Virus record (IMG/VR): IMGVR_UViG_3300045988_080466
Length of the DNA stretch: 64,000 bases
Reading direction: 5' to 3' (one strand)
Source of the DNA: a virus
Each line of letters starts with the position of its first letter. The stretch's first letter is position 1. This document shows, one piece after another, positions 1 through 64,000 of this stretch. The notes below the pieces were generated by a model. That model was not told the origin of the DNA. It worked only from the letters and a program-made list of their open reading frames with translations, and ran no database searches. The position numbers and the translations under genes are program-made.

Positions 1-2
1 GA

Positions 3-1862
3 TATTATACTGAACTAGCTGACCCAGATAATTATATACCGCAGATTTACCAACAATCTATAATTGATTGGGGTAATGACACACTGGCTAAGTTATCTAA
101 TGACCCAGAGATTGGAGCTGAACTTAAGGAAATTATGAAATCTGAAACTAAGTTCTATAACATTCTTAATAAGATAACTAATCAGAAAATCTTAGATGCA
201 ATTCTTGATTATGCTTATAATAGCAATAGTCCACTTAAAATATTTAAGAAAGAATTAGCTAAGAAGAAAACAAGAGCTGAAATGGAGCTTGAATGGGAAG
301 GAGCTTTAGACTCTGAAGAAGATTGGATGCAAGCTGAAGATTCTGAAGATTTTAGAATTTACAATACTGGAGACAATAAATCTGAACAACTTAGATATAT
401 ATTCTCAAGGTATATAGACGAGTTGAAGAGAAGAAGAGACGAACTTAATACTCTTACCGATGGAGACTTACATAACATGAAAGTTTTATTAGAACTTAAA
501 CAGAAGTCAGATGAGCTTACTAGACTTGGAAGACTTGGAAGTTTAAATCAAGGTATTAAGACTAAGTTAATGGATAAAATTAAATACATCAACCAAATTG
601 AGAGCTTTATTAATAGGAAGTTTACAACCTTTAATAAAACTAACGAACTCAATCCAGAAGATGAAGGATATTTAACTCCTAACTTTAACTTAATAGAGTT
701 TATTCAGAATCCAGAGTATAAACAGCAAATGATTGATGCTTATGAACAAGCTAAAGATACATTCAATATTCTAGACATTATCACATCTGTCCCTCACTTT
801 AACGAAATGTTAAATGCTATGGCAGTAGATGATAAACTTTTAGGATTCTATGCTTCTAAATATACTCTTACTAAGAATCTAGCAATGTCCGCATTACATG
901 CAAAAGCTATTACGCAACTTACTCCTAAGGATATGAGTGAAATAAACAGATTTGTAAGCGATGTAACCATAGTTAAATTCTTAAAGACAGAGCTTGCTAA
1001 TAAAATCTCGTTAGCTCCAGGAAGTAAGATGTACAATAGCTTAGGAGCTGTTGTTCCTGTTGCATCTTCTGGAAAGATTATTGATTTCGCTAATGTATTT
1101 GATAGAGCAACATTTAAGATGTGGTTTGAACAAGAATTTATTCCGAACATGAAAGCAATGAATCCTAAGAATAAATTCATTCAGGCATTAACAAGTACAT
1201 ACTTTAAAAATAATTTCCAAGATTATAATTTCTTATATAAACTTCCTATTGATTTAGGAAACCTTGAACAAGAATCAAATGAGATTGCTTATTCTAACTA
1301 CTTAAAAGCATTTGATGAAATTAAGTACACTAGACCTCTTCCAGATGTTAATATGACTACTGGAGACTTATTCTTCCTATACAACCTACTGGTTAGTAAA
1401 AATGCTTTCGGAGACAATACTCTTACTAAGATATTTGAAAACTCTCTAAGTATGAAAACGAAGAATGATGAAGTTGAGGTTAAGAATAGCCTACTTCTTA
1501 AATTTATGGACTTTGAAGCAAAACAGAATCCTAATCTTAATGAAGGAACTAACGGTCTTGTTGAAGGAGAAGATTATAAACTTGACGATTTATATGTAAG
1601 ACTGATTAAATATAATGAACCAAACGGAACTAGATTTACAAAAGAGTTTGATAATGATGCTGGAAAGATTGTAATCAAAGAAAGTAACTATGGAGAAAAA
1701 AGTACATTAGATTTGTTCACTGATAACAATACAATGTTACTTCCGTTCTTAACTAAAGGATTTACAAGACTTGCAACAGAAACTAAGAACGATTTAATAT
1801 CTAAGTTAGTAAACCTAATTTCAAACAATAAAGCTGAAATAAAATTAACTTGCGATGAGTAA
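3..1862 (+). CDS. large virion-type protein, C-terminal portion (5' end lies outside the window)
   Basis: ORF 135..1862 shares its frame with an open frame running without a stop back to base 3, so Met-135 is probably internal. Its stop overlaps the next start (ATGAGTAA). No catalytic motif recognised. Confidence 0.55.
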   Translation, partial: YYTELADPDNYIPQIYQQSIIDWGNDTLAKLSNDPEIGAELKEIMKSETKFYNILNKITNQKILDAILDYAYNSNSPLKIFKKELAKKKTRAEMELEWEGALDSEEDWMQAEDSEDFRIYNTGDNKSEQLRYIFSRYIDELKRRRDELNTLTDGDLHNMKVLLELKQKSDELTRLGRLGSLNQGIKTKLMDKIKYINQIESFINRKFTTFNKTNELNPEDEGYLTPNFNLIEFIQNPEYKQQMIDAYEQAKDTFNILDIITSVPHFNEMLNAMAVDDKLLGFYASKYTLTKNLAMSALHAKAITQLTPKDMSEINRFVSDVTIVKFLKTELANKISLAPGSKMYNSLGAVVPVASSGKIIDFANVFDRATFKMWFEQEFIPNMKAMNPKNKFIQALTSTYFKNNFQDYNFLYKLPIDLGNLEQESNEIAYSNYLKAFDEIKYTRPLPDVNMTTGDLFFLYNLLVSKNAFGDNTLTKIFENSLSMKTKNDEVEVKNSLLLKFMDFEAKQNPNLNEGTNGLVEGEDYKLDDLYVRLIKYNEPNGTRFTKEFDNDAGKIVIKESNYGEKSTLDLFTDNNTMLLPFLTKGFTRLATETKNDLISKLVNLISNNKAEIKLTCDE

Positions 1863-4800
1863 TTGTATTCAATTTACCATTGGAGATAAGATATATAAGT
1901 TTAGGGATGTAGACCTGCAAAGGTCTGCAACTCTAGACGATATTATCTCTGCAATTGCAGAAGACCCTAACTATGCTAGTCAATTAGAAGATTTAAACAT
2001 TGACTTAAGTAATAGGGGGATAGAATCTATATCTTCAACCAAAGAAATACCAAACGATATAACAGATAGAAATACATATATAGCTGAAAACTTAATGGGA
2101 AATCTTAATCACTATGCATTAAGTCAAATTTATAAAAGAGTTGGAGTTCCTAATTCAGAGTTCTTCACTGCCTTTAAAGACATAATGGATAGAGGTAAAG
2201 GAAATAGATTGAGTTTTCTAGTAACTAATTCCCCTACTCAAACGTTTCTTGGTAATTCGAGAGACTTAGTTGTAATTAATAAAAATGATTTATACAATCA
2301 GCCAAAACTATTGGGAGCATTAAGTTATGTCTATTCTCATTCCCAGTTACTTGACAATCAATCAGCCATATATAAAATAGTAGAAGATGCTTATTCTAAA
2401 ATATTAGAATCTCCTACTGGATTAAGAGAAGAATTATTAAAGATTCCTGATAAGTATGCTGCTTTACGTAGATTGTTGTACTACACACAATCTGATATGT
2501 ATGATACAAATCCTGATATTGCCAGTTTAAAAATGACAATTGGCAATCATTTATTTGCAGAGGTAACTCGTAACATAATGAGAAATAAGGATAGAGAGTT
2601 CTTTAATAATCTTAAACTTAATCCTGTACAATATAAGGCCTTAGAAAACTTAATCGTAAACGAAGAGCTTCCAAACACAATAAATTTCGGAGATTATTCA
2701 GTCTCTGTATCTGAACTTAATAAGTTTAGACTTGATTATATAGAAGCAGAAAGAAACCCTAAAGATGATACTCCAGAAATTGATGATGATAGTCTATTAC
2801 TAAGACTTGCATCTTTAAATCCTAATGGGGCTTTTGATGCTAATATGCTTCCTGCCAATAAAGAACAAAGGCTAATGCTTTTATCTAATCCAATTGCTGC
2901 ATTCGTGTTTGATACAGCTAATTTCAATAAGGTTAGTAAATATGTAAATAAATTTGAACAGGAGGTTGATTCAGCTATTGCTCCAGAAGAAAGGGCTGAA
3001 CTTATTCAAAATAGACTTCAGAATGTTTATACGTCCTTCGGAAAAGGAAGATTAGATGTTAACGGATATATCTTAGACCTTATTCAAGAAGCATCTACGA
3101 ACAAACTTGACTTTAAAAATGCAGAAGATATTAAAGGATTCAATACTATGTTCTATCCTAATACAAGAGTAAATATGGATGAATCACTAACATCTAAGCC
3201 TAGCAGACTCTTGAGATTCAATCACTCTCAATCACTTTCTAAGTTCTCTGAAAATGCTTATAAAGTAGTATTTAATCCAAAGGTTAAATATGTAAATGTG
3301 ATAGGAGGTTCTAACTCTCGTATTGAAATTAATCCAGATTTTAATCTGGAAGTTACAGACGATTTCCAAGAAAAAATCAATGCCCTTGAAGAAGCTGCCA
3401 CTAAGATTAATAATAGCCCAACTAAGAGAAGAACCCTATCAGTTAAATATGATTCTAAGTTTGATTACTCTTTAGAGGAAGGGAGTGCAAATATTAATAA
3501 AGCAATCAATTCATTTAGGAGTGTAATCAAGTACTTGCAAGAAGCAGTGGATAACAATAGAACTTTCTACTATTTAAATACTGATGGTATAGGACAGTTC
3601 TCTCAAGCAATGGTAGTTAATGCTGACCAATTAAGTATTACCCCTGTTGTATTTGACGAACTTAGTCAATGGGTTTACAGTAATGTAAAATCTCCAGATA
3701 AAGCAGAATGGATACGTACATTTACATCTTTAATGAACGCAGCTGAATATACTGACAGTGCTTTATTTAAGTTCTATGATTCCCAGTCATTTAAAGAGAG
3801 AGCATTTAGTTCTAAAAGAGTAGACTCTTCTGGCAAATTATGGGAAAACCTAAATGCAAGACTTACAAAACTAGAAGAAGAAAGAGGACCTCTAGCCCAG
3901 TTCGACATGCTTAAAGAAGGAGTAATATCTATGATTCCTATCTTACCGCAGGGATATAACTATGCTCTTACAAGAAAAGAAGAGGGGGACATCTTTAAGT
4001 TAAAAAATGAAAAGGATAGAGACCAATTTATTAATGTTGAAGTACAAAGAAAAATAGCTCTCACATATAGAAAGGCTGGAGGAAGAAATATATCATCTCC
4101 GAGCGAACTGATGGTGGGAGATGTTATAAGAATAAATCCAAACGACACATATCAAGCGGTTGTTCTTGAAAATAGACCAGAAGGTAAATTCTGTGCTTGG
4201 TTTACATCTAACCAAATTCACTCTGCTGTTCTTACTAATGAGGATTTAAAGAATGTGGTAAGAACCCAATATACAGCAGAGAATAGACAAATTGGGCCAG
4301 ATGTAAAAGCCTTCTATACTAATGTCGGAGTCTTTAGAATGGCTGATGATGCTGTTGACTTTAAATGGGTAAATAATGAATCATCTCTTCCAATTCTACA
4401 TCAAATATTCGCTGATGAAATAACTGATATATCAGAAGCTACTGGATTTACAGAGGACTTTATTAAAAGAAATTATTTAAATACTGTAAAGAGATTTCAA
4501 GTGGCAATGTTTATGGAACTTACTCCAACAACTGAAGAAATTACTTCTACTCCAAATGTAGAGACTCTATCTGATAATCTGTCTACTCCAGAGTTTGTAG
4601 AGGATTTAGTATCATCTTTGGCAAAAAGCGGAGTACAAGTTACTTCATATAGAAAAGAAGAATTAAAAGAAAAGTTCCCTCAACTCGATAATGTTAAGGC
4701 ATTTATCTATGATGGGGAAGTAATAGTAAATTCTGATTTAATGACCGATGATACTTTACTTCATGAGTTATCTCACTTATTCTTAGCTGATTTAAAAAGC

Positions 4801-5238
4801 AGAAATTATGATAAGTATGTTGATTTAGTAAGAGGAATGGAAGGTTCTGATGCTTACGATACTATTAATAATAGTAAAGCATACGATGAACTTACATATA
4901 ATGATAAACTTGAAGAAGCCTTAGTACATGAATTTTCTCAATATTTTACCAGAGTATTGAAGGATTATAGAGGACGTGATTTAAAACTGGATGAAATAGA
5001 GTGGGACGGAATAATTAGTGATGTCTTAAATATTGATGTAAGTGAGTTCTACGATGATAACATATATACTTTAATGAAGAAAACTCTATCTGAAATACAT
5101 AGTAATTATGCAGTTCAGAAAACCTTGTTTAACAAGTCTAATGCTCAGAAAATGGTAAAACTTAGTAACATTAAATCTTCTTTAATGAAGAATCTAAGCT
5201 CTACTGATGGATATGGATTAATTGAAATTTGCGAATAA
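1855..5238 (+). CDS. large (1127 aa) protein with C-terminal zincin-like HExxH metallopeptidase motif
   Basis: Uninterrupted 3.4-kb ORF. TLLHELSHLF (HExxH, nt 4762-4776) is followed about 50 aa later by EEALVHEF, a possible third-ligand Glu. 8-nt overlap with the upstream ORF. Confidence 0.65.
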   Translation: MSNCIQFTIGDKIYKFRDVDLQRSATLDDIISAIAEDPNYASQLEDLNIDLSNRGIESISSTKEIPNDITDRNTYIAENLMGNLNHYALSQIYKRVGVPNSEFFTAFKDIMDRGKGNRLSFLVTNSPTQTFLGNSRDLVVINKNDLYNQPKLLGALSYVYSHSQLLDNQSAIYKIVEDAYSKILESPTGLREELLKIPDKYAALRRLLYYTQSDMYDTNPDIASLKMTIGNHLFAEVTRNIMRNKDREFFNNLKLNPVQYKALENLIVNEELPNTINFGDYSVSVSELNKFRLDYIEAERNPKDDTPEIDDDSLLLRLASLNPNGAFDANMLPANKEQRLMLLSNPIAAFVFDTANFNKVSKYVNKFEQEVDSAIAPEERAELIQNRLQNVYTSFGKGRLDVNGYILDLIQEASTNKLDFKNAEDIKGFNTMFYPNTRVNMDESLTSKPSRLLRFNHSQSLSKFSENAYKVVFNPKVKYVNVIGGSNSRIEINPDFNLEVTDDFQEKINALEEAATKINNSPTKRRTLSVKYDSKFDYSLEEGSANINKAINSFRSVIKYLQEAVDNNRTFYYLNTDGIGQFSQAMVVNADQLSITPVVFDELSQWVYSNVKSPDKAEWIRTFTSLMNAAEYTDSALFKFYDSQSFKERAFSSKRVDSSGKLWENLNARLTKLEEERGPLAQFDMLKEGVISMIPILPQGYNYALTRKEEGDIFKLKNEKDRDQFINVEVQRKIALTYRKAGGRNISSPSELMVGDVIRINPNDTYQAVVLENRPEGKFCAWFTSNQIHSAVLTNEDLKNVVRTQYTAENRQIGPDVKAFYTNVGVFRMADDAVDFKWVNNESSLPILHQIFADEITDISEATGFTEDFIKRNYLNTVKRFQVAMFMELTPTTEEITSTPNVETLSDNLSTPEFVEDLVSSLAKSGVQVTSYRKEELKEKFPQLDNVKAFIYDGEVIVNSDLMTDDTLLHELSHLFLADLKSRNYDKYVDLVRGMEGSDAYDTINNSKAYDELTYNDKLEEALVHEFSQYFTRVLKDYRGRDLKLDEIEWDGIISDVLNIDVSEFYDDNIYTLMKKTLSEIHSNYAVQKTLFNKSNAQKMVKLSNIKSSLMKNLSSTDGYGLIEICE

Positions 5239-5239
5239 A

Positions 5240-8200
5240 ATGGCGTGTAAATATACTTTAAAAATAAATAGTACTGGAAAGGTTCTTACATTTAACTCCG
5301 AAAAAGAACTTGACAACTACCTACTATCTAACTACACTGAATTTGAAGGTATGGTCGACCATACCTTTAGATTTAGTAAAGACTACATAACTATGTTAGA
5401 TACAGAACAGGTAAAATCTCAAGATAAACTAGATAAAGATAGGAAACTTGCCTATGAAAAAGCTAAAGCAAGAAATGCTAAAAATGACGATACAATAGTA
5501 GTCAGAGGGCAAGGTGAAATGACTGATGTCATTGAAAATGAGGAAACATATTCTGACGGATTTATATCAGTTCTGAAATTTTTATCACGTCAAAGAGGCA
5601 CCAATGCGCCTCTTATTAACGCTTTCAGTAGGGAAGGGTACAAGAGGAACACCCGTATAGATAGGTCTCAAGGAAAGCCTGAGGATGTCTCTCCAGAAGA
5701 GTGGCTAAAACAAATAGATTCTTCAATTGACCAAGACTTTGAATATTGGGATTATTTACAAGAAATCGGACGAGGATTCCACTTAGTAATGGATACAGTT
5801 ATAAATTCCAACTTTGACATATCTGCTGATATGGTTGACTCTGTTATTAGCAAGAAGTTTGAGAGAGACTTTTTAGGGGGAAAGAATTTAAGTACTCTAA
5901 ATGGTGTATCGACTGGAGCATTAATGGACTTTATAAAAGGAATTACGGCTCTAAAGAAAAACATAATCCTTAACAGTGGAAGAGGAAGGAAATTCAAAAA
6001 ATTCTACACAGAATATGTAGTAGACCACGATGGTGGACCTGATGCAAAACTTAGAGGTAAGATTGACTTACTTGCAGTATTTGAGGATAACGAAGGCAAT
6101 CAAAGCGTTGAAATATATGACTTGAAACTTGCTACTAAACCACAAGATAGATGGGATGCTGATAAGAAAAATACTATTCAATATCAGCTTGGTTTCTACA
6201 AAAGAATGTTACAAGCCAAAGGAATTGCAGCAAGAAATATATCTACTAAAATTATCCCAGTTCTCATTGAAGGGGATAAAATACTCCACAAGATTGATAA
6301 AGTATCAGTCGGAGAACCAGAAGTTTATCTTCCTAATATTGGACAAAAAGCTAATATTGACGAAATAATTAAAATACCTATTGGTATAGAAAATTTATCT
6401 AATCCATTAGAAAATACAGTGTCAGAAAGAATGAGTAAGTTCTTCCCAATGAGTAAAATCAATCCTACTGATATTGTAGACTTTGATATGTTATTTGCTT
6501 CTCAAGTACATATTGATAAAAATACTGGAGAGTACTGGTTTAGAGATGTTACTAAATCAACTAATGAAAAGGGAGAAATAAGAAGAGCTACTAAAGAAGA
6601 AGCGGAAGCTGCATTTGAGGACTATCTAGTAAGAAAACTAGAGCATGATAACGATGTAACTCTCGCTATTACTAACAATCTTAAATATAATCTTGATAAG
6701 GTAAATGGCTTTGGAGGAAAGAACTTTAATCCTACAAGGACAGGTTTACAGATTGTTCCAGCTAATACATACGAACCTAAGCTTGGATTGTTTGAAGCAA
6801 ACTTATCCAAATACAAAAATGAGCCAGGATGGAACATAATTAGTAATGATGCTCTTACTAATATGAATGTTATTCTTCTTATTAATGAGACAAGAAAAGA
6901 AATGGATTTAATTTCTATTGCTTCTCATGACCTTAATAGTACTATTAATCTAGGTAAGGGTAATAATATTTTTGGAAGGTTTAAATCTGATAGAGAAGTG
7001 GAACTCGATAAACAAGTAATTAAAGCCACAGTCGGCAATGTGGAACTTATGAAACTGCTTTCTATTGCCAATGCTTTTCAAGAAACCGATTTGGGTTCTT
7101 ATACTATCGGGGAAATGAAGGTAGTTAATATTGGCAAGAGTGAATATCTTTCTTCCTATTTAAATCAAGAAAAAATAAATCATGCCTTCAATACTTTATC
7201 TGAATTATCTGGACAAAGTAAAGGAAACACATTGAAGTTTACTGATGAGTTTGATATAGCATGGAGAACCTTTAATAATATCATGAACTATGGAACCTAT
7301 GAAAATAGAGATAGACTTGATAAAATTGCTAAAACGTTATCAATAGATGGAGATATTACATCATTTGATAAACAAGCGAAGATGGACATCCTTACAAGAA
7401 TGTTCAAGGAACTTCAAGCTAGATATTTCTCTACTAATGCATCTGCTGATATTTCTAATCCTATTGCATATTTATTTTTACAAGTATCTAATGCTTTGGC
7501 TAAATATGGAAACACTACCATTGATATCTATAATGAAGAACTTTGGGCAAAGAACTTTGGTAATCTGGCAGAGCAGTGGAAAAGGGGAGAATTATTTAAT
7601 GGTACTTACTTAAATACTATTGATACAATCCCAATTGTAAAATCAGTTGCTCATAGATTGGCAGAAACCAACAGAAATATCACTAATTTATATGGTAATT
7701 ATAAGAACAAAGATAGGGCTATAACCAATAAGTTCTATCAGGAATCTGGACAAGGTTTCGTAGGGAAGACCATTATCAATGATTCAACAATTCGTTTTAA
7801 AAGATTACTTGACCAATCTGATTCTGGAAAGAGAAAGTTTATGGTTAAGAATCCGTATGATATGTCTACTGATTTAAATCCAGCAGAAAGAAACTATTTA
7901 AAATATTGGCTAGAGGATTTAAATAATAGAAGATATCCAGGACAGGATAGAGCAGAAGTTGGAGAAAGATACTTTGAAATACCTTTATTAAGAGGTTCCT
8001 CATTTTCTAAAATAACTAATGGTAAGAATCCTCTAGTTACTTATAAAGAAGATGGTTCTTTAGAAATGGTAAATCCAAGAATGACTACGACAGCTCAAGA
8101 AGAATATTTATCTACAGATGCTCTAAAGAATCTTGTAGAGATGTATAACGTATTCGATATTTCTAATTCAGTAGGAGGAAGAGAAAGACTTCTTTCCGAT

Positions 8201-9865
8201 ACTAATGGTAAACCTGAACAAACATACGAAACTAACCTTGAACACATTAAGGATATGTATGTGTTCTCCGATATTAGAAAGAAGGAAATGGATACAGTTC
8301 TTCCTGCTATTAATGCAGCAATTATTTCTCTTCAATTTACACAGAGACTTTCTAACAAGGATGCCCAAGCAACTATCGACTTCTTGAATGATTATATTAA
8401 GTCAGCAGTATTCGATGAATCTCTTATTGATAAAGAAAGTAGGGGAACGTTTAGAACTTTAGGAATGTTGAAGTCAGTATCTACTAAATTTATTCTTGGT
8501 TTTAACTACTTATCAGGAGCTAAAGAAACTATCACCGGATTCTTCAATCTTTATGAAAGAGCAGTAGCTAATAGCTTACTTGATAAAGATAAGATAGGAC
8601 TAAAGGATATGACTTCCGCTTATACTACTGTTTGGGTCGATTCTGTAAGACAGATAAGTACGATTACTATCCTAGAACATTTAAATTGGCAATATAGAAT
8701 GGCTAACGTGGATATGAACGCATTAGTCGATAGAATGAACTATGAAAAGACTGATGGATTCAGATTTAATGACAGAATGTTCTGGGCTAATAGAGCTCCC
8801 GACTTCTTATCAAGAATGACAATCCTCATTGGCTATATGAAGAAACATGGCTGCTATGATGCACATGAATATAAGAACGGAGAGGTAACTTACAATTGGA
8901 AAAAAGATAAGAGATTTAGTCTTCTTGCGAATCCAAATGCTGATACTAATTCATCTGAATGGCAATATCAAAGGTCTTTATATAATGCAATGATGGAAAC
9001 TTTCTTTGAAGAAAATTATAAACTTCCAAATGCTGACGGAACTTCGAGATTCTTATCAAGAGAAAAGGATTCAAGGGGAGTTTATAAAGAAGCTCTTCCT
9101 CAAGCATATACTACTCTTGAAGCTAATATGATAAAGCAAGAATCTGACAGCATATTCGGATATATGGACCACGATACTAAGTCTTTATATCTAAAGAAAG
9201 GAATGTTTATATTCCTTCACCAATTCCAGACTTTCTTGTCAGCAAAGAAAAATCAATACTTCCTAAAAAGAGGCACTTACGACCAAGGTCATTGGGTTCA
9301 GGTAACTGATGATGCAGGAAATAAGCTTTATTGGGATACTGTTCAAGACAACGAAGGTAACACCATTAGAGTTAAAACTACAGAAAATACTGGAGACCCA
9401 ATTGTGGATTGGCAAGGTAAAATTATGGAAGGAATTGCATGGTCACTAAGAGACTTATTTAACTTTACTAAGCCAGAGAGAATGAAAGATGCTTGGAGAG
9501 ACCCTGTAAAAAGAAGAAATCTCCTATTAGCTTTAGAAGATGGGGCTATTATAGGAATTATTTATCTAATGCTTGCTTTATTATTTGGAGATAAAGATGC
9601 AAAAGCTATGTCAAACACTGAACAAGCTATCGCAAGAATAGCAAGAAATGTAGGCGGAGAATTTAATATGTTTGCAATCTTTAATGGGGCTGTAGACTTT
9701 AAGATGCCTATGTATCAATTCTATAGTGGATTGTTCGAAGATGGAGTTAAAGTAGCATCCGGTGATATGCATGTATTAAGATTCTTTACTGATAATACTG
9801 GAGCATTCAGACCTCTTAAACCAACTGTTATAGATAACTTTAAAGCACCTAACGCTAACGAGTAA
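5240..9865 (+). CDS. giant (about 1540 aa) virion-type protein with RecB/Cas4-like PD-(D/E)XK motif set and C-terminal hydrophobic segment
   Basis: 4.6-kb ORF. The ORF track starts at TTG 5222, but ATG 5240 follows the upstream TAA directly. Motifs GKIDLL ... EIYDLK ... QYQLGFY (D / DxK / QxxxY). LLLALEDGAIIGIIYLMLALLFG lies near the C-terminus. Confidence 0.65.
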   Translation: MACKYTLKINSTGKVLTFNSEKELDNYLLSNYTEFEGMVDHTFRFSKDYITMLDTEQVKSQDKLDKDRKLAYEKAKARNAKNDDTIVVRGQGEMTDVIENEETYSDGFISVLKFLSRQRGTNAPLINAFSREGYKRNTRIDRSQGKPEDVSPEEWLKQIDSSIDQDFEYWDYLQEIGRGFHLVMDTVINSNFDISADMVDSVISKKFERDFLGGKNLSTLNGVSTGALMDFIKGITALKKNIILNSGRGRKFKKFYTEYVVDHDGGPDAKLRGKIDLLAVFEDNEGNQSVEIYDLKLATKPQDRWDADKKNTIQYQLGFYKRMLQAKGIAARNISTKIIPVLIEGDKILHKIDKVSVGEPEVYLPNIGQKANIDEIIKIPIGIENLSNPLENTVSERMSKFFPMSKINPTDIVDFDMLFASQVHIDKNTGEYWFRDVTKSTNEKGEIRRATKEEAEAAFEDYLVRKLEHDNDVTLAITNNLKYNLDKVNGFGGKNFNPTRTGLQIVPANTYEPKLGLFEANLSKYKNEPGWNIISNDALTNMNVILLINETRKEMDLISIASHDLNSTINLGKGNNIFGRFKSDREVELDKQVIKATVGNVELMKLLSIANAFQETDLGSYTIGEMKVVNIGKSEYLSSYLNQEKINHAFNTLSELSGQSKGNTLKFTDEFDIAWRTFNNIMNYGTYENRDRLDKIAKTLSIDGDITSFDKQAKMDILTRMFKELQARYFSTNASADISNPIAYLFLQVSNALAKYGNTTIDIYNEELWAKNFGNLAEQWKRGELFNGTYLNTIDTIPIVKSVAHRLAETNRNITNLYGNYKNKDRAITNKFYQESGQGFVGKTIINDSTIRFKRLLDQSDSGKRKFMVKNPYDMSTDLNPAERNYLKYWLEDLNNRRYPGQDRAEVGERYFEIPLLRGSSFSKITNGKNPLVTYKEDGSLEMVNPRMTTTAQEEYLSTDALKNLVEMYNVFDISNSVGGRERLLSDTNGKPEQTYETNLEHIKDMYVFSDIRKKEMDTVLPAINAAIISLQFTQRLSNKDAQATIDFLNDYIKSAVFDESLIDKESRGTFRTLGMLKSVSTKFILGFNYLSGAKETITGFFNLYERAVANSLLDKDKIGLKDMTSAYTTVWVDSVRQISTITILEHLNWQYRMANVDMNALVDRMNYEKTDGFRFNDRMFWANRAPDFLSRMTILIGYMKKHGCYDAHEYKNGEVTYNWKKDKRFSLLANPNADTNSSEWQYQRSLYNAMMETFFEENYKLPNADGTSRFLSREKDSRGVYKEALPQAYTTLEANMIKQESDSIFGYMDHDTKSLYLKKGMFIFLHQFQTFLSAKKNQYFLKRGTYDQGHWVQVTDDAGNKLYWDTVQDNEGNTIRVKTTENTGDPIVDWQGKIMEGIAWSLRDLFNFTKPERMKDAWRDPVKRRNLLLALEDGAIIGIIYLMLALLFGDKDAKAMSNTEQAIARIARNVGGEFNMFAIFNGAVDFKMPMYQFYSGLFEDGVKVASGDMHVLRFFTDNTGAFRPLKPTVIDNFKAPNANE

Positions 9866-9867
9866 AT

Positions 9868-9930
9868 GAAAAAAAATAAGGGCGCCAATCAAGTAGTTTT
9901 ACCTACCTGACTGACGCCCTTAAATTTTAT
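9868..9930. terminator. bidirectional hairpin terminator at the convergence of + and - transcription
   Basis: AAGGGCG (9878-9884) pairs with CGCCCTT (9915-9921), with an inner CAAGTAG/CTACCTG stem. An A-run lies upstream and TTAAATTTTAT downstream. It sits between convergent stop codons at 9865 and 9927. Confidence 0.6.
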
Positions 9931-10613
9931 CGTTCTAACATGTTCATAGTATCATCATAAGCTAATGTTATAGCTTTAATGTAATACTTCATATCCAAGT
10001 TGTTTTCAATTATTATGTCAACTCTTATATTATCAATAAGTTTCTCACTTATGTGATTTCCTGCCCCGCTGCCTTCTCGTTCTATTTTCCATAAAACTCC
10101 ACCAGCATTTCGTATAGCATCCGCTTCATTTGGAAATCTGACGTCAGGGACAATCCAAAAGCCTTTATCCCTTACCATAGAGGGCAAAAACATAGTACTG
10201 GATTTTTCATATCCTCGCATCAAGGCTTTTACCCATAGGTCCTTATCAATATTCCTTCCTACCTCTGTTCCGAAGTATTGAAGAAATTCTCTATTGGTCA
10301 TTGGCTCTCCCTCTTTATTAGACAGTGGAAGTGTAGTAAAAGACTCCTTGAAGGAATTATACTCAAAACTTTCTCTGCTTACTCCAAGTATTAATGACGC
10401 ACACTCCTTTAATTTATCAGCAAATGCATGCTTTTCCCATCTAGAACCTATAAAAATAGTCCCATTATTTAAGTTTTCTAAAACAAAATCTTCTTCTGAA
10501 ATTTTTAGTCGTTCTTCGTCTCCCAATAAGTATCTATAGTAGTCTACTAATTGTACTATTTTACACGCAGTATCCTTCCCTGATTGGGCTTTTCCTGTTA
10601 TTCCAATTATCAT
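9927..10613 (-). CDS. deoxynucleoside monophosphate kinase (T5-type P-loop kinase)
   Basis: N-terminal MIIGITGKAQSGKDT matches the GxxxSGKDT P-loop typical of phage dNMP kinases. Size about 230 aa. Confidence 0.55.
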   Translation of the reverse strand: MIIGITGKAQSGKDTACKIVQLVDYYRYLLGDEERLKISEEDFVLENLNNGTIFIGSRWEKHAFADKLKECASLILGVSRESFEYNSFKESFTTLPLSNKEGEPMTNREFLQYFGTEVGRNIDKDLWVKALMRGYEKSSTMFLPSMVRDKGFWIVPDVRFPNEADAIRNAGGVLWKIEREGSGAGNHISEKLIDNIRVDIIIENNLDMKYYIKAITLAYDDTMNMLER

Positions 10614-10828
10614 TTCATGTAGTATTTTAGTTCATTAAGAACAAAAGTAGGGTCCAAATACGGCATCTTTTCCTTAATTTTGTTATATTGCTCGACAAGT
10701 TCTTTTTTGTCAGTTATTTTATCAGAAAACCCTAAGAAACCGTCACTGTCAGGCTTAAGAATAAGTCTGTGAATTTCACATGAAATTGCAAAGAGTATCG
10801 GGTCTGACGTCTCAAGATTGTTCATCAT
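10610..10828 (-). CDS. hypothetical protein
   Basis: Co-directional 72-aa ORF with 4-nt overlaps on both sides. Confidence 0.45.
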   Translation of the reverse strand: MMNNLETSDPILFAISCEIHRLILKPDSDGFLGFSDKITDKKELVEQYNKIKEKMPYLDPTFVLNELKYYMK

Positions 10829-11286
10829 ACAACATACGATTTTACTAAGTCGGAAATTTGTTTACCGTCTGCAGCAGGGAACTTATCTTTCATTCCTTTA
10901 ATTATTGTTCCCATATCCTTTTTTGGAATTGCAAGACTGTCGATTTTATCTTGTACCTTATAAATCAAAGCTAAGTCAAACAGACCCTTACGCAACTGCT
11001 CTTCTCCGGGAATTTCAGGTAAGAACTCATTTAGGATAAGAGATTCTTGCATCTCTATATCATACAAATCCTGTCTGCCTGCCATACGGTATTGTTCAGC
11101 ATTATCGATGCGCTGGTCTCTCAACTTCTTAATAATAGCAATCTCTGTTGCTTTATCAAGGGGTTTGGCGTTTTTCTGCGTTTCATGTACTAAGAACGCA
11201 GTTTTTATTGCTCTAAGAACTTCTGTGCGAGTTCTTGTTTTAGCTTTCATTGATTGTTTAATCAGTTCATCAATATCCTCTTTCAT
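10825..11286 (-). CDS. GatB/YqeY-domain protein
   Basis: Collinear with the YqeY pattern: IKQSMKAK..R..LR.IK ... IKKL.DQR.DNAEQYRMAGRQDL...E..IL.EFLP. Confidence 0.7.
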   Translation of the reverse strand: MKEDIDELIKQSMKAKTRTRTEVLRAIKTAFLVHETQKNAKPLDKATEIAIIKKLRDQRIDNAEQYRMAGRQDLYDIEMQESLILNEFLPEIPGEEQLRKGLFDLALIYKVQDKIDSLAIPKKDMGTIIKGMKDKFPAADGKQISDLVKSYVV

Positions 11287-11476
11287 TGTCTTCCAATATA
11301 TTTAAAATTATACCTCCTACACCCATCAACAATATGGCAGAGATACATACTCCAAACCATACATTAAGTGAGTATGCAAACACTAGAAGTAGTACCACTA
11401 AGGTTATACCTCCGAGCCCAATAGCTCCAAGTGCAAAAAATAGTGCCAATCGTTTTCGTAAATCTTCTTTATCCAT
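11270..11476 (-). CDS. small membrane protein (two hydrophobic helices)
   Basis: LALFFALGAIGLGGITLVVLLLVFA and VCISAILLMGVGGIIL hydrophobic stretches; co-directional. Confidence 0.45.
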   Translation of the reverse strand: MDKEDLRKRLALFFALGAIGLGGITLVVLLLVFAYSLNVWFGVCISAILLMGVGGIILNILEDNERGY

Positions 11477-11861
11477 TTTTCTTTATAGTATGTCTCCTCT
11501 TTATATTTTGAGCAGTACCACTATTCCAACGACCTTCTCTTACATAGGCTATATCAACATCAGATACTCTGGTCATTGCAGCATCACGCTCTTCATCAGT
11601 TTTGTAATGACCCATGTAGCTAACTCTTGATTCATCTTTAGGAGTGTTTCTTGGACTATCAAACATATGATATATAACTACTCCACAAGGAAGGTTTTCT
11701 GTTATGAAATCCATAGCCATTTTGTCTACTCCTTCATAATCACCTACTACGAAATTCTCGAAATCAGAATCATTGTAGTAGGCAGAGTAAATAGCTGGAA
11801 CGTAGTACTTCTTAAATTCTTCTTCTGTAATGTCTCTATGTCCGCTTATAAAATATATCAT
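11469..11861 (-). CDS. hypothetical protein, possible SLOG/DUF2493-like Rossmannoid
   Basis: MIYFISGHRD ... NFVVGDYEGVDKMAMDFI resembles the G-[ST]-R-D ... G..G.D..A pattern of phage SLOG-clade proteins. Recalled by eye only. Confidence 0.35.
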   Translation of the reverse strand: MIYFISGHRDITEEEFKKYYVPAIYSAYYNDSDFENFVVGDYEGVDKMAMDFITENLPCGVVIYHMFDSPRNTPKDESRVSYMGHYKTDEERDAAMTRVSDVDIAYVREGRWNSGTAQNIKRRHTIKKNG

Positions 11862-12412
11862 GGAACTATTTGTGCGTCTAAGTCTTTTTCAAAGACGTTA
11901 ATATTATACCAAGAAATTGCTTCAAGTATTCTATCTTCATGGTTAAATGCCCATTTGTATTTTGAAATATCTCTTATAGGAACCCATTGGATAGTTTTTA
12001 CTTCATTTTTCTCACCATCTCCATTCAATACAGCTTCCATAGAAGTAGATACATTATCTTTTCCGTATTTAAGAATGGTCATATAACGTAATGTTACATT
12101 GCCGTTATTACAGTGTTCTGGGTCTGTTTCAACTCCAAATAAAGCCCACTTAGATGGGTCAATTTTGACTCCAGTTTCCTCAAATGCTTCACGAGAACAA
12201 GCTTCTTCTGCTTTCTCCATATCCAAGAAACCACATGGACAATTCCAGTAACCTTGGAAATCGGGAGTTCCTTCTCCTCTTTGGTTAGCCAAGACACACC
12301 ATTCGCCCTTGATTTTACAAAATGCGAATGCAGCAACTGCACAATATCGACCAGACCAAAGTGTTTTACCAGCGTGCTCTCCTTCTTTAATTGTATAACT
12401 CCAATTTCTCAT
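11858..12412 (-). CDS. Nudix hydrolase
   Basis: Nudix box GFLDMEKAEEACSREAFEETGV (Gx5Ex7REx2EExG). Confidence 0.8.
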   Translation of the reverse strand: MRNWSYTIKEGEHAGKTLWSGRYCAVAAFAFCKIKGEWCVLANQRGEGTPDFQGYWNCPCGFLDMEKAEEACSREAFEETGVKIDPSKWALFGVETDPEHCNNGNVTLRYMTILKYGKDNVSTSMEAVLNGDGEKNEVKTIQWVPIRDISKYKWAFNHEDRILEAISWYNINVFEKDLDAQIVP

Positions 12413-12840
12413 TTATGTCTTCTTTTTGTTTTAGTTGTAACTTCCTTCTCGGATACTTCCAGAGGATTGTACTTTAGTTCATTGTAGGGTGTTAATGCAG
12501 TGCCTCCAATTCCTACTAAAGTCTTTTTATCATACTCTGATTTATATATAGATAGTACTTTATCAGTTTTTCTTTTGTATGCAATATACACTGGAATATT
12601 CTTTTTTATGCAGGTTTCAAGTTCGTTCTTGGTTCCTCTAGTCATGTCTTCGACTTTAGTTCCCCAATCAAACTCATTTATAATAAACACTGCAATATCA
12701 GAATCAGTTAATAAAGAACTCTCATATTTAGTTCCCATTTTCCAGTGGTTTGGCTCATAACCAAGAGAGTCCAGAAATATTTCTACTTCTGGAACTAGGT
12801 TGGCATGTTGCATACTATAAGATACATATGCTTTATTCAT
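12409..12840 (-). CDS. hypothetical protein, nucleoside 2-deoxyribosyltransferase/TIR-like fold suspected
   Basis: KAYVSYS ... SDIAVFIINEFDWGTKVEDMTRGTKNELETCIKKNIPVYIAY resembles the NDT-like D..G...E..A...PV layout. Start moved to ATG 12840, an 8-nt overlap with the nadD stop. Confidence 0.3.
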   Translation of the reverse strand: MNKAYVSYSMQHANLVPEVEIFLDSLGYEPNHWKMGTKYESSLLTDSDIAVFIINEFDWGTKVEDMTRGTKNELETCIKKNIPVYIAYKRKTDKVLSIYKSEYDKKTLVGIGGTALTPYNELKYNPLEVSEKEVTTKTKRRHK

Positions 12841-13393
12841 CTTTATAAAGATTAAATCGGTGAATGTATTGGCTAATAGCTTTAGGTACAAGAGGGTAAA
12901 TTTGTTTCTTGTCCTTAACCAAATACCTAATCATAGTAGAGCTTACGTCAAAAGTACAACTAATATACCCATCCACCTTCGCCTTGAATGAACTGTTGGC
13001 TCTATTTACTGCAATCAGCTTAAAGTTTTCTAATATCCATTCTCCTTCCTTCCAATTTGCAACATCATCTACAATGTCTGCACCTACAATCAGATAAAGT
13101 TCTTCGTTTGGATAATATTCCTTCAAAAGTTGTAGGGTTTGATAGGAATAGTGAGGTTCTGGAGTGTAATAGTCAATACTAGATATTGTGCAATTATCAA
13201 TTTCATCAATAGCCAGTTGTGTCATAAAACACCGGTGTTGAAATTCAGTTGCTTCGCGGTCTTTCCACACATTCTGCATAGTTGGAACCACCACTACTTC
13301 GTCAACCAAGTTATCATTTAGTGCTGATGTAATCATGTACAAATGACCCATGTGGATTGGGTCAAATGTTCCTAATAAAAATCCTACTTTCAT
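12833..13393 (-). CDS. nadD: nicotinate/nicotinamide mononucleotide adenylyltransferase
   Basis: GTFDPIHMGH (T/HxGH motif) and C-terminal SSTMIR (ISSTxIR). Start set at MKVGFLLG (ATG 13393), directly after the upstream stop. Confidence 0.85.
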   Translation of the reverse strand: MKVGFLLGTFDPIHMGHLYMITSALNDNLVDEVVVVPTMQNVWKDREATEFQHRCFMTQLAIDEIDNCTISSIDYYTPEPHYSYQTLQLLKEYYPNEELYLIVGADIVDDVANWKEGEWILENFKLIAVNRANSSFKAKVDGYISCTFDVSSTMIRYLVKDKKQIYPLVPKAISQYIHRFNLYKDE

Positions 13394-13395
13394 TT

Positions 13396-13956
13396 TTAAA
13401 ATAATGTTATTTCTTTTGTTGTTATATCGTAGCAATCTATAATTGCTTTTAATCCATTCGGTTTTATTTCTCTGGTTCCGATTCCAGCAAAGTCTAATCG
13501 TAAAACCGGGGTTTCACTATGTTTCCATTCTGAAAGTTCAATGTCATAGGTAAACCAACGGCTCCTTGATTGGTCAAATACAAATACATCCTTATCAGAA
13601 TCAATTGCCATTTGTACTGCCCAACCTGTTCCTCCCTTAACAGTGTTCCCATTAAATCCTTCTGCAATAGCATATATTGCATCAGAGTTTTTGACTTGAC
13701 ACCAATTTCTGGAAAGCAAAAACATATACTTTTCAAAGTTTTGCCTTTTTAAAGTATTGTTAGCTCTATATACAGCACACTTACCTTCTTCATATGCGCT
13801 ATTGCTTATTGGAAAATTTCCTCTTGGAGTTTTATTAATATAGTAGTAGTGACGAACTACTTCAAGACCATAGACTCTACCTATAATATCCCACATAGTG
13901 TCACTACCATCAGCTCCTCCAGAGTGCATAATATAATTAGTCAACAAAGTATCCAC
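13396..13956 (-). CDS. hypothetical protein, SLOG/DprA-like Rossmannoid suspected
   Basis: MHSGGADGSDTMW (GGAxGxD glycine-rich loop) and KGGTGWAVQMA. Confidence 0.35.
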   Translation of the reverse strand: MDTLLTNYIMHSGGADGSDTMWDIIGRVYGLEVVRHYYYINKTPRGNFPISNSAYEEGKCAVYRANNTLKRQNFEKYMFLLSRNWCQVKNSDAIYAIAEGFNGNTVKGGTGWAVQMAIDSDKDVFVFDQSRSRWFTYDIELSEWKHSETPVLRLDFAGIGTREIKPNGLKAIIDCYDITTKEITLF

Positions 13957-14395
13957 GAGAGTCCAATTCTTTTGATAAAAAACTAATAGCTTCTACACTG
14001 TATCGTTCGGTCAACTCCTCTATTTCATTGAGTAAATCATTAACCAAATCAGATACACCACAGAACCCTATATTTCCCACGAAATCGACAAGATTTTTAA
14101 TAAGTTCGGGGTCATCTACCTCGAACTTCATTTCATCCTCGAAATCATCAGGAAGATAATCGTCGTCAGCATTATAGTATCTTTCTTGAACATATACTTC
14201 CACCAAGTCAAGAGTGGCATGGACTACTTCCTCTTCAAGTCTAACAGTCAATCTGAATGCTTGAGAATCATCGTCCATTTTCTCAACTATCATATAGAAA
14301 GATTCTTCCCATGTATAATCATGGTCAGATACAAGATAGTTGGCTTCTTTTAGAGCAACTAATAACTGCTCATATATTTCGTCAATCGTTTTCAT
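13937..14395 (-). CDS. hypothetical acidic protein
   Basis: 152-aa ORF very rich in D/E (e.g. YYNADDDYLPDDFEDEMKFEVDDPE), lying between the SLOG-like gene and nadE. Confidence 0.5.
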   Translation of the reverse strand: MKTIDEIYEQLLVALKEANYLVSDHDYTWEESFYMIVEKMDDDSQAFRLTVRLEEEVVHATLDLVEVYVQERYYNADDDYLPDDFEDEMKFEVDDPELIKNLVDFVGNIGFCGVSDLVNDLLNEIEELTERYSVEAISFLSKELDSRGYFVD

Positions 14396-15293
14396 ATTTT
14401 TCTCGTGTTATATAAATGGGAGCTTTCTTACGTTTAAACTCTGATGCTGTATGACGTTTGATAATCTTATGAACGACTTCTCTTCCAAGTTCTTGTTCTA
14501 AAGAATCTTGAAGTTTATCATTCTCTGGAGAAGCTTTACAAATAAGAGTTTGTAATACTCTATCAACGTCATAATAGGTCCTGGCACCTATCTGCTCCAA
14601 GTCACTATTACTAATGCCGAGACCGTCAGTAGGAGTAAGAGCTACAGACTCTCTAATAGCTTGGATTTTATCCACATCTTCACCATCGCTCATCATTGTG
14701 TAGTAATCGCAAATCCATCTGGCTAACCTATAAACCTCAGTCTTCCACAGGTCTTGAATTGGGTCAAAGTCGCCTACATCACCATGAATAGTCCAGAATC
14801 CAAGCTGATATTCAGTTTGATTATCTGTACTCATTACTAATCCTTTATGGCGACTAGCTATATCATATAGATACATCATTCTGCACCTAGCTTGAAGATT
14901 ACCATTAGCAATAGGAGTTCTACTAGGCATTTCTTCTAGTTCATCGAGATAGTAAGAATTAGCCATATTGACATCACCTGCATCAGCACAGGCATCAAAC
15001 AAAGCTGCACGATAGGAACGTTCAAGTCTGTAAACACTAAATTCATTACAGAAGGCTTCTCCTACATGTACAGAAGTAGCGAACTCATCACTTTTATTCT
15101 TAATAGGAAGACTTCTTCCTATAAGAGGAATACCAGTCTTCTTACTAACCTCATGGCATATGGCAGCAACAACAGTGGAGTCAATTCCTCCACTGATGCC
15201 TAATACCATTGCTTTCAAACCATTAGAAGTAACATAATTTGCTGTTTCTTCTACTAAGGTATTAAATACCTTTTCATAATTTAATTCTTTCAT
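14382..15293 (-). CDS. nadE: NAD+ synthetase (ammonia-dependent type)
   Basis: PP-loop LGISGGIDSTVVA. Collinear with NadE: STDNQTEYQLGFWTIHGD, TPTDGL, C-terminal EFKRKKAP. Confidence 0.85.
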   Translation of the reverse strand: MKELNYEKVFNTLVEETANYVTSNGLKAMVLGISGGIDSTVVAAICHEVSKKTGIPLIGRSLPIKNKSDEFATSVHVGEAFCNEFSVYRLERSYRAALFDACADAGDVNMANSYYLDELEEMPSRTPIANGNLQARCRMMYLYDIASRHKGLVMSTDNQTEYQLGFWTIHGDVGDFDPIQDLWKTEVYRLARWICDYYTMMSDGEDVDKIQAIRESVALTPTDGLGISNSDLEQIGARTYYDVDRVLQTLICKASPENDKLQDSLEQELGREVVHKIIKRHTASEFKRKKAPIYITREKYEND

Positions 15294-15451
15294 TGTTTTA
15301 CTCGTTTAAGATAATAAACTATTACCCGACTGGAAACTCTGCCTCCTGATAAGAACTTAACTATAGTTGCGACTAATTCCCAACCGTCATCGCCCAGTCG
15401 ATTAAGCTCTTCGCAGGTAATGTCTGTTTTTTCTAAATATTCAAATTTCAT
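15290..15451 (-). CDS. small hypothetical protein
   Basis: Start moved to ATG 15451 (ATGA overlap with the pncB stop). GDDGWELVATI is reminiscent of DUF4177-type small proteins. Confidence 0.4.
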   Translation of the reverse strand: MKFEYLEKTDITCEELNRLGDDGWELVATIVKFLSGGRVSSRVIVYYLKRVKQ

Positions 15452-16608
15452 AGTCCAAGTTCTGCTAAACAAGAGTTAACTTCCATTGCACGTCCCGTAT
15501 GTTTGCCTTCATCATCAGATAGCTTTACACAGTCATATACCGGCTGATTAGAGTTCATCTGACAAGATGTAAGTTTCATAACAATGTTAGAGGGTTTAAA
15601 TCCAGTGTCATTGGTAAGGTTTGTACCTATACCGAACGATGCTCTAATTCTAGTCATACAATAGAGAGCAATATCTTCAGCCTTTTCAAAATCCAAAGCA
15701 TTACTAAAGATAATGGTTTTCGTAGTTGGGTCTATGCCCAATTCTTTATAGCGAGCAATCATTTTATTTACAAATTCATACTCGTCTCCAGAATCACATC
15801 GTACTCCGTCAAACAACTTAGCTTGTTTACGTGAGAAGTTCTTGATGAATACATTCGATGTGTAAGTATCGGTAAGAGCTATTCCCAAGTCTCCGTCATA
15901 GACATTTACCCAATTCTCAAGAGCCATATAATTAGCTTGTTTGTAACCGTACATAGCGCCATGAAACATAAACCATTCATGTGGATGTGTTCCCATTGGT
16001 TTCATGTCATACTTCATCGCAAAGTAACAGTTGGAAGTTCCGGTACAATAGATTGATTTCTCTTTAATATACTTAATAACTTCTTCTTGTATATTGTAAG
16101 AGAATCTTCTACGAGTTCCAAATTCAGAGAAATAAATTCCTGATTGATTGGAACGTTTGATTTTACTTTCCAATTTATTAAGCATTACAGGAATGTTGAC
16201 CTTATAGCCTAACATCCTATTTCTTAATTCTGAAACCATTGCAAGAATAGGAACTTCATAAAGAGAAACTTTATAAAGATAATCCTTCGCTATAATGTGA
16301 AGATGCTTTTCTTCATCCAAGAAGATTTGTACTTTACTTGGGTTAAATGTGAATTGAGACAACCATTCCCAGTAATGTCTTGGGATGAATCGAATAGAGT
16401 TCATAAACTCAAATTCATCACTTGTAAGTCTTACTTGAGCAAGGTTATATAACTCAATACGAAGTTGCTCAACAAACTCTTCTGTGTATTCAGTATTATC
16501 ACGGTCTTTAAACTCAAAAGTTCCTACCGCTTGTGGAAACAACTTCATGTAAGCATAAGAAGTTGTAAACTTGTATAAATCTGTATCTAAAATTGATTTA
16601 ATTATCAT
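15448..16608 (-). CDS. pncB: nicotinate phosphoribosyltransferase
   Basis: End-to-end collinearity with PncB: ILDTDLYKFT, FGTRRRFS, GTSN, PMGTHPHEW, LGIALTDTY, DSGD, FSNALD, SFGIGTNLT, KLSD..GK. Confidence 0.9.
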   Translation of the reverse strand: MIIKSILDTDLYKFTTSYAYMKLFPQAVGTFEFKDRDNTEYTEEFVEQLRIELYNLAQVRLTSDEFEFMNSIRFIPRHYWEWLSQFTFNPSKVQIFLDEEKHLHIIAKDYLYKVSLYEVPILAMVSELRNRMLGYKVNIPVMLNKLESKIKRSNQSGIYFSEFGTRRRFSYNIQEEVIKYIKEKSIYCTGTSNCYFAMKYDMKPMGTHPHEWFMFHGAMYGYKQANYMALENWVNVYDGDLGIALTDTYTSNVFIKNFSRKQAKLFDGVRCDSGDEYEFVNKMIARYKELGIDPTTKTIIFSNALDFEKAEDIALYCMTRIRASFGIGTNLTNDTGFKPSNIVMKLTSCQMNSNQPVYDCVKLSDDEGKHTGRAMEVNSCLAELGL

Positions 16609-17213
16609 TTCTCTATTGGTTGATAAATGTTTAACTTATTTTCTTTTATAAATTCTTGGAGTGCTGTTCCACCATCAATAGATGCAATTCCTGGGAGATA
16701 TACTGAAAGTCTATCCCAAATAGGTTGCAAGTTCTTAATTGTGTTAAGTACACAATAATCTCCTGCAACTCCACAAATTACAATTTCTGATTCATTCGAA
16801 AGGTATATGTCAGCTCTACTATCGTAAATATCATCAAGTGAATAAGTATAATGGCTTTTCCTGTTTGGGTCACGTTTAAGGTCTGGAAAAGCCCCATATT
16901 CCTCTTTAAACAGTCCTTTCTCAATTACATCGTATCGGAGATTATTATTCCTACAAGCTGTAAGAAGTAAATCATTAATTGCCGCACCTTGGGAATATTG
17001 GACACAATGAACTGGCCACTCTCCTCCATTTTCTTTAAAAGAGGGATGAAAGAAAGCGTGCCAGTCCACAGTAAACCACACTCTATCAAAATGCTCTTTA
17101 TACATTAATTCTTCTATATTCCATAGAGCGGGAGTAGCCCCTTTTACATATAAAGAGCCACTCTCTAAGCAGAAATCATTCTGCATATCAACTACTATAA
17201 GTATTTTACTCAT
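16605..17213 (-). CDS. pncA: nicotinamidase (isochorismatase family)
   Basis: ILIVVDMQNDF, the metal-site-like DWH...H and VHCV, and catalytic Cys context GVAGDYCV. Confidence 0.8.
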   Translation of the reverse strand: MSKILIVVDMQNDFCLESGSLYVKGATPALWNIEELMYKEHFDRVWFTVDWHAFFHPSFKENGGEWPVHCVQYSQGAAINDLLLTACRNNNLRYDVIEKGLFKEEYGAFPDLKRDPNRKSHYTYSLDDIYDSRADIYLSNESEIVICGVAGDYCVLNTIKNLQPIWDRLSVYLPGIASIDGGTALQEFIKENKLNIYQPIEK

Positions 17214-17398
17214 CGACTCCAGCTACTAAATATTCCTACAATTGCAACAATAGCCAACCATAAGGCTATCGGAATCCATAATGGGCTTAAGACCCACCAC
17301 CAAGACCAAGCTATGACACCACATAGCTTAAGAACAATAAATACTATAAGAAGAACTCCACCTATGCCAATTCCTCCACTACTGTTACTATTACTCAT
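17210..17398 (-). CDS. small membrane protein
   Basis: 62 aa, two hydrophobic Trp-rich helices (GGVLLIVFIVLKLCGVIAWSWWWVLSPLWIPIALWLAIVAIVGIF). Confidence 0.5.
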   Translation of the reverse strand: MSNSNSSGGIGIGGVLLIVFIVLKLCGVIAWSWWWVLSPLWIPIALWLAIVAIVGIFSSWSR

Positions 17399-18090
17399 AA
17401 TTCAATTATTAAAGGTTCAAACGATTGAATGTATCTCTCGTCTACTAAAGACACATTTGCCATTTTCATATCATCTAAAGTCATCAATCTGTGTTCTCCT
17501 GAATGAATGTGTCCACAGAAAGCATACTTTGGATGTTTTCTCATAATTTCATCAGCCAACCAAGGATTACCTGCATCCTCTCTAGTCCACGACTGATGAA
17601 TAATACCTAATCCACACAGCTTAGGAGCATCGTGTGAGATTACTATATCACAATGTTCGGGCATTGTGGAGTACGCTTCTATAAGAGTTTTCTCCTCATA
17701 CATATATGCCCAATTTCCAAATATCTTGCAATATGGAGTTCCCCAAATTGTGTATTCAGTTCCATCTTTATAATCAATGTAAGTATATGACTCATTATCG
17801 AGCATTACTAACTTCCCATCAGTGGGAGTATAAAGAAGGGAATTTTTGGAAAGAGTATTCTGATATATAGACGCTAATGCGAAGTCATGATTTCCGCCTA
17901 CCATAAATACTTTTTCACAAGGTAAATCTTTTACCCATTGAGCAAATTCATGACTAAGCCATTTCTTGCTTTGTGGGATATTTCTTTGCATCTTTAGTGG
18001 GGTAATATCCCCACAGATTAAGTAAATATCACACTCTTCTTTTATTTCTGGAAGAATCCCATGTAAGTCTGATAATGCGCCAAATTTCAT
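17395..18090 (-). CDS. calcineurin-like metallophosphoesterase
   Basis: SDLHG, CGDITP, GGNHDF, SHDAP and GHIHSGEH motifs in canonical order. Confidence 0.8.
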   Translation of the reverse strand: MKFGALSDLHGILPEIKEECDIYLICGDITPLKMQRNIPQSKKWLSHEFAQWVKDLPCEKVFMVGGNHDFALASIYQNTLSKNSLLYTPTDGKLVMLDNESYTYIDYKDGTEYTIWGTPYCKIFGNWAYMYEEKTLIEAYSTMPEHCDIVISHDAPKLCGLGIIHQSWTREDAGNPWLADEIMRKHPKYAFCGHIHSGEHRLMTLDDMKMANVSLVDERYIQSFEPLIIEL

Positions 18091-18338
18091 TTATGTTTCC
18101 TAGTTTTTATGTATTTCTTACTCTCTAATTGTTGGGAAGGAAGAACAAGAGTAACATCTATTTCTATGATTTCTCCTTCTTTGGGGAGGTCTGCATAGTC
18201 AGTAAGGGAGTAGTAGATGTAAGAATTAATTTCTTCATATTCTTCATCGTCTTCCCACCAAACTCCGTCTTCATTAAGGGCTGGTTTTGCTCTCCACAAA
18301 CACAGTCCTTCTTCGTCTTTTGTTATCCAAAGTCTCAT
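18087..18338 (-). CDS. hypothetical protein
   Basis: Co-directional 83-aa ORF with 4-nt overlaps. Confidence 0.45.
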   Translation of the reverse strand: MRLWITKDEEGLCLWRAKPALNEDGVWWEDDEEYEEINSYIYYSLTDYADLPKEGEIIEIDVTLVLPSQQLESKKYIKTRKHK

Positions 18339-18811
18339 TCTGTTACTTTCTTTTTAAATTCTTCAAACGACTTTATCTCTGGAACCTCGTCTCTGTTAAT
18401 TATCCAATATTTACTTGGAGCTTTACCTTTATGATTGGCTCTATATTGGTTATACATATCGGCAATTTCAAAGAATACTTCAATGTTCTCTCCCATAGCG
18501 TCTGCCAAATCCTCTATTTTAAATATAAAGTATTTGAACTGATTTCCATTTTCATCTTTCCTTGAATACAAGTCTTTTATAAATGTACTCATGGGTGGTA
18601 TTTCCACTGGCTCGTCTTCCCATGTCTGATTTCCAGCATAGAAATAAAACATCTCTTTATATATTGGCATCAAGTCTGGAACAAAATCGAATGATATAAC
18701 ATCGTCATCCTCTACCCATTCTTTTTCTCCTTCTCCACGTTTGGGATAACCACACGTATCAATAAGCCATTGCTTGCCGCTTTTATCGGTTACTGCATAT
18801 GTTTTTCTCAT
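18335..18811 (-). CDS. hypothetical protein
   Basis: Co-directional 158-aa ORF with 4-nt overlaps. Confidence 0.5.
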   Translation of the reverse strand: MRKTYAVTDKSGKQWLIDTCGYPKRGEGEKEWVEDDDVISFDFVPDLMPIYKEMFYFYAGNQTWEDEPVEIPPMSTFIKDLYSRKDENGNQFKYFIFKIEDLADAMGENIEVFFEIADMYNQYRANHKGKAPSKYWIINRDEVPEIKSFEEFKKKVTE

Positions 18812-19023
18812 ATTTCAATTTCAAATTTTATAGGTTCATCCATGTATGTCATGCCTTCTGGAATGGGAAAGTTAAATAGATGTGCAGAGTGTAAATCATT
18901 AGTACACTCATACATATCATATTTAGGGTCTACATTCCAGCTTTCACCATCAAAGATAGGAGGGTTATCGTAAAACCAACCTCTTCCATCTTTATCTATC
19001 GCGTAATAATAAGTTTTAATCAT
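18808..19023 (-). CDS. hypothetical protein
   Basis: Co-directional 71-aa ORF. Its N-terminal theme resembles the neighbour (YA.DK.G..W..D...P). Confidence 0.45.
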   Translation of the reverse strand: MIKTYYYAIDKDGRGWFYDNPPIFDGESWNVDPKYDMYECTNDLHSAHLFNFPIPEGMTYMDEPIKFEIEI

Positions 19024-19228
19024 TACTAAGAGTCACAGTCCCCTCAAACTTGTACAATTTGTCGGAATCAGTGTAACTTACTAGGGTTGGAACATCTACA
19101 GGCTTTCCTGGATGCTTAAGAAGCCGAATATAACCATTGTGCATTAGGATGCCAATATTTCCAAGCTCGTCTATTACTAGGTCTCCTGCTTTTGGCATTT
19201 CGTCATTTCTATTCACTTCAACTTTCAT
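19016..19228 (-). CDS. hypothetical protein
   Basis: Co-directional 70-aa ORF. Confidence 0.45.
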   Translation of the reverse strand: MKVEVNRNDEMPKAGDLVIDELGNIGILMHNGYIRLLKHPGKPVDVPTLVSYTDSDKLYKFEGTVTLSND

Positions 19229-19611
19229 TCCTTCAAGTCTCCCATTACGTTACGGTTAAGCCTGTCATCAATTCTCTCCTTACAAGCGTCAAGGTAAGCT
19301 TCTAGAGCAGCAACTTGTTTAGCATTTTGCTCACAAGGGAACTTCTCATTCAACTTCTTTACTCTGTCAAGCAGGATAAGGGCAAGTTGTTCTGATTGCC
19401 ACCCTGGAGTTACTGTACCGTCTTCGTGCTTGTGAACAAACTGAATTGTGTCAGTAGCATTCACATACTTGGTTTTGCCATTAACAAAGCCAGCACACAT
19501 TTTAGCACGGTAGCGATGAGCACCATCGTCTGGAATTACTTCAATGGTTGGTTCGAGACTTGGATAAACCAATAATTCCTCTATTGTTTGATATTTCTTT
19601 TTTAAAGCCAT
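19225..19611 (-). CDS. hypothetical protein
   Basis: Co-directional 128-aa ORF. Confidence 0.5.
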   Translation of the reverse strand: MALKKKYQTIEELLVYPSLEPTIEVIPDDGAHRYRAKMCAGFVNGKTKYVNATDTIQFVHKHEDGTVTPGWQSEQLALILLDRVKKLNEKFPCEQNAKQVAALEAYLDACKERIDDRLNRNVMGDLKE

Positions 19612-19624
19612 GGTATTTTATTGT

Positions 19625-19801
19625 TTAATCATTATATGATATTATCTTGTAATATACGGTACTACCTACCCAACGCCAACCCAGATAATTTACTGGAACC
19701 CATGCAGGTTTACTAAGCAAATCTCTAAATTCTAATGGTGTTAGATTACGTACTATATCTGTTTGTGGTGATGCTCCCTCAAGACTTATTAATACCTTCA
19801 T
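19625..19801 (-). CDS. small hypothetical protein (58 aa, below ORF-track cutoff)
   Basis: Hand-translated MKVLISLEGASPQTDIVRNLTPLEFRDLLSKPAWVPVNYLGWRWVGSTVYYKIISYND. It fills the otherwise empty 19612-19779 gap and overlaps the upstream gene by 23 nt. Confidence 0.3.
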   Translation of the reverse strand: MKVLISLEGASPQTDIVRNLTPLEFRDLLSKPAWVPVNYLGWRWVGSTVYYKIISYND

Positions 19802-20684
19802 GTTTTAACCAGTCTTGGAAGTACCACAATTGTCCACATCCTCCACCAATATCATCCTGACCAGCAGGATTGAATACTCTTGTGGAGAAACCTAATTCGC
19901 AGAGTCTTCTGTTAAAGTCTCTAATAAGACGAATTTGTCTATCAATAGAATTCTTTACAGTTTCATCCTTTTCACAAATTACAGAAAGAGTAGTTTCCCA
20001 AACATCGGTTCGAAAGAGTTTGTACAGTCTCCTTGCGTCTTCTTCTGTATCATTTCCTTCATGTACACAGTAATTGAAGAATGGTTTTCTTCCTGTGTTC
20101 GCTGCCCAAAATTCTCCCGCAGCAGCAATCTGGCGGAGAGTACAAGTCTTAGTCGGAATTAATTTTGCTCTAGCTTCATCAGTTGATTCATGTACAGAAA
20201 ACTGCAATCCGACTTGAGGTATTCTCTTGGAAAGCTCAATAAACTCTGACATTGCATGATACAATGTAGATGGAGCAGATGTAGATACTAATAATTGAGC
20301 ATTTGGATACAAATCGTGTAAAGACTCAATAGCTCGCTCCAAATTGATACAATTCAGAAATGGCTCTCCCATACTCATGAACATAATTTGGAACTTTTCA
20401 ATGTCTTTAGTATCACAATCAATAGTACTTAAAACAGTAGTTACTTGTTCTACTATTTCATGCCAATCAAGATTCCTTACAAAGAACTTTCCTGTTCCAC
20501 AGAATGTACAGCCAACCGGACATCCAGACTGTACAGAACAGCAAATTACTGTTCTCTTCGCGTATTCTCCATAACGATAAAGGACTGCTTCTGCAATTCC
20601 TTTTTTCGTTACTGCACTAGCTCCCCATTCAAATACAAACTTCTTGACATTAGTGTCAGAAGATTCAAAAATCTTATATTCCAT
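19779..20684 (-). CDS. RlmN/Cfr-family radical SAM methyltransferase (short N-terminus)
   Basis: Collinear with RlmN: ICCSVQSGCPVGCTFCGTG (CxxxCxxC plus upstream Cys), MSMGEPFLN, VSTSA, FSVHESTDEARAKLIP, and the C-terminal GQDDIGGGCGQL (RlmN GDDIDAACGQL). Confidence 0.8.
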   Translation of the reverse strand: MEYKIFESSDTNVKKFVFEWGASAVTKKGIAEAVLYRYGEYAKRTVICCSVQSGCPVGCTFCGTGKFFVRNLDWHEIVEQVTTVLSTIDCDTKDIEKFQIMFMSMGEPFLNCINLERAIESLHDLYPNAQLLVSTSAPSTLYHAMSEFIELSKRIPQVGLQFSVHESTDEARAKLIPTKTCTLRQIAAAGEFWAANTGRKPFFNYCVHEGNDTEEDARRLYKLFRTDVWETTLSVICEKDETVKNSIDRQIRLIRDFNRRLCELGFSTRVFNPAGQDDIGGGCGQLWYFQDWLKHEGINKS

Positions 20685-20686
20685 TT

Positions 20687-21271
20687 TTAACCTCTTAAAT
20701 TTCTTTTAGTGATTATTTCCTTTAATTGCTGCCAAGATACTGGTGTGTAATCATTATTATCTACACCAACATCATATTGATTTGGGACTAATTTATCTTC
20801 AAAAGGAGTTTTCTTTCCTTTTTCAGTATGAATGTGTCCATACAATTGCCAACTTCCTCTATGAGAGCCATCCCATGTAATCATAGGATAGTGACTCATA
20901 AAGAGTTGTTGGTTATTACATTCTTCATCACCTGTTATAGTAATCATCATCTGTCTTTCAACAGCTTCGAACCCATTTTCTGGGATGTATTTCAGCTTAT
21001 CATGATTACCTAATATGAGGTATTTATAGCCGTTTAGTTGAGGTAAAATTTTCTCCCAACGTGTCTTTTGACCAAAGCAAAAATCGCCCAATATGAAGAC
21101 TGTATCGTCCCACTGGACTACCTTATTCCAATTTAGTATGAGTTGTCGATTCATTTCGTCAGCAGACTCAAACGGACGACTACAATACTTAATTATATTT
21201 GCGTGGTCAAAGTGACAATCAGAAGTGAAAAATACCTTATTACAGTCAAATTTATTTGTCAGATTTGCCAT
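20687..21271 (-). CDS. metallophosphoesterase
   Basis: FFTSDCHFDH, ILGDFCF, LGNHD and GHIHT motifs. Confidence 0.75.
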   Translation of the reverse strand: MANLTNKFDCNKVFFTSDCHFDHANIIKYCSRPFESADEMNRQLILNWNKVVQWDDTVFILGDFCFGQKTRWEKILPQLNGYKYLILGNHDKLKYIPENGFEAVERQMMITITGDEECNNQQLFMSHYPMITWDGSHRGSWQLYGHIHTEKGKKTPFEDKLVPNQYDVGVDNNDYTPVSWQQLKEIITKRNLRG

Positions 21272-21503
21272 GTATTTTCTTATTGTCGATTTTTAAATAA
21301 CAAGAATCTGGCAGTTCTTGTCCATCCAACTTTACAGATAGAATATCCATAGATGTCAGATTCTCAAATAATTTAGACTCCGTGGATATTTTGACATATC
21401 CCTCTGGAGCCATCAATTCTTTAGCTTGTTCGTTAGTTAGCCAAACCTCAAATATTTGCTTGACTTCCGCCCGTAATAAATGGGTCGGTTTTGTACCTTT
21501 CAT
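21252..21503 (-). CDS. hypothetical protein (start uncertain)
   Basis: The track ORF 21252..21578 overlaps the upstream ORF by 131 nt out of frame. Internal Met codons at 21503 and 21413 are alternative starts. Confidence 0.3.
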   Translation of the reverse strand: MKGTKPTHLLRAEVKQIFEVWLTNEQAKELMAPEGYVKISTESKLFENLTSMDILSVKLDGQELPDSCYLKIDNKKIHGKSDK

Positions 21504-21768
21504 AACATTCGCACTTTTTAAATTTCTTTCCTGATGTACAGTAAGGACAGATTTCATTTCTTCCGGTCTTGTGACCATGAGTTCCTGTTCTAATTTTACT
21601 TTTCCAGGGAGTGTGCATCTTTATCCACATATTTCTGAACTCTTCATTCTGAAACATTTCTTGCATAAATTCCGCACCGTTGTTTTCCTTTTTATCCTTC
21701 TTTTCATCTACTTCTTCAACACCTAAAGTTGTGTCGATGTCATACGGAGTTACTGTTAAGTCTTCCAT
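21448..21768 (-). CDS. SEC-C motif (zinc-binding) protein
   Basis: ICPYCTSGKKFKKCEC matches the SecA C-terminal CPCGSGKKYKKCC metal-binding motif. Confidence 0.55.
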   Translation of the reverse strand: MEDLTVTPYDIDTTLGVEEVDEKKDKKENNGAEFMQEMFQNEEFRNMWIKMHTPWKSKIRTGTHGHKTGRNEICPYCTSGKKFKKCECYERYKTDPFITGGSQANI

Positions 21769-21785
21769 TTTTTATAAGATATAAA

Positions 21786-22160
21786 TTATAATATACTTTC
21801 TTTTAAAACACACACTACAAGTTCAGATAATTGGGCTATCCATTCTTCTTCGGCAATCTCTTTAAGCTCCCCGTAAGCTACATCAGTAAACCAATTAGGA
21901 AACTCTCGATTATAGAATTGCAAATTTTTGCATTGGTAGTCCCACTCTGCGCCGCAACCATAGAAATCAAGTCTATCTCCATCACAATCTTCGTCAAGAA
22001 CATACATAAATCGCAGCCCTGATTCGTATCTGTTCTGTATGAAAAACTTTCCTACATACTCGGACTCACTATTATCAACACAATTTTTAAGTTGTTCTTT
22101 TAGTGATATTAATTTTTCCTTATAGAGAGCAATCTCTCTCATTATTTGGTCTCTTTTCAT
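21786..22160 (-). CDS. hypothetical protein
   Basis: Co-directional 124-aa ORF. Confidence 0.5.
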   Translation of the reverse strand: MKRDQIMREIALYKEKLISLKEQLKNCVDNSESEYVGKFFIQNRYESGLRFMYVLDEDCDGDRLDFYGCGAEWDYQCKNLQFYNREFPNWFTDVAYGELKEIAEEEWIAQLSELVVCVLKESIL

Positions 22161-22218
22161 TTGTTAAAACTCAGAATTAATAATCTGTGTTATAATCTTC
22201 AAATAAGGAACACTTGTT

Positions 22219-22257
22219 AAAAGCATTAGTAATCCGTATGGTTCTACCAATGCTTTT
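22219..22257 (-). terminator. possible hairpin terminator downstream of thyX
   Basis: Perfect 9-bp inverted repeat AAAAGCATT / AATGCTTTT with a 21-nt loop, 18 nt after the thyX stop. The long loop and lack of a separate T-tract lower confidence. Confidence 0.3.
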
Positions 22258-22274
22258 CTCACTCCATTTAAATG

Positions 22275-23261
22275 TTATTTTATCCATCCTCTTTTAATAA
22301 ATTCTTCGTGTAAAGGATGTGCCAACTCATAAGCCTGTGGGTGCGCACTTCCTGCATCTCTTAACTTAAAGAAGCCTTTCCATTGTTCAATAGTGCCTGT
22401 CATAATTAACTCAGTCTTCAAACTATTAGGAAGTACTGCTCTTGCTTGCTGAGGTTTCCAACCTTGATTTAATAGCTCTAAGTAAAGTTGCTCTGCCACT
22501 TGTAGAGATGCTACAAAGTTTCGCTCTGGAGTTATTTCCCAAGTCTTAAAGTATGGGGTCTCCTTACCATTGAGATGATAATAGTACTCTCCAATAAGAT
22601 TACCAAAATCATCTGAAGTAATAACAGTTCCTTTGACTTCTTGAAGAGCTAAACTGTCCGCCCAACATGGTAAAATGAAAGTAACCTCGTTATTGAACTT
22701 ATCCTTAGAGTAGTTACAATATCTGGTACTTTCTTGGGCAAAGCTAAATACACGGTGGCGTACAAATTCATGGGATACGCCTCTATCGCATACAAACTTA
22801 ACAGTGATTCTCTTCTCGTGATATTCTGTAAGTTCACACAGATATTCAAGAACTCCTTGTAGGTCATGCTCTATTATTACCCTATAGTTAGTAGTATAGT
22901 AGTAATAATCTCCATCACTAATATATCTTGTATAGGGATTAAGGCATAAAGTACTCCAGTTAGTTCCAAACTGGAATCCCTCATCTACTACACTATTAGG
23001 AACTTTAAGATACACAGTACCATGCTCTAACATAGCACCGTGTCCTGACTTAACCATTCTATCCACAAACTCCTTCGCAGAAGTTTCTGTTATTTTATCC
23101 TCTGATTTGTAACAAGTTCTTCCAGCTATCTCTATTTGTCTATATACAGAGTTTATAAGCTCATCTTTCCACATTCGAGGGCCAATTTCCATATCTGCTG
23201 GAATAACTATATCTCTTGGTTTTTGTTCTATTATTTCAAAACTTGGTTTTATTAATTTCAT
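22275..23261 (-). CDS. thyX: FAD-dependent thymidylate synthase
   Basis: ThyX signature RHRVFSFAQESTRY (RHRxxSxxxxSxRY), plus SGHGAMLEH upstream. Confidence 0.85.
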   Translation of the reverse strand: MKLIKPSFEIIEQKPRDIVIPADMEIGPRMWKDELINSVYRQIEIAGRTCYKSEDKITETSAKEFVDRMVKSGHGAMLEHGTVYLKVPNSVVDEGFQFGTNWSTLCLNPYTRYISDGDYYYYTTNYRVIIEHDLQGVLEYLCELTEYHEKRITVKFVCDRGVSHEFVRHRVFSFAQESTRYCNYSKDKFNNEVTFILPCWADSLALQEVKGTVITSDDFGNLIGEYYYHLNGKETPYFKTWEITPERNFVASLQVAEQLYLELLNQGWKPQQARAVLPNSLKTELIMTGTIEQWKGFFKLRDAGSAHPQAYELAHPLHEEFIKRGWIK

Positions 23262-23710
23262 TTTGCTTTCGCGAATAATGGACTACGTAACATAATCTCT
23301 TTTACTGACAATTCTTCAAGGACTCTTGCATAATTGTTTATCATCTCTAATCCATATTCTTTATTGTAACCTTCGTCATGTCCTAATGTATTAGAAACCA
23401 ATTGAATTGCAGAAGAGATTAACCCTATGTCTGTTGTATCAACTGGAGCTAATGTGTAGGTTTCATCAATTCTATCATTACAGCTAAATCTAAAACTAGA
23501 AGCACGGCATTGCTTCTTTATAAAAGTTACATTTTTCAGGATGCAGATACTACTTTCGAGAGTTTTCATTACAACCCCATCATAGAATCCCATCCCTATT
23601 AAAAATCCTCCTCTGTATACTCTATAAAGTATCTCGTTACTATAACTATTATTATACCAATTATAAAATTGCTCGTAGCTTAACATATTAATGAATCCAA
23701 TGGTCTCCAA
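23258..23710 (-). CDS. hypothetical protein
   Basis: Co-directional 150-aa ORF with a 4-nt overlap with thyX. Confidence 0.5.
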   Translation of the reverse strand: METIGFINMLSYEQFYNWYNNSYSNEILYRVYRGGFLIGMGFYDGVVMKTLESSICILKNVTFIKKQCRASSFRFSCNDRIDETYTLAPVDTTDIGLISSAIQLVSNTLGHDEGYNKEYGLEMINNYARVLEELSVKEIMLRSPLFAKAK

Positions 23711-25847
23711 TTGATATATCTGCTGTTAATGGTGCCCTTGTACAAAATGGCTTACCTCCAGATTCCATACATTGAACTAGTATCTTAGCTACTTCTTCTG
23801 CTATCTCTTCGGGAGCTTCAAGATTGATTTCATCATGCACAGGAATACAATACTTAACTTTAAAAAGTAAATTGTTTTCCTTTAGCCAATTGAATAGCTT
23901 TATAGAAGCTAGCTTGAAGCACAGTGCCCCTGCTCCCTGAATCGGATAATTCACCGATTGCTTCATAGAATCAGATAATCTCCTTCTTAAGAAGTCTGCT
24001 TCTTGAACCAATGGATTACTTTCATCACGAGTTTGCATAGCATACTGCCCATCTACTGTTCCTAAATCATCATTTATCCTATTCAGATTATCCCAATCAT
24101 AAATAAATGCTTTATGTCCTGTCACAGGACTTAATAGAATATATCCATGCTGTACAACAAATGACTTTTGACGTTCTTGATAAGCCTTCAATCCAGCGAA
24201 ACCATTCATATAGTTATCCTCAATTTCTTGAGCTCTCTTTTTCGGGATACCATAGTTTCTCACTAAAGTAGAAGCATTACCTGCATAATTAAAGCAGAAC
24301 TCATATCCTTTTGCCTCTTGTCTAAGTTCTGGGAATTGTTTTTTTACTTTTTCAGTAGGCATATCTTGAGGAATTTTGTCCTTAAATACCATCTTGGCTG
24401 TCAGAGAATGCATATCTTTAGAACCATTAATAAGTTCATCAAGCATAGCTTTATCATTAGCAACAGATGCCATTAAGAAGGATTCTTGGCCACTATAATC
24501 TACAGATATCCATTTATTTCCAGGCTCTGAAACGAAACAGGCTCTAGTAATTGCAGTATGTGGAAGATTCTGAAGATTCGGGTTACTTGAACTTAATCGT
24601 CCCGTATCCGTTCCAAGCTGATAAAAATCGGCATGGATACGTCCGCTTACTGGATTTATAAGCTTTAAGAATTTTTCTCCAAAAGCCTTCACTAACTGCC
24701 CTGTTTTCTTAAACTCTATATAAGGTTCAATGATAGAACATTTAGCTTTCTGTGGCTCAATAATATCAATTCCAGCAGATTTAGTTTTCTGTTTAGTTTT
24801 CTTGTCTACTGTTGTACAATTTATTCCGAGCAATTCAAATAATGGAACAACTTGTTTACTACTATTCCAGTTTATATTACACCTATATGCGTTATCAAAT
24901 CCAGAGAATAAATCTCCTTGTAGATTCATTTCTACATAATCGAAAGGTATTCCAAATGAATATTCTATTCCTTCATCAACGACTTTCCTCTTTACCCCAA
25001 ATGCAGTAGGAGGAATCTTCATCAAGTCTTTCATTTCCTTTCTAAGTGTAGTCATAATACTCGTCTTTACAAATGGACGATTCTTAAGCTGTGGGTCTGG
25101 ATGAACCATTTTATGTTCTTCATAAAAATCTTCCACCCATTTATTGATGCTTGCTTCTGCGTCTTTCATTTGCCTAATATCGTCCTTCATCTTAGCTCTC
25201 CATTTTTCTACATCAATCTTAGCACCGCAATATTCAATATAGGCAATAACAGGAACAAAATGATTCTCGAAATCAACAGCTTTAAGAAGGTCTTTCTTTA
25301 CCAACTCAACTGTTTGCTTCTCTTTAATCTTAGTAAGATAAATAACATCATGTGCAGCATAAACTATGACATCTTCTGTTAATCCAGTATTAACAATTTT
25401 ACCTCGAATACTCTTATCCAAATCCAAGCCTAAATAATGATGTGCTGCGGATTGTAGAGACAGACTATGAAATTGGGCTGGATATCCCAAATACAATAGC
25501 TTCTCAGCTATCATTCCGTCCCATACATTTACAGGGACTATTCTATGATGATATAAAAATTTTAAATCAAATGAAAGATTCCATCCTAGTAATGTAATAT
25601 CAGGATTCTCAAACACTGGTCTAAAATAATTAACATCAATTGTTGTGGTATCTACTATTATTTGGTCCTCACCTAAGCCAAATTGAATACACAATAAGGC
25701 TTTTGTATAAGGGTCTAATCCTTCAGTTTCACTATCATATTCAATCCATGTATGTTCAAGGATGCGCTTTAATGCTTCTTCTTTAGACATGATTTCATAT
25801 GCATCGGACTTAAAGAATCTTTGTTGTTCAGTAACAAGATAAATCAT
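23688..25847 (-). CDS. family A DNA polymerase with 3'-5' exonuclease domain
   Basis: Exo motifs YDSETEGLD, NLSFDLKFL, YAAHDVIYL. Pol motifs SVDYSGQES (A), RQEAKGYEFCFNYAG (B), PVHDEINLE (C). Also GRLSSSNPNLQNLP. Confidence 0.9.
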   Translation of the reverse strand: MIYLVTEQQRFFKSDAYEIMSKEEALKRILEHTWIEYDSETEGLDPYTKALLCIQFGLGEDQIIVDTTTIDVNYFRPVFENPDITLLGWNLSFDLKFLYHHRIVPVNVWDGMIAEKLLYLGYPAQFHSLSLQSAAHHYLGLDLDKSIRGKIVNTGLTEDVIVYAAHDVIYLTKIKEKQTVELVKKDLLKAVDFENHFVPVIAYIEYCGAKIDVEKWRAKMKDDIRQMKDAEASINKWVEDFYEEHKMVHPDPQLKNRPFVKTSIMTTLRKEMKDLMKIPPTAFGVKRKVVDEGIEYSFGIPFDYVEMNLQGDLFSGFDNAYRCNINWNSSKQVVPLFELLGINCTTVDKKTKQKTKSAGIDIIEPQKAKCSIIEPYIEFKKTGQLVKAFGEKFLKLINPVSGRIHADFYQLGTDTGRLSSSNPNLQNLPHTAITRACFVSEPGNKWISVDYSGQESFLMASVANDKAMLDELINGSKDMHSLTAKMVFKDKIPQDMPTEKVKKQFPELRQEAKGYEFCFNYAGNASTLVRNYGIPKKRAQEIEDNYMNGFAGLKAYQERQKSFVVQHGYILLSPVTGHKAFIYDWDNLNRINDDLGTVDGQYAMQTRDESNPLVQEADFLRRRLSDSMKQSVNYPIQGAGALCFKLASIKLFNWLKENNLLFKVKYCIPVHDEINLEAPEEIAEEVAKILVQCMESGGKPFCTRAPLTADISIGDHWIH

Positions 25848-26077
25848 TAATCGACGTATACATCAAGTTTGGTTATGTCTATATCTCCTCTTAATGCTAA
25901 ATCATCTGCAAATCTCTGCTTCAACAACTCTGCGATTTCAAATTCATCTTTATCCAATGTTCCAAAATACTCATAGAAAAAGTCTCCTGTAATCTCTACA
26001 GAAAACTTAAACACTTTCTCGTTTATGTTGTATGGAGCGCTTTCGTCCATTTCCGCTCCTAGTGGTAGGTTTGACAT
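25847..26077 (-). CDS. hypothetical protein
   Basis: 76-aa acidic ORF with a 1-nt overlap with the polymerase start. Overlaps the upstream ORF out of frame. Confidence 0.4.
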   Translation of the reverse strand: MSNLPLGAEMDESAPYNINEKVFKFSVEITGDFFYEYFGTLDKDEFEIAELLKQRFADDLALRGDIDITKLDVYVD

Positions 26078-26249
26078 CCTCTTTTTCAGATAAAATGTTA
26101 CAAATGTCTTTCATCTCACTTATTTCGTAGCCCAACATAGTTCCTAAATGACTTCCTAATTCCGGAGGAAGATACGGTAAACATAAACTTACCGCTTCAA
26201 AGAACGGAACTAGGTTACTAATCTTAGTAATTAACAATTCTCGGTTCAT
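26007..26249 (-). CDS. hypothetical protein (start uncertain)
   Basis: The track ORF 26007..26297 overlaps both neighbours; the internal Met at 26249 reduces the overlap. Weak call. Confidence 0.3.
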   Translation of the reverse strand: MNRELLITKISNLVPFFEAVSLCLPYLPPELGSHLGTMLGYEISEMKDICNILSEKEDVKPTTRSGNGRKRSIQHKRESV

Positions 26250-26862
26250 GGTAGTATAATAATGTTGGACTGTCTCTGTGGATATCAAGAGCATCAAACC
26301 CGTTAAGTGCCAATTCTTGTTGACATTGTTCTACATCAAATTTAGATGTGATAAGATGATAACCATGTAAAGTAGGAACAACGAGCTTCACTCTATCTTC
26401 CTCATTACCTCTACACTTCGAAATAATGTCTACTATACTATGCAGCTTCCATTTATCATATACATCAACATCTACCAGTCTCAGTAGGTTCTTTCCGCTA
26501 AGGGAAGGTAATTCTCCACAAACATGGTCCCAAACTCTTGGAGCTTGGAAGGTATTTCCTTCCATAAGCATCCTTGCAAGTTTCTCTTGTGCTCCACAAG
26601 CTGTTTTGAAATAGCTTCTCTTGTTGAGATGAATGTATGCTCTTGCATTGTTATTTTGACACAGCTCGATTATTTTTTGTTTCTTTTCCTCAAGATGTTC
26701 GATACTGTGAATATAATAGGCTTTAATGAGTCTTGCTCCATTATTACCTCTTCCTGTTTCGTTTCCGTCCTTTTTGCGCTGAATCACTTGAAGGAAATAA
26801 AAATCATCTTCAGATTCAAACTTTAAGAACTCCTCAATTAAATCAAAGTTATCTACTGTCAT
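26224..26862 (-). CDS. hypothetical protein
   Basis: Start moved to ATG 26862 (ATGA overlap with the upstream stop). 212 aa, no secure motif. Confidence 0.5.
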   Translation of the reverse strand: MTVDNFDLIEEFLKFESEDDFYFLQVIQRKKDGNETGRGNNGARLIKAYYIHSIEHLEEKKQKIIELCQNNNARAYIHLNKRSYFKTACGAQEKLARMLMEGNTFQAPRVWDHVCGELPSLSGKNLLRLVDVDVYDKWKLHSIVDIISKCRGNEEDRVKLVVPTLHGYHLITSKFDVEQCQQELALNGFDALDIHRDSPTLLYYHEPRIVNY

Positions 26863-27146
26863 AATTCTTTTTCTACTACACAATTACCGTAATAATGACT
26901 GCCACTTATTGAATATGTCAAGTTACCTTTCACAAAAGTAGCCCAATAATCCAATTCCCAACCGTTTGTTTCATGTTCAAGCTCCTCGAATCCTAGCTGT
27001 TCCATTACTTCTAGAACTATATCAAAAGGACATTTACCAACAAAACACTCCGGTAATGTCTCCATGATAGCTAGGAAATTAGCTTTAACATCTCTAAGAG
27101 ATTGAGTTAACAATTCTCCATGATTTATAATATTTGTTTCAGTCAT
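26859..27146 (-). CDS. hypothetical protein
   Basis: Co-directional 95-aa ORF. Confidence 0.5.
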   Translation of the reverse strand: MTETNIINHGELLTQSLRDVKANFLAIMETLPECFVGKCPFDIVLEVMEQLGFEELEHETNGWELDYWATFVKGNLTYSISGSHYYGNCVVEKEL

Positions 27147-27290
27147 TCGGAATTACATTTAAGTCTGTCAAATAAAATCCATTATCATCTAAGTCTTTCT
27201 GTACGAAGTATCCATTAACTCCAACAGTCTCTCCTCCAAGAGTATGTATCATGACTTCTCTGTCTTGGTCATATCTTTCAAGGATTTTAA

Positions 27291-27677
27291 TTAATTGCCC
27301 CACAAGTATTGCCATTTGTCATAATGTAAAGAAAACTTATATAATCTGTTAGCTGCCTCAACTGGAGTATGGCCATCCCATTCATCAGCTTTCCATCTTT
27401 CAGGAACATTGAACAGATTCCATTCTTCAGCCCTATAATGATTGCTCACTTGACCAGTAGGAAGGTTAGCCATAACAATAAACCATCCTCCTCCAAAGCA
27501 TAGTTCACCATCTGCATGTCTGTAAGATTTATGGACCTCATATTTACCTTCCAAGCTGTTAAAGAATGCTGCATTGTACAGCATTCTGTAGTGATATAAC
27601 TCATCAAAGGTATGAAATCCGTCTGAGATTTGTCCTTCTGGCAAAAATAAATTTTTAAGTCTTTGTAATAGTTTCAT
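27291..27677 (-). CDS. hypothetical protein translationally coupled to Pnkp
   Basis: 128-aa ORF whose start overlaps the Pnkp stop by 1 nt. Trp/His-rich (ERWKADEWDGHTP). Confidence 0.5.
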   Translation of the reverse strand: MKLLQRLKNLFLPEGQISDGFHTFDELYHYRMLYNAAFFNSLEGKYEVHKSYRHADGELCFGGGWFIVMANLPTGQVSNHYRAEEWNLFNVPERWKADEWDGHTPVEAANRLYKFSLHYDKWQYLWGN

Positions 27678-28591
27678 TAGAATTTTCCCTCATTAGGTTG
27701 TAAACAAGTTAAACCTTGTTCTCTCCACATCTCAACACATTTACAATTGTCTTCAAGAACGAATTGAACATTATATTTTCCCTTAATATTGTCCTCGTAG
27801 ATTTTTTTCTTACATTCAGCTCCGGGACTGTAGTCTTTAACTGGACGGAAGAACAGCTCATCAACTTTAATATCATGCTTAGCCAACCATTCTTTAGTAG
27901 CTGCTACGATTTCGGGAGTGCCTTCTCTACCAGTAACAATAAATACTTTACACTTTTCATACATGCGCCTAACAAGCGTACAGGTACCTTCAATGGCAAT
28001 ATCATTCAACATGCCTTCAGCTGCACCTTCTCCAAAGTAAGGTCTGCCAGTGGTATTCAAACACAAGGTGGCGTCCATATCCACTAATATAACAGGGTGA
28101 CCTCCGTCTACATGCTTGGCACTTTTACTTAACATATTTTTAATATCCTCTTGGATAATAAAGTCACGGTATCTTCTCCAAGTGTCTTTAATTACCTTAG
28201 CTCCCATTGGCTGCTCACGCATTGCATCACGACGAATACATTCATCAACTGAAATGAAGAAATCCTTAAATTCCAGTTCATATTCAAATTCTGTGGTGGC
28301 GTTAGCAACTTTAATAACGTCTTCCCACCACTTTACTTCTTTAGGATTGAGATTCATATTGTCTACAACAATATTATATCCTTTCCTCGTTGCTTCACAA
28401 GCAAAAGAACGCTTAAGTTCAGTAACCATTCCTTCTCTGTTCGGAACCCAATATTCTCCAAGCATGTTACGAATATCGTCATTATTGAAACGTACTCTAT
28501 GTTCAGGGTCTTCTTTAGCCCATGCTTTTGCCCAAGTTGATTTACCAGAGGCTTGAATTCCTCTACACAATATTAGTTTTCGCTTTTCCAT
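27677..28591 (-). CDS. polynucleotide 5'-kinase / 3'-phosphatase (T4 Pnk-like)
   Basis: N-terminal P-loop GIQASGKSTWA. C-terminal HAD phosphatase ILVDMDATL (DxDxT), VTGRE, EDN..CVEMWR. Collinear with T4 Pnk. Confidence 0.85.
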   Translation of the reverse strand: MEKRKLILCRGIQASGKSTWAKAWAKEDPEHRVRFNNDDIRNMLGEYWVPNREGMVTELKRSFACEATRKGYNIVVDNMNLNPKEVKWWEDVIKVANATTEFEYELEFKDFFISVDECIRRDAMREQPMGAKVIKDTWRRYRDFIIQEDIKNMLSKSAKHVDGGHPVILVDMDATLCLNTTGRPYFGEGAAEGMLNDIAIEGTCTLVRRMYEKCKVFIVTGREGTPEIVAATKEWLAKHDIKVDELFFRPVKDYSPGAECKKKIYEDNIKGKYNVQFVLEDNCKCVEMWREQGLTCLQPNEGKF

Positions 28592-28902
28592 TCTTTAATT
28601 TTAAGTTTTATGTATTCAATTTTCTCTTCAGCAGAAGGCCAACCCCTTCGCAATTCTCCGTTCTCAATATAGAAAACTTCTGGATGCGATATATAGGCTT
28701 CGTCCCAGTCTTTGAAAGTTTCTTCTTGAATTTTATTATAACAAACCAAAAGGTCTCCATCAGAAATGTTACCATTTAGCACTTCTGGATAACGTCTTAT
28801 ATCAGGGCAATAAATTAGGTCAAACAAATCTTCAACGGTTAAGTTAAGATAACTACTACCTCCTTCACTATCCGCCATAAATGCATGGTATAGTTTACTC
28901 AT
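28573..28902 (-). CDS. hypothetical protein
   Basis: Co-directional 109-aa ORF. Confidence 0.5.
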   Translation of the reverse strand: MSKLYHAFMADSEGGSSYLNLTVEDLFDLIYCPDIRRYPEVLNGNISDGDLLVCYNKIQEETFKDWDEAYISHPEVFYIENGELRRGWPSAEEKIEYIKLKIKEWKSEN

Positions 28903-29098
28903 AATATACTACTTGTTTAATTACTTTTTCCTCACCTTCATAAGTAGCACCTACTATTTGTTCTAGATTATATTCAGGATATTCTAGACCATGAGGATAC
29001 TCCTTTATAATTTCCATAGCTCGAAAGGCATTACGGGCAGCAACTACAATCAGTCCTGCCGCATAATGTCCATGAAATTCATTTGTATATAAATACAT
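28895..29098 (-). CDS. hypothetical protein
   Basis: Co-directional 67-aa ORF. Confidence 0.45.
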   Translation of the reverse strand: MYLYTNEFHGHYAAGLIVVAARNAFRAMEIIKEYPHGLEYPEYNLEQIVGATYEGEEKVIKQVVYYE

Positions 29099-29553
29099 TA
29101 TTTAACGGCTTTATACAAATCCATTACACTGTGTACAGCATAAGTACGATATGCTTCTTCGATAAGCTCTTGTGCTTTAACAGTTTCGGTTCTTGACAAT
29201 TCTGGAACTATAAATACCCCATCTTTAGTTTCAATAACGAATGTAATTCCCTCTACAATTGGGTTTTTATCTGTGTTTGGAAATCCAGCATATATGTAGT
29301 CATTAAACGACATCATACCAAATCTGTGTAGGCAGTCCTTGATTTTATCGAATGGTTTGCCTGTTAAGTTTCTAGGAAGAAGAGTTTCACAGTCATGTTT
29401 GTATTTTCTTCTCCACATGATTTTTACGCAAGATTCATTTACTTTGTATTCAAGGAAACCCTCTCCTACTGCAACTGGAGTTTTAGGCAGTAAAGCCCAG
29501 AATAATTTACTTATGTTCTCATCTACGATTTGTTTTACTTCTTTGTCAGTCAT
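29098..29553 (-). CDS. hypothetical protein
   Basis: Co-directional 151-aa ORF. Confidence 0.5.
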   Translation of the reverse strand: MTDKEVKQIVDENISKLFWALLPKTPVAVGEGFLEYKVNESCVKIMWRRKYKHDCETLLPRNLTGKPFDKIKDCLHRFGMMSFNDYIYAGFPNTDKNPIVEGITFVIETKDGVFIVPELSRTETVKAQELIEEAYRTYAVHSVMDLYKAVK

Positions 29554-29566
29554 TTTTATTTAATTT

Positions 29567-30940
29567 TTAAGATTCTGATTCAATATCTACCTCACCTTTG
29601 TCAAGAGCTTTACCTTCTCCGTCAAGGAACTTAAAGCACTTCAACTTAAAGGCTTCCGATTTCATATTCTCAATCTTGATTACAATTCCTTCATGAGGAA
29701 CTTTATTATCACAAATTGGAGAATTACATTCCATATAGAACTTCTTCTCATTAGCTAATCTAGCCAAGAAATTCTCATTCCAATGGTCAGACGGAGCCAA
29801 GTCAGGATATAAATCCTTCGCATATCCATAATAGAACTCTTCTACTGGATTAAGTCCAACCATTTTACACCACAATTGTACTTCACGAGCAGAGAACTCA
29901 TGTACTTTACCGTCTACGTTAGTAATAGTTACACGATAAATCTGAACTCCGAAATGCTTTCCATACTCATATTTCTCGTCTCCGACTGGTGGAAGGAAGC
30001 CATAATCGTAATTCTTTTGGATATACCCACCATTGGGCAAGAATCCAATGATTTCATAGTATGCAGTCATACCTTTAGACAGACACGGACGAACAATGTC
30101 ATCAGCATATTTCCATACATCGACTCCATAGAATCCTCCCTGAACATTTCTGTTGTAATACTGGTTTTTGATTACAGAACGAGAAGAATACAAATAGTCG
30201 TACTTGTCAAACTCCTCTCCGGTCAACCAACGAGCAATTTTCTGTTTCCAGTTTAGTTCTTGCTTACACAATACATAAGCAGATATTCCAGAAGTTCCGT
30301 GAACTTTAGAAGTTATGCTGATAAGGTCGTTGGGATGTAAAACATGCGGACACTTTTTGATAAGGACGGTATCATAGTGGAATCTGAACTGATTTTCGAT
30401 GATTTTATCAAGTCCCTTAGGCTGCTTTCCTTTACCCGAATTGCCTGAGCCTGGCTCTCCCGGAGTGCGAGTATTTTTAGGGATATACTTCTTATTAACC
30501 CAAAATTGTTTTCCATCGTGTTCAACTGAATCAAATTCAACTCCTTCTTCCACATTAAGTTCTACATTTACAGTAGACATTACCCAATTCTGCAAAACCA
30601 CAATAGGGATAATGAATCCCTCAGACAGCTCACCACGCAATCTGATAGCCTTCACGCGACCATTGTCCTCAAACATTCCATTCTTCGTCGGGTCGTCATT
30701 AAGGTTCTCATGACGATATAAATTAGCGTAGCTAAGGAATTTGGGATTGATGCAACAAGCTGTCGGGAAGTACACATATAAACCCGGTTCGGAGTCAATA
30801 CCAGTAATAATATTAAAGCCGTCAATACAGCAACATTTTAACTTAGTTACCTCTGGGTCAGAGTGTTTGTGGAAGTTTTCGATTTTTACAATCTTTGCCA
30901 AATAGTTCACATTGGCATTTTTACTTTGTACTAATTTCAT
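29567..30940 (-). CDS. RNA ligase (N-terminal OB-like domain plus Rnl2-type adenylyltransferase; DRB0094/Rnl5-like)
   Basis: Motif I SKVHGTSG (compare T4 Rnl2 EKIHGTN), motif III YYEIIG, motif V HEGIVIKIEN..FKLK. The N-terminal LAKIVKIENF...GLYVYFP resembles the OB domain of the DRB0094 family. Confidence 0.7.
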   Translation of the reverse strand: MKLVQSKNANVNYLAKIVKIENFHKHSDPEVTKLKCCCIDGFNIITGIDSEPGLYVYFPTACCINPKFLSYANLYRHENLNDDPTKNGMFEDNGRVKAIRLRGELSEGFIIPIVVLQNWVMSTVNVELNVEEGVEFDSVEHDGKQFWVNKKYIPKNTRTPGEPGSGNSGKGKQPKGLDKIIENQFRFHYDTVLIKKCPHVLHPNDLISITSKVHGTSGISAYVLCKQELNWKQKIARWLTGEEFDKYDYLYSSRSVIKNQYYNRNVQGGFYGVDVWKYADDIVRPCLSKGMTAYYEIIGFLPNGGYIQKNYDYGFLPPVGDEKYEYGKHFGVQIYRVTITNVDGKVHEFSAREVQLWCKMVGLNPVEEFYYGYAKDLYPDLAPSDHWNENFLARLANEKKFYMECNSPICDNKVPHEGIVIKIENMKSEAFKLKCFKFLDGEGKALDKGEVDIESES

Positions 30941-31233
30941 AATTCAACTACTTGTTCTGGTGTTACAAATTCAAAATTACTTTCTTCATAAGTTTGATGG
31001 ATTTTATAGGCCTCAAAATACTTTATTGCGGAGACATATTCTTGTACAGTGTCTCCTTCAAGTATTTCTGAACTCCATACATGTACCTCTCCGTTTGCCT
31101 TAAAGTAACAGGTAATTTTACCGTTCTCGGGATTAATTCCGAAACAGGAGTTTCCAACAGGCTTTAAATAACGATTTTCAACTCTTCTATAACCCATAAA
31201 GAGAGCTGCGTTCTGTAAATCCTTACTGTTCAT
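30937..31233 (-). CDS. hypothetical protein
   Basis: Track ORF 30937..31263; Met at 31233 shortens the overlap with the upstream gene. Confidence 0.45.
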   Translation of the reverse strand: MNSKDLQNAALFMGYRRVENRYLKPVGNSCFGINPENGKITCYFKANGEVHVWSSEILEGDTVQEYVSAIKYFEAYKIHQTYEESNFEFVTPEQVVEL

Positions 31234-31429
31234 ATATACTCCATTCCTTAGACAAAACGGCATCAGTATAGAATTTAGTTACCACATAATTCACATGTGA
31301 ACCTTTAATTCCACAGATGATTTTTCCATCTTCCATGTAATACATACGAGTTTTATCACCAATAGTCAAACAAACTGTAAGACCACTTTCCATAAAGGAG
31401 ATTGCATCTCCAAATCCAAAATTTTCCAT
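31223..31429 (-). CDS. small protein, possible DUF2829 (Tad2-like) fold
   Basis: N-terminal FGFGDAISFMESG and C-terminal FYTDAVLSKEWSIY echo the DUF2829 pattern (F.eAl.alk.G ... DLlA.DWei). 68 aa. Confidence 0.35.
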   Translation of the reverse strand: MENFGFGDAISFMESGLTVCLTIGDKTRMYYMEDGKIICGIKGSHVNYVVTKFYTDAVLSKEWSIYEQ

Positions 31430-31431
31430 AT

Positions 31432-31653
31432 TTATCTTTCTTTTATTAATTCTAAAAATTCATCCCAGTTTTCTGTGCTGTCATACATAGCTTCGATAAC
31501 ATCACTAGTAAAACGGCTCATTAGTCTGAGAGTTTGTTCAAATACGTCTTTAAACATATCGTCTTGTTCATCCTTACTAAGCGTCTTACCAGTCATTCCG
31601 ACTAGTAATTCGCCTACTTTGGATGCAATGTCTATTTGTTTCTTATAGCTCAT
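31432..31653 (-). CDS. hypothetical protein
   Basis: Track ORF 31432..31692; Met at 31653 reduces the overlap. Confidence 0.45.
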   Translation of the reverse strand: MSYKKQIDIASKVGELLVGMTGKTLSKDEQDDMFKDVFEQTLRLMSRFTSDVIEAMYDSTENWDEFLELIKER

Positions 31654-31945
31654 AGGCTCGTGTGGCTCTGTATTCACACATAAAGTTTGCAAATGATTGT
31701 GCTAATGCTTCATCTTGCTTATTGTTGTAGAAGAACTGGAAGCAGTGAAATAACTCATGCCAGAAAGTATTTTCTATTTGCTGTTCAGTTAATTGCACTA
31801 TTTTTCCTTCATCATCCATGCTTTTGGCTACGACTATTTTTCTCCTTATATCATTGTGGTAGCCGTAATTTCCATCATCGGACTTATCTACAACTTGTAC
31901 CTCATACTCGGTATTTGCTATTTTAAACCTTTTAGGGATTTCCAT
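31643..31945 (-). CDS. small HExxH metallopeptidase-like protein
   Basis: FWHELFHCF (HExxH) in a 100-aa protein, the minimal ImmA/IrrE- or SprT-like layout. Confidence 0.45.
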   Translation of the reverse strand: MEIPKRFKIANTEYEVQVVDKSDDGNYGYHNDIRRKIVVAKSMDDEGKIVQLTEQQIENTFWHELFHCFQFFYNNKQDEALAQSFANFMCEYRATRAYEL

Positions 31946-32157
31946 TCGTTTAAGAAGTCTTCCATTATAAGTTCAGATTCTGATTCATCTATCCGCACAT
32001 CACCAGTGTCTATTTCCATACTGATTATATCATATATGGCGTCCGTTAATTCACCCTCGTCCTTACATTCCAAAAAATCTTCTGGATTCAGTTTGAGTTC
32101 AGAATAAATAAAACCTTTCCAAATGTACCTATTAAACTCTACCCAATGCTCACTCAT
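31918..32157 (-). CDS. hypothetical acidic protein
   Basis: Co-directional 79-aa ORF. Confidence 0.45.
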   Translation of the reverse strand: MSEHWVEFNRYIWKGFIYSELKLNPEDFLECKDEGELTDAIYDIISMEIDTGDVRIDESESELIMEDFLNEWKSLKGLK

Positions 32158-33340
32158 AGTCTCTTATACATTTTAATACAGGTTGTAAAGGAGTTCCTTC
32201 TTCTGAATAATAGAAGAACTTAACAGTAGCCATTTTACCGATAATATCATCTAGATTGTCTCGATATTCTTGTTTCAATTCCCTACTTCCCATTGGTTTA
32301 GCCTTAAATTCTATTCCATCTTCAGTTATGCAAGTGAAACACATATCTTCATCACGAAGACCCTCCGAAATACCAGTGATTTCAAATTCCGCATCCTGAT
32401 ATTCTTTGATTTTAATCATATCATTAGTTCGTTTACCAAAACCATACAGTTTACTTGGATTACGAATAACAACACCTTCAAAACCTTCACCTACATACTT
32501 ATCATGTAACTTTTTAATATTTGTCCAACCACTAACTTCTTCTTGAGGAACAAGTCTTATTTGTAAATCCTTAGTAAGAATAGGGGCAAACAAATCAGAA
32601 GTAATATTCAACTCTTCTGCCATTTCAAGCATTTGCTCATTTCTTTGAGTAAAGTCAGCTTCTGCATCCATAATGTCATACATCCAAAACTCTAATTCAA
32701 GAGTTCTAGGGTCGTCTTGCTCTAACCTTGCGGTACCAGAAATCCATTGAAGTGGTCTACCATGAGAATATAGTTCTCCGTCAATAGATACATCTGGATG
32801 ATTCTTAAACCACTCTACCAAAGCTGGATTATTTCTTATGTGAGCAGTAGCAGGGTCATAATCTCCCCCACCTCTGCTTGAAGAACGAACTTCTCCATCT
32901 TTGAAGTAAAAAGAACAACGAACTCCATCAATTTTACGAGATGCTAACCACACTTTGACCTTATCATATACACTTGTTGCAACCTTATTAAAGTCTTTAG
33001 CAAGCATATGTTTCTTACATCCATTAGCATCGGTCTTATGCTCTGGAAGAATTTCATCAAGTTGAGCTTTAGTATAGTCGTTGATGCTCCCTTCGATTAA
33101 CTTATATCCTTTATCTTGATACTTTTTAAGGTGAGAGTTATATTCAAGTTCTGCTTGTTGTGTAACAGTTCTTTTAACCTTCCCTTTAGTAATTGTAATA
33201 TCTGGCTGTGCTGTAACCTTACCTTGATATTGGTAAGTGTTTCTTTTAATAGTGAAACCAGAGAGTTCACTTCCTTCACAGGAAATCTCAACTACTCTAA
33301 TTTTTCCTTTTGAGTCTTTACTTATTAATGTATTATTCAT
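32150..33340 (-). CDS. ATP-dependent DNA ligase
   Basis: Motif I SRKIDGVR (KxDG). DGELY, EGFEGVVIRNP, MIKIKEY (motifs III-V), followed by a C-terminal OB-like region. Confidence 0.85.
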   Translation of the reverse strand: MNNTLISKDSKGKIRVVEISCEGSELSGFTIKRNTYQYQGKVTAQPDITITKGKVKRTVTQQAELEYNSHLKKYQDKGYKLIEGSINDYTKAQLDEILPEHKTDANGCKKHMLAKDFNKVATSVYDKVKVWLASRKIDGVRCSFYFKDGEVRSSSRGGGDYDPATAHIRNNPALVEWFKNHPDVSIDGELYSHGRPLQWISGTARLEQDDPRTLELEFWMYDIMDAEADFTQRNEQMLEMAEELNITSDLFAPILTKDLQIRLVPQEEVSGWTNIKKLHDKYVGEGFEGVVIRNPSKLYGFGKRTNDMIKIKEYQDAEFEITGISEGLRDEDMCFTCITEDGIEFKAKPMGSRELKQEYRDNLDDIIGKMATVKFFYYSEEGTPLQPVLKCIRDYE

Positions 33341-33343
33341 TCT

Positions 33344-33556
33344 TTATAAAGCTTTAACTGCCTTATATTTAGAGCTTTTGTTTTTAGATACATAATCTAT
33401 AGCTGCCTCTTTACTATGAGTCCATTTTGTGGGCCCGCTTTTTGACGTATATATTACATACATCGTTTTAGGAAGTGGAGATTCCTCTATCACTTCATAT
33501 TCGGCATCTTCTATAACTACTTCTCTATACTGTTTCAGTTTTTCTTCTAACCCCAT
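33344..33556 (-). CDS. hypothetical protein
   Basis: Co-directional 70-aa ORF. Confidence 0.45.
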   Translation of the reverse strand: MGLEEKLKQYREVVIEDAEYEVIEESPLPKTMYVIYTSKSGPTKWTHSKEAAIDYVSKNKSSKYKAVKAL

Positions 33557-33975
33557 ACGTAATTATCTAATTGGTGAGTTTCCATAAATTCTCCTCTTAA
33601 GTCACGAACACATTTCATATCCCATCGTGTTCCAGCATGTCTAAGTGCAGCAGCCAGATTACTGTTGTATTCTAGGCTACTTGAAGGAACAAATAAATCC
33701 TTAGATTCCCATACGGTGGATAAATTTGCTTCTTCATATCTTATTATGCACCATAGATGTCTTCTGTGGTCATAAGAAGATTCTATAGTCTCAAACACAA
33801 TTTTCCCTGAATCAGGATTAACTGCAACTATCCTAGCATTGGTAATGCCTTTGATTTTAAAGCACTTCCCAATAACTTTACTTGCTAAATCGTCCTGTAC
33901 TGATGTTAATGCATTTTTTAGTTTAGATGTGGCTGTAATTAATCCTTCAATCTCTGCCGGTACCATATTACTCAT
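33547..33975 (-). CDS. hypothetical protein
   Basis: Co-directional 142-aa ORF. Confidence 0.5.
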   Translation of the reverse strand: MSNMVPAEIEGLITATSKLKNALTSVQDDLASKVIGKCFKIKGITNARIVAVNPDSGKIVFETIESSYDHRRHLWCIIRYEEANLSTVWESKDLFVPSSSLEYNSNLAAALRHAGTRWDMKCVRDLRGEFMETHQLDNYVWG

Positions 33976-33996
33976 TTTTATAAAAACTTGATTATA

Positions 33997-34521
33997 TTAT
34001 TTTTCTCCAGTATGTCCAAATCCGCCCTTGCGGTCAGTTTCATTCAATCTTGCAACTTCTTCCCATTCTGCCACACAAGCCCATCCAAATACTAATTGGG
34101 CAATACGTTCTCCATCTTCAATGTACACTGCTTCGTGTCCTTGATTGATTAGAATTACATGTATTTCTTCTCTATAGTCAGCATCGACAGTTCCGGGAGT
34201 ATTGAGTACTGTAATTCCTTTCTTTAAGGCCAATCCGCTTCTAGGTCTTACTTGACATTCCGCCACATATCCGTCTGTAAGATTGTCAGGAAGAGCAATC
34301 TTCAATCCTGTTGGGATGAGTGCTCTAGCACCTGGGTCTAAACGCAGCATTGTGACTTTATTAACATCAGACTTAAAGAGAATTTCACAATCTCCAAATG
34401 CCTTAATGGGTTTATCAACTGTTACTCTACTGAAGTCTGCACGTATATCCATACCTGCGGACATAGGAGTTTCATACTGGGGAAGTTTGTTATTCGATAG
34501 ATTAATTACTTGTACCTTCAT
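33997..34521 (-). CDS. dut: dUTP diphosphatase
   Basis: [38 protein letters not shown] (trimeric dUTPase motifs I-V). Confidence 0.9.
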
Positions 34522-34774
34522 TTAAATAGTTTATTAGAGAGTTCAATACGTCTTTATCTGCTTCTGAATAGAAAGCCTTAATCAATTCATCTCCTTCATA
34601 AACTGCAACAAACGGAGTCATTCTGGCTCCGCATGATGCTTTTAGTTTATATGCTTGCTTCTTTTCTTTATAGCTTTCTTCATCGAACATTTCCAGAAAG
34701 ATTCCAGACAAATTTGCGTCTAGTATCCTATCTGCATCAGAAGGATTACTATAAACAAATTTTACTGTTACCAT
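34502..34774 (-). CDS. hypothetical protein
   Basis: Co-directional 90-aa ORF. Confidence 0.45.
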
Positions 34775-35241
34775 TCTTCGTCTATTATTACAAGCTCAAC
34801 ACTAGTATAATCCCCAGTTGAACAATAGAACTCAAACACATCGCTATTATCATAAAGGTCGTAAATACTACCGAAACGGTCATCAGCCATTGTATCCCAA
34901 TCAACATAGCATCTTACATGTTCGGGAACTGTACGTTTTTCTTCCCAGAGATAATCATCTTTAGCGTTCTCTAACATAGTGTCTATATCATCACTGTTAC
35001 AAACTTTATATGTTTTTGAAATTCCCTCTTCTTCATTTTCATAACAAACCTCACGGTCGTCATAATCATCAGTTGTAATCATTTGAAGAATATCTTTGAT
35101 GTCCTCTTCTGGAGTTTCTTCGTTGAATCTTTTGTCATGTAGGTCTAGTACTGCAACAACTCTCCAAGGTTCGTCAAAAAGTTCTCTATCTTCAATATAA
35201 TTAGCCATAAACACGAGGGTCTGTTCTCTTTCAGTCATCAT
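34768..35241 (-). CDS. hypothetical highly acidic protein
   Basis: 157 aa with dense D/E runs (TDDYDDREVCYENEEEG, DDIDTMLENAKDDYLWEE). Confidence 0.5.
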   Translation of the reverse strand: MMTEREQTLVFMANYIEDRELFDEPWRVVAVLDLHDKRFNEETPEEDIKDILQMITTDDYDDREVCYENEEEGISKTYKVCNSDDIDTMLENAKDDYLWEEKRTVPEHVRCYVDWDTMADDRFGSIYDLYDNSDVFEFYCSTGDYTSVELVIIDEEW

Positions 35242-35253
35242 TTTCGTAAATTT

Positions 35254-36672
35254 TTATTGTAATAAATGAGCATCTTTTCTTGTTCTAGACAGAGCAACAT
35301 ATTGCAACTGCCGTCTTTCATCTTCATCTTTACAAAGGTTGATATTCTTCATATCAACAAAAACCTCACCATAAGAACTTCCTTGAGACTTATGCGTTGA
35401 GCAAGCATAGCCATAGTCGAACGATTTTTTCCTAATCAATCTTCCATCATAGTATAAATCGACTGGAGTAGTGAAACTTCCAATAAGTTTATAATATTCA
35501 CTCCAAGCGGATTTAGATTGTTGCATCCGCCCTGCTTCTTTAAGATTGATAGCTTGTAATCGTAATCCTTCAATACGTGATGCAAGAGCTTGTTTATAAT
35601 CAGAATCAAGGTCTCTTGCAATCATTGATATTGTAGTTCTATCGTCTGTGGTAGAATCATACATATTCAGTTCATACCCAGGAACTTTCATAAATCCGGG
35701 TATATAAATGTCACGCTTTACTGGCTCGTCTACTATAATATAATCCATAGAGTTCCAGAATTTAACTCCGTTAAACTCGAGATTCTCATATCCAGTTAAG
35801 AACTCAAACTGATGATATTCAACAGTTCTTGCATCTTCCCAGATTACTCGTCTGATACAGTTGTTATAACTGGCAACCATAGCATTTGTATACGCTAATA
35901 TCTTAGTTGCCAATATATCTCCATTTCTCATAGCCTTCTTGTAAGCTGGCACTGCGGCCTTTAAGAATGGAACAACATCAGAATGACAATATAGAGAACC
36001 CTCCTCTGATTCTACAGAGTGAAACCAATCAATGGTTTTGCTCCTCAAGGTAGTTAATATAGGCATCAAGGCATTATTCTCTGCCTGCCTATAAACCTTA
36101 GTAAGAGTGTATTTGTCTTCCAAGTTAAATACTTTGGAAGTGGTAAGTGAATTAACCGGACGTAACTGACATTTATCTCCTACAAAGATAACCTTACAAT
36201 TAAATGCGGCACATTTCTCAATCAACAAATCAAATAAATCATCATTTATCATTGAAGATTCATCGCATATAACTACTCCACCTCTCGGCATTTGTATTCG
36301 TCTATCACTTACTCTAAACTTTAAATCTTTGAAATCCAAGGCAAGGATTTCTATGTTTGGAGATAATTGTAGCAATTGATGTAGAGTAATTGCATTTCTG
36401 TCGGCAAACCTGGATAGTACCAGTTTAGCTTTATGAGTTGGAGCACATAAAGCATAATCCATTTCCAATTCTGAATCCATATATTCAATAAGGTTTCTCA
36501 TTAGAAAACTTTTACCTGTACCTGCTGCCCCAATTAATGAAAATGCTCTCTTAGATTTATCTAATAAGAACCTTTCCATTAAATCCAATGCTTCTCTTTG
36601 CTGTTCTCCTAATTGAGGTTTCTCTGTTTCTACTCCTATGTTTGATAGTGTGAAATTAAACATACTATGCAA
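35254..36672 (-). CDS. SF1 DNA helicase (Dda/RecD-like)
   Basis: GAAGTGKS (Walker A), VICDESSM, FVGDKCQLRPV, STHKSQGSSY, YVALSRTR. Confidence 0.85.
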   Translation of the reverse strand: MHSMFNFTLSNIGVETEKPQLGEQQREALDLMERFLLDKSKRAFSLIGAAGTGKSFLMRNLIEYMDSELEMDYALCAPTHKAKLVLSRFADRNAITLHQLLQLSPNIEILALDFKDLKFRVSDRRIQMPRGGVVICDESSMINDDLFDLLIEKCAAFNCKVIFVGDKCQLRPVNSLTTSKVFNLEDKYTLTKVYRQAENNALMPILTTLRSKTIDWFHSVESEEGSLYCHSDVVPFLKAAVPAYKKAMRNGDILATKILAYTNAMVASYNNCIRRVIWEDARTVEYHQFEFLTGYENLEFNGVKFWNSMDYIIVDEPVKRDIYIPGFMKVPGYELNMYDSTTDDRTTISMIARDLDSDYKQALASRIEGLRLQAINLKEAGRMQQSKSAWSEYYKLIGSFTTPVDLYYDGRLIRKKSFDYGYACSTHKSQGSSYGEVFVDMKNINLCKDEDERRQLQYVALSRTRKDAHLLQ

Positions 36673-36693
36673 ACAATAGTGTTAACAATACTA

Positions 36694-36855
36694 TCACATT
36701 AATGACAGTTTTATACGGATATATGTCCATATCTCTCTCTCCAAGTCATAGTATTTCCTCAAATAATCTCTCCCTACTGGATTAAGTACAAATATAGAAG
36801 TTAATACCATATTCGCAATCCATATCCATACAATGATTTGTGCTATTAAAACCAT
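36694..36855 (-). CDS. small membrane protein (53 aa, below ORF-track cutoff)
   Basis: Hand-translated MVLIAQIIVWIWIANMVLTSIFVLNPVGRDYLRKYYDLEREIWTYIRIKLSLM. It fills the gap between the nrdG terminator and the helicase gene. Confidence 0.3.
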   Translation of the reverse strand: MVLIAQIIVWIWIANMVLTSIFVLNPVGRDYLRKYYDLEREIWTYIRIKLSLM

Positions 36856-36867
36856 AATGCTATATAA

Positions 36868-36898
36868 TAAAAAAGAGCGGTTCTACACGAACCACTCT
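36868..36898 (-). terminator. rho-independent terminator after nrdD-nrdG
   Basis: Minus-strand RNA AGAGUGGUUC-GUGUA-GAACCGCUCU: a 10-bp stem with one G-U pair, followed by UUUUUU. The stem includes the nrdG stop codon. Confidence 0.65.
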
Positions 36899-37380
36899 CT
36901 CCAAAATAAATTAGTAATATCTTCTAATACATAAAGACCTGCTTCTTCATATGTTTTATTAACTTTATACATTTTCTGATTGGTGTTAGGATTATCAAGT
37001 GGGCCTAATTCCTCAATATACGGTCCTAACTTAATAAAATCATACTCCCCCAGTCTTCTTTCTAAACCAAGCGGTAATTGTTCTCTTCCAGAATACCATG
37101 CTGTTTTGAGAGAAGGATAAAGAGCTCTTATATGCTTGCATAGGTAATAAATGTCCATAGGATTGGAATCTCCTCCCATAAAAGCCACACAGGTTATTCC
37201 TTCATTCTTGTTAATCAGACAATCTAGTTCGCTGTGAGTCAATTCCTTACCAATATCCTCTGCCAAGTAAGAACTATGACAGCCCTTACAATGACATGGA
37301 CAATTAGAAATGTTTATACAGAGAGTTACCTCAAGAGGAATCTCTCGTAGTGTTACTGCTGTGTCTGTATATTTAAGCAT
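36883..37380 (-). CDS. nrdG: anaerobic ribonucleotide reductase activating protein (radical SAM)
   Basis: NCPCHCKGCHS cluster motif. 165 aa, with an 8-nt overlap with nrdD. Confidence 0.85.
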   Translation of the reverse strand: MLKYTDTAVTLREIPLEVTLCINISNCPCHCKGCHSSYLAEDIGKELTHSELDCLINKNEGITCVAFMGGDSNPMDIYYLCKHIRALYPSLKTAWYSGREQLPLGLERRLGEYDFIKLGPYIEELGPLDNPNTNQKMYKVNKTYEEAGLYVLEDITNLFWREWFV

Positions 37381-39583
37381 TTGTATATCCTAATTTAGAA
37401 TTGTCTACTGTGTAAGTAAGAGAATTGTACACTCTATGTGTTTGCTCTTCTTGTCTGCCTGCTGACCAATTCTTTATCTTAGTAAGATAACCAATGATTC
37501 TGTCATACATATCTATGTGAGTGCTTCCACACTTAGGACAAGTAGTAACAGGAACCTTAGTAATGAACCCACAATCTTGACATTCAGAGTTTGGAACATT
37601 AAATGTTAGATAACTACATCCAACAGTGGCAGCATAGTTGAGTAACAGACTTGCCTGATTCTTAGTAGGATGTTCGGATAGATTAATATGAGCTGCACTA
37701 CCTCCGTCTAACCAATCACCAACATATTCACTTCCATGAAGTTTGATTTTCTCCAAGATTGAACTGTTAGATTCTGGTAAAAATACATAAGAAGTATATA
37801 AGTTTCTTTCTTTAGGAACCCAATACCCATCAGCTTTATCCCAGTTGTAATTCTTCACAGCTAAAGATTCAGCAGGAACCAGTTCAGTGTTGAACATAGT
37901 TTTCTTAGTATTATGGAGTTGATTTTGCTCTTTGATAGTTCCGAAAATAAGATTACAGAACTCTTTGTACTCATCATTGTCACTACATTCAATTCCCAAG
38001 AACATTGCAGCTTCATTCAATCCATTTAAGCCAATGGTTAAATACTGATTATTCAGGTTGATAAATCCAGCTTCATATACAGGCAACAAATGTGCATTAT
38101 ATAAGTCCCAAAGTAGCTCATTGTAAGCTGTATGATACTTATAGACTCTGTCTAAAATATTGGTTAGATACTCTTTTACCTCTGGATAGCAATGCTTGCT
38201 GAGTTGTGTTCCCGGAATAGGACATTCATCTTTAGTTTCTCTTATAAAATTCTGAATAATTCTATTCAGGTTAAGAGTAATTACAGATTTAGAACCAGTT
38301 TGTTCTCCAACCAATCCATTAGTAAATGTAAATTCATTAGATTGGAGTTTATTCTTTAATCGGCAGCAACTTGATAAAGAGTCCACACTATCACTTATAT
38401 AAGTAAAGAATGAATGTCCTTCTGCATACTCTTCTGAAACAAATTGTTCCCATTCCTTATCTTGAAACTCTCCGTCCTTATAAAGAAGAGATACTGTTTC
38501 TACTGGGAATGTGAGCATACAACGAAGTCTCTCTTGATTAAACCACTTCATAAATTTCTTTTGAAGCCAGTTAAGAGAATTCCATTTTGGAGTATCTCCA
38601 TCAGGGAATACAAAATGTCCATACATTCCTTCAAAGTAAGGTTTATCAAAATAACTTACATTCCAGAAAGCTGATTGAAAACCTCTTGCTGCTGCCGGCT
38701 GATTCACAGAATATACGATTTGTTGGAAGTACTGTTCTATTTGCTTACCGATAGTACCTTCGTCAATCTTATTTCCATTTTCGTCTTCGTGCCACCTACG
38801 CTTAGCGTTATCACCATCAGCATATTTAAAATAATAATCACCCCATTTCTTACGAGCAAAGTGGTCAAACATTACTAAGAAACTTGCAGTTGCAACAGCT
38901 CCCGCAAATTGGGAAGATACAGCAAATATCATATTTACAAACATTCCACAAAATGAATCAAGGTTCTTTGGAGATGCAGATAAACCACCAATTCCCTTAA
39001 TTCCGCCTTGCAGGAATGGATAACAGGATAAAGCTACACAATATGGGAATCCAAATGTAGAATTTTCATCATGTTTATAGATGATATGGCTCTTTAAATC
39101 TCTTTCATACTGTTTGTAGTCGAAATCAGGATATAGTACTTGAAGTTTCTCCTTTACTCTATACCTATTAAGGTCTATATTATTACTTTTATATAGCTCA
39201 TTGTTAAGTACCGCAATATTCTTATTGGCAACATTTGAGTTATCATCAACTTCTGAGCCTTCCGCTGCATTAGAAGCCTTCATAAATTCTTTTATAAATT
39301 CTTCTCTTTCTCTCACATTCTCACGAACACGAGCTCTGTTTTCTCTATATAAGATATAAGCTTTAGCAACATCAGGGAAATCAAAGTCCATAAGAATCTC
39401 CTCTATCTGGTCTTGTATGTCCTCAATCGTTATTTCATCCCATACTTCAATAGAATCTAAAATATCCTCGACAGTATCTTCTTGTGGTGTGTATCCGCAA
39501 GCACTAAATGCTTTCAGGACTGCAATTTTGATTTTTGAGGCATTGAAAGCCTCGCTTGTTCCGTCTCTTTTTATTACGTTCAT
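37373..39583 (-). CDS. nrdD: anaerobic (class III) ribonucleoside-triphosphate reductase
   Basis: N-terminal ATP-cone (VIKRDGTSEAFNASKI). C-terminal Cys4 site (CQDCGF...CPKCGS) and glycyl-radical motif RIIGYLT. Confidence 0.9.
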   Translation of the reverse strand: MNVIKRDGTSEAFNASKIKIAVLKAFSACGYTPQEDTVEDILDSIEVWDEITIEDIQDQIEEILMDFDFPDVAKAYILYRENRARVRENVREREEFIKEFMKASNAAEGSEVDDNSNVANKNIAVLNNELYKSNNIDLNRYRVKEKLQVLYPDFDYKQYERDLKSHIIYKHDENSTFGFPYCVALSCYPFLQGGIKGIGGLSASPKNLDSFCGMFVNMIFAVSSQFAGAVATASFLVMFDHFARKKWGDYYFKYADGDNAKRRWHEDENGNKIDEGTIGKQIEQYFQQIVYSVNQPAAARGFQSAFWNVSYFDKPYFEGMYGHFVFPDGDTPKWNSLNWLQKKFMKWFNQERLRCMLTFPVETVSLLYKDGEFQDKEWEQFVSEEYAEGHSFFTYISDSVDSLSSCCRLKNKLQSNEFTFTNGLVGEQTGSKSVITLNLNRIIQNFIRETKDECPIPGTQLSKHCYPEVKEYLTNILDRVYKYHTAYNELLWDLYNAHLLPVYEAGFINLNNQYLTIGLNGLNEAAMFLGIECSDNDEYKEFCNLIFGTIKEQNQLHNTKKTMFNTELVPAESLAVKNYNWDKADGYWVPKERNLYTSYVFLPESNSSILEKIKLHGSEYVGDWLDGGSAAHINLSEHPTKNQASLLLNYAATVGCSYLTFNVPNSECQDCGFITKVPVTTCPKCGSTHIDMYDRIIGYLTKIKNWSAGRQEEQTHRVYNSLTYTVDNSKLGYTNA

Positions 39584-39620
39584 AGATATATAATTGTTTA
39601 TATTGTGCCGAAATGCTTTA

Positions 39621-39651
39621 CAAAGATAGTAAAAAATTTCGACACTTCAAA
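39621..39651 (-). promoter_or_regulatory. Bacteroides-type promoter upstream of nrdD
   Basis: Minus strand TTTG - 19 nt - TATCTTTG (TAnnTTTG), 37 nt upstream of the nrdD ATG. Confidence 0.6.
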
Positions 39652-39659
39652 ACAAATTG

Positions 39660-40436
39660 CTATACTGTTAAGATGTCCTTTAGTAGTAAAGTTTTCTCAA
39701 CTTTATTCATTATATCTTTTCCTCCATCATTGCTGATTAATTGAGTAAATGCATTATATACAGTGAACATATTTACTGGCTGGTCTTCTGGAACATAATA
39801 TTCGGATTTCTTGTCAAACAATAGTTTATAAGCATCTATTGGAGTACTAGTTGCTAGTTTGACTTTACCATATCCAGAGTCATATGCCATGTTAATAGAG
39901 TTTCTCACCCACATTCCAAGATTTCTCTCGATTTGTTCATCAGTTCTTTCAAACTCTGTTTTATGCAGTTTCTCTAGCCAGACTTTCATATCATTAGTCT
40001 GTTCCATTAAAGTGGTTACAGGTCTATAATTGATAGCTTTCTCTGGCGACAATTCCTGAATACTTAAGAAAGAAGGATTAAACACGCAGAGGTTAGTACA
40101 AGCTCTGTTAAGTCCACCTCTATATATCTTTACAACTGGTTTGCGTACATCTAATCCATATATAAAACCAACTACTTCATCGTGATTGTCAAATGAATAT
40201 TCTTCTGGCATTACTGCCTGTATCCATACACGATTGTAAGTAACATCATCTACATCTATTCCTCCGTCTTTGGTTTTAGTTATCTGGTCTGGTAGTTTTA
40301 CTTGAATTCTAAAATCATCAGTAAACTTTGACATTCTTTCTAAGAAAGGTGTTACGTATGCTTCGGTTTTAAAGTACTCATTGTCTTTAATAACAGTAGC
40401 TTTACCTTTCAGTAATTCAGGCAGTGTGATTTCCAC
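39660..40436 (-). CDS. hypothetical protein, possibly DUF932-like
   Basis: GGLNRACTNLCVF resembles the conserved R..C.N segment of the DUF932 phage/plasmid family. Recalled by eye only. Confidence 0.35.
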   Translation of the reverse strand: MEITLPELLKGKATVIKDNEYFKTEAYVTPFLERMSKFTDDFRIQVKLPDQITKTKDGGIDVDDVTYNRVWIQAVMPEEYSFDNHDEVVGFIYGLDVRKPVVKIYRGGLNRACTNLCVFNPSFLSIQELSPEKAINYRPVTTLMEQTNDMKVWLEKLHKTEFERTDEQIERNLGMWVRNSINMAYDSGYGKVKLATSTPIDAYKLLFDKKSEYYVPEDQPVNMFTVYNAFTQLISNDGGKDIMNKVEKTLLLKDILTV

Positions 40437-40851
40437 TTATATTTAATACTTTCAATGTTGTTCCACGATTTATCATATCTATGAACTGATTGAGGGAATC
40501 CTCATAATCTTTAATTAAATCTTCCCCGAAGATTGTCTGTATCATGTCTTCATCAAACCTGAAACCTCGATTGTAGGGGTCATACTCAAGATAAATGTAA
40601 TCGGTTATTTCTGAGTACTCTTCCTCAGCTTTTTCCTCTCCAACTAAATAATCCAGAAGAGAATAGGCTGCTTCAAACTTTTGTTGAACGGCCCATAAAA
40701 ATTCGCTTTCAATTTCACCTTCCTCTAAATAACATATGTTTACATCTTCCGGATGGATAAAACCGCGGGTTGCTTCACATAGAGAAAAAAGGCAATCAAT
40801 TGCCTCTTCTCCTGCGTGATTTTCTAATATTTCTCTAAACAAATAATTCAT
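40417..40851 (-). CDS. hypothetical acidic protein
   Basis: Co-directional 144-aa ORF, D/E-rich. Confidence 0.5.
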   Translation of the reverse strand: MNYLFREILENHAGEEAIDCLFSLCEATRGFIHPEDVNICYLEEGEIESEFLWAVQQKFEAAYSLLDYLVGEEKAEEEYSEITDYIYLEYDPYNRGFRFDEDMIQTIFGEDLIKDYEDSLNQFIDMINRGTTLKVLNISGNHTA

Positions 40852-42452
40852 TGTAATACAATTCTTCCATCAATAATTTTTGTGCCATCTATGATTGAAT
40901 AATCAGTACAAGCCGGAGTGTTTCCAAAGTTCTTATGAATCCATTCGGAACTTCCAAATAGAGAACCTACTGATTTATATGTAAACCTACGTCCGTAGGT
41001 TGTTGCAGATTGATGTAAATCTCCCTTTACAAATACAACCTTATTTCCGAATATCTGTTTATTATCGAGGTATTCATTAATAAAGTTCTCTGTCTTTACA
41101 TCTAAAGTCAGAGGAAGATTCTTAAACATATCCTTATTATCCTTTCCATGGCAAAGTACAAATGTTGTGTCTCCTACATTAAATTCTCCAATAAATTTAT
41201 CGAAGATTGTACAGTCTACACCTTTATGAGTAAGGATTGCTTCTAATGCTACATTGGCCGCATATCCAAAGTCTCCATCATGATTCGATTCTCCGACACA
41301 AATGTACTTCATTTCGTTATAGTTCAAGTGATTTAAGGTATCGAAGAACTCTACCATACACTCGATAAATGTGTGAATTTGTTCTTTGTTACACATATTT
41401 TGCGGAAGAGAATGTCCACCACGAGTGGTTTGCCCATCATATCCGTCAAGAGAATCTCCAAGATTACAAACATAGATGTTATTAAATCCGCCATATAAGG
41501 CGTTAAGTCTAAACAATTCGTCTGCAATCAATCTCAATCTTCTTCCTACTTCTTCCTTGTTGTAAGGATTAGAATAAATCGAAAGAGGAGAAACATACGC
41601 TCCAATGTGCATATCTGACAAATAAATGATAATGTCCTGTTTACCACAAGATTTCTTCGGAGAATACTTGGAGAGATTAGTCAAATTCAATCCATCCAAA
41701 TCAATATGGATTCCTTCTTCAAGCTTTCTCTTTAACTCAATGTTTTCGAGAGCATACTTTTTAAGAAGTAATCTATCGTTCTTTACAGATTGTTCTTCGA
41801 TTGTTCGTAAGAAGTCATTCTCCTTTTCACGCATTTGCATATCTGCCAATTCCTCTTGGGTATGTTCCTCAATAATGTGAGGGGCAAATGGAGATACGGC
41901 TTTAGTAATGCTGAATACACGAAGAATACGTTTGAAGTCAATAAGAGAATATTCAGGGAAATATCTACTTATCTCTCTTTGAGTAATAGACATTCCATAA
42001 TATGAATACATTCGGTGAATGTTGTTCATTTCATCTCTTGTAAGTCTTCCAGTAAGAGGAGCTTTGTCTTTTCTTAAGACTTTAAATTCATAGAACTTAA
42101 TCTTCCCATCTTCGTCACGGATAAGATTAACACTATTTCTATCGTCGTCTGCTTCAAGTTGCACTTGTTCCAGAGTAGTATCATCTGACGTGGATTCTTC
42201 CATTGGAGCTGCCGTTTCTTGAGTGAAAGGAAGTTCCGGACATGAAGTTTTACTCCACAATTCATTGATTTTATCCATATCTTCTTTATTAATCATACCT
42301 TCCTTGTAATGATTACTTATGTTTTCATAAGTGTCTTCAAAATACCTTTTCGGAAGTTTGTTTGATTTAGTAAAATCTGACTTAGATGCTCCAAGTTCAA
42401 CCAGTTGTGATAAACGCGCGATAAAATTAGTAATTGTTTTTTTGTAAATCAT
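40848..42452 (-). CDS. metallophosphoesterase-domain protein with about 270-aa N-terminal extension
   Basis: C-terminal half carries LSDMHIG, NLGDSLDG, GESNHD, LCHGKD, KGDLHQS. The N-terminal half has no recognised motif. Confidence 0.7.
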   Translation of the reverse strand: MIYKKTITNFIARLSQLVELGASKSDFTKSNKLPKRYFEDTYENISNHYKEGMINKEDMDKINELWSKTSCPELPFTQETAAPMEESTSDDTTLEQVQLEADDDRNSVNLIRDEDGKIKFYEFKVLRKDKAPLTGRLTRDEMNNIHRMYSYYGMSITQREISRYFPEYSLIDFKRILRVFSITKAVSPFAPHIIEEHTQEELADMQMREKENDFLRTIEEQSVKNDRLLLKKYALENIELKRKLEEGIHIDLDGLNLTNLSKYSPKKSCGKQDIIIYLSDMHIGAYVSPLSIYSNPYNKEEVGRRLRLIADELFRLNALYGGFNNIYVCNLGDSLDGYDGQTTRGGHSLPQNMCNKEQIHTFIECMVEFFDTLNHLNYNEMKYICVGESNHDGDFGYAANVALEAILTHKGVDCTIFDKFIGEFNVGDTTFVLCHGKDNKDMFKNLPLTLDVKTENFINEYLDNKQIFGNKVVFVKGDLHQSATTYGRRFTYKSVGSLFGSSEWIHKNFGNTPACTDYSIIDGTKIIDGRIVLQ

Positions 42453-42496
42453 TTTTCAATGTTTTAAGTTAAGCTGTTACGCCTTTAAAGTTTATT

Positions 42497-42538
42497 AAAA
42501 TAAAAAAGGAGTCCGCCTAAATTAATAGACGAACTCCT
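42497..42538 (-). terminator. rho-independent terminator after the 183-aa gene
   Basis: Minus-strand AGGAGUUCG ... CGGACUCCU: a 9-bp stem with one G-U pair and a 14-nt loop, followed by UUUUUAUUUU. It lies 25 nt after the stop codon. Confidence 0.55.
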
Positions 42539-42563
42539 CTGGGGCTGTATTGATACATAGAAG

Positions 42564-43115
42564 TTATGCTACAATACCAAAGCAAAGGTATGTTCCTTTC
42601 TTAGCACTCTTAGATGGAGTATATTCTACCTCAAATGCGATAGGTTCTCCTTCAAGTACTTGTTTTGTGTAAGTGCAAACGATGTCACCTTTATAACCTT
42701 TGTCAGTGTAAAGGGATTTTGCGATTTCTTTAGCCTTAGCTTTTGTTTCGCTAGTTTCAGCGATAACAGAGCCAGTTTTCTTATCAATCAACTGATAAGT
42801 AGTTTTGTATTTACGTTTACCTTTTTCGTTCTTTACGTCATTTACTTTGTAAGGACGTTCACGAGTGTCAGCAGCTCCGGCTTCGATTGTAATCATACAA
42901 CCTGCGTTCTTTACATTCTTAGTGTGTTTTGCAAGATAATCCAGACAGAACTCTTTGATGTCCTTTTCTGTGATTCCACCTTCGTGGTTTTTCTTCCAAT
43001 TCTTGTACGCTTGAGTTGCGTCTTTCATTACTTCAAATGGTAATTGAGCCTTTGCTTCTTCTTTAGTAAATGCACATACTTCTAATTTCTGGAAATTCAA
43101 TACTTGTGTTGCCAT
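42564..43115 (-). CDS. Lys-rich hypothetical protein in its own transcription unit
   Basis: 183-aa ORF flanked by two consensus promoters upstream and a terminator downstream. No motif recognised. Confidence 0.6.
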   Translation of the reverse strand: MATQVLNFQKLEVCAFTKEEAKAQLPFEVMKDATQAYKNWKKNHEGGITEKDIKEFCLDYLAKHTKNVKNAGCMITIEAGAADTRERPYKVNDVKNEKGKRKYKTTYQLIDKKTGSVIAETSETKAKAKEIAKSLYTDKGYKGDIVCTYTKQVLEGEPIAFEVEYTPSKSAKKGTYLCFGIVA

Positions 43116-43170
43116 AATTCAAAAAATTTTTTAAACATTATTCTTATTAATCATCTTCTATTTATTGTTA

Positions 43171-43202
43171 CAAAGATAGTCATTTTTCTGTAACTCACCA
43201 AA
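43171..43202 (-). promoter_or_regulatory. Bacteroides-type promoter (proximal) for the 183-aa gene
   Basis: Minus strand TTTG - 20 nt - TATCTTTG, 55 nt upstream of ATG 43115. Confidence 0.6.
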
Positions 43203-43279
43203 CTAATTTGGTAAATAAATCTTAATAAAGTATAATCTAATTCTTGAATTATCTATAATGTTCTTCCGAAGAAGTGATA

Positions 43280-43310
43280 CAAAGATACTACATTTTTTCG
43301 AGGTTGCAAA
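43280..43310 (-). promoter_or_regulatory. Bacteroides-type promoter (distal, tandem)
   Basis: Minus strand TTTG - 19 nt - TATCTTTG. The -33 TTTG lies in the loop region of the GAGGTT/AACCTC hairpin. Confidence 0.5.
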
Positions 43311-43346
43311 ACCTCACTTGTTAAAAAGTGTGAAAATAAATTTATA

Positions 43347-43571
43347 TCAAATTTCTTCAATAGGATTTGGAGGAAAGCAAAAGCTGTTATTACACATTTG
43401 TTTCCATGTGATTTCGCTCTCCTCATAGAATTTATCCACTATTTCATCATTACGCTTTTCTATAAGACCCGCAGCCCATAAAAGCTGATGAAATCTTAGT
43501 TCGGGATGTTGTGCCATTAACTCTGTTAATCTACAGATAATAGCTTTATTATACATCAACGTTCGCGTCAT
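43347..43571 (-). CDS. hypothetical protein
   Basis: Co-directional 74-aa ORF. Confidence 0.45.
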   Translation of the reverse strand: MTRTLMYNKAIICRLTELMAQHPELRFHQLLWAAGLIEKRNDEIVDKFYEESEITWKQMCNNSFCFPPNPIEEI

Positions 43572-43573
43572 AA

Positions 43574-43936
43574 TTAAAAGGGTAAATATTCGTGAAGTAT
43601 CTTTCCAATCTGTGTCGCCATTTCAGCCGGAGTTTTAATTCCGAATGTGGGGAACTCTGTACAGCCATACATAAAGTCCTCACACATAATAGCTAGCCCC
43701 TTTATAAACTTCTCTGGAAGGGGGTCTTTGGCAGTAATCTGCATTAGTATTTTATAAGGAGTGATATCTGGTCTCTGCTGTTTGGCTTTCATAGTCAAAT
43801 GGCAAGTCAGAGCAATCACCGCAAATTTATTACTGACGTCAACATTCAGGTAGCCGAGCGAGAAGTTGTCGGCATAAAGCTGTTTCATTTCATCATACGT
43901 CATATCGTAATATTCCATTAAATAGGTGTCTCCCAT
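43574..43936 (-). CDS. hypothetical protein
   Basis: Co-directional 120-aa ORF. Confidence 0.5.
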   Translation of the reverse strand: MGDTYLMEYYDMTYDEMKQLYADNFSLGYLNVDVSNKFAVIALTCHLTMKAKQQRPDITPYKILMQITAKDPLPEKFIKGLAIMCEDFMYGCTEFPTFGIKTPAEMATQIGKILHEYLPF

Positions 43937-44952
43937 GGATTTACAGTATAAAATGCAACCATTCGCAATAGCTTTACAAACTCTGCGAATCCTCTTATTA
44001 GTTCTTTCTTACTGACTTTATATACTCCAGCAAAATAATTGGGAACAGTAGATACCAATAGCATGTTTGCTTTCATGTCGGGCTCTTTAAGCCCGTATAT
44101 ATGTTCAGCAGCTAGCATTAGTAACCAACCATACATACCCATTTGCCGATAATAATGATATTGTTCCCAACTTTCATTAAATCGAGTCAAATAATGACCA
44201 GTAGTTTTTAAGTCATTTAATGTGATAAGGTTCTCATCTGGACAAATAGTATAATTATCCAGTTTAGCTTTTAGCTTTAATATGAAAGGCTCGTGGTCTG
44301 GAACTGTCACTTCGACGTCCAGTATAACGGCTTGTTCATTTAAAGACAATGGTGGAGTCATTATAAATTGAGGATTTAATAGAGACTGTATCTCCTTATT
44401 CCTATTTACTGACTGCAAACAAAGCTGTAATTTCTCCCTTGATTTGGAATCCAGATAGATTGGAACCTTGGATGTATTATTTCCAAATTCATATTTCTTT
44501 CTGTCAATCCAATATTCTGTGCACTTATTACGTATGGATAAGATTTTCTTATCGTCCATTTTACCCTTGTAATAATCTATCTTGTCAGAAGCGGCTATAA
44601 TATCTTCATCAGATACTTCACCTTTTATTAAAAAGACAGAATATAGTTCATCTGCCATGAATCCAGCTTTTGCTGTTGGTCTATCGACCGAGTCCACTAA
44701 AGTAAATTCATTTGGCTGTAAAACTAACTCATGCACTGCAGAACCAAATACTAACGAATCGGAGTAAGCGGTTTTCAATCCTTCAAAATACTGCTCTGGA
44801 GACCCTCCTTGCTCAGGGTTTATATATTTAAGTCTCGAGTTACTGATATAATCTCTATATCCATTCCCAAAATACTCTTCATCAGTAATGTCAAGTACCT
44901 TGAGTGTTTCTACTAGGGGATTGAGCTTGATGTCATTCAAGCTCATAGGCAT
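43918..44952 (-). CDS. PD-(D/E)XK (RecB/Cas4-like) nuclease
   Basis: GSAVHELV, KAKLDNY ... LNDLKTTG (D ... DxK) and YYRQMGMY (QxxxY). Confidence 0.55.
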   Translation of the reverse strand: MPMSLNDIKLNPLVETLKVLDITDEEYFGNGYRDYISNSRLKYINPEQGGSPEQYFEGLKTAYSDSLVFGSAVHELVLQPNEFTLVDSVDRPTAKAGFMADELYSVFLIKGEVSDEDIIAASDKIDYYKGKMDDKKILSIRNKCTEYWIDRKKYEFGNNTSKVPIYLDSKSREKLQLCLQSVNRNKEIQSLLNPQFIMTPPLSLNEQAVILDVEVTVPDHEPFILKLKAKLDNYTICPDENLITLNDLKTTGHYLTRFNESWEQYHYYRQMGMYGWLLMLAAEHIYGLKEPDMKANMLLVSTVPNYFAGVYKVSKKELIRGFAEFVKLLRMVAFYTVNPWETPI

Positions 44953-45190
44953 GTAATTCTAATTTAAATGTTGCACTCGGAGTATCTAAATCATCAGCTG
45001 ATTCATATACACTCATTGTCCCATTCTCATAGTCCATATCAATACAATATGCTTTGTCTCCCGCTTTATATTTACCAACGTCCTTGATAAATACACAATT
45101 CATAAAAGTTATAAAAAGAGTATCGCATAAATCCCAACTTCCCCAAGTGAATAATTGTTTTTCCATTAACCGTAGGTTTTCATAAAGCAA
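44933..45190 (-). CDS. hypothetical protein
   Basis: Co-directional 85-aa ORF. Confidence 0.45.
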   Translation of the reverse strand: MLYENLRLMEKQLFTWGSWDLCDTLFITFMNCVFIKDVGKYKAGDKAYCIDMDYENGTMSVYESADDLDTPSATFKLELHAYELE

Positions 45191-45675
45191 TAGGCATCCA
45201 TAATTTCGTCCTTACAAAGAGAGAAAACCTTATACATAGGAAAATCTGAAGTTCTTTCTGTATGATATACCAATGCAGGTAAGCCTGAATTGTGACATTT
45301 CAATACATTGCTGACTGAATCATCAATAAATACATCGACCTTACCTTTAATCATATCAGCTTTATTGCCGTGCTGATAGACCATTTGATAGATAGGAGCT
45401 TTCGGGAATCCGTTCATCTCCAGCCACTTCTTAGTCCATTCCTTATTGTTTACTCTTTTTGTGCAATACAGAGCTGGCTGGAAATCTGGCATATTAATAA
45501 CCTTCAGACCAAGCCAAAAATCTCTGTCTTTAGATAATACCTGCTGCACGTTTTTAGTAATTATACTATCTTCGAGCATACGTGGATTGTTTTTTGTATC
45601 AAAATACTCACAATATGCTCCCCAAAAGTCGGCTAGACAATCGTCTATGTCTAATCCAATTCTAAATCTCTTCAT
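45166..45675 (-). CDS. HAD-family 5'(3')-deoxyribonucleotidase-like protein
   Basis: IGLDIDDCLADFW (DxDxx...DF, as in the NT5C family) and VFIDDS. Confidence 0.6.
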   Translation of the reverse strand: MKRFRIGLDIDDCLADFWGAYCEYFDTKNNPRMLEDSIITKNVQQVLSKDRDFWLGLKVINMPDFQPALYCTKRVNNKEWTKKWLEMNGFPKAPIYQMVYQHGNKADMIKGKVDVFIDDSVSNVLKCHNSGLPALVYHTERTSDFPMYKVFSLCKDEIMDAYCFMKTYG

Positions 45676-45693
45676 TTAATAAAATTTTATTCT

Positions 45694-45906
45694 TTATAAA
45701 GCGTCTATATCAATGACATCACCTACTTGGGCATTTGCGGCTTCGATGATGTCAACAAACTCACTCCAATCCCCAGGATAGTCTAAATCCCAGAGATTTA
45801 CATAAGTTTCAATGATTTTATCCTTAGCTTCTTGAAGGCTTCTGGCTGTAATTTTCTCAACCCAGACGCTATCACTGGTGCTAAAAGGAACTACGTATGT
45901 GTTCAT
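45694..45906 (-). CDS. hypothetical protein
   Basis: Co-directional 70-aa ORF. Confidence 0.45.
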   Translation of the reverse strand: MNTYVVPFSTSDSVWVEKITARSLQEAKDKIIETYVNLWDLDYPGDWSEFVDIIEAANAQVGDVIDIDAL

Positions 45907-46709
45907 TCACAAACTTCGTCAAAGTTTTCAACAATGTCAATCATCTCATTATCGAGAACATCCCAGACTTGGTCGAATATGGTTTGTGGCATCTTTTCGT
46001 AATAGGCATAAGCAATACTGCCGGCCATAGCTGCAATAGTATCACTATCTCCACCCATAGAAATAGCTAGTTTTAAACAATCCTCGTAGTCTTTAGACTC
46101 AAGAAATGCAAGTAAAGCAATAGGAACACTGCCTTGACAAGTAGAATCGAAATGATATTCTGGACGAATCTCATCCAAAGTCTTAGATGCATACTCTGGA
46201 TAATATTTATTGAGAATGTCTCTCACAGAATTTTTAGTCCGAAGTTTCTGTTTCATTACGTATATTGCCAATGCAATAGCTTGAGCACCTTTCACTCCCT
46301 CTGGGTCATTATGAGAACACAGAGCAGAGTTCTTAGCGAGTTCAAGACACTCCTCAGCACTTTTAGCTGCATAGCCACAAGGACTTACACGCATTGCCGA
46401 ACCATTACCATAGCTTCCATAAGGAACAGGATTATCAATCCATTTACGGAACATTCCACCATATCCTCTGTTGGGATATTTCTTACACATTTCTTGGATG
46501 CACTCTCCAAATTGCTCTGGAGTAGGATTTCCGTACTTTAGAATAGCATTTGCTACTCCAATAGTACATACAGTATCGTCTGTAAAACCATTACCTGTTC
46601 TTACTAAACGAACCACTTCATACAGTTTAGTTCTTCCGAACTTTGCTTCATAGGAGGAACCGCAGACATCACCTGCAATTGCTCCAAATAGTACATAGTC
46701 TATTATCAT
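45903..46709 (-). CDS. ADP-ribosylglycohydrolase (ARH/DraG family)
   Basis: GAIAGDVCGS, FTDDTV, GNGSAMRVSP, GGDSDTIAAMAGSIA: the family's metal-binding motifs in order. Confidence 0.8.
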   Translation of the reverse strand: MIIDYVLFGAIAGDVCGSSYEAKFGRTKLYEVVRLVRTGNGFTDDTVCTIGVANAILKYGNPTPEQFGECIQEMCKKYPNRGYGGMFRKWIDNPVPYGSYGNGSAMRVSPCGYAAKSAEECLELAKNSALCSHNDPEGVKGAQAIALAIYVMKQKLRTKNSVRDILNKYYPEYASKTLDEIRPEYHFDSTCQGSVPIALLAFLESKDYEDCLKLAISMGGDSDTIAAMAGSIAYAYYEKMPQTIFDQVWDVLDNEMIDIVENFDEVCE

Positions 46710-47011
46710 TGGTAGCTGACTGAGTTTTTAATAGTTATTTCTTCGTTGTAAAAGTTGAATCCTTCAGGGGTTCCAAAATCTGTTAATGTAAAAGAGCTAT
46801 CCGTTGCTCCTTCAAAAATTTCATCGTCCATGTCCTTGTTAAACACTTTAACAATTATTCCTTTAAAGCTCTTGAGTGATGGTTCTACTGCAAGAACAAC
46901 ATAATCATAACCATGACTTGCATATCTAAGAAGGCATGGATACGGGAGTGTTTCAGATGTCATAGGAGATGTAATTTTTACACCCTCTATTTTTGGAGTC
47001 GATTTAATCAT
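46706..47011 (-). CDS. hypothetical protein
   Basis: 101-aa ORF with 4-nt overlaps to both the radical SAM gene and the ARH gene. Confidence 0.5.
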   Translation of the reverse strand: MIKSTPKIEGVKITSPMTSETLPYPCLLRYASHGYDYVVLAVEPSLKSFKGIIVKVFNKDMDDEIFEGATDSSFTLTDFGTPEGFNFYNEEITIKNSVSYQ

Positions 47012-47928
47012 AATTCAATTATTTTAATTGGATTTAAGTTAAATGAACTTGGGGTTATTTGTACTTTATCTTTTGTAAGAATCACGTTCTTACTTAAAGA
47101 TTCGGGTGGATAAAGATAAGTAGGAATCTTAGAAGTTTCCAGATACTTAGAGAAATGGGCTCCGAAAGCAATGTTTTCCATACCTTCTGTGAGTACTTTC
47201 TCTTCAAGATACTCGAATACTCCCTCATCAATTCCACTATCACTACGTCCAGAAGGCATCAACGGCAACAGAACATGATATTTTACATCACTTCCATAGC
47301 GTTTCCATTCATTAACAAAATAGTCAACGGATTCCTTGTTGGAAATAATATGGTGAATATTTACATTTGTGTCACCCATCGTAATGAGATTGCAAATAGC
47401 CATATCAGCATATTTACGCAACTCTCTATTTCCTAAACTTACAGCAACTCCGCCTACGAAGTTACGAGTATATTCAAGCAACTCTCGATTAGTAGCTTTA
47501 GACAATGTAATGCCATTAGTAGTATAATTAGGAACTACTCCTGTATTATACACTGTCTCTAAGAACTTACAGAAGTCTGGATGAATAGTAGGCTCACCAG
47601 TAGAACCGATAGCAATTTGAAATGGCTTATCGGTAATAGTAACGTGATTTGCCTTTTCTTCTTTATAAAGACTCATCCACTTTACCCATGTTTCGCATAT
47701 ATCAGGATAGTTAATTCCTTTATGTGAAGCACTTACGTAACAGAATGGACATTCTGCATTACAAAGAGTGTTAATACCCACATCGTAGAACTCTGCTTTA
47801 TCAGCCGGAAGTTCTTTTGCAACTCCTTCACCAAGTCTAATAGTCTTTAAATTTGGAGACCAAATTGCATTATAATTGTAGTCTGGAAACACTCTTCTTT
47901 TTAAACCCCAATGGTTAAAATCTTTCAT
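47008..47928 (-). CDS. radical SAM enzyme (function unknown)
   Basis: NTLCNAECPFCY (CxxxCxxC) and the GSTGEPT SAM-binding-type motif. No C-terminal Cys cluster. Confidence 0.75.
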   Translation of the reverse strand: MKDFNHWGLKRRVFPDYNYNAIWSPNLKTIRLGEGVAKELPADKAEFYDVGINTLCNAECPFCYVSASHKGINYPDICETWVKWMSLYKEEKANHVTITDKPFQIAIGSTGEPTIHPDFCKFLETVYNTGVVPNYTTNGITLSKATNRELLEYTRNFVGGVAVSLGNRELRKYADMAICNLITMGDTNVNIHHIISNKESVDYFVNEWKRYGSDVKYHVLLPLMPSGRSDSGIDEGVFEYLEEKVLTEGMENIAFGAHFSKYLETSKIPTYLYPPESLSKNVILTKDKVQITPSSFNLNPIKIIEL

Positions 47929-47945
47929 CTTTTAATTGTTTTTTT

Positions 47946-48470
47946 TTAGTTTCTTTCGTTTTCTGGAAGTTCTTTCCATTCAGAATAAGATACAACTTCT
48001 ATCACTCTTTTGGTTTCTGGGTCAATGCGACAATAACTGTCACAAGTTACCACTTCAAGGTTATTAAGTAACCAATTGATTGTGGCTCTTCTGCTGTGGT
48101 CTATATCAACCCACACGAATTTTTCCAACTCTTCAAGAGATTCTTTAAATTGTAAAGAGAAGACTTCCTTGGTGAATAAATCCCGCTTGTTTTCAGGTAT
48201 ATATTCATTCTTATCTTCGTTGTAATAATCATCAAAAGTCTTTATCTCCAATTCCCCGCCCATACCGGATGAAGAATCGTACTTGGCTCTTTCTTCGTCA
48301 GATAGTTTCTCCCACTCATCCCAATCGCCATCAAAATAGTTCTTGTTTGCAACTTGCTCAATTAGATTTACTAAATCATTGACTGGAGTAGTTGCCTTAA
48401 CTACGAATACCTCTGAACTAGAGTTCGTAATAATGTCTGAAACAGACTGTAATTTAATTCCTAATCGCAT
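47946..48470 (-). CDS. ITNSSSE-motif family protein, paralogue 4 (174 aa)
   Basis: N-terminus MRLGIKLQSVSDIITNSSSEVFVV is shared with three upstream ORFs. Acidic, divergent remainder. Confidence 0.6.
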   Translation of the reverse strand: MRLGIKLQSVSDIITNSSSEVFVVKATTPVNDLVNLIEQVANKNYFDGDWDEWEKLSDEERAKYDSSSGMGGELEIKTFDDYYNEDKNEYIPENKRDLFTKEVFSLQFKESLEELEKFVWVDIDHSRRATINWLLNNLEVVTCDSYCRIDPETKRVIEVVSYSEWKELPENERN

Positions 48471-48802
48471 CTTTCTACTGTATAATTTTCTTCTCCGAAC
48501 TTATCTTTGAGAATAGCCTTAACTCCTACTTCAAAGAATGTATCACATTCTATTCCATAAGGAAGACTTAATTCACAGACAAATCCTTCAAATCCTTCTT
48601 CATTCTCATGATAATATTCAGTCTCGTCACTAATAACAGGACTTAGTTCCCAGTCATGAGAAGGGAAAAGGTCCTTTAGCGCGTTATATATTTCATCATG
48701 CAGGACTTTGTCCTTAGTATCTACTCTAAGAAATGTTTCAGAACTTGAATTTGTAATGAGGTCGGAAATTGATTGAATTTTAAGTGTAATTTTTAATTTC
48801 AT
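48461..48802 (-). CDS. ITNSSSE-motif family protein, paralogue 3 (113 aa)
   Basis: N-terminus MKLKITLKIQSISDLITNSSSETFL. Confidence 0.6.
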   Translation of the reverse strand: MKLKITLKIQSISDLITNSSSETFLRVDTKDKVLHDEIYNALKDLFPSHDWELSPVISDETEYYHENEEGFEGFVCELSLPYGIECDTFFEVGVKAILKDKFGEENYTVERCD

Positions 48803-48969
48803 ACTCTAATCTTTTTGAATTTACCACATTTTTTACATAAAAAAGTGATTTCTACCCAAGTGGGACATTTATCAGTCCCGCTCCAGTATAATTCACTCTG
48901 TTTTACTTGTTCCCATTCGTGGCAGCATAGGAATTTCTTTTTAAACGCTTCTACTAAGTCTTTAAACAT
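48799..48969 (-). CDS. small Cys-rich (zinc-ribbon-like) protein
   Basis: FLCCHEW ... CKKCGKF. Start moved to ATG 48969, just after the upstream TGA. Confidence 0.45.
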   Translation of the reverse strand: MFKDLVEAFKKKFLCCHEWEQVKQSELYWSGTDKCPTWVEITFLCKKCGKFKKIRV

Positions 48970-48970
48970 A

Positions 48971-49510
48971 TCAATAACGATAGTCAGCACTGTATAGAGT
49001 ATCTAAAGAGTTCAGAGCTTTGGCAGCCATTTCAGCGTCCTCATTGTCTAATCCGTCCTTAACTCTAATGTTCAATTCTTCAAGAGCTGGGAAAGAGTCC
49101 CAGGCACCGTCATTTTGTTCTATACAGTATTCTTCGTATGTCTGTGCTCCATTTTCAATTGCAACTCTTTTTACTTCATCAAAAATATATTCAAGTGCTT
49201 TAGACTTACTTTCACTCCAATCTCCTGCATCCCAGCCGTCAGAGTAAATTTTTTCAAGAGATTTAGCATAATCATTATCCCCGTCCTTGATATAATTTTT
49301 GATGTAGTCATAGTATGCGTCCTCCCATCTATCATCGAACTTAGTGTCGAATACAAATAGGTCAGAGAACATAAGAGTACTTCCTACCGATGCAAGTAAA
49401 GAATCCACAATATTCCTGATAATACATTCTGCATTGTCATTCAATACTGTAAATGTTTCAGTGGAACTGTTAGTAATTAAATCTGTAATAGATTGAATTT
49501 TGATTTTCAT
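48971..49510 (-). CDS. ITNSSSE-motif family protein, paralogue 2 (179 aa)
   Basis: N-terminus MKIKIQSITDLITNSSTETFTV. Acidic, Trp/Tyr-rich remainder. Confidence 0.6.
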   Translation of the reverse strand: MKIKIQSITDLITNSSTETFTVLNDNAECIIRNIVDSLLASVGSTLMFSDLFVFDTKFDDRWEDAYYDYIKNYIKDGDNDYAKSLEKIYSDGWDAGDWSESKSKALEYIFDEVKRVAIENGAQTYEEYCIEQNDGAWDSFPALEELNIRVKDGLDNEDAEMAAKALNSLDTLYSADYRY

Positions 49511-49511
49511 T

Positions 49512-49844
49512 TTATCCTAAATGATAACGGTTAATATTTGAATAATCTAGACTTTCTATAAACTCCATTACCCATCCCGGTATGCTGTTATCTGTTACTG
49601 ACTCGATGACTAAGTCTCCTCTTTTTATTTTAATGTGTCTGTAAAAATCATAGGTCATATCATTTGATGCTACCCAAGTTTTGTATAATTCGCTCGGAAC
49701 TAATCCGGCAGCGGTTACTACTTTATCAATCAATTCTTCTATTTCCTGATTTTTACTTTTTTGATTGTGAACTACAAACAACTCACTCGAGCTATTTGTT
49801 ATCACATCTGATATTGACTGCGTCCTCAAGATTACTATCATCAT
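49512..49844 (-). CDS. ITNSSSE-motif family protein, paralogue 1 (110 aa)
   Basis: N-terminus MMIVILRTQSISDVITNSSSELFVV. Confidence 0.6.
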   Translation of the reverse strand: MMIVILRTQSISDVITNSSSELFVVHNQKSKNQEIEELIDKVVTAAGLVPSELYKTWVASNDMTYDFYRHIKIKRGDLVIESVTDNSIPGWVMEFIESLDYSNINRYHLG

Positions 49845-49968
49845 CTAAAAGTGTTTGTAAGTTATTAATTTCTCTTTGGTGATAGTCTATTTCGTCCTCT
49901 AAATCCATAATTATAAGATTATGTTCAAGGATTTGGCTCTCTATCACTTCTCTCTGTTCATTTGTCAT
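49792..49968 (-). CDS. small coiled-coil-like protein (58 aa, below ORF-track cutoff)
   Basis: Hand-translated MTNEQREVIESQILEHNLIIMDLEDEIDYHQREINNLQTLLDDDSNLEDAVNIRCDNK. Overlaps paralogue 1 by 53 nt. Confidence 0.3.
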   Translation of the reverse strand: MTNEQREVIESQILEHNLIIMDLEDEIDYHQREINNLQTLLDDDSNLEDAVNIRCDNK

Positions 49969-49971
49969 AAC

Positions 49972-50003
49972 AATAAAAAAGGCGACTATTGTTTAGTCGC
50001 CTT
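49972..50003 (-). terminator. rho-independent terminator
   Basis: Perfect 10-bp inverted repeat AAGGCGACTA / TAGTCGCCTT (49979-50003) with a 5-nt loop, followed on the minus strand by TTTTTATT. The stem contains the last codons and stop of the upstream gene. Confidence 0.7.
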
Positions 50004-50381
50004 AATTAGTTCATAGAAATATTCTTTTGTCATAATGACATATTCTCCAATAGAGCCCATGTTGACTTCCTTATTTACCTGATAGTTATGAAATACTACC
50101 AATGGTCTGTCTTTACGAGGGCATCCGGGAATAATGTCTTGATACGAGGGCTTATTCTTAGTACATTTGCATTGCACATAGAATGGTAACGTGTTTGGAA
50201 TTGTCTCTGCTATATCTATTTTATCAGCATCAAGGTTTTTCGATTCAGAACGAGAGGACTTCAATCCTTCAAATCCAAGTGCAGTTAATTCCTTGATAAT
50301 CTTTAACTCATAATTGTTACCCTTCCTCTTTGCATACGCTCCTGTGTGTTTCTTCTTTGGTTTCTCTTGTTCTTCTGCCAT
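49986..50381 (-). CDS. PD-(D/E)XK-type endonuclease, Holliday-junction-resolvase-like
   Basis: GNNYELKIIKELTALGF ... SRSES ... DKIDIA ... FYVQCKC fits the Hjc-like E / D / (E/Q)xK layout. Overlaps the primase ORF by 65 nt. Confidence 0.4.
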   Translation of the reverse strand: MAEEQEKPKKKHTGAYAKRKGNNYELKIIKELTALGFEGLKSSRSESKNLDADKIDIAETIPNTLPFYVQCKCTKNKPSYQDIIPGCPRKDRPLVVFHNYQVNKEVNMGSIGEYVIMTKEYFYELIKATKQ

Positions 50382-51366
50382 AATAATTTACTCCTTCTTG
50401 GATTAGTTCCAAGGTCTTTTTGTGTCCATACTTTTTGTGAAAATCTGAAATATCCTTAGCACCATAGCTACGAGGTATCATAAGACAGATTAAACCAGTG
50501 TCTTTTCTAATTTTTTTCATATTAGAAACACCGGCTAAATCATTATCATATAATACACATATGTGCTCAAATCTACTTTTCAATTCATCAAAAAGAGTTT
50601 GCGGAATAAATAAATTCTCAGAGTTAGGTGCTATGGCAGGTATTCCACACGAATAAAAAGTCATTACGTCTTTCAGAGACTTAGTAATAACCAGAACTTT
50701 ACCCTTTTTAGGTAACTGGTCTAGTCCCTGTATCATTTTAGCAGACCAATTAGAAAGGAATCTATACGACTTTCGTTTAGGAAAATAAATTCTCCATAAT
50801 TCTAGTCCATCCTTTTTACCTTTATAATAACCATAAATGGGACTTTGTTCGTTGGAAGAAGCAAAATAATTTCCATTTAAAAAAATGGATTTACAAGAAT
50901 ATACCCTAAACTTTTTCAGTATAGGGGGCGTGATACCATAAGAAGCCCACCACTCAAGCTCTTTTTGAGAGAAATCTTGCATCTCAATTTGAATACTGGC
51001 TGGCCCAGTTTCCTCAAATTTCTCAGCTCGTTCATTAATTTTGCCTTTGTTCTTTTTAAGATGTGGGGAAGATATTAGTCCGAAATCATTGGCGATAATT
51101 TTCAAGGCCTGATGATAAGTACAACTAAATTTCCGCATTACAACGCTAATGAAGTTTCCGTAGAAATCTCCCTTAAAGTCATTAAAGATAACATCGCCCG
51201 ATTTATTCACATAAAATGAACAAGTTGGGTGGTCATCAATCCTTAGAGGTGATTTAAATAATCCCTTCTTTACAGGAATACCCAAATAGTATTCCATGTA
51301 AGTTTCTTGGGAGTATTTAGATAACAAATAGTCTTTTGTGATTGTAGGTTCAATCGTGAATTGCAT
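50317..51366 (-). CDS. DnaG-like DNA primase (degenerate zinc finger, TOPRIM-like core)
   Basis: DDHPTCSFYVNKSGDVIFNDFKGDFYGNFISV parallels the DnaG CPFH..K.PSF.V...CFGCG region but lacks most Cys. VLYDNDLAG matches the TOPRIM DxD; the TOPRIM Glu position reads TKS. Confidence 0.55.
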   Translation of the reverse strand: MQFTIEPTITKDYLLSKYSQETYMEYYLGIPVKKGLFKSPLRIDDHPTCSFYVNKSGDVIFNDFKGDFYGNFISVVMRKFSCTYHQALKIIANDFGLISSPHLKKNKGKINERAEKFEETGPASIQIEMQDFSQKELEWWASYGITPPILKKFRVYSCKSIFLNGNYFASSNEQSPIYGYYKGKKDGLELWRIYFPKRKSYRFLSNWSAKMIQGLDQLPKKGKVLVITKSLKDVMTFYSCGIPAIAPNSENLFIPQTLFDELKSRFEHICVLYDNDLAGVSNMKKIRKDTGLICLMIPRSYGAKDISDFHKKYGHKKTLELIQEGVNYYGRRTRETKEETHRSVCKEEG

Positions 51367-51391
51367 ATTAACATACTATTTTATTGAACCA

Positions 51392-51423
51392 CAAAGATAA
51401 CAGTTTTAAATCTCAATTCCAAA
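51392..51423 (-). promoter_or_regulatory. Bacteroides-type promoter upstream of primase
   Basis: Minus strand TTTG - 20 nt - TATCTTTG, 25 nt upstream of ATG 51366. Confidence 0.55.
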
Positions 51424-51465
51424 TAACTCTTAATGAGATTAGTAAGAGCTAAGGGATATTAGCTT

Positions 51466-52164
51466 TTACTTCAAAGAGTTAAAGTCAATAGCATCGACAG
51501 ATGCAGTATCAGAGGCTGCGTCAGCTGCACTATTCTTTTTCTCAATAGCATCAACGTCAGTCGGCTTCTTAGCCTTTAAATCTTCTTTTCTCTTTAAATC
51601 ATATTCAGTAAAGAATAAATTTTCTCCAATGAAGTTATCAGAAACGAATACTTCACCTTGTTTGTTAAGAGCCAAGAAATAAGGAAGACGAGGTACGAAA
51701 TTTCCGTCTTTGTCTGTTGCCCCTATAAGTTTCAAGTTAGTCTCTGTACCAAATTTTGGTTTAAGGATGTTGATGAAATTTTCACAAAGTTCACCGAATG
51801 TCTTAAAGGGAATACCCTTTAGTCTTTCGAACTCTTTCGGAGCTATCACAGTTCCTAATTGAGCAATAAAGGACATTGTTCTTTCAAAGTTGCTAGGGCT
51901 TTCAACTTCGTGTCCTTCTTTGTTTTGGCGAGTTGGTCTCTTGTCGTCTCCTTCTTTTGGGAAGAAGATGCTTTCTTCATAGTAACCGTCGTTGTTCTCA
52001 AATCTCACTTTCAAAATTTCATATACAGCATCAGGGTCTTTCTTTCCCTTTAATGTCTCTACCTTAACGTCCGCGAGCTTAACTCTGTGAATCTCATAAG
52101 GTTTCAATCTTGGTTTAGATGTTGATACTGCGGGTGCTGCTGAAAGGTTAAAATTTAATTCCAT
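51466..52164 (-). CDS. hypothetical protein, possible ssDNA-binding protein (DUF669-like)
   Basis: Inferred from position next to the Sak4-like ATPase and primase, plus an acidic C-terminal tail (DTASVDAIDFNSLK). No strict motif. Confidence 0.3.
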   Translation of the reverse strand: MELNFNLSAAPAVSTSKPRLKPYEIHRVKLADVKVETLKGKKDPDAVYEILKVRFENNDGYYEESIFFPKEGDDKRPTRQNKEGHEVESPSNFERTMSFIAQLGTVIAPKEFERLKGIPFKTFGELCENFINILKPKFGTETNLKLIGATDKDGNFVPRLPYFLALNKQGEVFVSDNFIGENLFFTEYDLKRKEDLKAKKPTDVDAIEKKNSAADAASDTASVDAIDFNSLK

Positions 52165-52172
52165 ATTGTAGA

Positions 52173-52796
52173 TTATTTTAATGTAAAGTCGAATTTTGTT
52201 ATAGTATCTTCTTCTACTGAATCATCTTGTACCATATTTGCAAGTTGAATATCCAATGGAATATCCTCACTTGGCTCTTCATCTACTTCATTTACATCAA
52301 TCTTATCATCTACTACTTCTGATTCCTCTGGCATACTGTCCCCTATAAGCATGAATAGTCCATCCTTATGTGCATGGGGTATAAGTGTAAATTGGGAACC
52401 ATATTCACTAAGAGTTTCATTAGCTTTACCTCTACAACTTACAGTTAAAGAGTTAGTTAGCTTATTTCCTCCCTTAGTTCCAAATGCTTCATTAGAACCT
52501 ATCACAGGCTTTAGAAGCTTTCCGTGCTTTTCGTACTTAATATCGATTCTATCATCAGGACTAACACCAAGTGCTTCTGCAGCGGCTTCATTTAATATAT
52601 ATTTATTGTCTTCGAGAACAATTAAAGGTTCTTTGCTATCTGGAAGTGTAGACTTACCTTTACCCTTTTTAGGAGTTTCAGCTTTAGTCTTCTTTGCACC
52701 AGTTTCTCCTTCGTTCAAGATTTCGCGAGACACAGGAGTGTATTCCCCTGTCTCTGGGTCGAAATCGAACACAATCAGCATTTTAATCCTCACCAT
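52173..52796 (-). CDS. hypothetical protein
   Basis: Co-directional 207-aa ORF with an acidic C-terminus. Confidence 0.5.
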   Translation of the reverse strand: MVRIKMLIVFDFDPETGEYTPVSREILNEGETGAKKTKAETPKKGKGKSTLPDSKEPLIVLEDNKYILNEAAAEALGVSPDDRIDIKYEKHGKLLKPVIGSNEAFGTKGGNKLTNSLTVSCRGKANETLSEYGSQFTLIPHAHKDGLFMLIGDSMPEESEVVDDKIDVNEVDEEPSEDIPLDIQLANMVQDDSVEEDTITKFDFTLK

Positions 52797-53481
52797 TATA
52801 TTCCTTAATACGTTGAATTACCATGTTCAAATCATTATCTATCAATAGTTCATCAAACAATCCCATTGGAGACTTAGCAGTGCAAGTTCCGTCCGAGTTA
52901 GTCTTGAACATATAACGAGGTTTATTTTCTTCATCCTTCTCGATTGTAGTGAAAAGTACATAAGTGAACAAACCTTCTAGAGTAATAACTGAATCCAACA
53001 TCTTACCAAGAGTTTTAATCTTTAGATATTGGTTAACTCTATCCCCAATATTCTCACTATGAGTAGATACTACAATATACAAATCATCACGAAGATTCAT
53101 TGCATTTTTCAGCACTGAATAAGCATGTTGTGCCATTTCAGTAAACTTCTCATATCCCTTCTCTTTAGCTCTATCCATAGCTTCAAACGCCATGAAATAC
53201 TGGAAGTCATCAATAATAACGTATTTAATCCACGCCATTTTGCTATTGATTAGTTTCAACATAGTTGCCACATTATCAACGCTAGTTGTTGTGTAGAAGT
53301 TACCCAACTCTTCTGGTGTTTTACCAGCTGTGTTTAAGTTACGATACTTCTTTTTTGCACCAGGAATACCCGGTCTTTTACCTGTTGTTGTGATGATAAA
53401 AGTTTCTTCTGGATTTAAATTTCTGATTGAAGTAGTCTTTCCAGAACCAGACTCTCCGCAAATACAAATCATTTCTGCCAT
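52783..53481 (-). CDS. P-loop ATPase (AAA_24 / Sak4-like)
   Basis: CGESGSGKTT (Walker A) and YVIIDDFQYF (Walker B). About 230 aa, adjacent to the helicase. Confidence 0.6.
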   Translation of the reverse strand: MAEMICICGESGSGKTTSIRNLNPEETFIITTTGKRPGIPGAKKKYRNLNTAGKTPEELGNFYTTTSVDNVATMLKLINSKMAWIKYVIIDDFQYFMAFEAMDRAKEKGYEKFTEMAQHAYSVLKNAMNLRDDLYIVVSTHSENIGDRVNQYLKIKTLGKMLDSVITLEGLFTYVLFTTIEKDEENKPRYMFKTNSDGTCTAKSPMGLFDELLIDNDLNMVIQRIKEYNGED

Positions 53482-54581
53482 TATAGTGTAATAGTTATTT
53501 GTAAAGGTTTATTTTCTTTGGCATCTATTTTCTTTGGCTGAATCTCTTCATACTTTTCCTTTACATAGTCGGAAGTTAAATACTTCCCGTAATCATAGAT
53601 TTCGTCAGATTTTGGCAACTCTTTCCAGAGTCCGCACTTTCCATAGAAAGCAGTTCCTACCTCTATATCCGACTCGCCATAACGATTCTTTAGAACAGTT
53701 ATGCTTCTAAATCTAGATTGTAATGTTTTTATGTCGTAACCCTTATATTTATTCAGTCTTTCTCTGAACGGATTGAATATAGAAATAATGATTTCACTAT
53801 CCTGAGCTGGAGAACCACTATCCTTTATATCTGAGATTTGCATATTATCAAATCCGGCTTTCTTTCTGTCCATTGAAGTAGAATCTCTATTCGCCTGCAT
53901 AATAACTAGCGGACTAATTCCACATCTATTTCTCAAAGTTACCAAATAAGATGAAATTAAATCCATTTCTTCCTTTAGACTTCTTCCTTGAGATTTACGA
54001 ACAAGACTCAAGTGGTCTATCACTACTAAATGAATCAGGTCTTCGTTGTCTGGCTCATAAATAGTTCTAGTTTCAGTCTCAATAAATTTACCTCTTCCCT
54101 CCAGTTCCTTCATTAGGGATGAATACAGAATCTCTGCATTTAAAGCCTTATCGTGAACTGTAATTACCTTTTCAACATCATGTAACCAAGGTAAAGATGC
54201 AAGAACTAAATTATAGTGCTCTTCGCTTAATGTATATCCCTTCTCTTTAGAAAGTAATTCTTTAGTAGATAATTCAACTCCATATTCCTCGAATATGTGC
54301 ATACATAGTAGTTTAGCAAAGAGTAACTCACTACTCATTTCCAAACTATAATATGTAACTTTGAAGTTGTCGTCATGTAAATGTTCAACCAGTGGTCTGT
54401 AAATGTAAGAATACAAAGCTAATGAGGTCTTACCAGAACCAGTTCCACTAAATAACAGAGTGTAAGTTCCCTTAGTTACTCCATCTATTATACTCTCCAA
54501 CTTGGGCATACCCATACTTAATCCCCAGTTCTTTCCACTTCTTCCTAATGTGATTTGATGTACTAACGAGTTTGTTATCAT
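53481..54581 (-). CDS. DnaB-like replicative helicase (RecA-type C-terminal domain)
   Basis: LLFSGTGSGKTS (Walker A), LVVIDHLSLV (Walker B), VIMQANRD. Confidence 0.7.
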   Translation of the reverse strand: MITNSLVHQITLGRSGKNWGLSMGMPKLESIIDGVTKGTYTLLFSGTGSGKTSLALYSYIYRPLVEHLHDDNFKVTYYSLEMSSELLFAKLLCMHIFEEYGVELSTKELLSKEKGYTLSEEHYNLVLASLPWLHDVEKVITVHDKALNAEILYSSLMKELEGRGKFIETETRTIYEPDNEDLIHLVVIDHLSLVRKSQGRSLKEEMDLISSYLVTLRNRCGISPLVIMQANRDSTSMDRKKAGFDNMQISDIKDSGSPAQDSEIIISIFNPFRERLNKYKGYDIKTLQSRFRSITVLKNRYGESDIEVGTAFYGKCGLWKELPKSDEIYDYGKYLTSDYVKEKYEEIQPKKIDAKENKPLQITITL

Positions 54582-55198
54582 AAAGACCTAATTGCTGAAA
54601 AGTTTATACCATCATAATCTCCACTCATTAATAATTCTATGTCTTTCCATTTTTGCGAAATGACAAACTCACAAATGCCGAAGTTTATAAAGCTAGTATT
54701 TTCAAGTGCCCAGTTTAAGCACTCCAACACATGCTCATGTTCGGCTGGATTATGTCTTATAGATTTACCATAAAATCGGAAGAAATCCTCAAGACTGTCA
54801 AATTTCTTAGCAATATTACGTAATCCATACGTAACTCCATTAATGTTAGTAAATGCAGGATATGCTTCAAACAGCTCTTTTCCCATTTCAAACGAAGCTC
54901 TATAAAAAGTCTTTAAGAAATTAACAGCAAAATCAACCTTTTCAGGATGAAACTGTTCTCCTTTATTGGGAATCTTATAAGACTTCAATATTACTCCCTT
55001 GTTCTGTAAAGAAACAAGTGTATCTCTCAAAGGACCTCTCATTTCTTCTGGAATTGCTAAAAATCTAAATACATATTCAGGGTTATATTCTTCTTTCGCA
55101 AAAAGTAAAATTCTAATTGTAAATAGCTCATTCGGAGAGATTTGATACTTCTCCAAAATTGCTAGCTCATTGTCTATTGTTAAACTTAATTTATCCAA
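54578..55198 (-). CDS. hypothetical protein (TTG start in ORF track)
   Basis: 206-aa ORF; the codon at 55198 is TTG and no in-frame ATG lies nearby. Confidence 0.45.
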   Translation of the reverse strand: MDKLSLTIDNELAILEKYQISPNELFTIRILLFAKEEYNPEYVFRFLAIPEEMRGPLRDTLVSLQNKGVILKSYKIPNKGEQFHPEKVDFAVNFLKTFYRASFEMGKELFEAYPAFTNINGVTYGLRNIAKKFDSLEDFFRFYGKSIRHNPAEHEHVLECLNWALENTSFINFGICEFVISQKWKDIELLMSGDYDGINFSAIRSL

Positions 55199-55246
55199 AC
55201 AGTTAAAAATTAAATAGTAAAATATTAATCTCTAACTGTAATCACT

Positions 55247-55498
55247 TTAATCTCCTCTCAGAGCGTTATCAATTACATACGGTTCTAAAAACTCTTCCAA
55301 AAGTTTGTCTACTCGGTTTTCTATAGCTACTGGGCTATATATCTTATCGTTAACCTCGAAAAAGTCCATCTCTTCTGTTGCGTCCAAAATTCTAGCCAAC
55401 AACAGTAATTCTACTTGTTTCTCTAATATCATTTCGAATTGGATTACAAAGATAATAAAAATAATCGACATTTCCAAACCTAAGTGAGATTTAGGCAA
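55247..55498 (-). CDS. hypothetical protein (start uncertain)
   Basis: The track start is TTG. Internal Met codons (MSIIF.., MILEK..) are alternatives. Confidence 0.35.
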   Translation of the reverse strand: MPKSHLGLEMSIIFIIFVIQFEMILEKQVELLLLARILDATEEMDFFEVNDKIYSPVAIENRVDKLLEEFLEPYVIDNALRGD

Positions 55499-55510
55499 TT
55501 TTAACCTAAA

Positions 55511-55711
55511 TCACTTGGTCGGTCCTTTCCATGTCTCTAAAAAGAATTCTAGGTTTCTCTGACATTCGGCAGGGTCTTTATATGTATATTTGCTATCCCA
55601 GCATTGATACCCACAGTTTAATGTCCAAGCCCATCCCCATAAGTCAGCTTCCTCATCGTACCAATAGTTCATTGATACGTCATAGTTTTTTCCTGCTTCC
55701 TGTATTGTCAT
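55511..55711 (-). CDS. hypothetical protein
   Basis: 66-aa Trp-rich ORF. Confidence 0.45.
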   Translation of the reverse strand: MTIQEAGKNYDVSMNYWYDEEADLWGWAWTLNCGYQCWDSKYTYKDPAECQRNLEFFLETWKGPTK

Positions 55712-56082
55712 ATTATATTAAATATGTTGTCTATTGCCTTTTTGACAACAGCATTATTACAAATATCATATTTCTCACTCCAGTTTGATTTTCTGTAGTA
55801 AGAAAATATCTGACTAGAGGTTAACTGTGTTGTTTTAATATGGGAATACTTAGAAAGTTTATTTATAAACAATTTACTAGGCATTATTTGCAAACAATAG
55901 TGCTTTCCCGAAACTCCGTCTATCGGACCATCATCTTGTATAATAAAACGATATTCAATATCATAAGCCTCTAACCACTCTGCTATCAAGTAAGCAAAAT
56001 AACAGCAACCTCCAGAATTCATACTATATCTCCTATCTAGCTCGGATGCTAGATAGTTTAACTTTTTAATCAGAAATTCCAT
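55708..56082 (-). CDS. hypothetical protein (possible Cys/His peptidase-like)
   Basis: SGGCCYFAYLIAEWL ... GKHYCLQI suggests a papain-like C...H arrangement. Weak. Confidence 0.4.
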   Translation of the reverse strand: MEFLIKKLNYLASELDRRYSMNSGGCCYFAYLIAEWLEAYDIEYRFIIQDDGPIDGVSGKHYCLQIMPSKLFINKLSKYSHIKTTQLTSSQIFSYYRKSNWSEKYDICNNAVVKKAIDNIFNII

Positions 56083-56085
56083 ATG

Positions 56086-56205
56086 TTAATCATAGTATCC
56101 ACTCATCCAACGTTGTCTTTCTATATACTGTTTAGCAGTTTTAGACACTGGAGCATTATACCAGTTTTTTAACTTCTTCATTTCGTTATCATAATCGCTT
56201 GACAT
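56086..56205 (-). CDS. small hypothetical protein (39 aa)
   Basis: Hand-translated MSSDYDNEMKKLKNWYNAPVSKTAKQYIERQRWMSGYYD. Its stop lies 3 nt before the next ATG. Confidence 0.3.
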   Translation of the reverse strand: MSSDYDNEMKKLKNWYNAPVSKTAKQYIERQRWMSGYYD

Positions 56206-56239
56206 AATTTTGTATTTTTAAATAAGTTAGTAAAATATC

Positions 56240-57517
56240 TCAATACCTAAACATGAAGGTCATTGGCTTTTTCTTTATCTCTTCAAAAGGTTCTCTTTTC
56301 AATACGTGCATTAATTGTTCTTCGTCTAAAGTTACATACTTTTTATTGGCATGTGACTTATTAAACCACTCTTCTTCAACAGTTCCTCTTACCACAAAGG
56401 TAAATATTTCTGCACGCTTGTTCGGAGCAAACCTAACTACTCTTCCAGTTCTTTGTATCATTTTGGTAGGACTTGAATCCATTCCTAGAATTATAGCTAC
56501 AGATAATCCAGAAACATCCATTCCCTCATCTGCTTTTTTAACGGTATTTAATACCCCAGTATCCATTTTACTGAACTCTTCAAGAGTTATTCTGCTTTTC
56601 TTTTTTGAATCTTTTCCAGTATAAACAGACCCTCGTTTTATTTTTTCTGCAATTTTAGTAGTTGCAGAAAATGTGACTATTTTACAATCCTGCCTGTAAT
56701 CACAAATTAATTGAGTAAGTCTGATTTTATCTGGGTGATTATAAATGAATTGTTTTCTTTGCTGCATAGTTCTTGCAAAACCAACAGCATGAAATGTGAT
56801 ATCCTTTAGAACTTCAGACTTTATTTTCCCATCCTTTATCTTGTCTCTTTCACATATAAAGTCTCTATAAACCATTCTATATTTATAGCCCTCTTTACCA
56901 ATCATTTGCATGGCTAAAGAGAAGTTATAATCAAAGTAAGAGAAGTGTTCAGTAAACTCTCTATTATATTTCTGGTACTCGGAGATGTCTGCATCAATAT
57001 ACACTTTATATTCAACATAATCAGAAACCCATCCATTCTGAAGAGCTTCTTCAAGAGAAATAGTATCAATAATTGGACAATATTTCTCAATAATTTTATG
57101 TCTTCCATCAAGTCTCTCAAGTGTTGCGGTTAGACCAAGTATCATTCGATACTTGACTCTTTCAAATACTTCACTAAATGTATCAGCTCCCATTCTATGA
57201 ATTTCATCAATTATAAGTATATCGCAAGTCCATTCGTGTTTAACGACGGTATTGATTACTACAACCTCTGCGTTCATAAAGATTCCATGCTTAGTAAGTT
57301 GCATAATCCATTGCTCTTTAAGCAAGTCTGTCGGGACTACAACCAATATTCTAAACTGTGGATATTTATTCAAGACACTCTTTGCACATTTAATGGCAGT
57401 ATAAGTTTTGCCTACACCAGTACCATATTCTAAAGTTCCTCTACATTTATTATCAATCCATTTAATTCTACCTTCTTCCTGTCTTTCATCACGAGTTGGC
57501 GGTGTAAATAAATCCAA
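56240..57517 (-). CDS. SF2 DExH-box helicase (UvsW/XPB-like)
   Basis: GTGVGKTY (motif I), IIDEIHRM (II), GLTATLER (III), QRTGRVVR (VI). The start codon is TTG, preceded by an upstream in-frame TAA. Confidence 0.75.
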   Translation of the reverse strand: MDLFTPPTRDERQEEGRIKWIDNKCRGTLEYGTGVGKTYTAIKCAKSVLNKYPQFRILVVVPTDLLKEQWIMQLTKHGIFMNAEVVVINTVVKHEWTCDILIIDEIHRMGADTFSEVFERVKYRMILGLTATLERLDGRHKIIEKYCPIIDTISLEEALQNGWVSDYVEYKVYIDADISEYQKYNREFTEHFSYFDYNFSLAMQMIGKEGYKYRMVYRDFICERDKIKDGKIKSEVLKDITFHAVGFARTMQQRKQFIYNHPDKIRLTQLICDYRQDCKIVTFSATTKIAEKIKRGSVYTGKDSKKKSRITLEEFSKMDTGVLNTVKKADEGMDVSGLSVAIILGMDSSPTKMIQRTGRVVRFAPNKRAEIFTFVVRGTVEEEWFNKSHANKKYVTLDEEQLMHVLKREPFEEIKKKPMTFMFRY

Positions 57518-57576
57518 AATTAGATTATAGATGCTAATATTACATAATTATCTACAGGAATAGTAGAAAGTTTCCC

Positions 57577-57607
57577 CAAAATTAATGAAACTTTAAAGAG
57601 AAACAAC
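57577..57607 (-). promoter_or_regulatory. candidate promoter upstream of the SF2 helicase
   Basis: Minus strand TAATTTTG (-7 consensus) 60 nt upstream of the start. The -33 position reads GTTG rather than TTTG. Confidence 0.3.
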
Positions 57608-57613
57608 TCAATT

Positions 57614-58477
57614 TTAGAGGGTGTATCCATGATATTCAGCAACCTTTTCGATTTGCTCCATTCTAGTTTCCCACTGCTCGATATGATACTTCACTTCTTC
57701 TTCAAGTAAGAACAATACTTTATCTCTCAAAGTAGTCAGTTGTTCGGTAGTTAAATCGAAATACTTCTTACTCTTCAAGTTAATCATTGCTCTCAATTGT
57801 CCATATGTCAATCCTCTCGAATTTACATATAGTTTAGCAGTAGATTTTAAATTGAGACGTTCCCTTACTACTTCTAATCTGTCTCTGATATTACCGTTCT
57901 CGTCCTTTTCAGTCAAGTCTTTCATTTCCTGTGGAGTGAACCATAATCCCTGTTTCAGAATAAAGGTAAGGGTTATATGTTGTTTGTTAAATTTACCTAG
58001 TGCATCTAGGCATCCATCCAATACTAGCTCGATAGGTATGCTTGCAAATTCCAACGGGATTCCGTTTGTAAGGGTAGAGATAGGATATTCTTTTAGTTTA
58101 TCCTTAGTAAGTTGTTCCTTGTTGGCTTCAATGACTTTACTCAAATCATTTCTATACAAGAATCTCGGATAACGCTTTCTGTCTTCTGTTTCTTTCTCAA
58201 GATAACGAAGATAAAGCTCAGTGTTACATTTGTCTCTCTGTTCCTTAATAATATCTAACAATACATATCTTCCCGGATGTGCTTTGTCAGTGTTATATAA
58301 CATAGATTTACAGTGTTGATAAAAACTTCTCAACTGTTCTTCTGTACAGTCAACCAGACGATATTCTGATTGAACTTTTTCTCCACCAAACTCTTCTTTA
58401 GCACCTTTCCAAATGAAAGATTTAATATTATTATCCTTTGCTGCAAGCGCTTCTTCTAGCTTTTCTTTAACTATCAT
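57614..58477 (-). CDS. hypothetical protein
   Basis: Co-directional 287-aa ORF. Confidence 0.55.
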   Translation of the reverse strand: MIVKEKLEEALAAKDNNIKSFIWKGAKEEFGGEKVQSEYRLVDCTEEQLRSFYQHCKSMLYNTDKAHPGRYVLLDIIKEQRDKCNTELYLRYLEKETEDRKRYPRFLYRNDLSKVIEANKEQLTKDKLKEYPISTLTNGIPLEFASIPIELVLDGCLDALGKFNKQHITLTFILKQGLWFTPQEMKDLTEKDENGNIRDRLEVVRERLNLKSTAKLYVNSRGLTYGQLRAMINLKSKKYFDLTTEQLTTLRDKVLFLLEEEVKYHIEQWETRMEQIEKVAEYHGYTL

Positions 58478-58554
58478 AACTTTTATAAACTTTTACTATT
58501 CTTAATTTTTCATCATCTCTTTGTTTTAAAAGTTATCTATTGTGTTCTTAGCCG

Positions 58555-58851
58555 TTACATATACATAACATACTCTTTCTTTTCTTCTGGTTTAGGTATA
58601 AACTTAATAAATTGTATGTTATTATAATTATAGGGAATCATTTTACTCCCATCGAACCATGTATCAATTCCGGCTCTAATCTCTTTATACTCTAGAAAGC
58701 CTACTTCTCCCAGACGTAGTGAGCGGTGTTCCCAATTCGGGAACTGCACACACATAAGATACTCTTTACTTTCTAAATCCTGAAATACATACGTGACATA
58801 TTGCTCGGGGTCAGTACTACTCGCAACCAGTTTCGCAAGTATTGTTATCAT
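58555..58851 (-). CDS. hypothetical protein
   Basis: Co-directional 98-aa ORF. Confidence 0.45.
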   Translation of the reverse strand: MITILAKLVASSTDPEQYVTYVFQDLESKEYLMCVQFPNWEHRSLRLGEVGFLEYKEIRAGIDTWFDGSKMIPYNYNNIQFIKFIPKPEEKKEYVMYM

Positions 58852-59236
58852 CCTCTATGATGTAGTCACGAATAAGGTCTTCCTTATCTGTTTCCGTGTC
58901 TTCATCTGTGGGGATTGCACAATACTCAATCCAGTCTTCCATGTAGCTATCAAACACCTCATTGGCATATGCTACCAATTCCGGGTCTTCATCGTCTCTA
59001 TCCCAACCGAGTTCTCCATGGGCTTCTTCTATTGCATCCGCATAAGTACCTAAGCCATTGGTACCTTCATAAGAATCATACTCTTCACAAGCTGCTTCCC
59101 ATGCTTCATGTTCTGCATCTTCGTGAGATTCGAACATACCGGTGTATAAATATTTCTTTCCACCGAAACCTCCACCGAGTCCAGCATAAATGTTATATTC
59201 TTTCATTTTACTTCTATCAATTGTTTTTACTGCCAT
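58817..59236 (-). CDS. hypothetical highly acidic protein
   Basis: 139 aa, very D/E-rich (WDRDDEDPE, PTDEDTETDKEDLIRDYIIEDDNN). Confidence 0.5.
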   Translation of the reverse strand: MAVKTIDRSKMKEYNIYAGLGGGFGGKKYLYTGMFESHEDAEHEAWEAACEEYDSYEGTNGLGTYADAIEEAHGELGWDRDDEDPELVAYANEVFDSYMEDWIEYCAIPTDEDTETDKEDLIRDYIIEDDNNTCETGCE

Positions 59237-59697
59237 AATACGTCGTTTTCAGGAATTTCAATACCAATCTGTTTGCACTTATTATATTGAGCTTGAGAAA
59301 TTCTACCTCTATATCCTGGAGTGTTTCTCATAACACGAATCCAGCCAGATGCTTCAAGTTGCTCTACTGATTTCTTAAAATAGTAATATGCAAGGTCATC
59401 ATGTTGCATCCAGTCACAAGGATAGAGTTTTCCGTCTCTATCTATCCAACCATTACCATTCCATTCTTTACCAGTGGGGTCTAAATAAGTGTCTTTATAA
59501 TCAAGCTCTTCGAAGCAGATTGCTTCTACTTCTTCTAATACATCGAAAGCACTTACTGGGCATCTCCCGTAATTCCCATTATAGCATAAAACATCCACTC
59601 CGTCACGGTAATCCTTAATATCTTTATCAAGGATTTGTCTCCAGCCAGGTTGTACACGTTCTAACCCAGCTTCTCTTATTTTTATAAACAAGCCCAT
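59227..59697 (-). CDS. hypothetical protein (start uncertain)
   Basis: Track ORF 59227..59787 overlaps the upstream membrane-protein ORF by 56 nt. Met at 59697 avoids the overlap. Confidence 0.45.
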   Translation of the reverse strand: MGLFIKIREAGLERVQPGWRQILDKDIKDYRDGVDVLCYNGNYGRCPVSAFDVLEEVEAICFEELDYKDTYLDPTGKEWNGNGWIDRDGKLYPCDWMQHDDLAYYYFKKSVEQLEASGWIRVMRNTPGYRGRISQAQYNKCKQIGIEIPENDVLWQ

Positions 59698-59731
59698 ATT
59701 GTAATAAGCATTAAGTAATATAAGTATGTTT

Positions 59732-59995
59732 TCATTTCTTAAATAACCAATATAAAAGTTTGTTTTCTTCCCAGCCTTTCCACTCAAATTGTATGAAGCT
59801 TATTGCAGTTACTAAAATGAACGCAAGAGCCACATTAAGAAATGGAATTATACAAACAGCATAAAGTAATATCTTTACAATGTTAGGAACTTTAATCTTT
59901 TTTTCATCCCAGTCATCGTAAGCATACTTATTTGCTATCTTTATCCACCAAGATATTACTATAATGGATATAATTATTGTTATTAAATATGTCAT
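59732..59995 (-). CDS. small membrane protein
   Basis: Hydrophobic helices: LITIIISIIVISWWI, ILLYAVCIIPFLNVALAFILVTAISF. Confidence 0.5.
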   Translation of the reverse strand: MTYLITIIISIIVISWWIKIANKYAYDDWDEKKIKVPNIVKILLYAVCIIPFLNVALAFILVTAISFIQFEWKGWEENKLLYWLFKK

Positions 59996-59996
59996 T

Positions 59997-60158
59997 TTAT
60001 TTTTCTCTATAATCTACACAACCATACTTCGCAAAGTCACAAATCTTCTTTTCGATTCCTATAAAACAAGGATATTTTACACACTCTTTACAAGTTCGAG
60101 CCGGATATTTGTATTTAACTCCGTCCTTATCCTTATCTATTGCCTGCTTTTTTGCCAT
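59997..60158 (-). CDS. small Cys-rich protein
   Basis: CKECVKYPCF ... CDFAKYGC. Met at 60158 is preferred over the track start at 60182. Confidence 0.4.
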   Translation of the reverse strand: MAKKQAIDKDKDGVKYKYPARTCKECVKYPCFIGIEKKICDFAKYGCVDYREK

Positions 60159-60384
60159 TAGTTTTTGGTTTATAATTCTCACAGAAATTTACAGCGGCAT
60201 CTAATGCTTCGCTATATTTCAAATATCCAGCTCTCGGCAATCCATTATTGGAATCTGCCCAATGAGCTGTTGTGACATTACCTACATAAACTCCAGCAGT
60301 CCACAACCATTGACCTTTATTTTGTTGTGGAAATATGCAGATTCGGAATCCTTTTGCTTCCCATTGTTCGATTGTTTCAATCAT
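60133..60384 (-). CDS. hypothetical protein
   Basis: Co-directional 83-aa ORF. Confidence 0.45.
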   Translation of the reverse strand: MIETIEQWEAKGFRICIFPQQNKGQWLWTAGVYVGNVTTAHWADSNNGLPRAGYLKYSEALDAAVNFCENYKPKTNGKKAGNR

Positions 60385-60511
60385 CGGCTAACCATGCTAA
60401 GAATATTGCCCAAGCAACACATGTAAGAGCCATAGCTATTACATTGCTTATTAAGGATGATATTACAGCAGCTCCGAGAATTAAACCAATCCAGTACCTT
60501 ACGTCTTTCAT
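60377..60511 (-). CDS. small membrane protein (44 aa)
   Basis: Start moved to ATG 60511 (ATGA overlap with the upstream stop). WIGLILGAAVISSLISNVIAMALTCVAWAIFLAWL. Confidence 0.45.
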   Translation of the reverse strand: MKDVRYWIGLILGAAVISSLISNVIAMALTCVAWAIFLAWLADD

Positions 60512-60930
60512 TTTATAAATAACACAGCAAAAAGTCCAGCAGCGACAGTAAATCCACCTATTGATAGATTTCTCCACTTCTTTATCCTTTTCTCTTTCTT
60601 AGTCAATTGTAAATTGAGTGAACTAATAACTTGGTCGTTCAAGTCAGCCTGTAACATACACCTATTTAACTGGGATAATCTCAAAGAATCAGCAACAGCT
60701 AAATTCTTATTAATGGTCTCCAATCCATTTACTTGCTGAATAAGCAAGTCTACTTCTTTAGAGAGTTTTCTATGCTCTAAAAAGATTAAGTTAGTGTGTT
60801 TCAGTTGCTGGGGAGTTATCACCACCAAAGAATCTTCCGTAACTTTCGGATAGGTAGTCTGAGAAAAACTTGACATCGTCCCCAAGAGGCTGATTAGTAA
60901 TATCAATATAATCTGCTTCATATTTTTCAC
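60508..60930 (-). CDS. membrane-anchored coiled-coil protein (N-terminal signal-like and C-terminal TM segments)
   Basis: N-terminus MKNMKQIILILLISLLGTMSSFSQ. C-terminus LSIGGFTVAAGLFAVLFIK. No Cys lipobox. Confidence 0.5.
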   Translation of the reverse strand: MKNMKQIILILLISLLGTMSSFSQTTYPKVTEDSLVVITPQQLKHTNLIFLEHRKLSKEVDLLIQQVNGLETINKNLAVADSLRLSQLNRCMLQADLNDQVISSLNLQLTKKEKRIKKWRNLSIGGFTVAAGLFAVLFIK

Positions 60931-61162
60931 GAATTTTAATTATTTTTACTTTAGTAGTATCAACAGCATTACGTAAACTGTCATTAACTTTATTAATACT
61001 ACTGATGTGATTATTTAAAGAGTCGATGTCTCGCACCAACTCTTTATAATCCTCACTGGGAGATGTCGGAAGGTTTTTTCTGTAGACCCTATCCATAATA
61101 GTCATTGTGCCTGCTATGCAGATTAATGCTATTAATAGATAAAGTGCCCAGTTACCTCTCAT
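60791..61162 (-). CDS. N-terminally anchored membrane protein
   Basis: WALYLLIALICIAGTMTIM followed by a helical region. Its 3' end overlaps the next gene by 140 nt in another frame. Confidence 0.5.
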   Translation of the reverse strand: MRGNWALYLLIALICIAGTMTIMDRVYRKNLPTSPSEDYKELVRDIDSLNNHISSINKVNDSLRNAVDTTKVKIIKIREKYEADYIDITNQPLGDDVKFFSDYLSESYGRFFGGDNSPATETH

Positions 61163-61683
61163 TACAACTCTCCTCTTCTTTGCAATTCGGCATCATATTG
61201 CAGACACTCGCTAAGGATTTCGAGTTCCCAATCCGGAGCAGTCAGCAGATAATCATGAACTTCCTTCATTCTTGGGCTCAGACTTTGACGTTTTTCTTCA
61301 AGTTCAAGTTCGAAGAAATATCTCTCTGCATCAGCTTTATAAGCTGCAAGATACTTACCCGGATTCTTTTCAAAGAACTCTGCTTCCTGTTCAAGAACAG
61401 CCTGTACCATAGTAGAATTGATAACACCACAAGTGTCAGCGCGAAGGATAGTGAATGGGTTTTCTTTTGCCTTTCTTTCAGCTTCGGTTATACCAATTCC
61501 ACGAACATATTCATCACCATCACGTCTTACTGCAATACCCAGGCGAAGTTGTTTTACTTCTGTATCGCTTGCGTTATCGTCACCTTCCTCAATCGGGCAA
61601 CTAAGTGCACAGATTGTATACTCACGTTCGTCACCTTTATAATCAATAAAAGTTCCTTCAATAAATTCAGCTACTTTTTTCAT
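61162..61683 (-). CDS. hypothetical protein
   Basis: 173-aa ORF with a protein-like sequence. The 217-aa + strand ORF opposite is low-complexity and rejected. Visibly G+C-richer than the flanks. Confidence 0.55.
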   Translation of the reverse strand: MKKVAEFIEGTFIDYKGDEREYTICALSCPIEEGDDNASDTEVKQLRLGIAVRRDGDEYVRGIGITEAERKAKENPFTILRADTCGVINSTMVQAVLEQEAEFFEKNPGKYLAAYKADAERYFFELELEEKRQSLSPRMKEVHDYLLTAPDWELEILSECLQYDAELQRRGEL

Positions 61684-61705
61684 TTTGTTTATTTTTTAAT
61701 GTTTA

Positions 61706-62281
61706 TTAATCGTCATTTGGGTTTCTTCCTGGATAATCCAGATAGAAACTCAGGATAGTATCCTGTTTAGTTTGCCAGTCAGTGTCCTCATTTGCCATTT
61801 CAGCAATAGTACGACTGATTGACTCTTCTTCGATCTGTTCCAGAACAAGTTTACCATGTTCATCATCGTTGCCTTTCAACCATGCTTCTGTAGCCCAATC
61901 ACCTTCCTGTATAGCCTGCTTTACAATCTTATTAATTGATTCTGTAGTTTCGATTTCTCTGTCTACAGTAGCTTCGAATGGATAAGCTCTATTAGGAATA
62001 TCCACATTTATAGCTTCAATTCTTGGATACTGAAATTCGGCATCATTATAGTTTAGATACCAAAGAATCCAGTTGTGGTGATTATCTTCTTCGTCAGCTC
62101 TCAAGATAAAATATTCTTCAAGCTTGGGAAGTCCTTGACAACTAAAATAGTTGGCAAATGTTCTGTAAAGATTGTGATTGCTCAATTCTGCACCGAGTTG
62201 TTTTACCAACATTTCAATCATTGCATGACTAAGAGTACATACTCTTCTGCTCTTGTCGATTGTTTGCTCGGTCTTTGCCAT
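61706..62281 (-). CDS. ferritin-like protein
   Basis: Ferroxidase-type residues in order: GAELSNHNLYRTFANYF (E, Y), ADEEDNHHNW (ExxH), DREIETTESI (E), LVLEQIEEE (QxxEE). Start ambiguous: ATG 62281, 62338, 62362 or 62404. Confidence 0.65.
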   Translation of the reverse strand: MAKTEQTIDKSRRVCTLSHAMIEMLVKQLGAELSNHNLYRTFANYFSCQGLPKLEEYFILRADEEDNHHNWILWYLNYNDAEFQYPRIEAINVDIPNRAYPFEATVDREIETTESINKIVKQAIQEGDWATEAWLKGNDDEHGKLVLEQIEEESISRTIAEMANEDTDWQTKQDTILSFYLDYPGRNPNDD

Positions 62282-62294
62282 TGTAGGAGCAACA

Positions 62295-62612
62295 CTATCG
62301 TTTTTTACGACTGGTCTTTCGCTTTCCTTTTTCTCCATTTTTATCGTATAATTTAAATCCATTACTCTCAATATATGACATAGGAGCGCCAACCCATGCA
62401 ACACATTTCATATAAGTACATGTCTTGGTCTTTACGGTTTCACACTCCTTAAACTTGCCAATTGGTTTATCAGTTGAGTAGTGTTGAGAGCCTACACATT
62501 CAGCTCTATCCTTGAAGACTCTATAAAGATTCACTTCGTAGATAAAGCTGTCTGTCACTACTACTTTAACGTCCCCAGAATGGTAGACTGGTTCCGGTGT
62601 AGGTTTTGCCAT
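62295..62612 (-). CDS. hypothetical protein
   Basis: Co-directional 105-aa ORF. Confidence 0.45.
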   Translation of the reverse strand: MAKPTPEPVYHSGDVKVVVTDSFIYEVNLYRVFKDRAECVGSQHYSTDKPIGKFKECETVKTKTCTYMKCVAWVGAPMSYIESNGFKLYDKNGEKGKRKTSRKKR

Positions 62613-62982
62613 TCCATGAATAGTTTACAAGGTTGTCTTTGTACTTTGCCAAGATTTTTGGAATATCACTTTGTCCACATTTAATGGATAAAGTGGTCTT
62701 TCCACCCTTCGGAACCTTGTGTAACCTTACTATGAGCTTGTCATAGAACGGAATACTCTTTTTCTTTCCTGCCCATCGGGTAAGAAACTCGGTCTTGTCA
62801 CGAGCCCGCTCACGCTTCAGGATGAATTTTTCGGAAGGAGTCTTAGTCCAAACCGAAGGGTCTCTCGGCACAAGTGGTGGAACACGTAATCCCAACGCTA
62901 CCATTTCTGCGTCGTTATATACATCAACTCTTAATTCTTCGTCACTCTGTTGTACTCTTTTTGGTTTTTCAATCTTTTTCAT
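62566..62982 (-). CDS. hypothetical basic protein
   Basis: Co-directional 138-aa ORF. Confidence 0.45.
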   Translation of the reverse strand: MKKIEKPKRVQQSDEELRVDVYNDAEMVALGLRVPPLVPRDPSVWTKTPSEKFILKRERARDKTEFLTRWAGKKKSIPFYDKLIVRLHKVPKGGKTTLSIKCGQSDIPKILAKYKDNLVNYSWNGKTYTGTSLPFWGR

Positions 62983-62990
62983 GATTATAA

Positions 62991-63224
62991 TTATTTATTG
63001 ATTTGAATTACTGATACTCCACCCTTATAGCCATTACTGACTATAATAAATTCATAACCTTTATAGGTAAAGGTATGTACAGTGCCGTCGTTTTTGAAGC
63101 TAGAACCGAATGTTCCTATACGATTAACAACTACACCATTATAACTCCTGTTTTCAGCCGGAGTTCCACTGCAACCTACCATGAGAGCTACTCCCAAGGC
63201 AAGCCCAAGTAATAATTTTTTCAA
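62991..63224 (-). CDS. small lipoprotein
   Basis: MKKLLLGLALGVALMVGCSG: a signal peptide ending in a lipobox-like Cys. Confidence 0.6.
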   Translation of the reverse strand: MKKLLLGLALGVALMVGCSGTPAENRSYNGVVVNRIGTFGSSFKNDGTVHTFTYKGYEFIIVSNGYKGGVSVIQINK

Positions 63225-63490
63225 ATTTTCCTGAATAGAATTTTAAAAACTATGCTATACTTAGCCAATGTAGTCCAATCATCACCAGACATATCCGCGA
63301 CGGCTCGTATAACTAGAACTAAAAACACTAAATTAACAACAGGACAAAGTGCTAAGACTATTCCAATAATGGCATGGATTAACAGCACATCATCCTCTTC
63401 CTCTTCCTTCGCTATTTTATAGGTCGCTTGTAATAAGTCTACCCATAATAAAACGGGAAGTATATAAAAGAATATAATTACCCAAATCAT
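63221..63490 (-). CDS. small membrane protein
   Basis: IWVIIFFYILPVLLWV and IIGIVLALCPVVNLVFLVLVI helices. ATGA overlap with the lipoprotein gene. Confidence 0.5.
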   Translation of the reverse strand: MIWVIIFFYILPVLLWVDLLQATYKIAKEEEEDDVLLIHAIIGIVLALCPVVNLVFLVLVIRAVADMSGDDWTTLAKYSIVFKILFRKI

Positions 63491-63541
63491 ATAGAACGCA
63501 CTGTTTTACAAATGTTGCACTTATAGATTTTGTTCTCATAA

Positions 63542-64000
63542 TCACATAAGGAGTGATTTGTCTGACCTTGACAACGGGCACAGAAGAGATTCTTCACTGG
63601 AGTATACACTTCTTTCTTTTTTGTTTCTTTTTTGGATTGCTTTTTCATATTTATCAAATGCTTTAACTACCATACGTTCTACAGTGGGATTGTTTTTTCT
63701 TTTATAAAAGTCATTCCACCTTCCTGTTTTATAAATCCAGTTAATGTCTTCGGAGTTTACATAACTTATTAAAATTACTTCACTTCCCCAACTTGATTCA
63801 TAGTTGACCAATTCCCCACCTACCATTAAGGTAAAATGGTTGCAATTAACCAAACTATTTCCTCCAACATAAGATTGTCTACTCTTAAGAGCTCTCCTTG
63901 CTTTTAGTCGATTGGTTTTACAGAATTTCTTTGAGAAAGTCCAATCCTCTATTGCAAGTTTATACTTTATCTTACGTTTATCAAGTTCACGGGCCACTAA
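63542..64000 (-). CDS. hypothetical protein, probably 5'-truncated by the window edge
   Basis: The track start is GTG at 63997, but the frame stays open through 64000 (TTA). The true start may lie outside the window. Confidence 0.4.
   Translation of the reverse strand, partial: LVARELDKRKIKYKLAIEDWTFSKKFCKTNRLKARRALKSRQSYVGGNSLVNCNHFTLMVGGELVNYESSWGSEVILISYVNSEDINWIYKTGRWNDFYKRKNNPTVERMVVKAFDKYEKAIQKRNKKERSVYSSEESLLCPLSRSDKSLLM

Follow-up and report, generated by a model that had tools for sequence, protein, structure and literature searches.

A predicted deamidating route to NAD+ in a phage gene array

A gene array in a virus (IMG/VR record IMGVR_UViG_3300045988_080466) raises the question of whether a phage could rebuild NAD+ from nicotinamide by the Preiss-Handler route, and what benefit this would bring in infection. 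The whole stretch of DNA analyzed, 64,000 nt, is referred to here as the window. Ten chained genes at 11469-17213 of the window are all on the minus strand (Table 1). With junctions measured from the nearest in-frame ATG starts, 4-nt overlaps were found for PncA/PncB, PncB/g60, g60/NadE, g160/Nudix and Nudix/g130, alongside overlaps of 14 nt for NadE/g152, 20 nt for g152/g186 (GTG start) and 8 nt for NadD/g160 (g160 ATG 12840), and a 2-nt gap for g186/NadD (NadD ATG 13393). These measurements agree with the original description of a co-directional ten-gene chain joined by a 2-nt gap or 4-20-nt overlaps. The chain has no operon limits, as co-directional overlapping genes run on at both sides, upstream into tm62 and a metallophosphoesterase gene, and downstream into tm68, YqeY and dNMP kinase genes. 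Since the whole of 9927-64000 is a single minus-strand block, ending at a strong terminator (9877-9922), tight chaining by itself is ordinary for this phage; the real evidence for a module is conservation across rearranged genomes.

The array sits inside a replication and nucleotide-metabolism block that encodes a dNMP kinase, ThyX, an anaerobic RNR and a DNA polymerase. The suggestion that the phage is crAss-like was borne out by the replication module; judged by these genes, it is a crAss-like gut phage, with Bacteroides/Phocaeicola as the predicted hosts. Related contigs are mostly 84-187 kb. Elsewhere, the window encodes an ADP-ribosylglycohydrolase and an RNA-repair pair.

Table 1. Genes of the array and its conserved neighbors (window positions)
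Feature	Position	Strand	Remarks
Metallophosphoesterase, calcineurin-like	17395..18090	-	PF00149 7.8e-10; conserved upstream neighbor, module membership uncertain
PncA, nicotinamidase, 202 aa	16605..17213	-	Predicted: nicotinamide + H2O -> nicotinate + NH3
PncB, nicotinate phosphoribosyltransferase, 386 aa	15448..16608	-	Predicted: nicotinate + PRPP -> NaMN
g60, small DUF4177/Sp36-like protein	15290..15472	-	Probable start ATG 15451; variable accessory gene
NadE, single-domain (NH3-dependent type) NAD+ synthetase, 303 aa	14382..15293	-	Predicted: NaAD + ATP + NH3 -> NAD+
g152, acidic protein	13937..14395	-	Variable accessory gene; close lineage only
g186, possible SLOG/DprA-like Rossmannoid protein	13396..13956	-	Variable accessory gene; SGGADGSD motif
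NadD, nicotinate-mononucleotide adenylyltransferase	12833..13435	-	Likely start ATG 13393, 186 aa; predicted: NaMN + ATP -> NaAD
g160, Rossmann-like, resembling TIR / nucleoside 2-deoxyribosyltransferase	12409..12891	-	Likely start ATG 12840, 143 aa
Nudix hydrolase, 184 aa, ADP-ribose pyrophosphatase clade	11858..12412	-	Inferred: ADPR -> AMP + ribose-5-phosphate
g130, SLOG-superfamily (YspA-like) protein	11469..11861	-	Conserved Nudix-gene partner; homologues and Foldseek
YqeY-like protein	10825..11286	-	PF09424 2.3e-24; conserved downstream neighbor, module membership uncertain

Four enzyme families cover nicotinamide to NAD+

The assignment of four array genes to PncA, PncB, NadD and NadE was first made from motifs, all of which were found in the translations (PncA: VVDMQNDF, DWH, GDYCV; PncB: LDTDLYKFT, FGTRRRF, HPHEW, DSGD; NadD: GTFDPIHMGH, SSTMIR; NadE: SGGIDS). 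In profile-HMM searches, curated NCBIfam cut-offs were passed by PncB (TIGR01514, 430 bits, cut-off 269.6; PRK05321, 448 bits, cut-off 379), NadD (TIGR00482, 142 bits, cut-off 112) and NadE (TIGR00552, 131 bits, cut-off 63.7). PncB also carries the Pfam domains NAPRTase and NAPRTase_N, and NadE, which matches PF02540 (1.2e-40), keeps the PP-loop and is without a glutaminase domain. The top PDB match of NadD was B. subtilis NadD 1kam (2.8e-25); among 18 further matches, nearly all carry the name NadD. PncA matched Pfam Isochorismatase (1.3e-8); its best NCBIfam match, PRK11609 nicotinamidase, lay below the cut-off (45.7 bits, cut-off 174), but 10 of 10 PDB matches were nicotinamidases, and both the Asp-Lys-Cys triad (D9, K99, C154) and the Asp/His/His metal site (D50, H52, H69) were invariant in a 34-member family alignment. 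No named cellular close relative of PncA appeared among its best 120 matches. Judged by these profile and PDB matches and the PncA alignment, the four are bona fide PncA, PncB, NadD and NadE, and the proposal of a full deamidating path between nicotinamide and NAD+ is upheld at the level of enzyme families.

A stand-alone Nudix hydrolase of the ADP-ribose type

The Nudix protein matched PF00293 (5.9e-13), and the NCBIfam models that it matched best were NtrR (NF050029), an ADPR-responsive repressor, and the Nudix part of NadM-Nudix. Searched against structures, the family profile matched Shewanella NrtR 3gz8 (9.9e-15), 2fml and Francisella NadM-Nudix 2qjt (4.3e-11). The Nudix box, originally described as full, is complete for E-x7-REUxEExGU, with the REx2EE residues intact, but its G and E stand one residue closer together than in the canonical box (GFLDME). 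Pro98, 16 residues past the box, is invariant; a proline at this position marks the ADPRase subfamily (PMC6856373). The SQPWPFPxS NADH signature was not found in the protein sequence. With NrtR and NadM-Nudix structures as best profile matches and the proline at +16, the findings support the earlier suggestion that the separate Nudix protein takes the ADPR pyrophosphatase role fused to NMNAT in NatV/NadM, and we infer ADPR specificity. PADLOC gave only a weak match of the Nudix protein to a candidate-system model (PDC-S07, E 3.8e-8) and no match for the other nine array proteins.

The five-gene core is conserved across rearranged loci

A PncB relative is encoded by 406 IMG/VR stretches. PncA, NadE, NadD and the Nudix protein accompany it in ~70 of the 80 best loci, and the five-gene core was found again in most of the ~100 related viral loci examined, including loci with the orders Nudix-PncA-PncB-NadE-NadD and PncA-Nudix-PncB-NadE-NadD. 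The core recurs even when reordered and therefore is a selected module. Of its neighbors, the metallophosphoesterase gene adjoins PncA in 67 loci and the YqeY-like gene adjoins the module in 69, including the rearranged L078, L083, L086, L087 and L090. The module has also decayed by deletion (L102, L109, L053/L118, L121, L123 and PncA-NadE chimeras) and thus is dispensable in some settings.

The chromosomal PncB of Bacteroides/Phocaeicola is 67-69% identical to the phage protein. A captured host operon was considered and rejected, since none of the other array genes lies within 8 kb of the chromosomal pncB.

Accessory genes

The accessory gene g130 was found in 59 of 92 loci and is still beside the Nudix gene in the deletion variant L121. 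Its 340 homologues include one named YspA in nr, and Foldseek with the AF2 model (pLDDT 90.1) gave DprA, LOG and YgdH as top matches by probability and TM-score (probability 0.94-1.0, TM 0.55-0.61, E 0.008-0.1). The TIR/deoxyribosyltransferase-like g160 and the DprA-like g186 are weaker candidates than the SLOG protein g130. For g160, which has 110 remote relatives, Pfam TIR_2 matched 2 of 46 scanned; the AF2 model (pLDDT 89.6) weakly resembled SPARTA, SARM1 and ThsB TIR domains (TM 0.36-0.46, E at least 0.005) and viral nucleoside 2-deoxyribosyltransferases (best E 1.3e-3). The g186 protein matched phrog_768 'DprA-like' (1.9e-9), with no Pfam or PDB sequence match and no significant hhalign similarity to the g130 family, and its gene comes and goes among near-identical contigs. 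We detected g60, which matched DUF4177 (4.3e-5) and Sp36_fam (8.7e-8), both under the cut-off, in 29 of 92 related loci (about one-third), and g152 had no match in Pfam, NCBIfam, PHROG or PADLOC. The similarities behind the accessory fold assignments (Foldseek E at least 1e-3) and the Nudix substrate are weak.

A candidate NAD+ recycling module

We consider it somewhat probable that the array provides self-sufficient, phage-borne recycling of pyridine nucleotides, with NAD+ upkeep, especially under NADase defences, as the likeliest benefit. The direct basis for this reading is enzyme family membership, catalytic residues, and the conservation and co-occurrence of the module. There is good support for the predicted biochemistry, which comprises NAD+ formation from nicotinamide and the removal of ADP-ribose, and substrates would flow as follows. 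PncA would turn nicotinamide, which every NAD+-cleaving enzyme releases, into nicotinate, which PncB would join to PRPP to give NaMN; NadD would adenylate NaMN to NaAD, and the single-domain NadE would convert NaAD and ammonia to NAD+. The stand-alone Nudix protein would split ADP-ribose, the second cleavage product, into AMP and ribose-5-phosphate, from which host enzymes could regenerate the ATP and PRPP spent by the route. Molecules derived from ADP-ribose may be ligands or substrates of the SLOG protein, and possibly also of the TIR/deoxyribosyltransferase-like proteins. Expressed within the replication and nucleotide-metabolism block of a crAss-like Bacteroides/Phocaeicola phage, the array would hold up the NAD+ pool in infection, above all under depletion by host TIR, SIR2 or other NADase defences, as a functional analogue of NARP2 made from the deamidating pathway.

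The counter-defence part of this reading is suggested by context: the nicotinamide-entry enzyme, the ADPR-type Nudix protein, the SLOG partner and TIR/NDT-like genes, and the presence of the ADP-ribosylglycohydrolase and the RNA-repair pair in the same window. Against it, a four-step route that consumes PRPP and two to three ATP for each NAD+ is slower and more expensive than NARP1 or NARP2, and the host has a PncB of its own and probably the remaining enzymes as well. The setting is one of replication and nucleotide-metabolism genes, not an obvious early anti-defence island, PADLOC is near-silent on the array, the module has been lost by deletion in several relatives, and PncA falls under its curated cut-off.

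A possible, though less likely, explanation is that the array is a set of auxiliary metabolic genes, fed by the niacin and nicotinamide abundant in the gut, that supplies NAD+ for phage replication and, once the host is shut off, for its energy metabolism, whether or not an NAD+-depleting defence is at work. The surrounding nucleotide-metabolism genes, the host-like PncB and the dispensability of the module fit such general supply, and Li et al., 2024 read similar clusters chiefly as independent NAD+ synthesis complementing the host (PMC11662467). However, the window shows no sign of a phage NAD+ sink, and the only DNA ligase found there is ATP-dependent and so is not one; the route begins at nicotinamide, a breakdown product; and the constant link to an ADPR-type Nudix protein and a SLOG protein fits clearing of NAD+-cleavage products rather than net synthesis. 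General supply and counter-defence are not mutually exclusive.

It is quite improbable that the last two steps run in the Francisella-type order, with NadE amidating NaMN to NMN before adenylylation to NAD+. NadE matched the Francisella entry 3fiu, which we take to be an NMN synthetase, almost as well as its top PDB match, the canonical H. pylori NadE 1xng (63.7 vs 69.7 bits), and PncA-PncB-NadE-NadD stand in that reaction sequence; the adenylyltransferase, however, is clearly of the NadD family, closest to NaMN-preferring bacterial NadD structures and not to Francisella's NadM type, and gene order differs between lineages. Least likely is that the Nudix and SLOG proteins, perhaps with the TIR-like one, serve mainly to destroy or sequester ADP-ribose-derived messengers or toxins while the NAD+ enzymes play a secondary part: according to a prediction by Iyer et al., 2022, SLOG and Nudix domains of viruses act against ADPR-derived signals, and this pair is left alone in L121, but the fold assignments are weak, and conservation within the module is highest for the four biosynthetic enzymes, which are present without g130 or g160 in distant loci.

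Comparison with known NAD+ systems

With this gene set, the phage probably could refill NAD+ destroyed by host defences. The novelty originally claimed for this was overstated, as Li et al., 2024 described pncB-nadD-nadE clusters in gut 'NAD-jumbo phages' of Bacteroidota hosts, mentioned phage-encoded pncA in passing and speculated on counter-defence (PMC11662467). Those phages share with the present one the clustered genes, gut origin and Bacteroidota hosts, but have genomes >200 kb, whereas this phage is crAss-like by its replication genes. Their three-gene cluster, as described, is entered at nicotinate and the array at nicotinamide via PncA; a Nudix gene is absent from the main text of that paper (PMC11662467), while the array is fixed to an ADPR-type Nudix gene and a SLOG gene. 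In the literature we found no such set described in crAss-like phages, nor this exact gene set.

Precedents for NAD+ restoration in the face of NADase defences are NARP2 or KVP40 NadV-NatV (Nampt + NMNAT-Nudix) and NARP3 (Osterman et al., 2024; Lee et al., 2017; PMC13464706). As predicted for the array, NARP2 and the Vibrio phage KVP40 pair take nicotinamide to NAD+ by classical salvage with a NadM-type Nudix ADPR pyrophosphatase. NARP2, however, needs two steps via NMN and has its Nudix domain fused to NMNAT, whereas the array would use four via nicotinate, NaMN and NaAD with a free-standing Nudix protein; NARP2 defeat of NADase defences was demonstrated experimentally, and the array is known here from its genes. 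The label of a third route is out of date, as a paper of 2026 already describes NARP3 (PMC13464706). NARP1 (Adps + Namat) and NARP3 (PnuC + NadR) share the proposed role of phage NAD+ restoration in infection, but work through ADPR-PP and imported nicotinamide riboside, respectively, by unrelated chemistry and with proteins of which none is in the array.

Bacterial nrtR-pncA-pncB-nadD-nadE operons with a Nudix-family member have long been known, for example in Clostridium acetobutylicum (Rodionov et al., 2008, PMC2330246). These NrtR salvage-I operons have the same four enzymes beside a Nudix-family protein of the same clade. NrtR, however, is a repressor with a C-terminal DNA-binding domain and a usually degenerate Nudix box, in contrast to the stand-alone phage protein with its intact box, and the array is viral, with the chromosomal pncB of Bacteroides/Phocaeicola lying outside any such operon.

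An array predicted to encode a complete route from nicotinamide to NAD+

The ten ORFs of the array, all on the minus strand within 11469-17213 of the window, are ordered in the direction of transcription as PncA, PncB, g60, NadE, g152, g186, NadD, g160, Nudix and g130, where g-numbers denote accessory ORFs. With the nearest in-frame ATG starts, the junctions comprise overlaps of 4, 4, 4, 14, 20, 8, 4 and 4 nt and a single 2-nt gap, bearing out the chained, co-directional arrangement of the original prediction. The same overlapping packing is found upstream, through a 62-aa membrane ORF to a metallophosphoesterase, and downstream, where a membrane ORF of 68 aa, YqeY and a dNMP kinase follow. 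Since the packing runs on at both flanks, the array is not a delimited operon. A terminator-like, T-rich hairpin with a 20-bp stem (9877-9922) lies exactly where the two opposed strand blocks of the window meet (plus, 135-9865; minus, from 9927 onward); except for this terminator, a scan of 9-21 kb for promoters and terminators gave no more sites than shuffled sequence did.

Features of the window discussed in the text
Feature	Coordinates	Strand	Remarks
YqeY-like protein	10825-11286	-	PF09424
Small membrane ORF	11270-11476	-	68 aa; likely two-helix
g130	11469-11861	-	
Nudix hydrolase	11858-12412	-	
g160		-	start probably ATG 12840
NadD	12833-13435	-	start probably ATG 13393
NadE	14382-15293	-	303 aa
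PncB	15448-16608	-	
PncA	16605-17213	-	first gene transcribed
Small membrane ORF	17210-17398	-	62 aa; likely two-helix
Calcineurin-like metallophosphoesterase	17395-18090	-	
Radical-SAM protein	19779-20684	-	
Calcineurin-like metallophosphoesterase	20687-21271	-	
Polynucleotide kinase-phosphatase (PNKP)	27677-28591	-	AAA_33 and HAD_PNKP
RNA ligase	29567-30940	-	phrog_968
Phage DNA ligase	32150-33340	-	PF01068; ATP-dependent type, not NAD-dependent
Anaerobic ribonucleotide reductase	37373-39583	-	
ADP-ribosylglycohydrolase	45903-46709	-	PF03747, 8.8e-34; phrog_6572
Radical-SAM protein	47008-47928	-	
Ferritin/rubrerythrin-like protein	61706-62404	-	

Three of the four enzyme assignments were upheld by profile score and the fourth, PncA, by its catalytic triad and metal site. 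PncB reached 430 bits against the NCBIfam equivalog TIGR01514 (cut-off 269.6) and contains both the N-terminal (PF17767) and the catalytic (PF04095) domain, NadD scored 142 bits against TIGR00482 (cut-off 112), and NadE scored 131 bits against TIGR00552 (cut-off 63.7); all three also have the expected Pfam domains. The NadD translation includes the motifs GTFDPIHMGH and SSTMIR (family rule, (H/T)xGH and ISSTxxR), and nearly all of its PDB matches are named NadD, the nearest being the Bacillus subtilis enzyme (1kam, 2.8e-25). NadE carries the SGGIDS PP-loop and consists of one NAD_synthase domain of 303 aa without a glutaminase domain, suggesting that ammonia is the nitrogen donor and that the enzyme is of the ammonia-dependent type. 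Its top PDB match, Helicobacter pylori 1xng, is followed almost level by Francisella 3fiu, which we take to be an NMN synthetase; given these near-equal scores, the sequence is compatible with a preference for either NaAD or NaMN.

PncA is the weakest of the four by score (PRK11609, 45.7 bits, below the curated equivalog cut-off of 174), and its lineage is divergent, with mostly metagenomic relatives. Nevertheless, it has the predicted active site of a nicotinamidase. The triad D9, K99 and C154 aligns with nicotinamidase structures and is invariant in a family alignment (n = 34) extending down to 38% identity, as are the metal ligands D50, H52 and H69, with H56 nearly so. An Asp/His/His metal site (DxH ... 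H) sets nicotinamidases apart from other isochorismatase-like hydrolases. All ten PDB matches are nicotinamidases; together with the invariant residues, this argues against a generic isochorismatase.

A free-standing Nudix hydrolase predicted to cleave ADP-ribose

The Nudix box (E-x7-REUxEExGU) is intact, with a G-to-E spacing one residue below canonical, and E66, R74, E75, E78, E79 and G81 are invariant in the family. Also invariant is P98, exactly 16 residues past the end of the box (residue 82); a conserved proline at this distance is a marker of ADP-ribose pyrophosphatases (rule quoted in PMC6856373). A profile built from 12 diverse phage homologues gave as top PDB matches the NrtR Nudix domains 3gz8 (9.9e-15) and 2fml, and also matched the Francisella NadM-Nudix protein 2qjt (4.3e-11). 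NrtR and NadM Nudix domains form a clade that binds and hydrolyses ADP-ribose (PMC2330246). Unlike NrtR, the phage protein has no DNA-binding domain, and the NADH-pyrophosphatase signature SQPWPFPxS is absent. On these grounds we read it as a predicted active ADP-ribose pyrophosphatase, in agreement with the role first guessed for the separate Nudix gene.

Accessory proteins

Among the accessory proteins, g130 is represented by 340 homologues, of which most lie on phage-sized contigs and one bears the name YspA in its source; it has no Pfam match and no PDB sequence match. A Foldseek search with its AlphaFold2 model (pLDDT 90) ranked DprA, LOG and YgdH highest in both probability and TM-score, though these hits are weak (TM 0.55-0.61, E at least 0.008); g130 is probably a member of the SLOG superfamily. 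For g160, 110 remote relatives were found, two of the 46 scanned matched Pfam TIR_2, and the model (pLDDT 89.6) is weakly similar to TIR domains and to viral nucleoside 2-deoxyribosyltransferases. The sole match of g186 is a DprA-like PHROG, and database searches with g152 and with g60, a small DUF4177-like ORF, gave no informative match. Searches of the PDB with g130, g160 and g186, as single sequences and as profiles, gave nothing significant, nor did hhalign comparisons among the three families, and Pfam matches of the accessory proteins at E up to 10 were noise only. These tentative assignments fit the NAD+/ADP-ribose-centred domain network described in viruses (Iyer et al., 2022).

Conservation, origin and turnover of the module

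Relatives of PncB were found on 406 IMG/VR stretches and in 13 of 50,697 GenBank phage records, none of the 13 being a named crAss-like phage. A survey of the viral loci for co-occurrence found PncA, PncB, NadE, NadD and Nudix all together in about 70 of the best 80. In close lineages the order is PncA-PncB-NadE-NadD-(g160)-Nudix-g130; in distant ones (PncB 57-61% identical) it is Nudix-PncA-PncB-NadE-NadD or PncA-Nudix-PncB-NadE-NadD. This persistence of the five core genes despite rearrangement is the strongest evidence that selection keeps them as one functional unit, with the Nudix gene as part of it. Two jumbo phages carry the set in part: in Agrobacterium phage Atu_ph07 (locus L018), a 6-kb stretch holds PncB, a PncA-like gene without annotation and a gene annotated as ADP-ribose pyrophosphatase, and in the 735-kb phage LR756501 (L020), PncB, NadE and PncA lie within 8 kb.

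The module is in erosion in places. Related loci lack PncA and PncB (L102), PncB and NadE (L109), or everything from NadD through g130 (L053, L118); Nudix and g130 alone remain in L121, and L123 is another natural deletion variant. Contigs with such natural deletions include IMGVR 3300045988_104686, _113097, _023747 and _026306. Three database proteins bearing both isochorismatase and NAD_synthase domains (P0276, P0295, P0317), considered as Rosetta-stone PncA-NadE fusions, are chimeras made by in-frame deletion, in which the N-terminus of PncA runs into the C-terminus of NadE and PncB is removed. NadE occurs as two alleles of 303 aa (the window) and 334 aa (L002-L017 and L093-L107) with 62-65% identity, in otherwise near-identical contigs (93-100% identity of the flanking genes), a sign of recent recombination inside the module.

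Mis-binned bacterial DNA was rejected as the source of the array, since crAss-like replication genes flank it and it is found again on about 100 viral contigs. Capture of a host operon was likewise rejected: the phage PncB shares 67-69% identity with its chromosomal counterparts in Bacteroides and Phocaeicola, but the other module genes are absent within 8 kb of the chromosomal pncB. No named cellular close relative was among the top matches of PncA. With a host-like PncB that lacks module neighbours in the chromosome and a PncA without such a relative, the origin of the module, as judged from sequence comparison, is mosaic.

A crAss-like phage of a poorly sampled lineage

The replication genes indicate a crAss-like phage. 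DNA polymerase I of the window shares 42-51% identity with its counterparts in crAss001, cr111_1, cr108_1 and IAS virus and 60% with that of an unannotated 117-kb human faecal phage, and the primase matches crAss-like phages of Bacteroides, Flavobacterium and Cellulophaga. Related contigs measure 84-187 kb, compared with 64 kb for the window, and one distant locus is on a 212-kb contig; the jumbo phages in which an NAD+ gene cluster was described (Li et al., 2024) have genomes above 200 kb. No PHROG matched any of three very large plus-strand ORFs in 135-9865 (575, 1127 and 1547 aa), and the one searched against GenBank phages (1127 aa) gave nothing beyond a weak match to MT835470; presumably they encode virion or tail proteins, from a crAss-like lineage that has been little sampled. 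The two radical-SAM proteins, the anaerobic ribonucleotide reductase and the ferritin/rubrerythrin-like protein represent anaerobe-adapted metabolism. The ADP-ribosylglycohydrolase, about 29 kb from the array, is a further gene of the NAD+/ADP-ribose network in the same phage.

Relation to known NAD+ reconstitution pathways

The array corresponds to none of the known phage NAD+ reconstitution pathways (NARP1, NARP2 and NARP3), whose defining proteins are absent. None of the ten proteins contains the domains of NARP1 (PRPP-synthetase-like Adps and Nampt-like Namat), and no match to the PnuC transporter or the NadR-like kinase/adenylyltransferase of NARP3 was above threshold. NARP2 combines Nampt with an NMNAT that is usually fused to Nudix, whereas the phosphoribosyltransferase of the array is a NAPRTase equivalog, its adenylyltransferase is NadD, and Nudix is a separate gene; the functional parallel is that the array likewise would pair nicotinamide salvage with a NadM-type Nudix. 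In gene content the array parallels bacterial NrtR-associated pncA-pncB-nadD-nadE operons.

The closest earlier description is that of gut jumbo phages with Bacteroidota hosts, in which pncB, nadD and nadE are clustered on the phage genome as they are here, pncA is also mentioned, and counter-defence is suggested (Li et al., 2024, PMC11662467). The novelty is therefore more modest than first claimed, phage-encoded NAD+ reconstitution or salvage itself being already known. What stands as new is the complete deamidating route with a free-standing predicted ADPR pyrophosphatase and a probable SLOG partner in crAss-like phages, a combination that we did not find described. The viral NAD+ synthesis enzymes in Iyer et al., 2022 are NadV, NadM and NadR only, with the terms PncA, PncB, NadD and NadE absent, and Osterman et al., 2024 make no mention of the Preiss-Handler route. 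Top-ranked literature matches did not mention crAss-like phages or Crassvirales with NAD-pathway genes, and no experimental test of this deamidating route as an anti-defence pathway was found in the literature searched.

Proposed working and purpose of the module

Any NAD+-cleaving enzyme releases nicotinamide and ADP-ribose. PncA, PncB, NadD and NadE would convert nicotinamide via nicotinate, NaMN and NaAD to NAD+, using up PRPP, ATP and ammonia, while the Nudix protein would split ADP-ribose into AMP and ribose-5-phosphate, which host enzymes could return to the ATP and PRPP pools. This biochemical reading is well supported, and we consider it very probable.

For the purpose of the module, we infer counter-defence with moderate confidence. 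Depleting NAD+ is one of the major ways in which bacteria resist phages, and three routes by which phages rebuild it have been demonstrated, mostly in phages that infect Enterobacteriaceae and Vibrio. The main rival is that the module sustains NAD+ in general, which is compatible with a counter-defence role. The route starts from nicotinamide and not from a de novo intermediate, which favours counter-defence, as do the tie to a predicted ADPR-specific Nudix and to a probable SLOG gene, the NARP2 and NARP3 precedents, and the presence in the window of an ADP-ribosylglycohydrolase and a PNKP/RNA-ligase pair; T4-like RNA repair pairs of this kind are usually read as an answer to tRNA-cleaving defences. 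On the other side, the route is long and costly, the host owns at least PncB, the genes lie within a replication and nucleotide-metabolism block, and some relatives do without the module. A narrower metabolic purpose, NAD+ supply for a phage NAD-dependent ligase, is unsupported, as the DNA ligase is of the ATP type; the sole such ligase found in the window is thus not an NAD+ sink, which we count for counter-defence.

In its fullest form, the counter-defence reading would make the five-gene core and its probable SLOG partner a fourth phage NAD+ reconstitution pathway, restricted to Crassvirales-like phages of Bacteroides and Phocaeicola and able to recycle the two products that host NADases release. 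The TIR/deoxyribosyltransferase-like and SLOG proteins would contribute a new activity, by destroying ADPR-derived immune signals or by feeding further NAD+ fragments into the route, and whether a phage has or has lost the module would partly decide which Bacteroidales strains of the gut these very abundant phages can infect. We consider this fullest reading possible but less likely than not.

In the human gut, crAss-like phages and Bacteroidales are the dominant pair of phage and host. If the module works like the demonstrated pathways, the NAD+ arms race would be widened to this pair, a virus could mobilise the ordinary four-step deamidating pathway as one unit, and the natural deletion variants would be ready-made controls. 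The module would also bear on the metabolism of niacin and nicotinamide in the gut, since the PncA activity of bacteria affects the host's NAD+ supply. As a mere general metabolic booster, it would be one more case of a known class of auxiliary genes; a demonstration of counter-defence in a Bacteroidales/crAss system would raise the interest of the finding.

Genes adjoining the array

The 62-aa and 68-aa membrane ORFs that flank the array on either side are kept in close relatives and are too small for known niacin or nicotinamide-riboside transporters. The metallophosphoesterase next to the 62-aa ORF is a conserved gene upstream of PncA in 67 related loci, and a role as an ADPR or cyclic-ADPR phosphohydrolase is conceivable. 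It was rejected as a counterpart of the 'phage phosphatase' that a preprint adds to the NARP1 pathway in its extended form, an enzyme that appears to be a Macro-domain protein. The YqeY-like gene adjoins the core even in distant, reordered loci (L078, L083, L086, L087 and L090).

Follow-up and report, generated by a model that had tools for sequence, protein, structure and literature searches.

A radical SAM enzyme and its neighbouring ITNSS-box proteins form a widely conserved two-part phage module

Within the 64-kb stretch of viral DNA analysed here (the window), four small proteins with an N-terminal ITNSSSE sequence and an adjacent radical SAM (rSAM) enzyme constitute a real, widely conserved and previously undescribed two-part phage module. 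The module is defined by a D-h-[IV]-[TS]-N-S-S-[ST]-x-h-[FY] box in about the first 20–30 residues of a protein, and by the adjacency and co-orientation of the box gene to an rSAM of this clade; the window locus has both. HMM scans of the whole window detect exactly four box genes, located 17–1916 nt upstream of the rSAM start, and a single rSAM of this family (Table 1). What does such an enzyme do with such proteins? We lean, if only slightly, toward a two-component system in which a dedicated, SPASM-less rSAM recognises, and probably modifies, the box on variable, early and acidic phage proteins.

The block was first delimited by an original prediction that placed a terminator at 49972–50003, where a hairpin with a T-run is indeed present, followed by nine tightly packed genes, which are recovered as nine minus-strand ORFs. 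The 4-nt overlaps said to join the last three are found at both the rSAM/101-aa and the 101-aa/ADP-ribosylglycohydrolase (ARH) junctions. At the 5′ side, the 58-aa ORF, conserved in the close clade only, overlaps box gene 1 by 53 nt. The 3′ boundary at 45903 is arbitrary, since the ARH gene overlaps the 70-aa gene, also by 4 nt, and the tight packing runs on through 43918. Sigma-70-like promoter matches do occur only at chance level (29 found for 31 ± 5.7 expected), and no Shine-Dalgarno sequence precedes any gene in the block; the lack of a recognisable promoter is therefore uninformative for a probable Bacteroidota phage.

Table 1. Features of the rSAM/box block and its flanks in the window
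Feature	Coordinates	Strand	Remarks
Intrinsic-terminator-like hairpin	49979..50003	-	10-pair stem, 5 G-C pairs, T-run; ends upstream gene, 5′ boundary of block
58-aa acidic ORF, pI 4.05	49792..49968	-	outside core module
ITNSS-box protein 1, 110 aa	49512..49844	-	box ITNSSS at 49785-49802
ITNSS-box protein 2, 179 aa, pI 4.1	48971..49510	-	box at 49460-49477
Zn-ribbon-like ORF, 63 aa, Cys/His-rich	48799..48990	-	within box-gene array
ITNSS-box protein 3, 113 aa	48461..48802	-	box at 48740-48757
ITNSS-box protein 4, 174 aa, pI 4.4	47946..48470	-	box at 48414-48431
Radical SAM enzyme, 306 aa	47008..47928	-	core partner of box proteins
101-aa ORF, no family match	46706..47011	-	hypervariable slot
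ARH, 268 aa	45903..46709	-	same slot as 101-aa ORF
70-aa acidic ORF	45694..45906	-	4-nt overlap with ARH; conserved downstream flank of variable slot

The evidence for the module comes from 160 rSAM-anchored loci on viral contigs, 80 close and 80 distant, with rSAM identities ranging from 100% to about 30%. One to seven ITNSS-box genes lie within 2.5 kb on the same strand in 159 of the 160, and one lies within 300 nt of the rSAM in 145. This adjacency is seen in 35 of the 37 rSAM clusters (60% identity), and it persists where all surrounding synteny has been lost. Among the distant loci, the rSAM is present in 80/80 and box genes in 79/80, the next commonest family reaching 19/80; no third conserved family accompanies the pair there, be it a peptidase or a transporter. 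In the reverse test, anchored on box genes, the rSAM is carried by 38 of 48 loci, and for several solitary box genes the contig holds an rSAM/box pair elsewhere. Together with cellular pairs described below, these counts support the earlier suggestion that the rSAM acts with the small variable paralogues beside it. The module is abundant (at least 2,716 box-protein and at least 857 rSAM clusters at 90% identity), and the exact rSAM protein of the window has entries in 515 assembly-collection blocks. Among the roughly 50,700 deposited phage genomes, Vibrio phage D479 is the only one with a member, a distant pair of the SPASM type. As to exceptions, no rSAM occurs within 10 kb of the box genes at loci L248, L250, L266 and L269, nor any box gene within 4–9 kb of the SPASM-type relatives in RB43-like and KP15-like T4-type phages; both kinds of unpaired gene weigh against the maturation reading.

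Gene-order conservation upholds the rSAM/box pair, and not the other genes of the block. The ARH gene is found in 17/80 close loci and 0/80 distant ones, the 101-aa ORF in 20/80 close loci only, at times without the ARH, and the Zn-ribbon gene in the closest clade only (12/80 close loci). Between the rSAM and the 70-aa gene lies a slot with six different contents, one of them nothing at all. By its sequence, the gene at 45903..46709 is a member of the ADP-ribosylglycohydrolase family: it matches Pfam PF03747 over its full length (residues 7–237, E 9e-34, 117.9 bits against a cut-off of 26.2), and the metal-site motifs GDxxG, TDDT and GGDSDT are intact (GDVCG13, TDDT43, GGDSDT219). In these two respects this gene alone is like DraG, ARH3 and Tri1; it falls far under the equivalog cut-offs for DraG and Tri1 (50 vs 337 bits and 36 vs 490 bits, respectively), and it is unlinked to the rSAM module. 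Small phages of Porphyromonas and Bacteroides, and megaphages as well, carry its closest relatives as stand-alone genes. Two of these contexts were examined, and both are free of rSAM and box genes nearby: within 6 kb in MT835469 and, going by annotation, within 3 kb in the Porphyromonas phage.

The ARH, the 101-aa ORF and the Zn-ribbon gene are thus lineage-specific passengers, unrelated accessory genes in or beside the locus. The original prediction had instead tentatively joined all nine genes in a single cassette that would modify proteins or nucleotides and include a de-ADP-ribosylating component. The genes are co-directional, tightly packed and linked by 4-nt overlaps, and the ARH adjoins the rSAM in several sub-lineages (61–100% rSAM identity). 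However, the ARH is missing from 63/80 close and 80/80 distant loci, its slot is hypervariable, its homologues in other phages stand apart from any rSAM or box gene, and the overlaps extend into clearly unrelated downstream genes. Because the genes are not co-conserved, the very finding that the prediction named as its refutation, the cassette is unsupported; it is already largely refuted and now barely credible.

The sole feature common to the box proteins is their N-terminal consensus, h-h-h-x-[QH]-S-x-x-D-h-I-T-N-S-S-[ST]-E-h-[FY]. Across 445 unique proteins, otherwise unalignable, T, N, S and S are 100% conserved, as is [FY](+7), and S(-6) and D(-3) reach 96%; the E is not invariant (85%), being T or V in many members. 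The proteins are 100–290 aa long (median 150 aa) and acidic (median pI 4.5, with 85% below 5 vs 24% of background ORFs), and they fall outside every Pfam, NCBIfam, PHROG and PADLOC model. Box protein 1 looks like the ancestral type, as distant phage members have the same C-terminal motif, DNxIP...RYHLG. In the AF2 model of box protein 4 (mean pLDDT 88), the box is the sole low-confidence segment (pLDDT 42–52, below 50 at residues 11–26), with values above 90 elsewhere. This fold has no match in the PDB and just one in BFVD, an uncharacterised 82-aa viral protein (E 4e-4, TMq 0.30). Box genes belong to the part of the genome that holds replication and early genes, and one entire paralogue is an indel between genomes 96–99% identical: a 378–384-nt insertion carries the extra copy just upstream of the box protein 3 gene. 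The clients probably take part in early host takeover or in counter-defence, to judge from their acidity and early-region location, both circumstantial, and from their gain and loss among near-identical genomes.

Could the box function without the rSAM, for instance in capsid targeting followed by proteolytic removal, or in binding a host factor, the adjacency reflecting co-regulation only? The T4 internal proteins IPI-III are targeted to the capsid by a tag that proteolysis removes, and the box proteins, variable acidic cargo behind a conserved N-terminal tag, resemble them. The S-S-E of this clade also looks like phiKZ-type S/A/G-x-E cleavage sites. Yet it is T-N-S-S that is invariant, and not the E; the box is paired with the same rSAM clade in bacterial and archaeal cells too, where there is no capsid, and the adjacency outlives the complete loss of neighbouring synteny. 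A role independent of the enzyme is accordingly very improbable.

The enzyme itself belongs to the radical SAM superfamily, as its cluster motif C56-x3-C60-x2-C63 (CNAECPFC), a GGE-type motif (GSTGEP) and a predicted partial TIM-barrel fold attest. It also has a TTNG motif and an N-terminal three-stranded beta unit. Its match to Pfam PF04055 (E 5e-6) is slightly below the gathering score; the AF2 model (pLDDT 94.7) matches rSAM structures with probability 1.0. C56, C60 and C63 are the only invariant cysteines across 34 family members, hence there is no SPASM or twitch cluster, as had been noted from the single protein; this sets the enzyme apart from SPASM/twitch enzymes, although its closest cellular relatives have SPASM (PF13186, TIGR04085). 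It is also, in agreement with the original prediction, neither viperin nor NrdG. The viperin/pVip model NF038283 gives 28.5 bits for a cut-off of 180, over residues 54–153 only, and the PADLOC pVip match is partial; the 22 NCBIfam hits, all far under cut-off, include no activase model, and the box has no glycine for a glycyl radical enzyme (GRE) activase to act on. Inteins and split genes occur in some homologues, suggesting that the rSAM gene is strongly conserved. The auxiliary clusters of most known rSAMs that cross-link proteins or peptides, and of anSMEs, are missing from the enzyme, an observation that counts against the maturation reading.

The top PDB fold matches are the peptide-modifying SuiB, SkfB, EpeE and PqqE, with Foldseek TM-scores of about 0.6 that mostly reflect the common rSAM barrel, itself a point against that reading. 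They raise the idea of a RiPP-like system in which the conserved N-terminus would act as a leader and the proteins as precursors, each yielding a modified peptide that serves as a toxin or signal. As with the maturases SuiB/StrB, SkfB, PqqE and EpeE/YydG, the putative substrates are encoded directly upstream, and one enzyme may have several precursors that share a conserved N-terminus; NTPase conflict systems with an attached rSAM/SPASM peptide system are also known (PMC7159879). In contrast to those systems, neither SPASM/twitch cysteines nor an RRE, protease or exporter is detected here: the Pfam scan reports no RRE domain (which in turn counts against the preferred reading), and no peptidase or transporter is conserved nearby. 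The box proteins are predicted to fold confidently at a length unlike that of a peptide precursor, what is conserved is the box itself, the putative target, and not a leader plus a core, and the Cys/Trp partners of known cross-links are absent. The locus is thus not a RiPP cluster by the usual features, and a RiPP-like mechanism is improbable.

Two other systems offer analogies. In anSME/AtsB, one rSAM maturase serves many paralogous folded clients through a short invariant motif that includes Ser near the N-terminus, and the modification, as would be the case in our proposal, creates function. There, however, the motif is C/S-x-P/A-x-R, the enzyme carries two auxiliary clusters in a SPASM domain and the clients are sulfatases; here, the box is S-x-x-D-h-I-T-N-S-S-[ST], SPASM is absent and the clients are small acidic proteins whose fold has no PDB match, so that an anSME-sulfatase pair is rejected. 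The activases PflA and NrdG, with GREs or GrcA, are likewise small single-cluster rSAMs whose target is a flexible loop in a folded protein; several clients can share one activase, and the same phage also encodes NrdD/NrdG. The difference is that the box lacks Gly and RVxG, and that the enzyme has no family-level activase match.

Under the reading in which the rSAM matures the box proteins, the box would form a flexible hairpin protruding from a well-folded, lineage-variable domain. This hairpin would dock on the enzyme, perhaps pairing with a strand of the N-terminal beta unit there, and a 5′-deoxyadenosyl radical would lead to a post-translational modification within the invariant T-N-S-S-[ST]. 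One maturase would then serve a variable array of paralogous clients (four in the window, 1–7 elsewhere), like anSME and the sulfatases or a glycyl-radical activase and its enzymes. The modification is putative, and the box may instead be a mere docking site. It would then be a docking peptide that stays unmodified, and the variable domains would be interchangeable subunits for targeting or regulation, bringing host proteins, nucleic acids or nucleotides to one rSAM, much as F-box proteins do for one ligase core. This adaptor arrangement, which we consider unlikely, draws on the same co-conservation data; an invariant box, hypervariable domains and fast paralogue turnover fit target diversification, and a small molecule or nucleotide as substrate would suit an enzyme that has no auxiliary clusters. 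Still, a docking motif seldom needs four consecutive fully invariant residues over hundreds of lineages, cellular ones included, the modelled low-confidence protruding hairpin resembles a loop entering an active site, and the closest fold matches are peptide-modifying enzymes.

Cellular relatives widen the picture. Those closest to the phage rSAM are rSAM/SPASM enzymes, whose HMM matches the phage enzymes with E down to 1e-51. In 58 of 65 cellular loci, the enzyme is preceded by a protein of about 134 aa starting MKIKxDFVSNSSSTSF and by a SMEK-NACHT STAND NTPase (SMEK_N+NACHT), the NACHT region of which matches Avs2 models. The small protein carries the same D-h-[VI]-[ST]-N-S-S-[ST]-x-x-F box and is otherwise unrelated; the pairing of box and rSAM clade recurs in both bacteria and archaea. 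A similar gene set is known from the KpAvs2 operon, with its accessories Avap1 (radical SAM), reported to have no NTP-sized pocket, and Avap2 (DUF6375); its rSAM is required for defence against some phages (PMC11564622). Compared by description with Avap1/Avap2, the cellular loci share an rSAM and a small protein beside a STAND NTPase, but neither their box proteins nor the ~125-aa neighbour matches DUF6375 (HMMER), and no SMEK/NACHT gene is present in the window or the 160 phage loci; an operon of the Avs2-Avap1-Avap2 type is therefore rejected for the phage module. Another parallel is the FxSxx-COOH peptide, found with an rSAM-SPASM enzyme in vWA-MoxR/AP-ATPase conflict systems (Haft & Basu 2011; Kaur et al. 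2020, PMC7159879). It too combines a short Ser-containing motif on a fast-diverging small protein with an rSAM dedicated to it and a link to a STAND-type NTPase, but its motif is C-terminal and freed by a metallopeptidase, the system is actinobacterial and the enzyme has SPASM.

Taken jointly, these data allow a possible, if doubtful, reading of the NSS-box/rSAM pair as an ancient pan-domain protein-modification module serving both phage and host sides. In cells, one box protein and an rSAM/SPASM enzyme might be coupled to an SMEK-NACHT (Avs2-like) immune NTPase. In large phages, a streamlined SPASM-less enzyme with expanding box arrays might, just as tentatively, supply rSAM-matured counter-defence effectors or decoys of the host pathway. 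The modification of T-N-S-S-[ST] could, with equal reserve, be a new radical-SAM protein chemistry.

The module is abundant yet unannotated, and isolates lack it apart from the distant pair of Vibrio phage D479. Its description corrects the tempting assignment of the ARH to the system, and provides a radical SAM family with a concrete enzyme-substrate hypothesis. As box-array copy number differs between strains of a common gut phage, the locus is a possible site of an arms race. Its ties to a STAND-NTPase operon in bacteria such as Agrobacterium tumefaciens may finally help explain the dependence of some Avs-type systems on a radical SAM accessory protein.

Nine ORFs on the minus strand of the window follow a terminator hairpin, among them four paralogues sharing an ITNSSSE box, a radical SAM enzyme (rSAM) and an ADP-ribosylglycohydrolase (ARH). 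The original prediction was that all nine may form a single modifying cassette with a de-ADP-ribosylating component. The sequence observation behind it was confirmed, and the 4-nt overlaps it described are real. The junction between ARH and the next gene is likewise a 4-nt overlap, and at least four further genes downstream are packed tightly, so any 3′ end drawn for the block is arbitrary. The block lies among the replication and early genes of its phage (uncultured, about 180 kb), flanked by a primase-like gene and a DnaB helicase on one side, and by NrdD/NrdG, PolA and a ligase on the other. NrdD is an anaerobic ribonucleotide reductase and NrdG its activase, which gives the phage a second, unrelated radical SAM enzyme. 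Promoter-like matches are no more frequent than chance. A Shine-Dalgarno-like sequence is absent at 13 of 13 consecutive gene starts between 43900 and 50000, and the sequence upstream of these genes is A/T-rich. These features, together with ARH relatives in Porphyromonas and Bacteroides phages, suggest a Bacteroidota host. Elsewhere in the window, three very large plus-strand ORFs are followed at ~10 kb by a strand switch and a change of sign in the GC skew. In the assembly collection, 515 blocks list the exact rSAM protein (contigs of 98–281 kb), and a human gut metagenome yielded a relative with 70% identity; megablast found no nucleotide match to the locus among 50,697 deposited phage records.

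Features of the block, of its surroundings and of related loci (window positions unless a fetched locus, L, is named)
Feature	Position	Strand	Remarks
Terminator hairpin	50003-49979	-	good; nine ORFs come after it
First ORF	49792-49968	-	58 aa
Box protein 1	49512-49844	-	110 aa; the four box proteins have only MxxxIxIQSxSDxITNSSSExF, at the N-terminus, in common
C-terminal motif of box protein 1	49512-49600	-	
Box protein 2	48971-49510	-	179 aa
Zn-ribbon ORF	48799-48990	-	63 aa, Cys/His-rich; between box paralogues 2 and 3
Extra-paralogue site	~48795-48802		Zn-ribbon gene/box gene 3 junction
Box protein 3	48461-48802	-	113 aa
Box protein 4	47946-48470	-	174 aa
rSAM	47008-47928	-	306 aa
101-aa ORF	46706-47011	-	
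ARH	45903-46709	-	268 aa
Variable slot	45903-47011		same slot in L009-L088
70-aa gene	45694-45906	-	
NrdD, NrdG	36883-39583		736 and 165 aa; downstream of block
Three large ORFs	135-9865	+	575, 1127 and 1547 aa
Fifth box paralogue	L001/L009 ~8745-9128		127 aa, complete
~268-aa rSAM neighbour	L120 10842-11819		
Cellular four-gene operon	L214 4460-8912		Agrobacterium tumefaciens ATCC 4720; also L179-L243
Vibrio phage D479 box protein and SPASM-type enzyme	L169 2143-2541 and 3902-5107		
SPASM-type rSAM, Enterobacter phage phi5	L170 3824-4975		
SPASM-type rSAM, RB43	L295 9007-10029		

Three rSAM-anchored searches were made, and alignments of representative homologues served to fetch loci from IMG/VR and genome assemblies. 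This gave 80 close viral loci (rSAM 54–100% identical to the window enzyme), 80 distant ones (about 30–50%, on contigs of 7 to 508 kb) and eight genome-assembly family members, mostly MAGs (about 34–65%). In HMM scans, 159 of the 160 viral loci carry one to seven same-strand box genes within 2.5 kb of the rSAM; in 145 a box gene lies within 300 nt, upstream in 137 and downstream in 8. When the enzymes are collapsed at 60% identity, 35 of 37 clusters have the pair, the two others being a truncated contig and a locus whose box gene lies 7 kb off. Flanking synteny with the window is absent from most distant loci, where all-against-all clustering leaves just two widely shared neighbour families, the rSAM itself in 80/80 and the box proteins in 79/80. 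The third-ranked family reaches 19/80: a ~268-aa ORF (GSHLYGT...SDxD), nucleotidyltransferase-like by eye, which adjoins the rSAM in L120 and 18 other distant loci and is its sole other recurrent neighbour. Conversely, of 48 loci fetched via the box protein, 38 have the rSAM as well; among the remaining ten, three have the pair elsewhere on the contig, three are cut by a contig end and four fit neither case. In phages and in cells alike, box proteins and enzymes of this rSAM clade are thus inherited as a pair, and the rest of the flagged block lies outside it.

The passenger genes behave differently. Of the one-system reading, the paralogue–rSAM link stands as this co-inherited pair, whereas ARH involvement does not: ARH occurs in 17/80 close and 0/80 distant loci. 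The 101-aa ORF (20/80 close loci, eight of them without ARH) and the Zn-ribbon ORF (12/80) are also missing from all 80 distant loci. The interval between the rSAM and the 70-aa gene, which is conserved, has six alternative contents (the 101-aa ORF plus ARH, another ~90-aa ORF plus ARH, ARH alone, the 101-aa ORF alone, an unrelated 141-aa ORF, or nothing) and is an insertion hot spot. Where ARH fills it, an unrelated ORF of ~90–100 aa usually precedes it with a 4-nt overlap. ARH matches PF03747 (E 9e-34) and, with its GDxxG, TDDT and GGDSDT motifs present, looks catalytically intact from its sequence. Its nearest relatives, 38–46% identical, belong to 48–58-kb Porphyromonas and Bacteroides phages, to megaphages of 460–735 kb and to an unrelated 176-kb faecal phage. 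Within 6 kb of the homologue in MT835469 there is neither an rSAM nor a box gene, and none of either kind is annotated within 3 kb of the Porphyromonas phage homologue. Patchy presence, a variable slot and these two relatives without rSAM or box neighbours make ARH an independent accessory gene, outside the system. A functional cassette of all nine genes is accordingly extremely improbable, and ranks below a docking role for the box.

The rSAM family comprises 872 representatives at E <1e-3 in a 50%-identity library, with members of about 275–320 aa. Conserved motifs are CxxxCxxCY, PFQVAIGGxGEP, PNYTTNG, GGVAVS, VLLPxxxxGR and AFGA, along with an N-terminal unit NY...GKTxR that is modelled as three beta strands; the only conserved cysteines are those of the cluster triad. 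Matches to curated families are all partial and far under cut-offs (viperin, 28.5 vs 180 bits). The top structural matches are SuiB, SkfB, DesII, BlsE, EpeE and PqqE, with TM scores of about 0.5–0.6. Some homologues carry inteins (Hint plus LAGLIDADG) near the GGE motif, and others are divided into two ORFs by intron- or homing-endonuclease-like insertions of 0.15–1.3 kb (intein and split examples together: P0274, P0290, P0315, P0328; L255, L275, L285, L286, L289, L291, L173).

The box proteins number at least 2,716 clusters at the 90% identity level, none of them named or assigned a Pfam domain. Among 445 unique members, the T, N, S and S of the box are each 100% conserved, flanked by S(-6) and D(-3) (96%), [ST](+4) (94%), E(+5) (85%) and [FY](+7) (100%), the T having a median position at residue 17. 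The box-coding DNA of the paralogues is only 64–75% identical, so conservation acts at the protein level. Beyond the box, the proteins split into divergent sub-types. That of box protein 1 may be the ancestral client: its motif I-x-I-x-G-x-x-DN-x-IP...FIE...R[YF]HLG, whose last residue is the C-terminal Gly (A6 alignment), is common to very distant phage members. The box protein 4 sub-family has SSGMGG and IDIDWxRxATINW motifs. Box proteins are acidic (median pI 4.5), with a pI <5 in 85% vs 24% of background ORFs. The AlphaFold2 model of box protein 4 has a mean pLDDT of 88, most residues exceeding 90, and its box (residues 11–26) is predicted as a protruding hairpin (pLDDT 42–52). Fold searches with this model returned nothing from the PDB with E <1, and one uncharacterised 82-aa viral protein from BFVD (E 4e-4). 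Copy number in the array varies at strain level: genomes 96–99% identical differ by a 378–384-nt segment with one complete fifth paralogue (MKFLTKIQSISDIITNSSSETF...), which neither the window nor L003 has. For the nine proteins, the Pfam, PHROGs, NCBIfam and PADLOC libraries yielded a generic rSAM match, the ARH match and nothing else, and literature searches on the motif and on phage rSAM–paralogue systems found nothing relevant. Several readings of the box were rejected: a capsid-targeting or protease site, since the E varies and cells have the pair too; a flavodoxin-like, PurE-like or SGNH-like phosphate loop, for want of fold support; pyruvoyl or Asn-Ser self-cleavage, which leaves the rSAM unexplained; and an N-glycosylation sequon, there being no conserved glycosyltransferase nearby.

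A genome scan also brought up rSAM/SPASM proteins from bacteria and archaea, ~65 in number and about 345 aa long, whose HMM matches the phage enzymes with E down to 1e-51. They come from Agrobacterium, Rhizobium, Paracoccus, Roseovarius, Acidobacteriota, Verrucomicrobiota, Desulfobacterota, Chloroflexota and Asgard archaea, among others. In 58 of 65 loci the enzyme is the last gene of a conserved string of four, after an NTPase of about 888 aa (SMEK_N plus a NACHT/STAND region matching Avs2 models), a protein of about 125 aa and one of about 134 aa. The latter begins MKIKxDFVSNSSSTSF, the same box (D-h-[VI]-[ST]-N-S-S-[ST]-x-x-F); no similarity to the phage family is detectable beyond it, hhalign aligning the box only, at 1% probability. 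This cellular box family (532 clusters, all “hypothetical”) has no match in a PDB sequence search, and PADLOC, NCBIfam and Pfam hold no models for the operon's small proteins. The NTPase and the 125-aa protein are absent from phage loci. In A. tumefaciens the operon lies on large plasmids, and in Methylomonas beside IS66 and tra genes. In deposited phages, neither the locus nor its box proteins have a relative by megablast and tblastn, and the window enzyme has only SPASM-type relatives there, 28% identical. A SPASM-type rSAM about 28% identical to it is encoded by 173 deposited phages of T4 type, namely Pseudotevenvirus and related phages of Klebsiella, Enterobacter and Cronobacter. RB43-, KP15- and phi5-type phages have the SPASM-type enzyme, and no box gene lies within 4–9 kb of it in RB43 and phi5. 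The cultured jumbo Vibrio phage D479 (OZ195776.1) encodes a SPASM-type relative and, 1.4 kb upstream, a 132-aa box protein starting MKIRNGFVSNSSSSSF, whose N-terminus matches phrog_7397.

What does the enzyme do with its partners? We infer that the box is what the rSAM recognises, because it is the sole feature common to the client proteins, accompanies one enzyme clade although the scaffolds bearing it are unrelated, and is exposed and flexible in the model, and because peptides are the substrates of the enzyme's closest neighbours in structure and sequence. A role of the box independent of the rSAM, set beside this co-occurrence, is highly unlikely and ranks below an adaptor role. By analogy with anSME–sulfatase and activase–GRE pairs, the rSAM would, on balance, probably modify the T-N-S-S-[ST] stretch covalently. 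A pure docking or adaptor role ranks below covalent modification and is unlikely. For covalent modification itself, an anSME-type or sactisynthase-type mechanism is disfavoured by the lack of auxiliary clusters; epimerisation, cross-linking initiated by H-abstraction or a reaction of some other kind remain as candidates. A related theme is known from other NTPase conflict systems, where rSAM-SPASM enzymes accompany FxSxx-COOH peptides (Kaur et al., 2020; PMC7159879), although motif, position and processing differ. Release of a RiPP-like peptide is quite unlikely here, and again comes below the adaptor role.

By its description, the nearest experimentally studied analogue is the KpAvs2 operon, whose Avs2 NTPase has two companions: Avap1, a radical SAM protein, and Avap2, a small DUF6375 protein. 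Avap1 is required for defence against some phages, makes no viperin-type nucleotides and has no predicted NTP pocket (PMC11564622). HMMER found no DUF6375 match in the cellular operon's box protein or its ~125-aa neighbour. A hypothetical counter-defence role of the phage clients is suggested by their acidity, early-region location and changing copy number between strains, and by the immune-type NTPase found alongside the pair in cells. The block thus holds a two-gene module that is abundant but unannotated and has an immunity-associated counterpart in cells. In type it resembles systems in which one radical SAM maturase serves clients that carry a motif, and Vibrio phage D479 offers a possible experimental model for the pair.

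Follow-up and report, generated by a model that had tools for sequence, protein, structure and literature searches.

The window analysed here, a 64,000-nt stretch of viral DNA (IMG/VR record IMGVR_UViG_3300045988_080466), carries four tandem paralogous genes on the minus strand, with the gene for a radical SAM enzyme directly 3' of the array. The paralogues are encoded at 49512..49844 (paralogue 1, 110 aa), 48971..49510 (paralogue 2, 179 aa), 48461..48802 (paralogue 3, 113 aa) and 47946..48470 (paralogue 4, 174 aa). Within residues 6-24 they have the motif QS[IV][ST]D[LIV]ITNSS[ST]ExF in common, which reads QSISDVITNSSSELF in paralogue 1 (residues 9-23), QSITDLITNSSTETF in paralogue 2 (residues 6-20), QSISDLITNSSSETF in paralogue 3 (residues 10-24) and QSVSDIITNSSSEVF in paralogue 4 (residues 8-22). 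These four ORFs and their shared motif had been described in an earlier note on this DNA, and the peptide and nucleotide strings quoted there are exact. A six-frame scan of the 64-kb window located the motif nowhere beyond these four sites. Paralogue 1 is identical to a public "hypothetical protein" from a metagenome-assembled Caudoviricetes (MAG TPA, DAU45655.1), and relatives that are 99% identical contain one extra paralogue of 127 aa just upstream of paralogue 3, which is absent here via a gene-precise deletion.

Three further small genes accompany the array on the minus strand. The Cys-rich CCH...CxxC protein that the earlier note had placed between copies 2 and 3 is indeed encoded there by a 63-aa ORF (48799..48990). 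It matches PHROG 28857 (unknown function; 8e-7), occurs in only 12 of the 76 related loci and is neither a member of the family nor a core part of the cassette. The unit opens with a 58-aa ORF (49792..49968), which overlaps paralogue 1 by 53 nt, and a 101-aa ORF (46706..47011) shares 4 nt with the 3' end of the radical SAM gene. Each was recovered in 21 of the 76 loci; the former is counted as non-core, and the latter is lineage-specific, non-core and, in profile comparisons, without detectable relation to the small ORFs 3' of the enzyme in other lineages. A terminator-like hairpin with a 10-bp stem and a T-run (49979..50003, minus strand) directly precedes the unit; it lies at the end of a RusA-like gene, ahead of the 58-aa ORF and paralogue 1, and likely marks a transcript boundary. 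The genes downstream of it overlap or are separated by gaps of at most 17 nt, consistent with a single transcription unit that starts past the hairpin. The whole cassette sits in the replication-gene region and not among the head genes.

The 45-nt stretches that encode the motif (minus strand; 49776..49820, 49451..49495, 48731..48775 and 48405..48449 for paralogues 1 to 4) share only 24 to 31 of 45 nucleotides between copies. In the four-way alignment Q, S, D, I, T, N, S, S, E and F are invariant, and in each pair of copies 10 to 13 motif residues are conserved, 7 to 9 of them by different codons. This synonymous divergence bears out the proposal that the peptide is under selection, and it indicates that the four copies are old duplicates maintained by purifying selection and not a recent DNA repeat. 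Past the motif the proteins diverge as claimed: the post-motif sequences of the four types scored below 5% probability in all six pairwise profile-profile comparisons. All four are acidic (pI 5.04, 4.12, 4.44 and 4.44 for paralogues 1 to 4), which agrees with the earlier description, and their aromatic share is moderate (F+W+Y 9-13%).

The paralogues belong to a family that comprises no fewer than 1,767 clusters at 50% identity and is almost exclusively found in phages. Single proteins of this phage turn up on hundreds of metagenomic contigs, with a maximum of 436 for one of them, and these contigs derive from phages of roughly 180 kb. The family is defined by a module of about 22 N-terminal residues with the consensus h-K-I-Q-S-x-S-D-x-I-T-N-S-S-[ST]-E-x-[FY], which is predicted to form a strand, a Ser-rich loop and a second strand. 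Among 462 unique members, gathered with a pattern that itself fixed T, N, S and S, the positions left free by this pattern are near-constant (S 97%, D 95%, Q 80%). It is followed at the C-terminal side by acidic domains of several kinds; members range from 58 to 265 aa, with a median pI of 4.6 and values below 5.5 in 95% of the 249 members examined. At the BLAST level no core paralogue or tail type is universal across loci, the commonest tail in the sampled loci being that of paralogue 2.

The four paralogues have no family match in Pfam, PHROGs, NCBIfam, PADLOC or the PDB sequences, none of the 120 homologues listed contains a Pfam domain, and no known domain is fused to any of the ten longest family members. 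The source records label the homologues only as "hypothetical protein", tblastn against GenBank phages returned no match, and in the literature the motif strings occur in no relevant paper, nor was anything relevant retrieved on phage radical SAM systems. The earlier observation that the motif belongs to no familiar family thus holds in these databases as well as in the fold comparison described below, and the paralogues represent a large phage family that has no name, domain model or structure. Several motif resemblances were considered and dropped because neither fold nor sequence supported them, namely the flavodoxin phosphate loop, the HAD DxDxT motif, the metallophosphoesterase "SDxH", the PIN "DTN" and the first strand of RNase H / DEDD enzymes; so were isopeptide or ester cross-links and a self-cleavage at N|S of the pyruvoyl or intein type.

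Paralogue 4 represents a subfamily with the additional conserved motifs SGMGG and DxD[HW] (DxDH in this copy), both of which are missing from the other three copies; its extra conserved positions are G69, G71, G72, D124, T130, W133 and N137. The AlphaFold2 model of this 174-aa protein has a mean pLDDT of 88 and shows a compact fold, with values that exceed 90 outside the module and drop below 50 in residues 10-26; the module's first strand is built into the fold with a pLDDT of about 82. Foldseek searches of PDB and BFVD with this model gave no significant fold match (best PDB E-value about 1), and no flavodoxin, the fold of radical SAM reductants with a T/SxTGxT phosphate loop, appeared among the PDB matches. 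The conserved residues of the subfamily lie directly before or after predicted strands, and its SGMGG and DxD[HW] motifs look like those typical of a ligand or active site.

The downstream neighbour (306 aa, 47008..47928, minus strand) belongs to the radical SAM superfamily and is of a minimal type with a CX3CX2C cluster only (CNAECPFC, residues 56-63). Its score against Pfam Radical_SAM PF04055 falls just below the cut-off (E 5e-6; 27.1 versus 29.5 bits), and many of its homologues are annotated with PF04055 in precomputed annotation. The three cluster cysteines are retained in all 51 aligned homologues and are the only conserved ones, so that no SPASM or twitch cysteines are present in this alignment; a further homologue, from locus L169, has CX4CX2C. 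The AlphaFold2 model (pTM 0.84) matches many radical SAM structures with a Foldseek probability of 1.00, the best being SuiB (E 4e-8, TM 0.57-0.59), DesII, MoaA, viperin and PqqE. Enzymes acting on peptides or proteins (SuiB, PqqE, EpeE, Mmp10) are found among the fold matches alongside those acting on small molecules (DesII, MoaA, viperin, BlsE). Model and alignment show a conserved three-strand N-terminal extension ahead of the radical SAM core, which in the model lacks the helices of an RRE, and Pfam and NCBIfam scans detected no PqqD/RRE match. The protein ends about 55 residues past the core, and its invariant C-terminal "[IV]T[PR]SSF" hairpin resembles the "ITNSSSExF" of the module. Since the window encodes its own NrdD together with a separate NrdG-like activase, the role of ribonucleotide reductase activase does not fall to the 306-aa enzyme.

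The family and the enzyme form a two-part cassette that is co-inherited and co-lost. A homologue of the enzyme (45-100% identity) is present in 74 of the 76 viral loci that were found with the family, usually directly 3' of an array of one to six copies, and a 75th (L050) encodes a divergent CX3CX2C protein at a distance of one gene. Conversely, all 80 loci found with the enzyme contain family copies: in 79 of them one to six copies precede the enzyme on its own strand, no more than 4.5 kb away, and the 80th has three copies just upstream of the enzyme gene. The adjacency is kept although the flanking genes vary by lineage, and even at two loci with inverted gene order (L034 and L067) both components are still neighbours. 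Other neighbours lag well behind (RusA 49/76, a primase-like gene 49/76, an ADP-ribosylglycohydrolase 16/76), and a third conserved component was not found, the small ORFs after the enzyme being mutually unrelated across lineages in profile comparisons. Joint loss is documented by two loci with the same flanks, one of which (L183) has four copies and the enzyme, the other (L187) nothing but a truncated first copy. On a 218-kb contig (IMGVR_UViG_3300026549_000032) eight copies are distributed over three sites, and an enzyme gene was found beside one array only. Locus L054 was rejected as an example of an array lacking the enzyme, its 218-kb contig having a canonical cassette elsewhere.

Some distant arrays of a "[KR]S..D" type on metagenomic contigs have no radical SAM gene within reach; four of them (L164, L172-L174) adjoin a DHH/DHHA1 phosphoesterase gene, and the array at L170 stands alone. 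The module is invariant also in arrays without an adjacent radical SAM gene, some of which are located near DHH/DHHA1 and NAD-salvage genes. The DHH/DHHA1 gene is a less favoured candidate for an alternative partner: the association is confined to a single distant lineage, and no member of the family occurs in L168, an unrelated phage with a DHH gene.

We give a probability of roughly 45% to the explanation that a single minimal radical SAM enzyme recognises a wide range of client proteins by the module as their common handle, and probably modifies them as well. The near-constant start of four otherwise unrelated proteins would then reflect that the family nearly always travels with one dedicated enzyme, and a shared module with scrambled synonymous sites is what would be expected if many proteins had to fit a single recogniser. 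In such a one-enzyme, many-clients maturation the enzyme would use the module for recognition, presumably by direct physical contact, and its radical chemistry, beginning with a hydrogen abstraction, would take place in or beside the T-N-S-S-S-E loop of each client, making the module itself the putative site of modification. The modification would convert the clients into their active form, whereupon the variable acidic domains could perform separate jobs early in infection, such as host takeover or counter-defence; this biological role is likewise deduced. The two-way linkage, its persistence in changing surroundings, the joint loss and the fold matches to enzymes that act on peptides or proteins argue for the client explanation, as does the 218-kb contig, on which a single enzyme gene was found for eight dispersed copies. 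Against it stand the enzyme, in which the usual features of peptide-modifying radical SAM enzymes were not detected, and the first module strand within the fold together with the subfamily motifs, which fit a self-contained function. The small-molecule enzymes among the fold matches and the distant arrays with no radical SAM gene within reach count against it as well. The full scenario of a hitherto unrecognised protein maturation in large gut phages, in which the enzyme puts a novel post-translational modification, or a reactive group of radical origin, on a portable, invariant N-terminal T-N-S-S-S-E hairpin and thereby arms a set of unrelated acidic effectors at once for host takeover or counter-defence, is tentative, and the odds lean against it in this complete form.

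One suggestion of the earlier note was that the N-terminus is a leader-like recognition element for the downstream radical SAM enzyme. Genetically, the link to this enzyme has strong support, through two-way co-occurrence, adjacency kept in different contexts and co-deletion. The term "leader-like" has to be qualified, since the proteins are predicted to be folded and are no short precursors, and since the enzyme has neither SPASM nor twitch cysteines nor a PqqD/RRE match in the Pfam and NCBIfam scans.

The linkage data (co-occurrence, adjacency and co-loss) would also apply if the paralogues were not substrates of the enzyme and instead served as interchangeable accessory or specificity subunits that dock on it, a relationship that we regard as unlikely. 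The module might attach, for example, by strand addition to the N- or C-terminal sheet of the enzyme, and each variable domain would either supply a substrate of its own, be it a nucleotide, a nucleic acid or a host protein, or regulate the enzyme. The similarity of the "[IV]T[PR]SSF" hairpin to the module could mean pairing of like with like strands or competition for one site; small-molecule enzymes among the fold matches and a putative ligand-binding site in the SGMGG / DxD[HW] subfamily are also compatible with subunits. However, the number of copies varies from one to eight per genome with no universal tail type, copies are gained and lost between phages that are 99% identical, and some arrays are remote from the enzyme gene, which would be less usual for stoichiometric subunits than for clients. 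No radical SAM enzyme is known to employ such a set of alternative subunits.

It is improbable that the module is the core strand and loop, forming the active or ligand site, of a fast-evolving family of small alpha/beta proteins that act by themselves, for instance by binding or hydrolysing nucleotides or signalling molecules, and that the enzyme is linked to them through a common pathway only. The position of a strand and a Ser/Thr-rich loop at the extreme N-terminus, the conserved residues flanking the predicted strands of the SGMGG subfamily and the invariance of the module in arrays that lack an adjacent radical SAM gene all agree with this explanation. Against it count the window paralogues, which share nothing detectable outside the module, leaving the module as the only material for a common catalytic site; three of the four copies are devoid of SGMGG and DxD[HW], and neither a known enzyme nor a known binding fold matches the 174-aa model.

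Giant-phage prohead proteases use cleavage sites of the S/A/G-x-E type, and the invariant S-S-E could act as one; a capsid-targeting or processing signal on packaged and injected proteins, whose formal architecture would equal that of the T4 internal proteins, is nevertheless very improbable, given that the proteins are strongly acidic (pI 4.1-5.0, T4 internal proteins being basic), that about ten residues are near-invariant across very distant phages (the T4 signal has 10 residues and was probed by substitutions at several positions), that the gene conserved alongside them codes for a radical SAM enzyme and lies amid replication genes and not head genes, and that the first strand is modelled within the fold.

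Four "hypothetical proteins" are now placed in a defined two-part phage system. If the enzyme modifies the tag, it would perform a hitherto unseen radical SAM reaction with folded proteins as substrates, and the tag of about 20 residues would be a portable recognition element with possible use in protein engineering. It would also offer a handle on many early phage proteins, whose diversity and turnover suggest anti-host roles. Even with the paralogues as subunits or as enzymes in their own right, the family would constitute a new fold whose signature is unusually rigid.

The T4 internal proteins bear a short shared N-terminal sequence on otherwise unrelated small proteins and form a variable array (PMC9026906). 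They differ from the phage family described here in being basic and not acidic, and the motif of the latter is longer, more rigid and tied to a radical SAM gene. Prosthetic-group carriers such as ACP and CitD/MdcC are small and acidic, and a serine loop near their N-terminus takes up a covalent group; here, in contrast, there is no sequence or fold match to them and no linked transferase gene, the partner being a radical SAM enzyme. The glycyl-radical activases PflA and NrdG, the anaerobic sulfatase maturase, RimO and Mmp10 modify folded proteins. In such systems the target of a small radical SAM enzyme is a short loop of rigidly conserved sequence, and one enzyme may have several clients. Unlike the glycyl-radical site, the phage module is N-terminal and not C-terminal and contains neither a glycine nor RVxG[FWY], the SGMGG glycines being restricted to one subfamily, and it has no C/SxPxR-type motif. 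The leader-guided radical SAM maturases (SuiB/SuiA, PqqE/PqqA and multi-precursor RiPP clusters) differ in that their precursors are short peptides, whereas the phage clients are acidic proteins of 100-250 aa, predicted to be folded, with whole domains as variable parts; the RiPP arrangement of a short leader and a small core does not apply to the phage family, whose members have 58-265 aa and whose 174-aa member is predicted to be compact. The phage enzyme lacks SPASM/twitch cysteines, Pfam and NCBIfam scans detected no PqqD-type domain in it, and the system occurs almost only in phages. Common to both is the presence of one enzyme beside several tandem genes, whose products share a conserved N-terminal sequence, with a putative role in recognition for the phage proteins, and differ after it. 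The phage arrays of one to six copies reproduce the RiPP pattern of several precursors with a shared recognition sequence beside their maturase, and among the structural matches of the enzyme SuiB ranks first.

The four paralogues of the window (ORFs of 110, 179, 113 and 174 aa), which share the N-terminal module QS[IV][ST]D[LIV]ITNSS[ST]ExF, are located on the minus strand at 49844..49512, 49510..48971, 48802..48461 and 48470..47946. An acidic ORF of 58 aa (49968..49792) stands at the head of the unit, and the Cys-rich ORF between copies 2 and 3 that an earlier note had described is indeed present (63 aa, 48990..48799). The array is followed on the same strand by the gene of a 306-aa radical SAM enzyme containing CNAECPFC (47928..47008), a 101-aa ORF, an ADP-ribosylglycohydrolase gene (45903-46709; Pfam 9e-34) and a 70-aa ORF. 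The intergenic gaps from paralogue 1 to the 70-aa ORF (1, -20, -4, -10, 17, -4, -4 and -4 nt) and a terminator-like hairpin just upstream (50003..49979; 10-bp stem plus T-run) make this run look like one transcription unit. The glycohydrolase gene is the second one downstream of the radical SAM gene and shares 4 nt with the 101-aa ORF before it. The 58-aa ORF is conserved; 53 nt of it coincide with the start of paralogue 1, read in another frame, and take in the motif-coding region. The flanking genes serve replication and nucleotide metabolism, namely, a family-A DNA polymerase, Dda-like and DnaB-like helicases, DNA and RNA ligases, NrdD, a RusA-like resolvase and a primase-like protein. At 135-9865, three very large ORFs (575, 1127 and 1547 aa) run on the plus strand, opposite to the remaining genes of the window; scans of two of them (575 and 1127 aa) gave no PHROG hit at 1e-5.

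The family defined by the paralogues is large, unnamed and found almost only in phages. Their profile recovered at least 2,716 proteins among 8,000 candidates scored, and a profile search run exhaustively over 1.84 billion cluster representatives yielded 1,767 clusters at E<=1e-3, with lengths of 58-265 aa among the 150 representatives listed. The earlier note could not place the motif in a known family, and none of the four proteins matches a Pfam, PHROG, NCBIfam or PADLOC model; likewise, no Pfam domain was found in 120 listed homologues, no PHROG for 37 family members and no known domain in the ten longest ones. A tblastn search of 50,697 GenBank phage records gave no match, and a prokaryotic set with one genome per species (185,579 species) yielded six loci only, all of them on contigs of metagenome-assembled genomes. 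Proteins identical to those of the window were found on as many as 436 public contigs, whose lengths reach about 280 kb, and are labeled only as “hypothetical protein” of MAG TPA Caudoviricetes (DAU45650.1, DAU45651.1, DAU45655.1). The motif strings are absent from the relevant papers in a full-text literature search; neither the family nor the cassette of array and enzyme was found in the searched libraries or literature.

The motif lies within about the first 20 residues of the members examined. Its consensus, derived from 462 unique members, reads h-K-I-Q-S-x-S-D-x-I-T-N-S-S-[ST]-E-x-[FY], in which T, N, S and S were preset by the pattern that gathered these members; the positions left free by this pattern are nearly constant (S 97%, D 95%, Q 80%). 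In the 64-kb window a six-frame scan detects the motif at four places only, and the four peptides and DNA strings quoted in the earlier note are exact. Different codons are used at 7-9 of the 10-13 conserved residues per pair, as had been claimed, and the peptide is therefore kept by selection; the 45 motif-coding nucleotides share 24-31 identities between copies. The acidic and aromatic character of the proteins was confirmed as well, so that the earlier observation holds throughout (pI 5.04, 4.12, 4.44 and 4.44; 9-13% aromatic residues), and 95% of 249 members examined have a pI <5.5.

Once the motif had been removed and profiles of the remaining sequence aligned with hhalign, the tails of the four window types showed no detectable relation (probability <5% in six of six pairs). 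Each type has clear relatives in other tail groups (SGMGG type, 99.8%; 179-aa type, 98.9%; 110-aa type, 90-92%), and no tail type is universal across the loci. Judged by these alignments, the N-terminal module appears to be the sole part common to the four paralogues. The 174-aa type exhibits additional conserved positions (SGMGG, DxD[HW] and TIxW..N.L) that are missing from the other three window copies. Its AlphaFold2 model is confident overall (mean pLDDT 88, pTM 0.81), with a pLDDT <50 at residues 10-26, i.e. the invariant module, where covariation may be lacking or the chain may adopt its shape only with a partner or ligand. A search of the PDB with this model gave no match (E about 1 at best), and BFVD offered no annotated one; DNA-mimic proteins appear among its top Foldseek rows at statistically insignificant scores.

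The radical SAM enzyme is minimal. Only the three cluster cysteines are conserved among 51 aligned homologues, which therefore lack a SPASM or twitch cluster. No solved structure is a sequence relative, and the matches to curated models (tungsten-cofactor oxidoreductase maturase, viperin, Tes, pVip) all fall far under the cut-offs. Its AlphaFold2 model (pLDDT 82, pTM 0.84), with three short conserved strands before the barrel, retrieves SuiB as best Foldseek match (E 4e-8, TM 0.57-0.59), followed by DesII, GDGT-MAS, MoaA, viperin, BlsE, PqqE, NifB, Mmp10 and EpeE. This list is indicative of a predicted fold that is generic radical SAM with a slight lean to peptide-acting enzymes. The C-terminus carries an invariant strand-loop [IV]T[PR]SSF (residues 291-296, window 47043-47060), whose resemblance to ITNSSSExF of the paralogues may represent chance, a pairing surface or a pseudo-substrate. 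A role as ribonucleotide reductase activase is ruled out, since a 165-aa single-cluster Fe-S protein adjacent to the NrdD-like anaerobic ribonucleotide reductase (36883-37380 and 37373-39583, minus strand) is likely the NrdG activase; the phage thus probably has two different radical SAM-type enzymes. One further homologue of 370 aa and 49% identity (L169:7660-8772) has CX4CX2C (CSTGKCSFC) instead of CX3CX2C. In seven loci of related phages (L024, L033, L059, L060, L075, L077, L079) an inserted ORF divides the gene into two; the insert is a 199-413-aa GIY-YIG-type homing endonuclease (cluster c59) in most of them and a different 373-aa ORF in L060, suggesting an intron or a free-standing endonuclease targeting the conserved radical SAM gene.

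Our comparison of 76 viral loci gathered with the family profile showed 2-5 tandem same-strand copies in nearly all of them, plus several copies with variant motifs missed by the first search pattern. An enzyme homologue (45-100% identity) is present in 74 loci, and a 75th (L050) encodes a divergent CX3CX2C protein one gene downstream. The reverse test, starting from the enzyme profile, gave 80 loci, and every one of them has the family: 79 harbor 1-6 same-strand copies no more than 4.5 kb upstream, and the last has three copies just upstream of the enzyme gene. Other neighbors are far less constant (RusA and the primase-like gene, 49/76 each; glycohydrolase, 16/76; 63-aa Cys protein, 12/76), and the pairing is retained amid entirely different flanking genes and under inverted order (L034, L067). 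The small ORFs after the enzyme are unrelated to each other across lineages and hence no third core component. The enzyme is present in 186 of the 205 loci gathered overall; the remainder comprises short contigs, orphan arrays, a deletion (L187), an unrelated locus and, finally, a distant “[KR]S..D” lineage. The latter (L164, L170, L172-L174, all on metagenomic contigs) is the main caveat to the linkage, as no radical SAM gene lies within reach of its arrays on the contig. They stand alone or directly after a DHH/DHHA1 phosphoesterase gene, for example as arrays of 3-5 members at L164:1627-5243, L172:3787-6708 and L174:2294-5191. NAD-salvage genes are located just upstream in L172-L174 (NMNAT-like, isochorismatase), including NAPRTase in L172 and L173.

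The L054 locus of the same lineage (three copies, with the DHH gene about 3 kb downstream of the array; L054:13176-14105) also has no enzyme within reach, even with wider flanks. It was rejected as an exception, because its 218-kb contig (IMGVR_UViG_3300026549_000032; L054 = L197) contains two further family sites, L205 and L176, and at L205 three copies precede a 372-aa enzyme homologue in the canonical arrangement. This phage has eight copies at three sites (3+3+2) and an enzyme gene beside one array only, which fits an enzyme acting in trans on dispersed clients. Two loci 99% identical to the window (L001, L003) harbor one paralogue more, a fifth of 127 aa that is encoded between the 63-aa Cys protein and the 113-aa copy (region L001:7262-7757); in the window it is absent through a gene-precise deletion at 48799-48802, whose ends are two start codons sharing ATGAAAT. 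Individual copies can thus be dispensed with. In L183 and L187 identical flanks enclose different contents, namely, four copies and the enzyme in the former and only a truncated first copy in the latter. The roughly 2.5-kb deletion (about 9986-12835 in L183) took away most of the first paralogue, the other three and, with them, the radical SAM gene.

Diverse acidic proteins thus carry a portable and nearly invariant module at the N-terminus and are genetically locked to one minimal radical SAM enzyme, with which they are inherited and lost as a unit. The best reading, to which we assign a probability of roughly 45%, is that the enzyme recognizes the module and probably modifies it; this would best explain together why the same 15 residues are kept by so many unrelated proteins, why copy number and tail type vary freely, and why a single enzyme gene can go with arrays at other sites of the genome. 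The candidate chemistries at the Ser/Asn loop would include oxidation, epimerization, cross-linking, cleavage or attachment of a prosthetic group. The earlier note's recognition element for the radical SAM enzyme stands as regards the genetic linkage, and fits less well as regards a tag borne by folded proteins. The linked paralogues could, at distinctly lower odds, be docking subunits or adaptors of the enzyme; somewhat less plausible still is a module forming an active or ligand site of its own, the enzyme being linked through a shared pathway only. A capsid-targeting propeptide, also put forward earlier, is very improbable when set against the T4 precedent (PMC9026906), given how acidic the proteins are, how rigid the motif is and how the gene context differs. 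Position in the replication region, a dispensable cassette, copy turnover and acidity point to what may be an accessory role in host takeover or counter-defense, for which the statistically insignificant DNA-mimic matches are the sole structural hint.

If the enzyme recognizes and modifies the module, the cassette resembles in kind the known pairings of a radical SAM maturase with tagged clients. It departs from them in five respects, namely, a tag carried by folded proteins, variable parts made up of entire domains that are unrelated, a minimal enzyme, clients that may be scattered through the genome, and an almost exclusive occurrence in phages.
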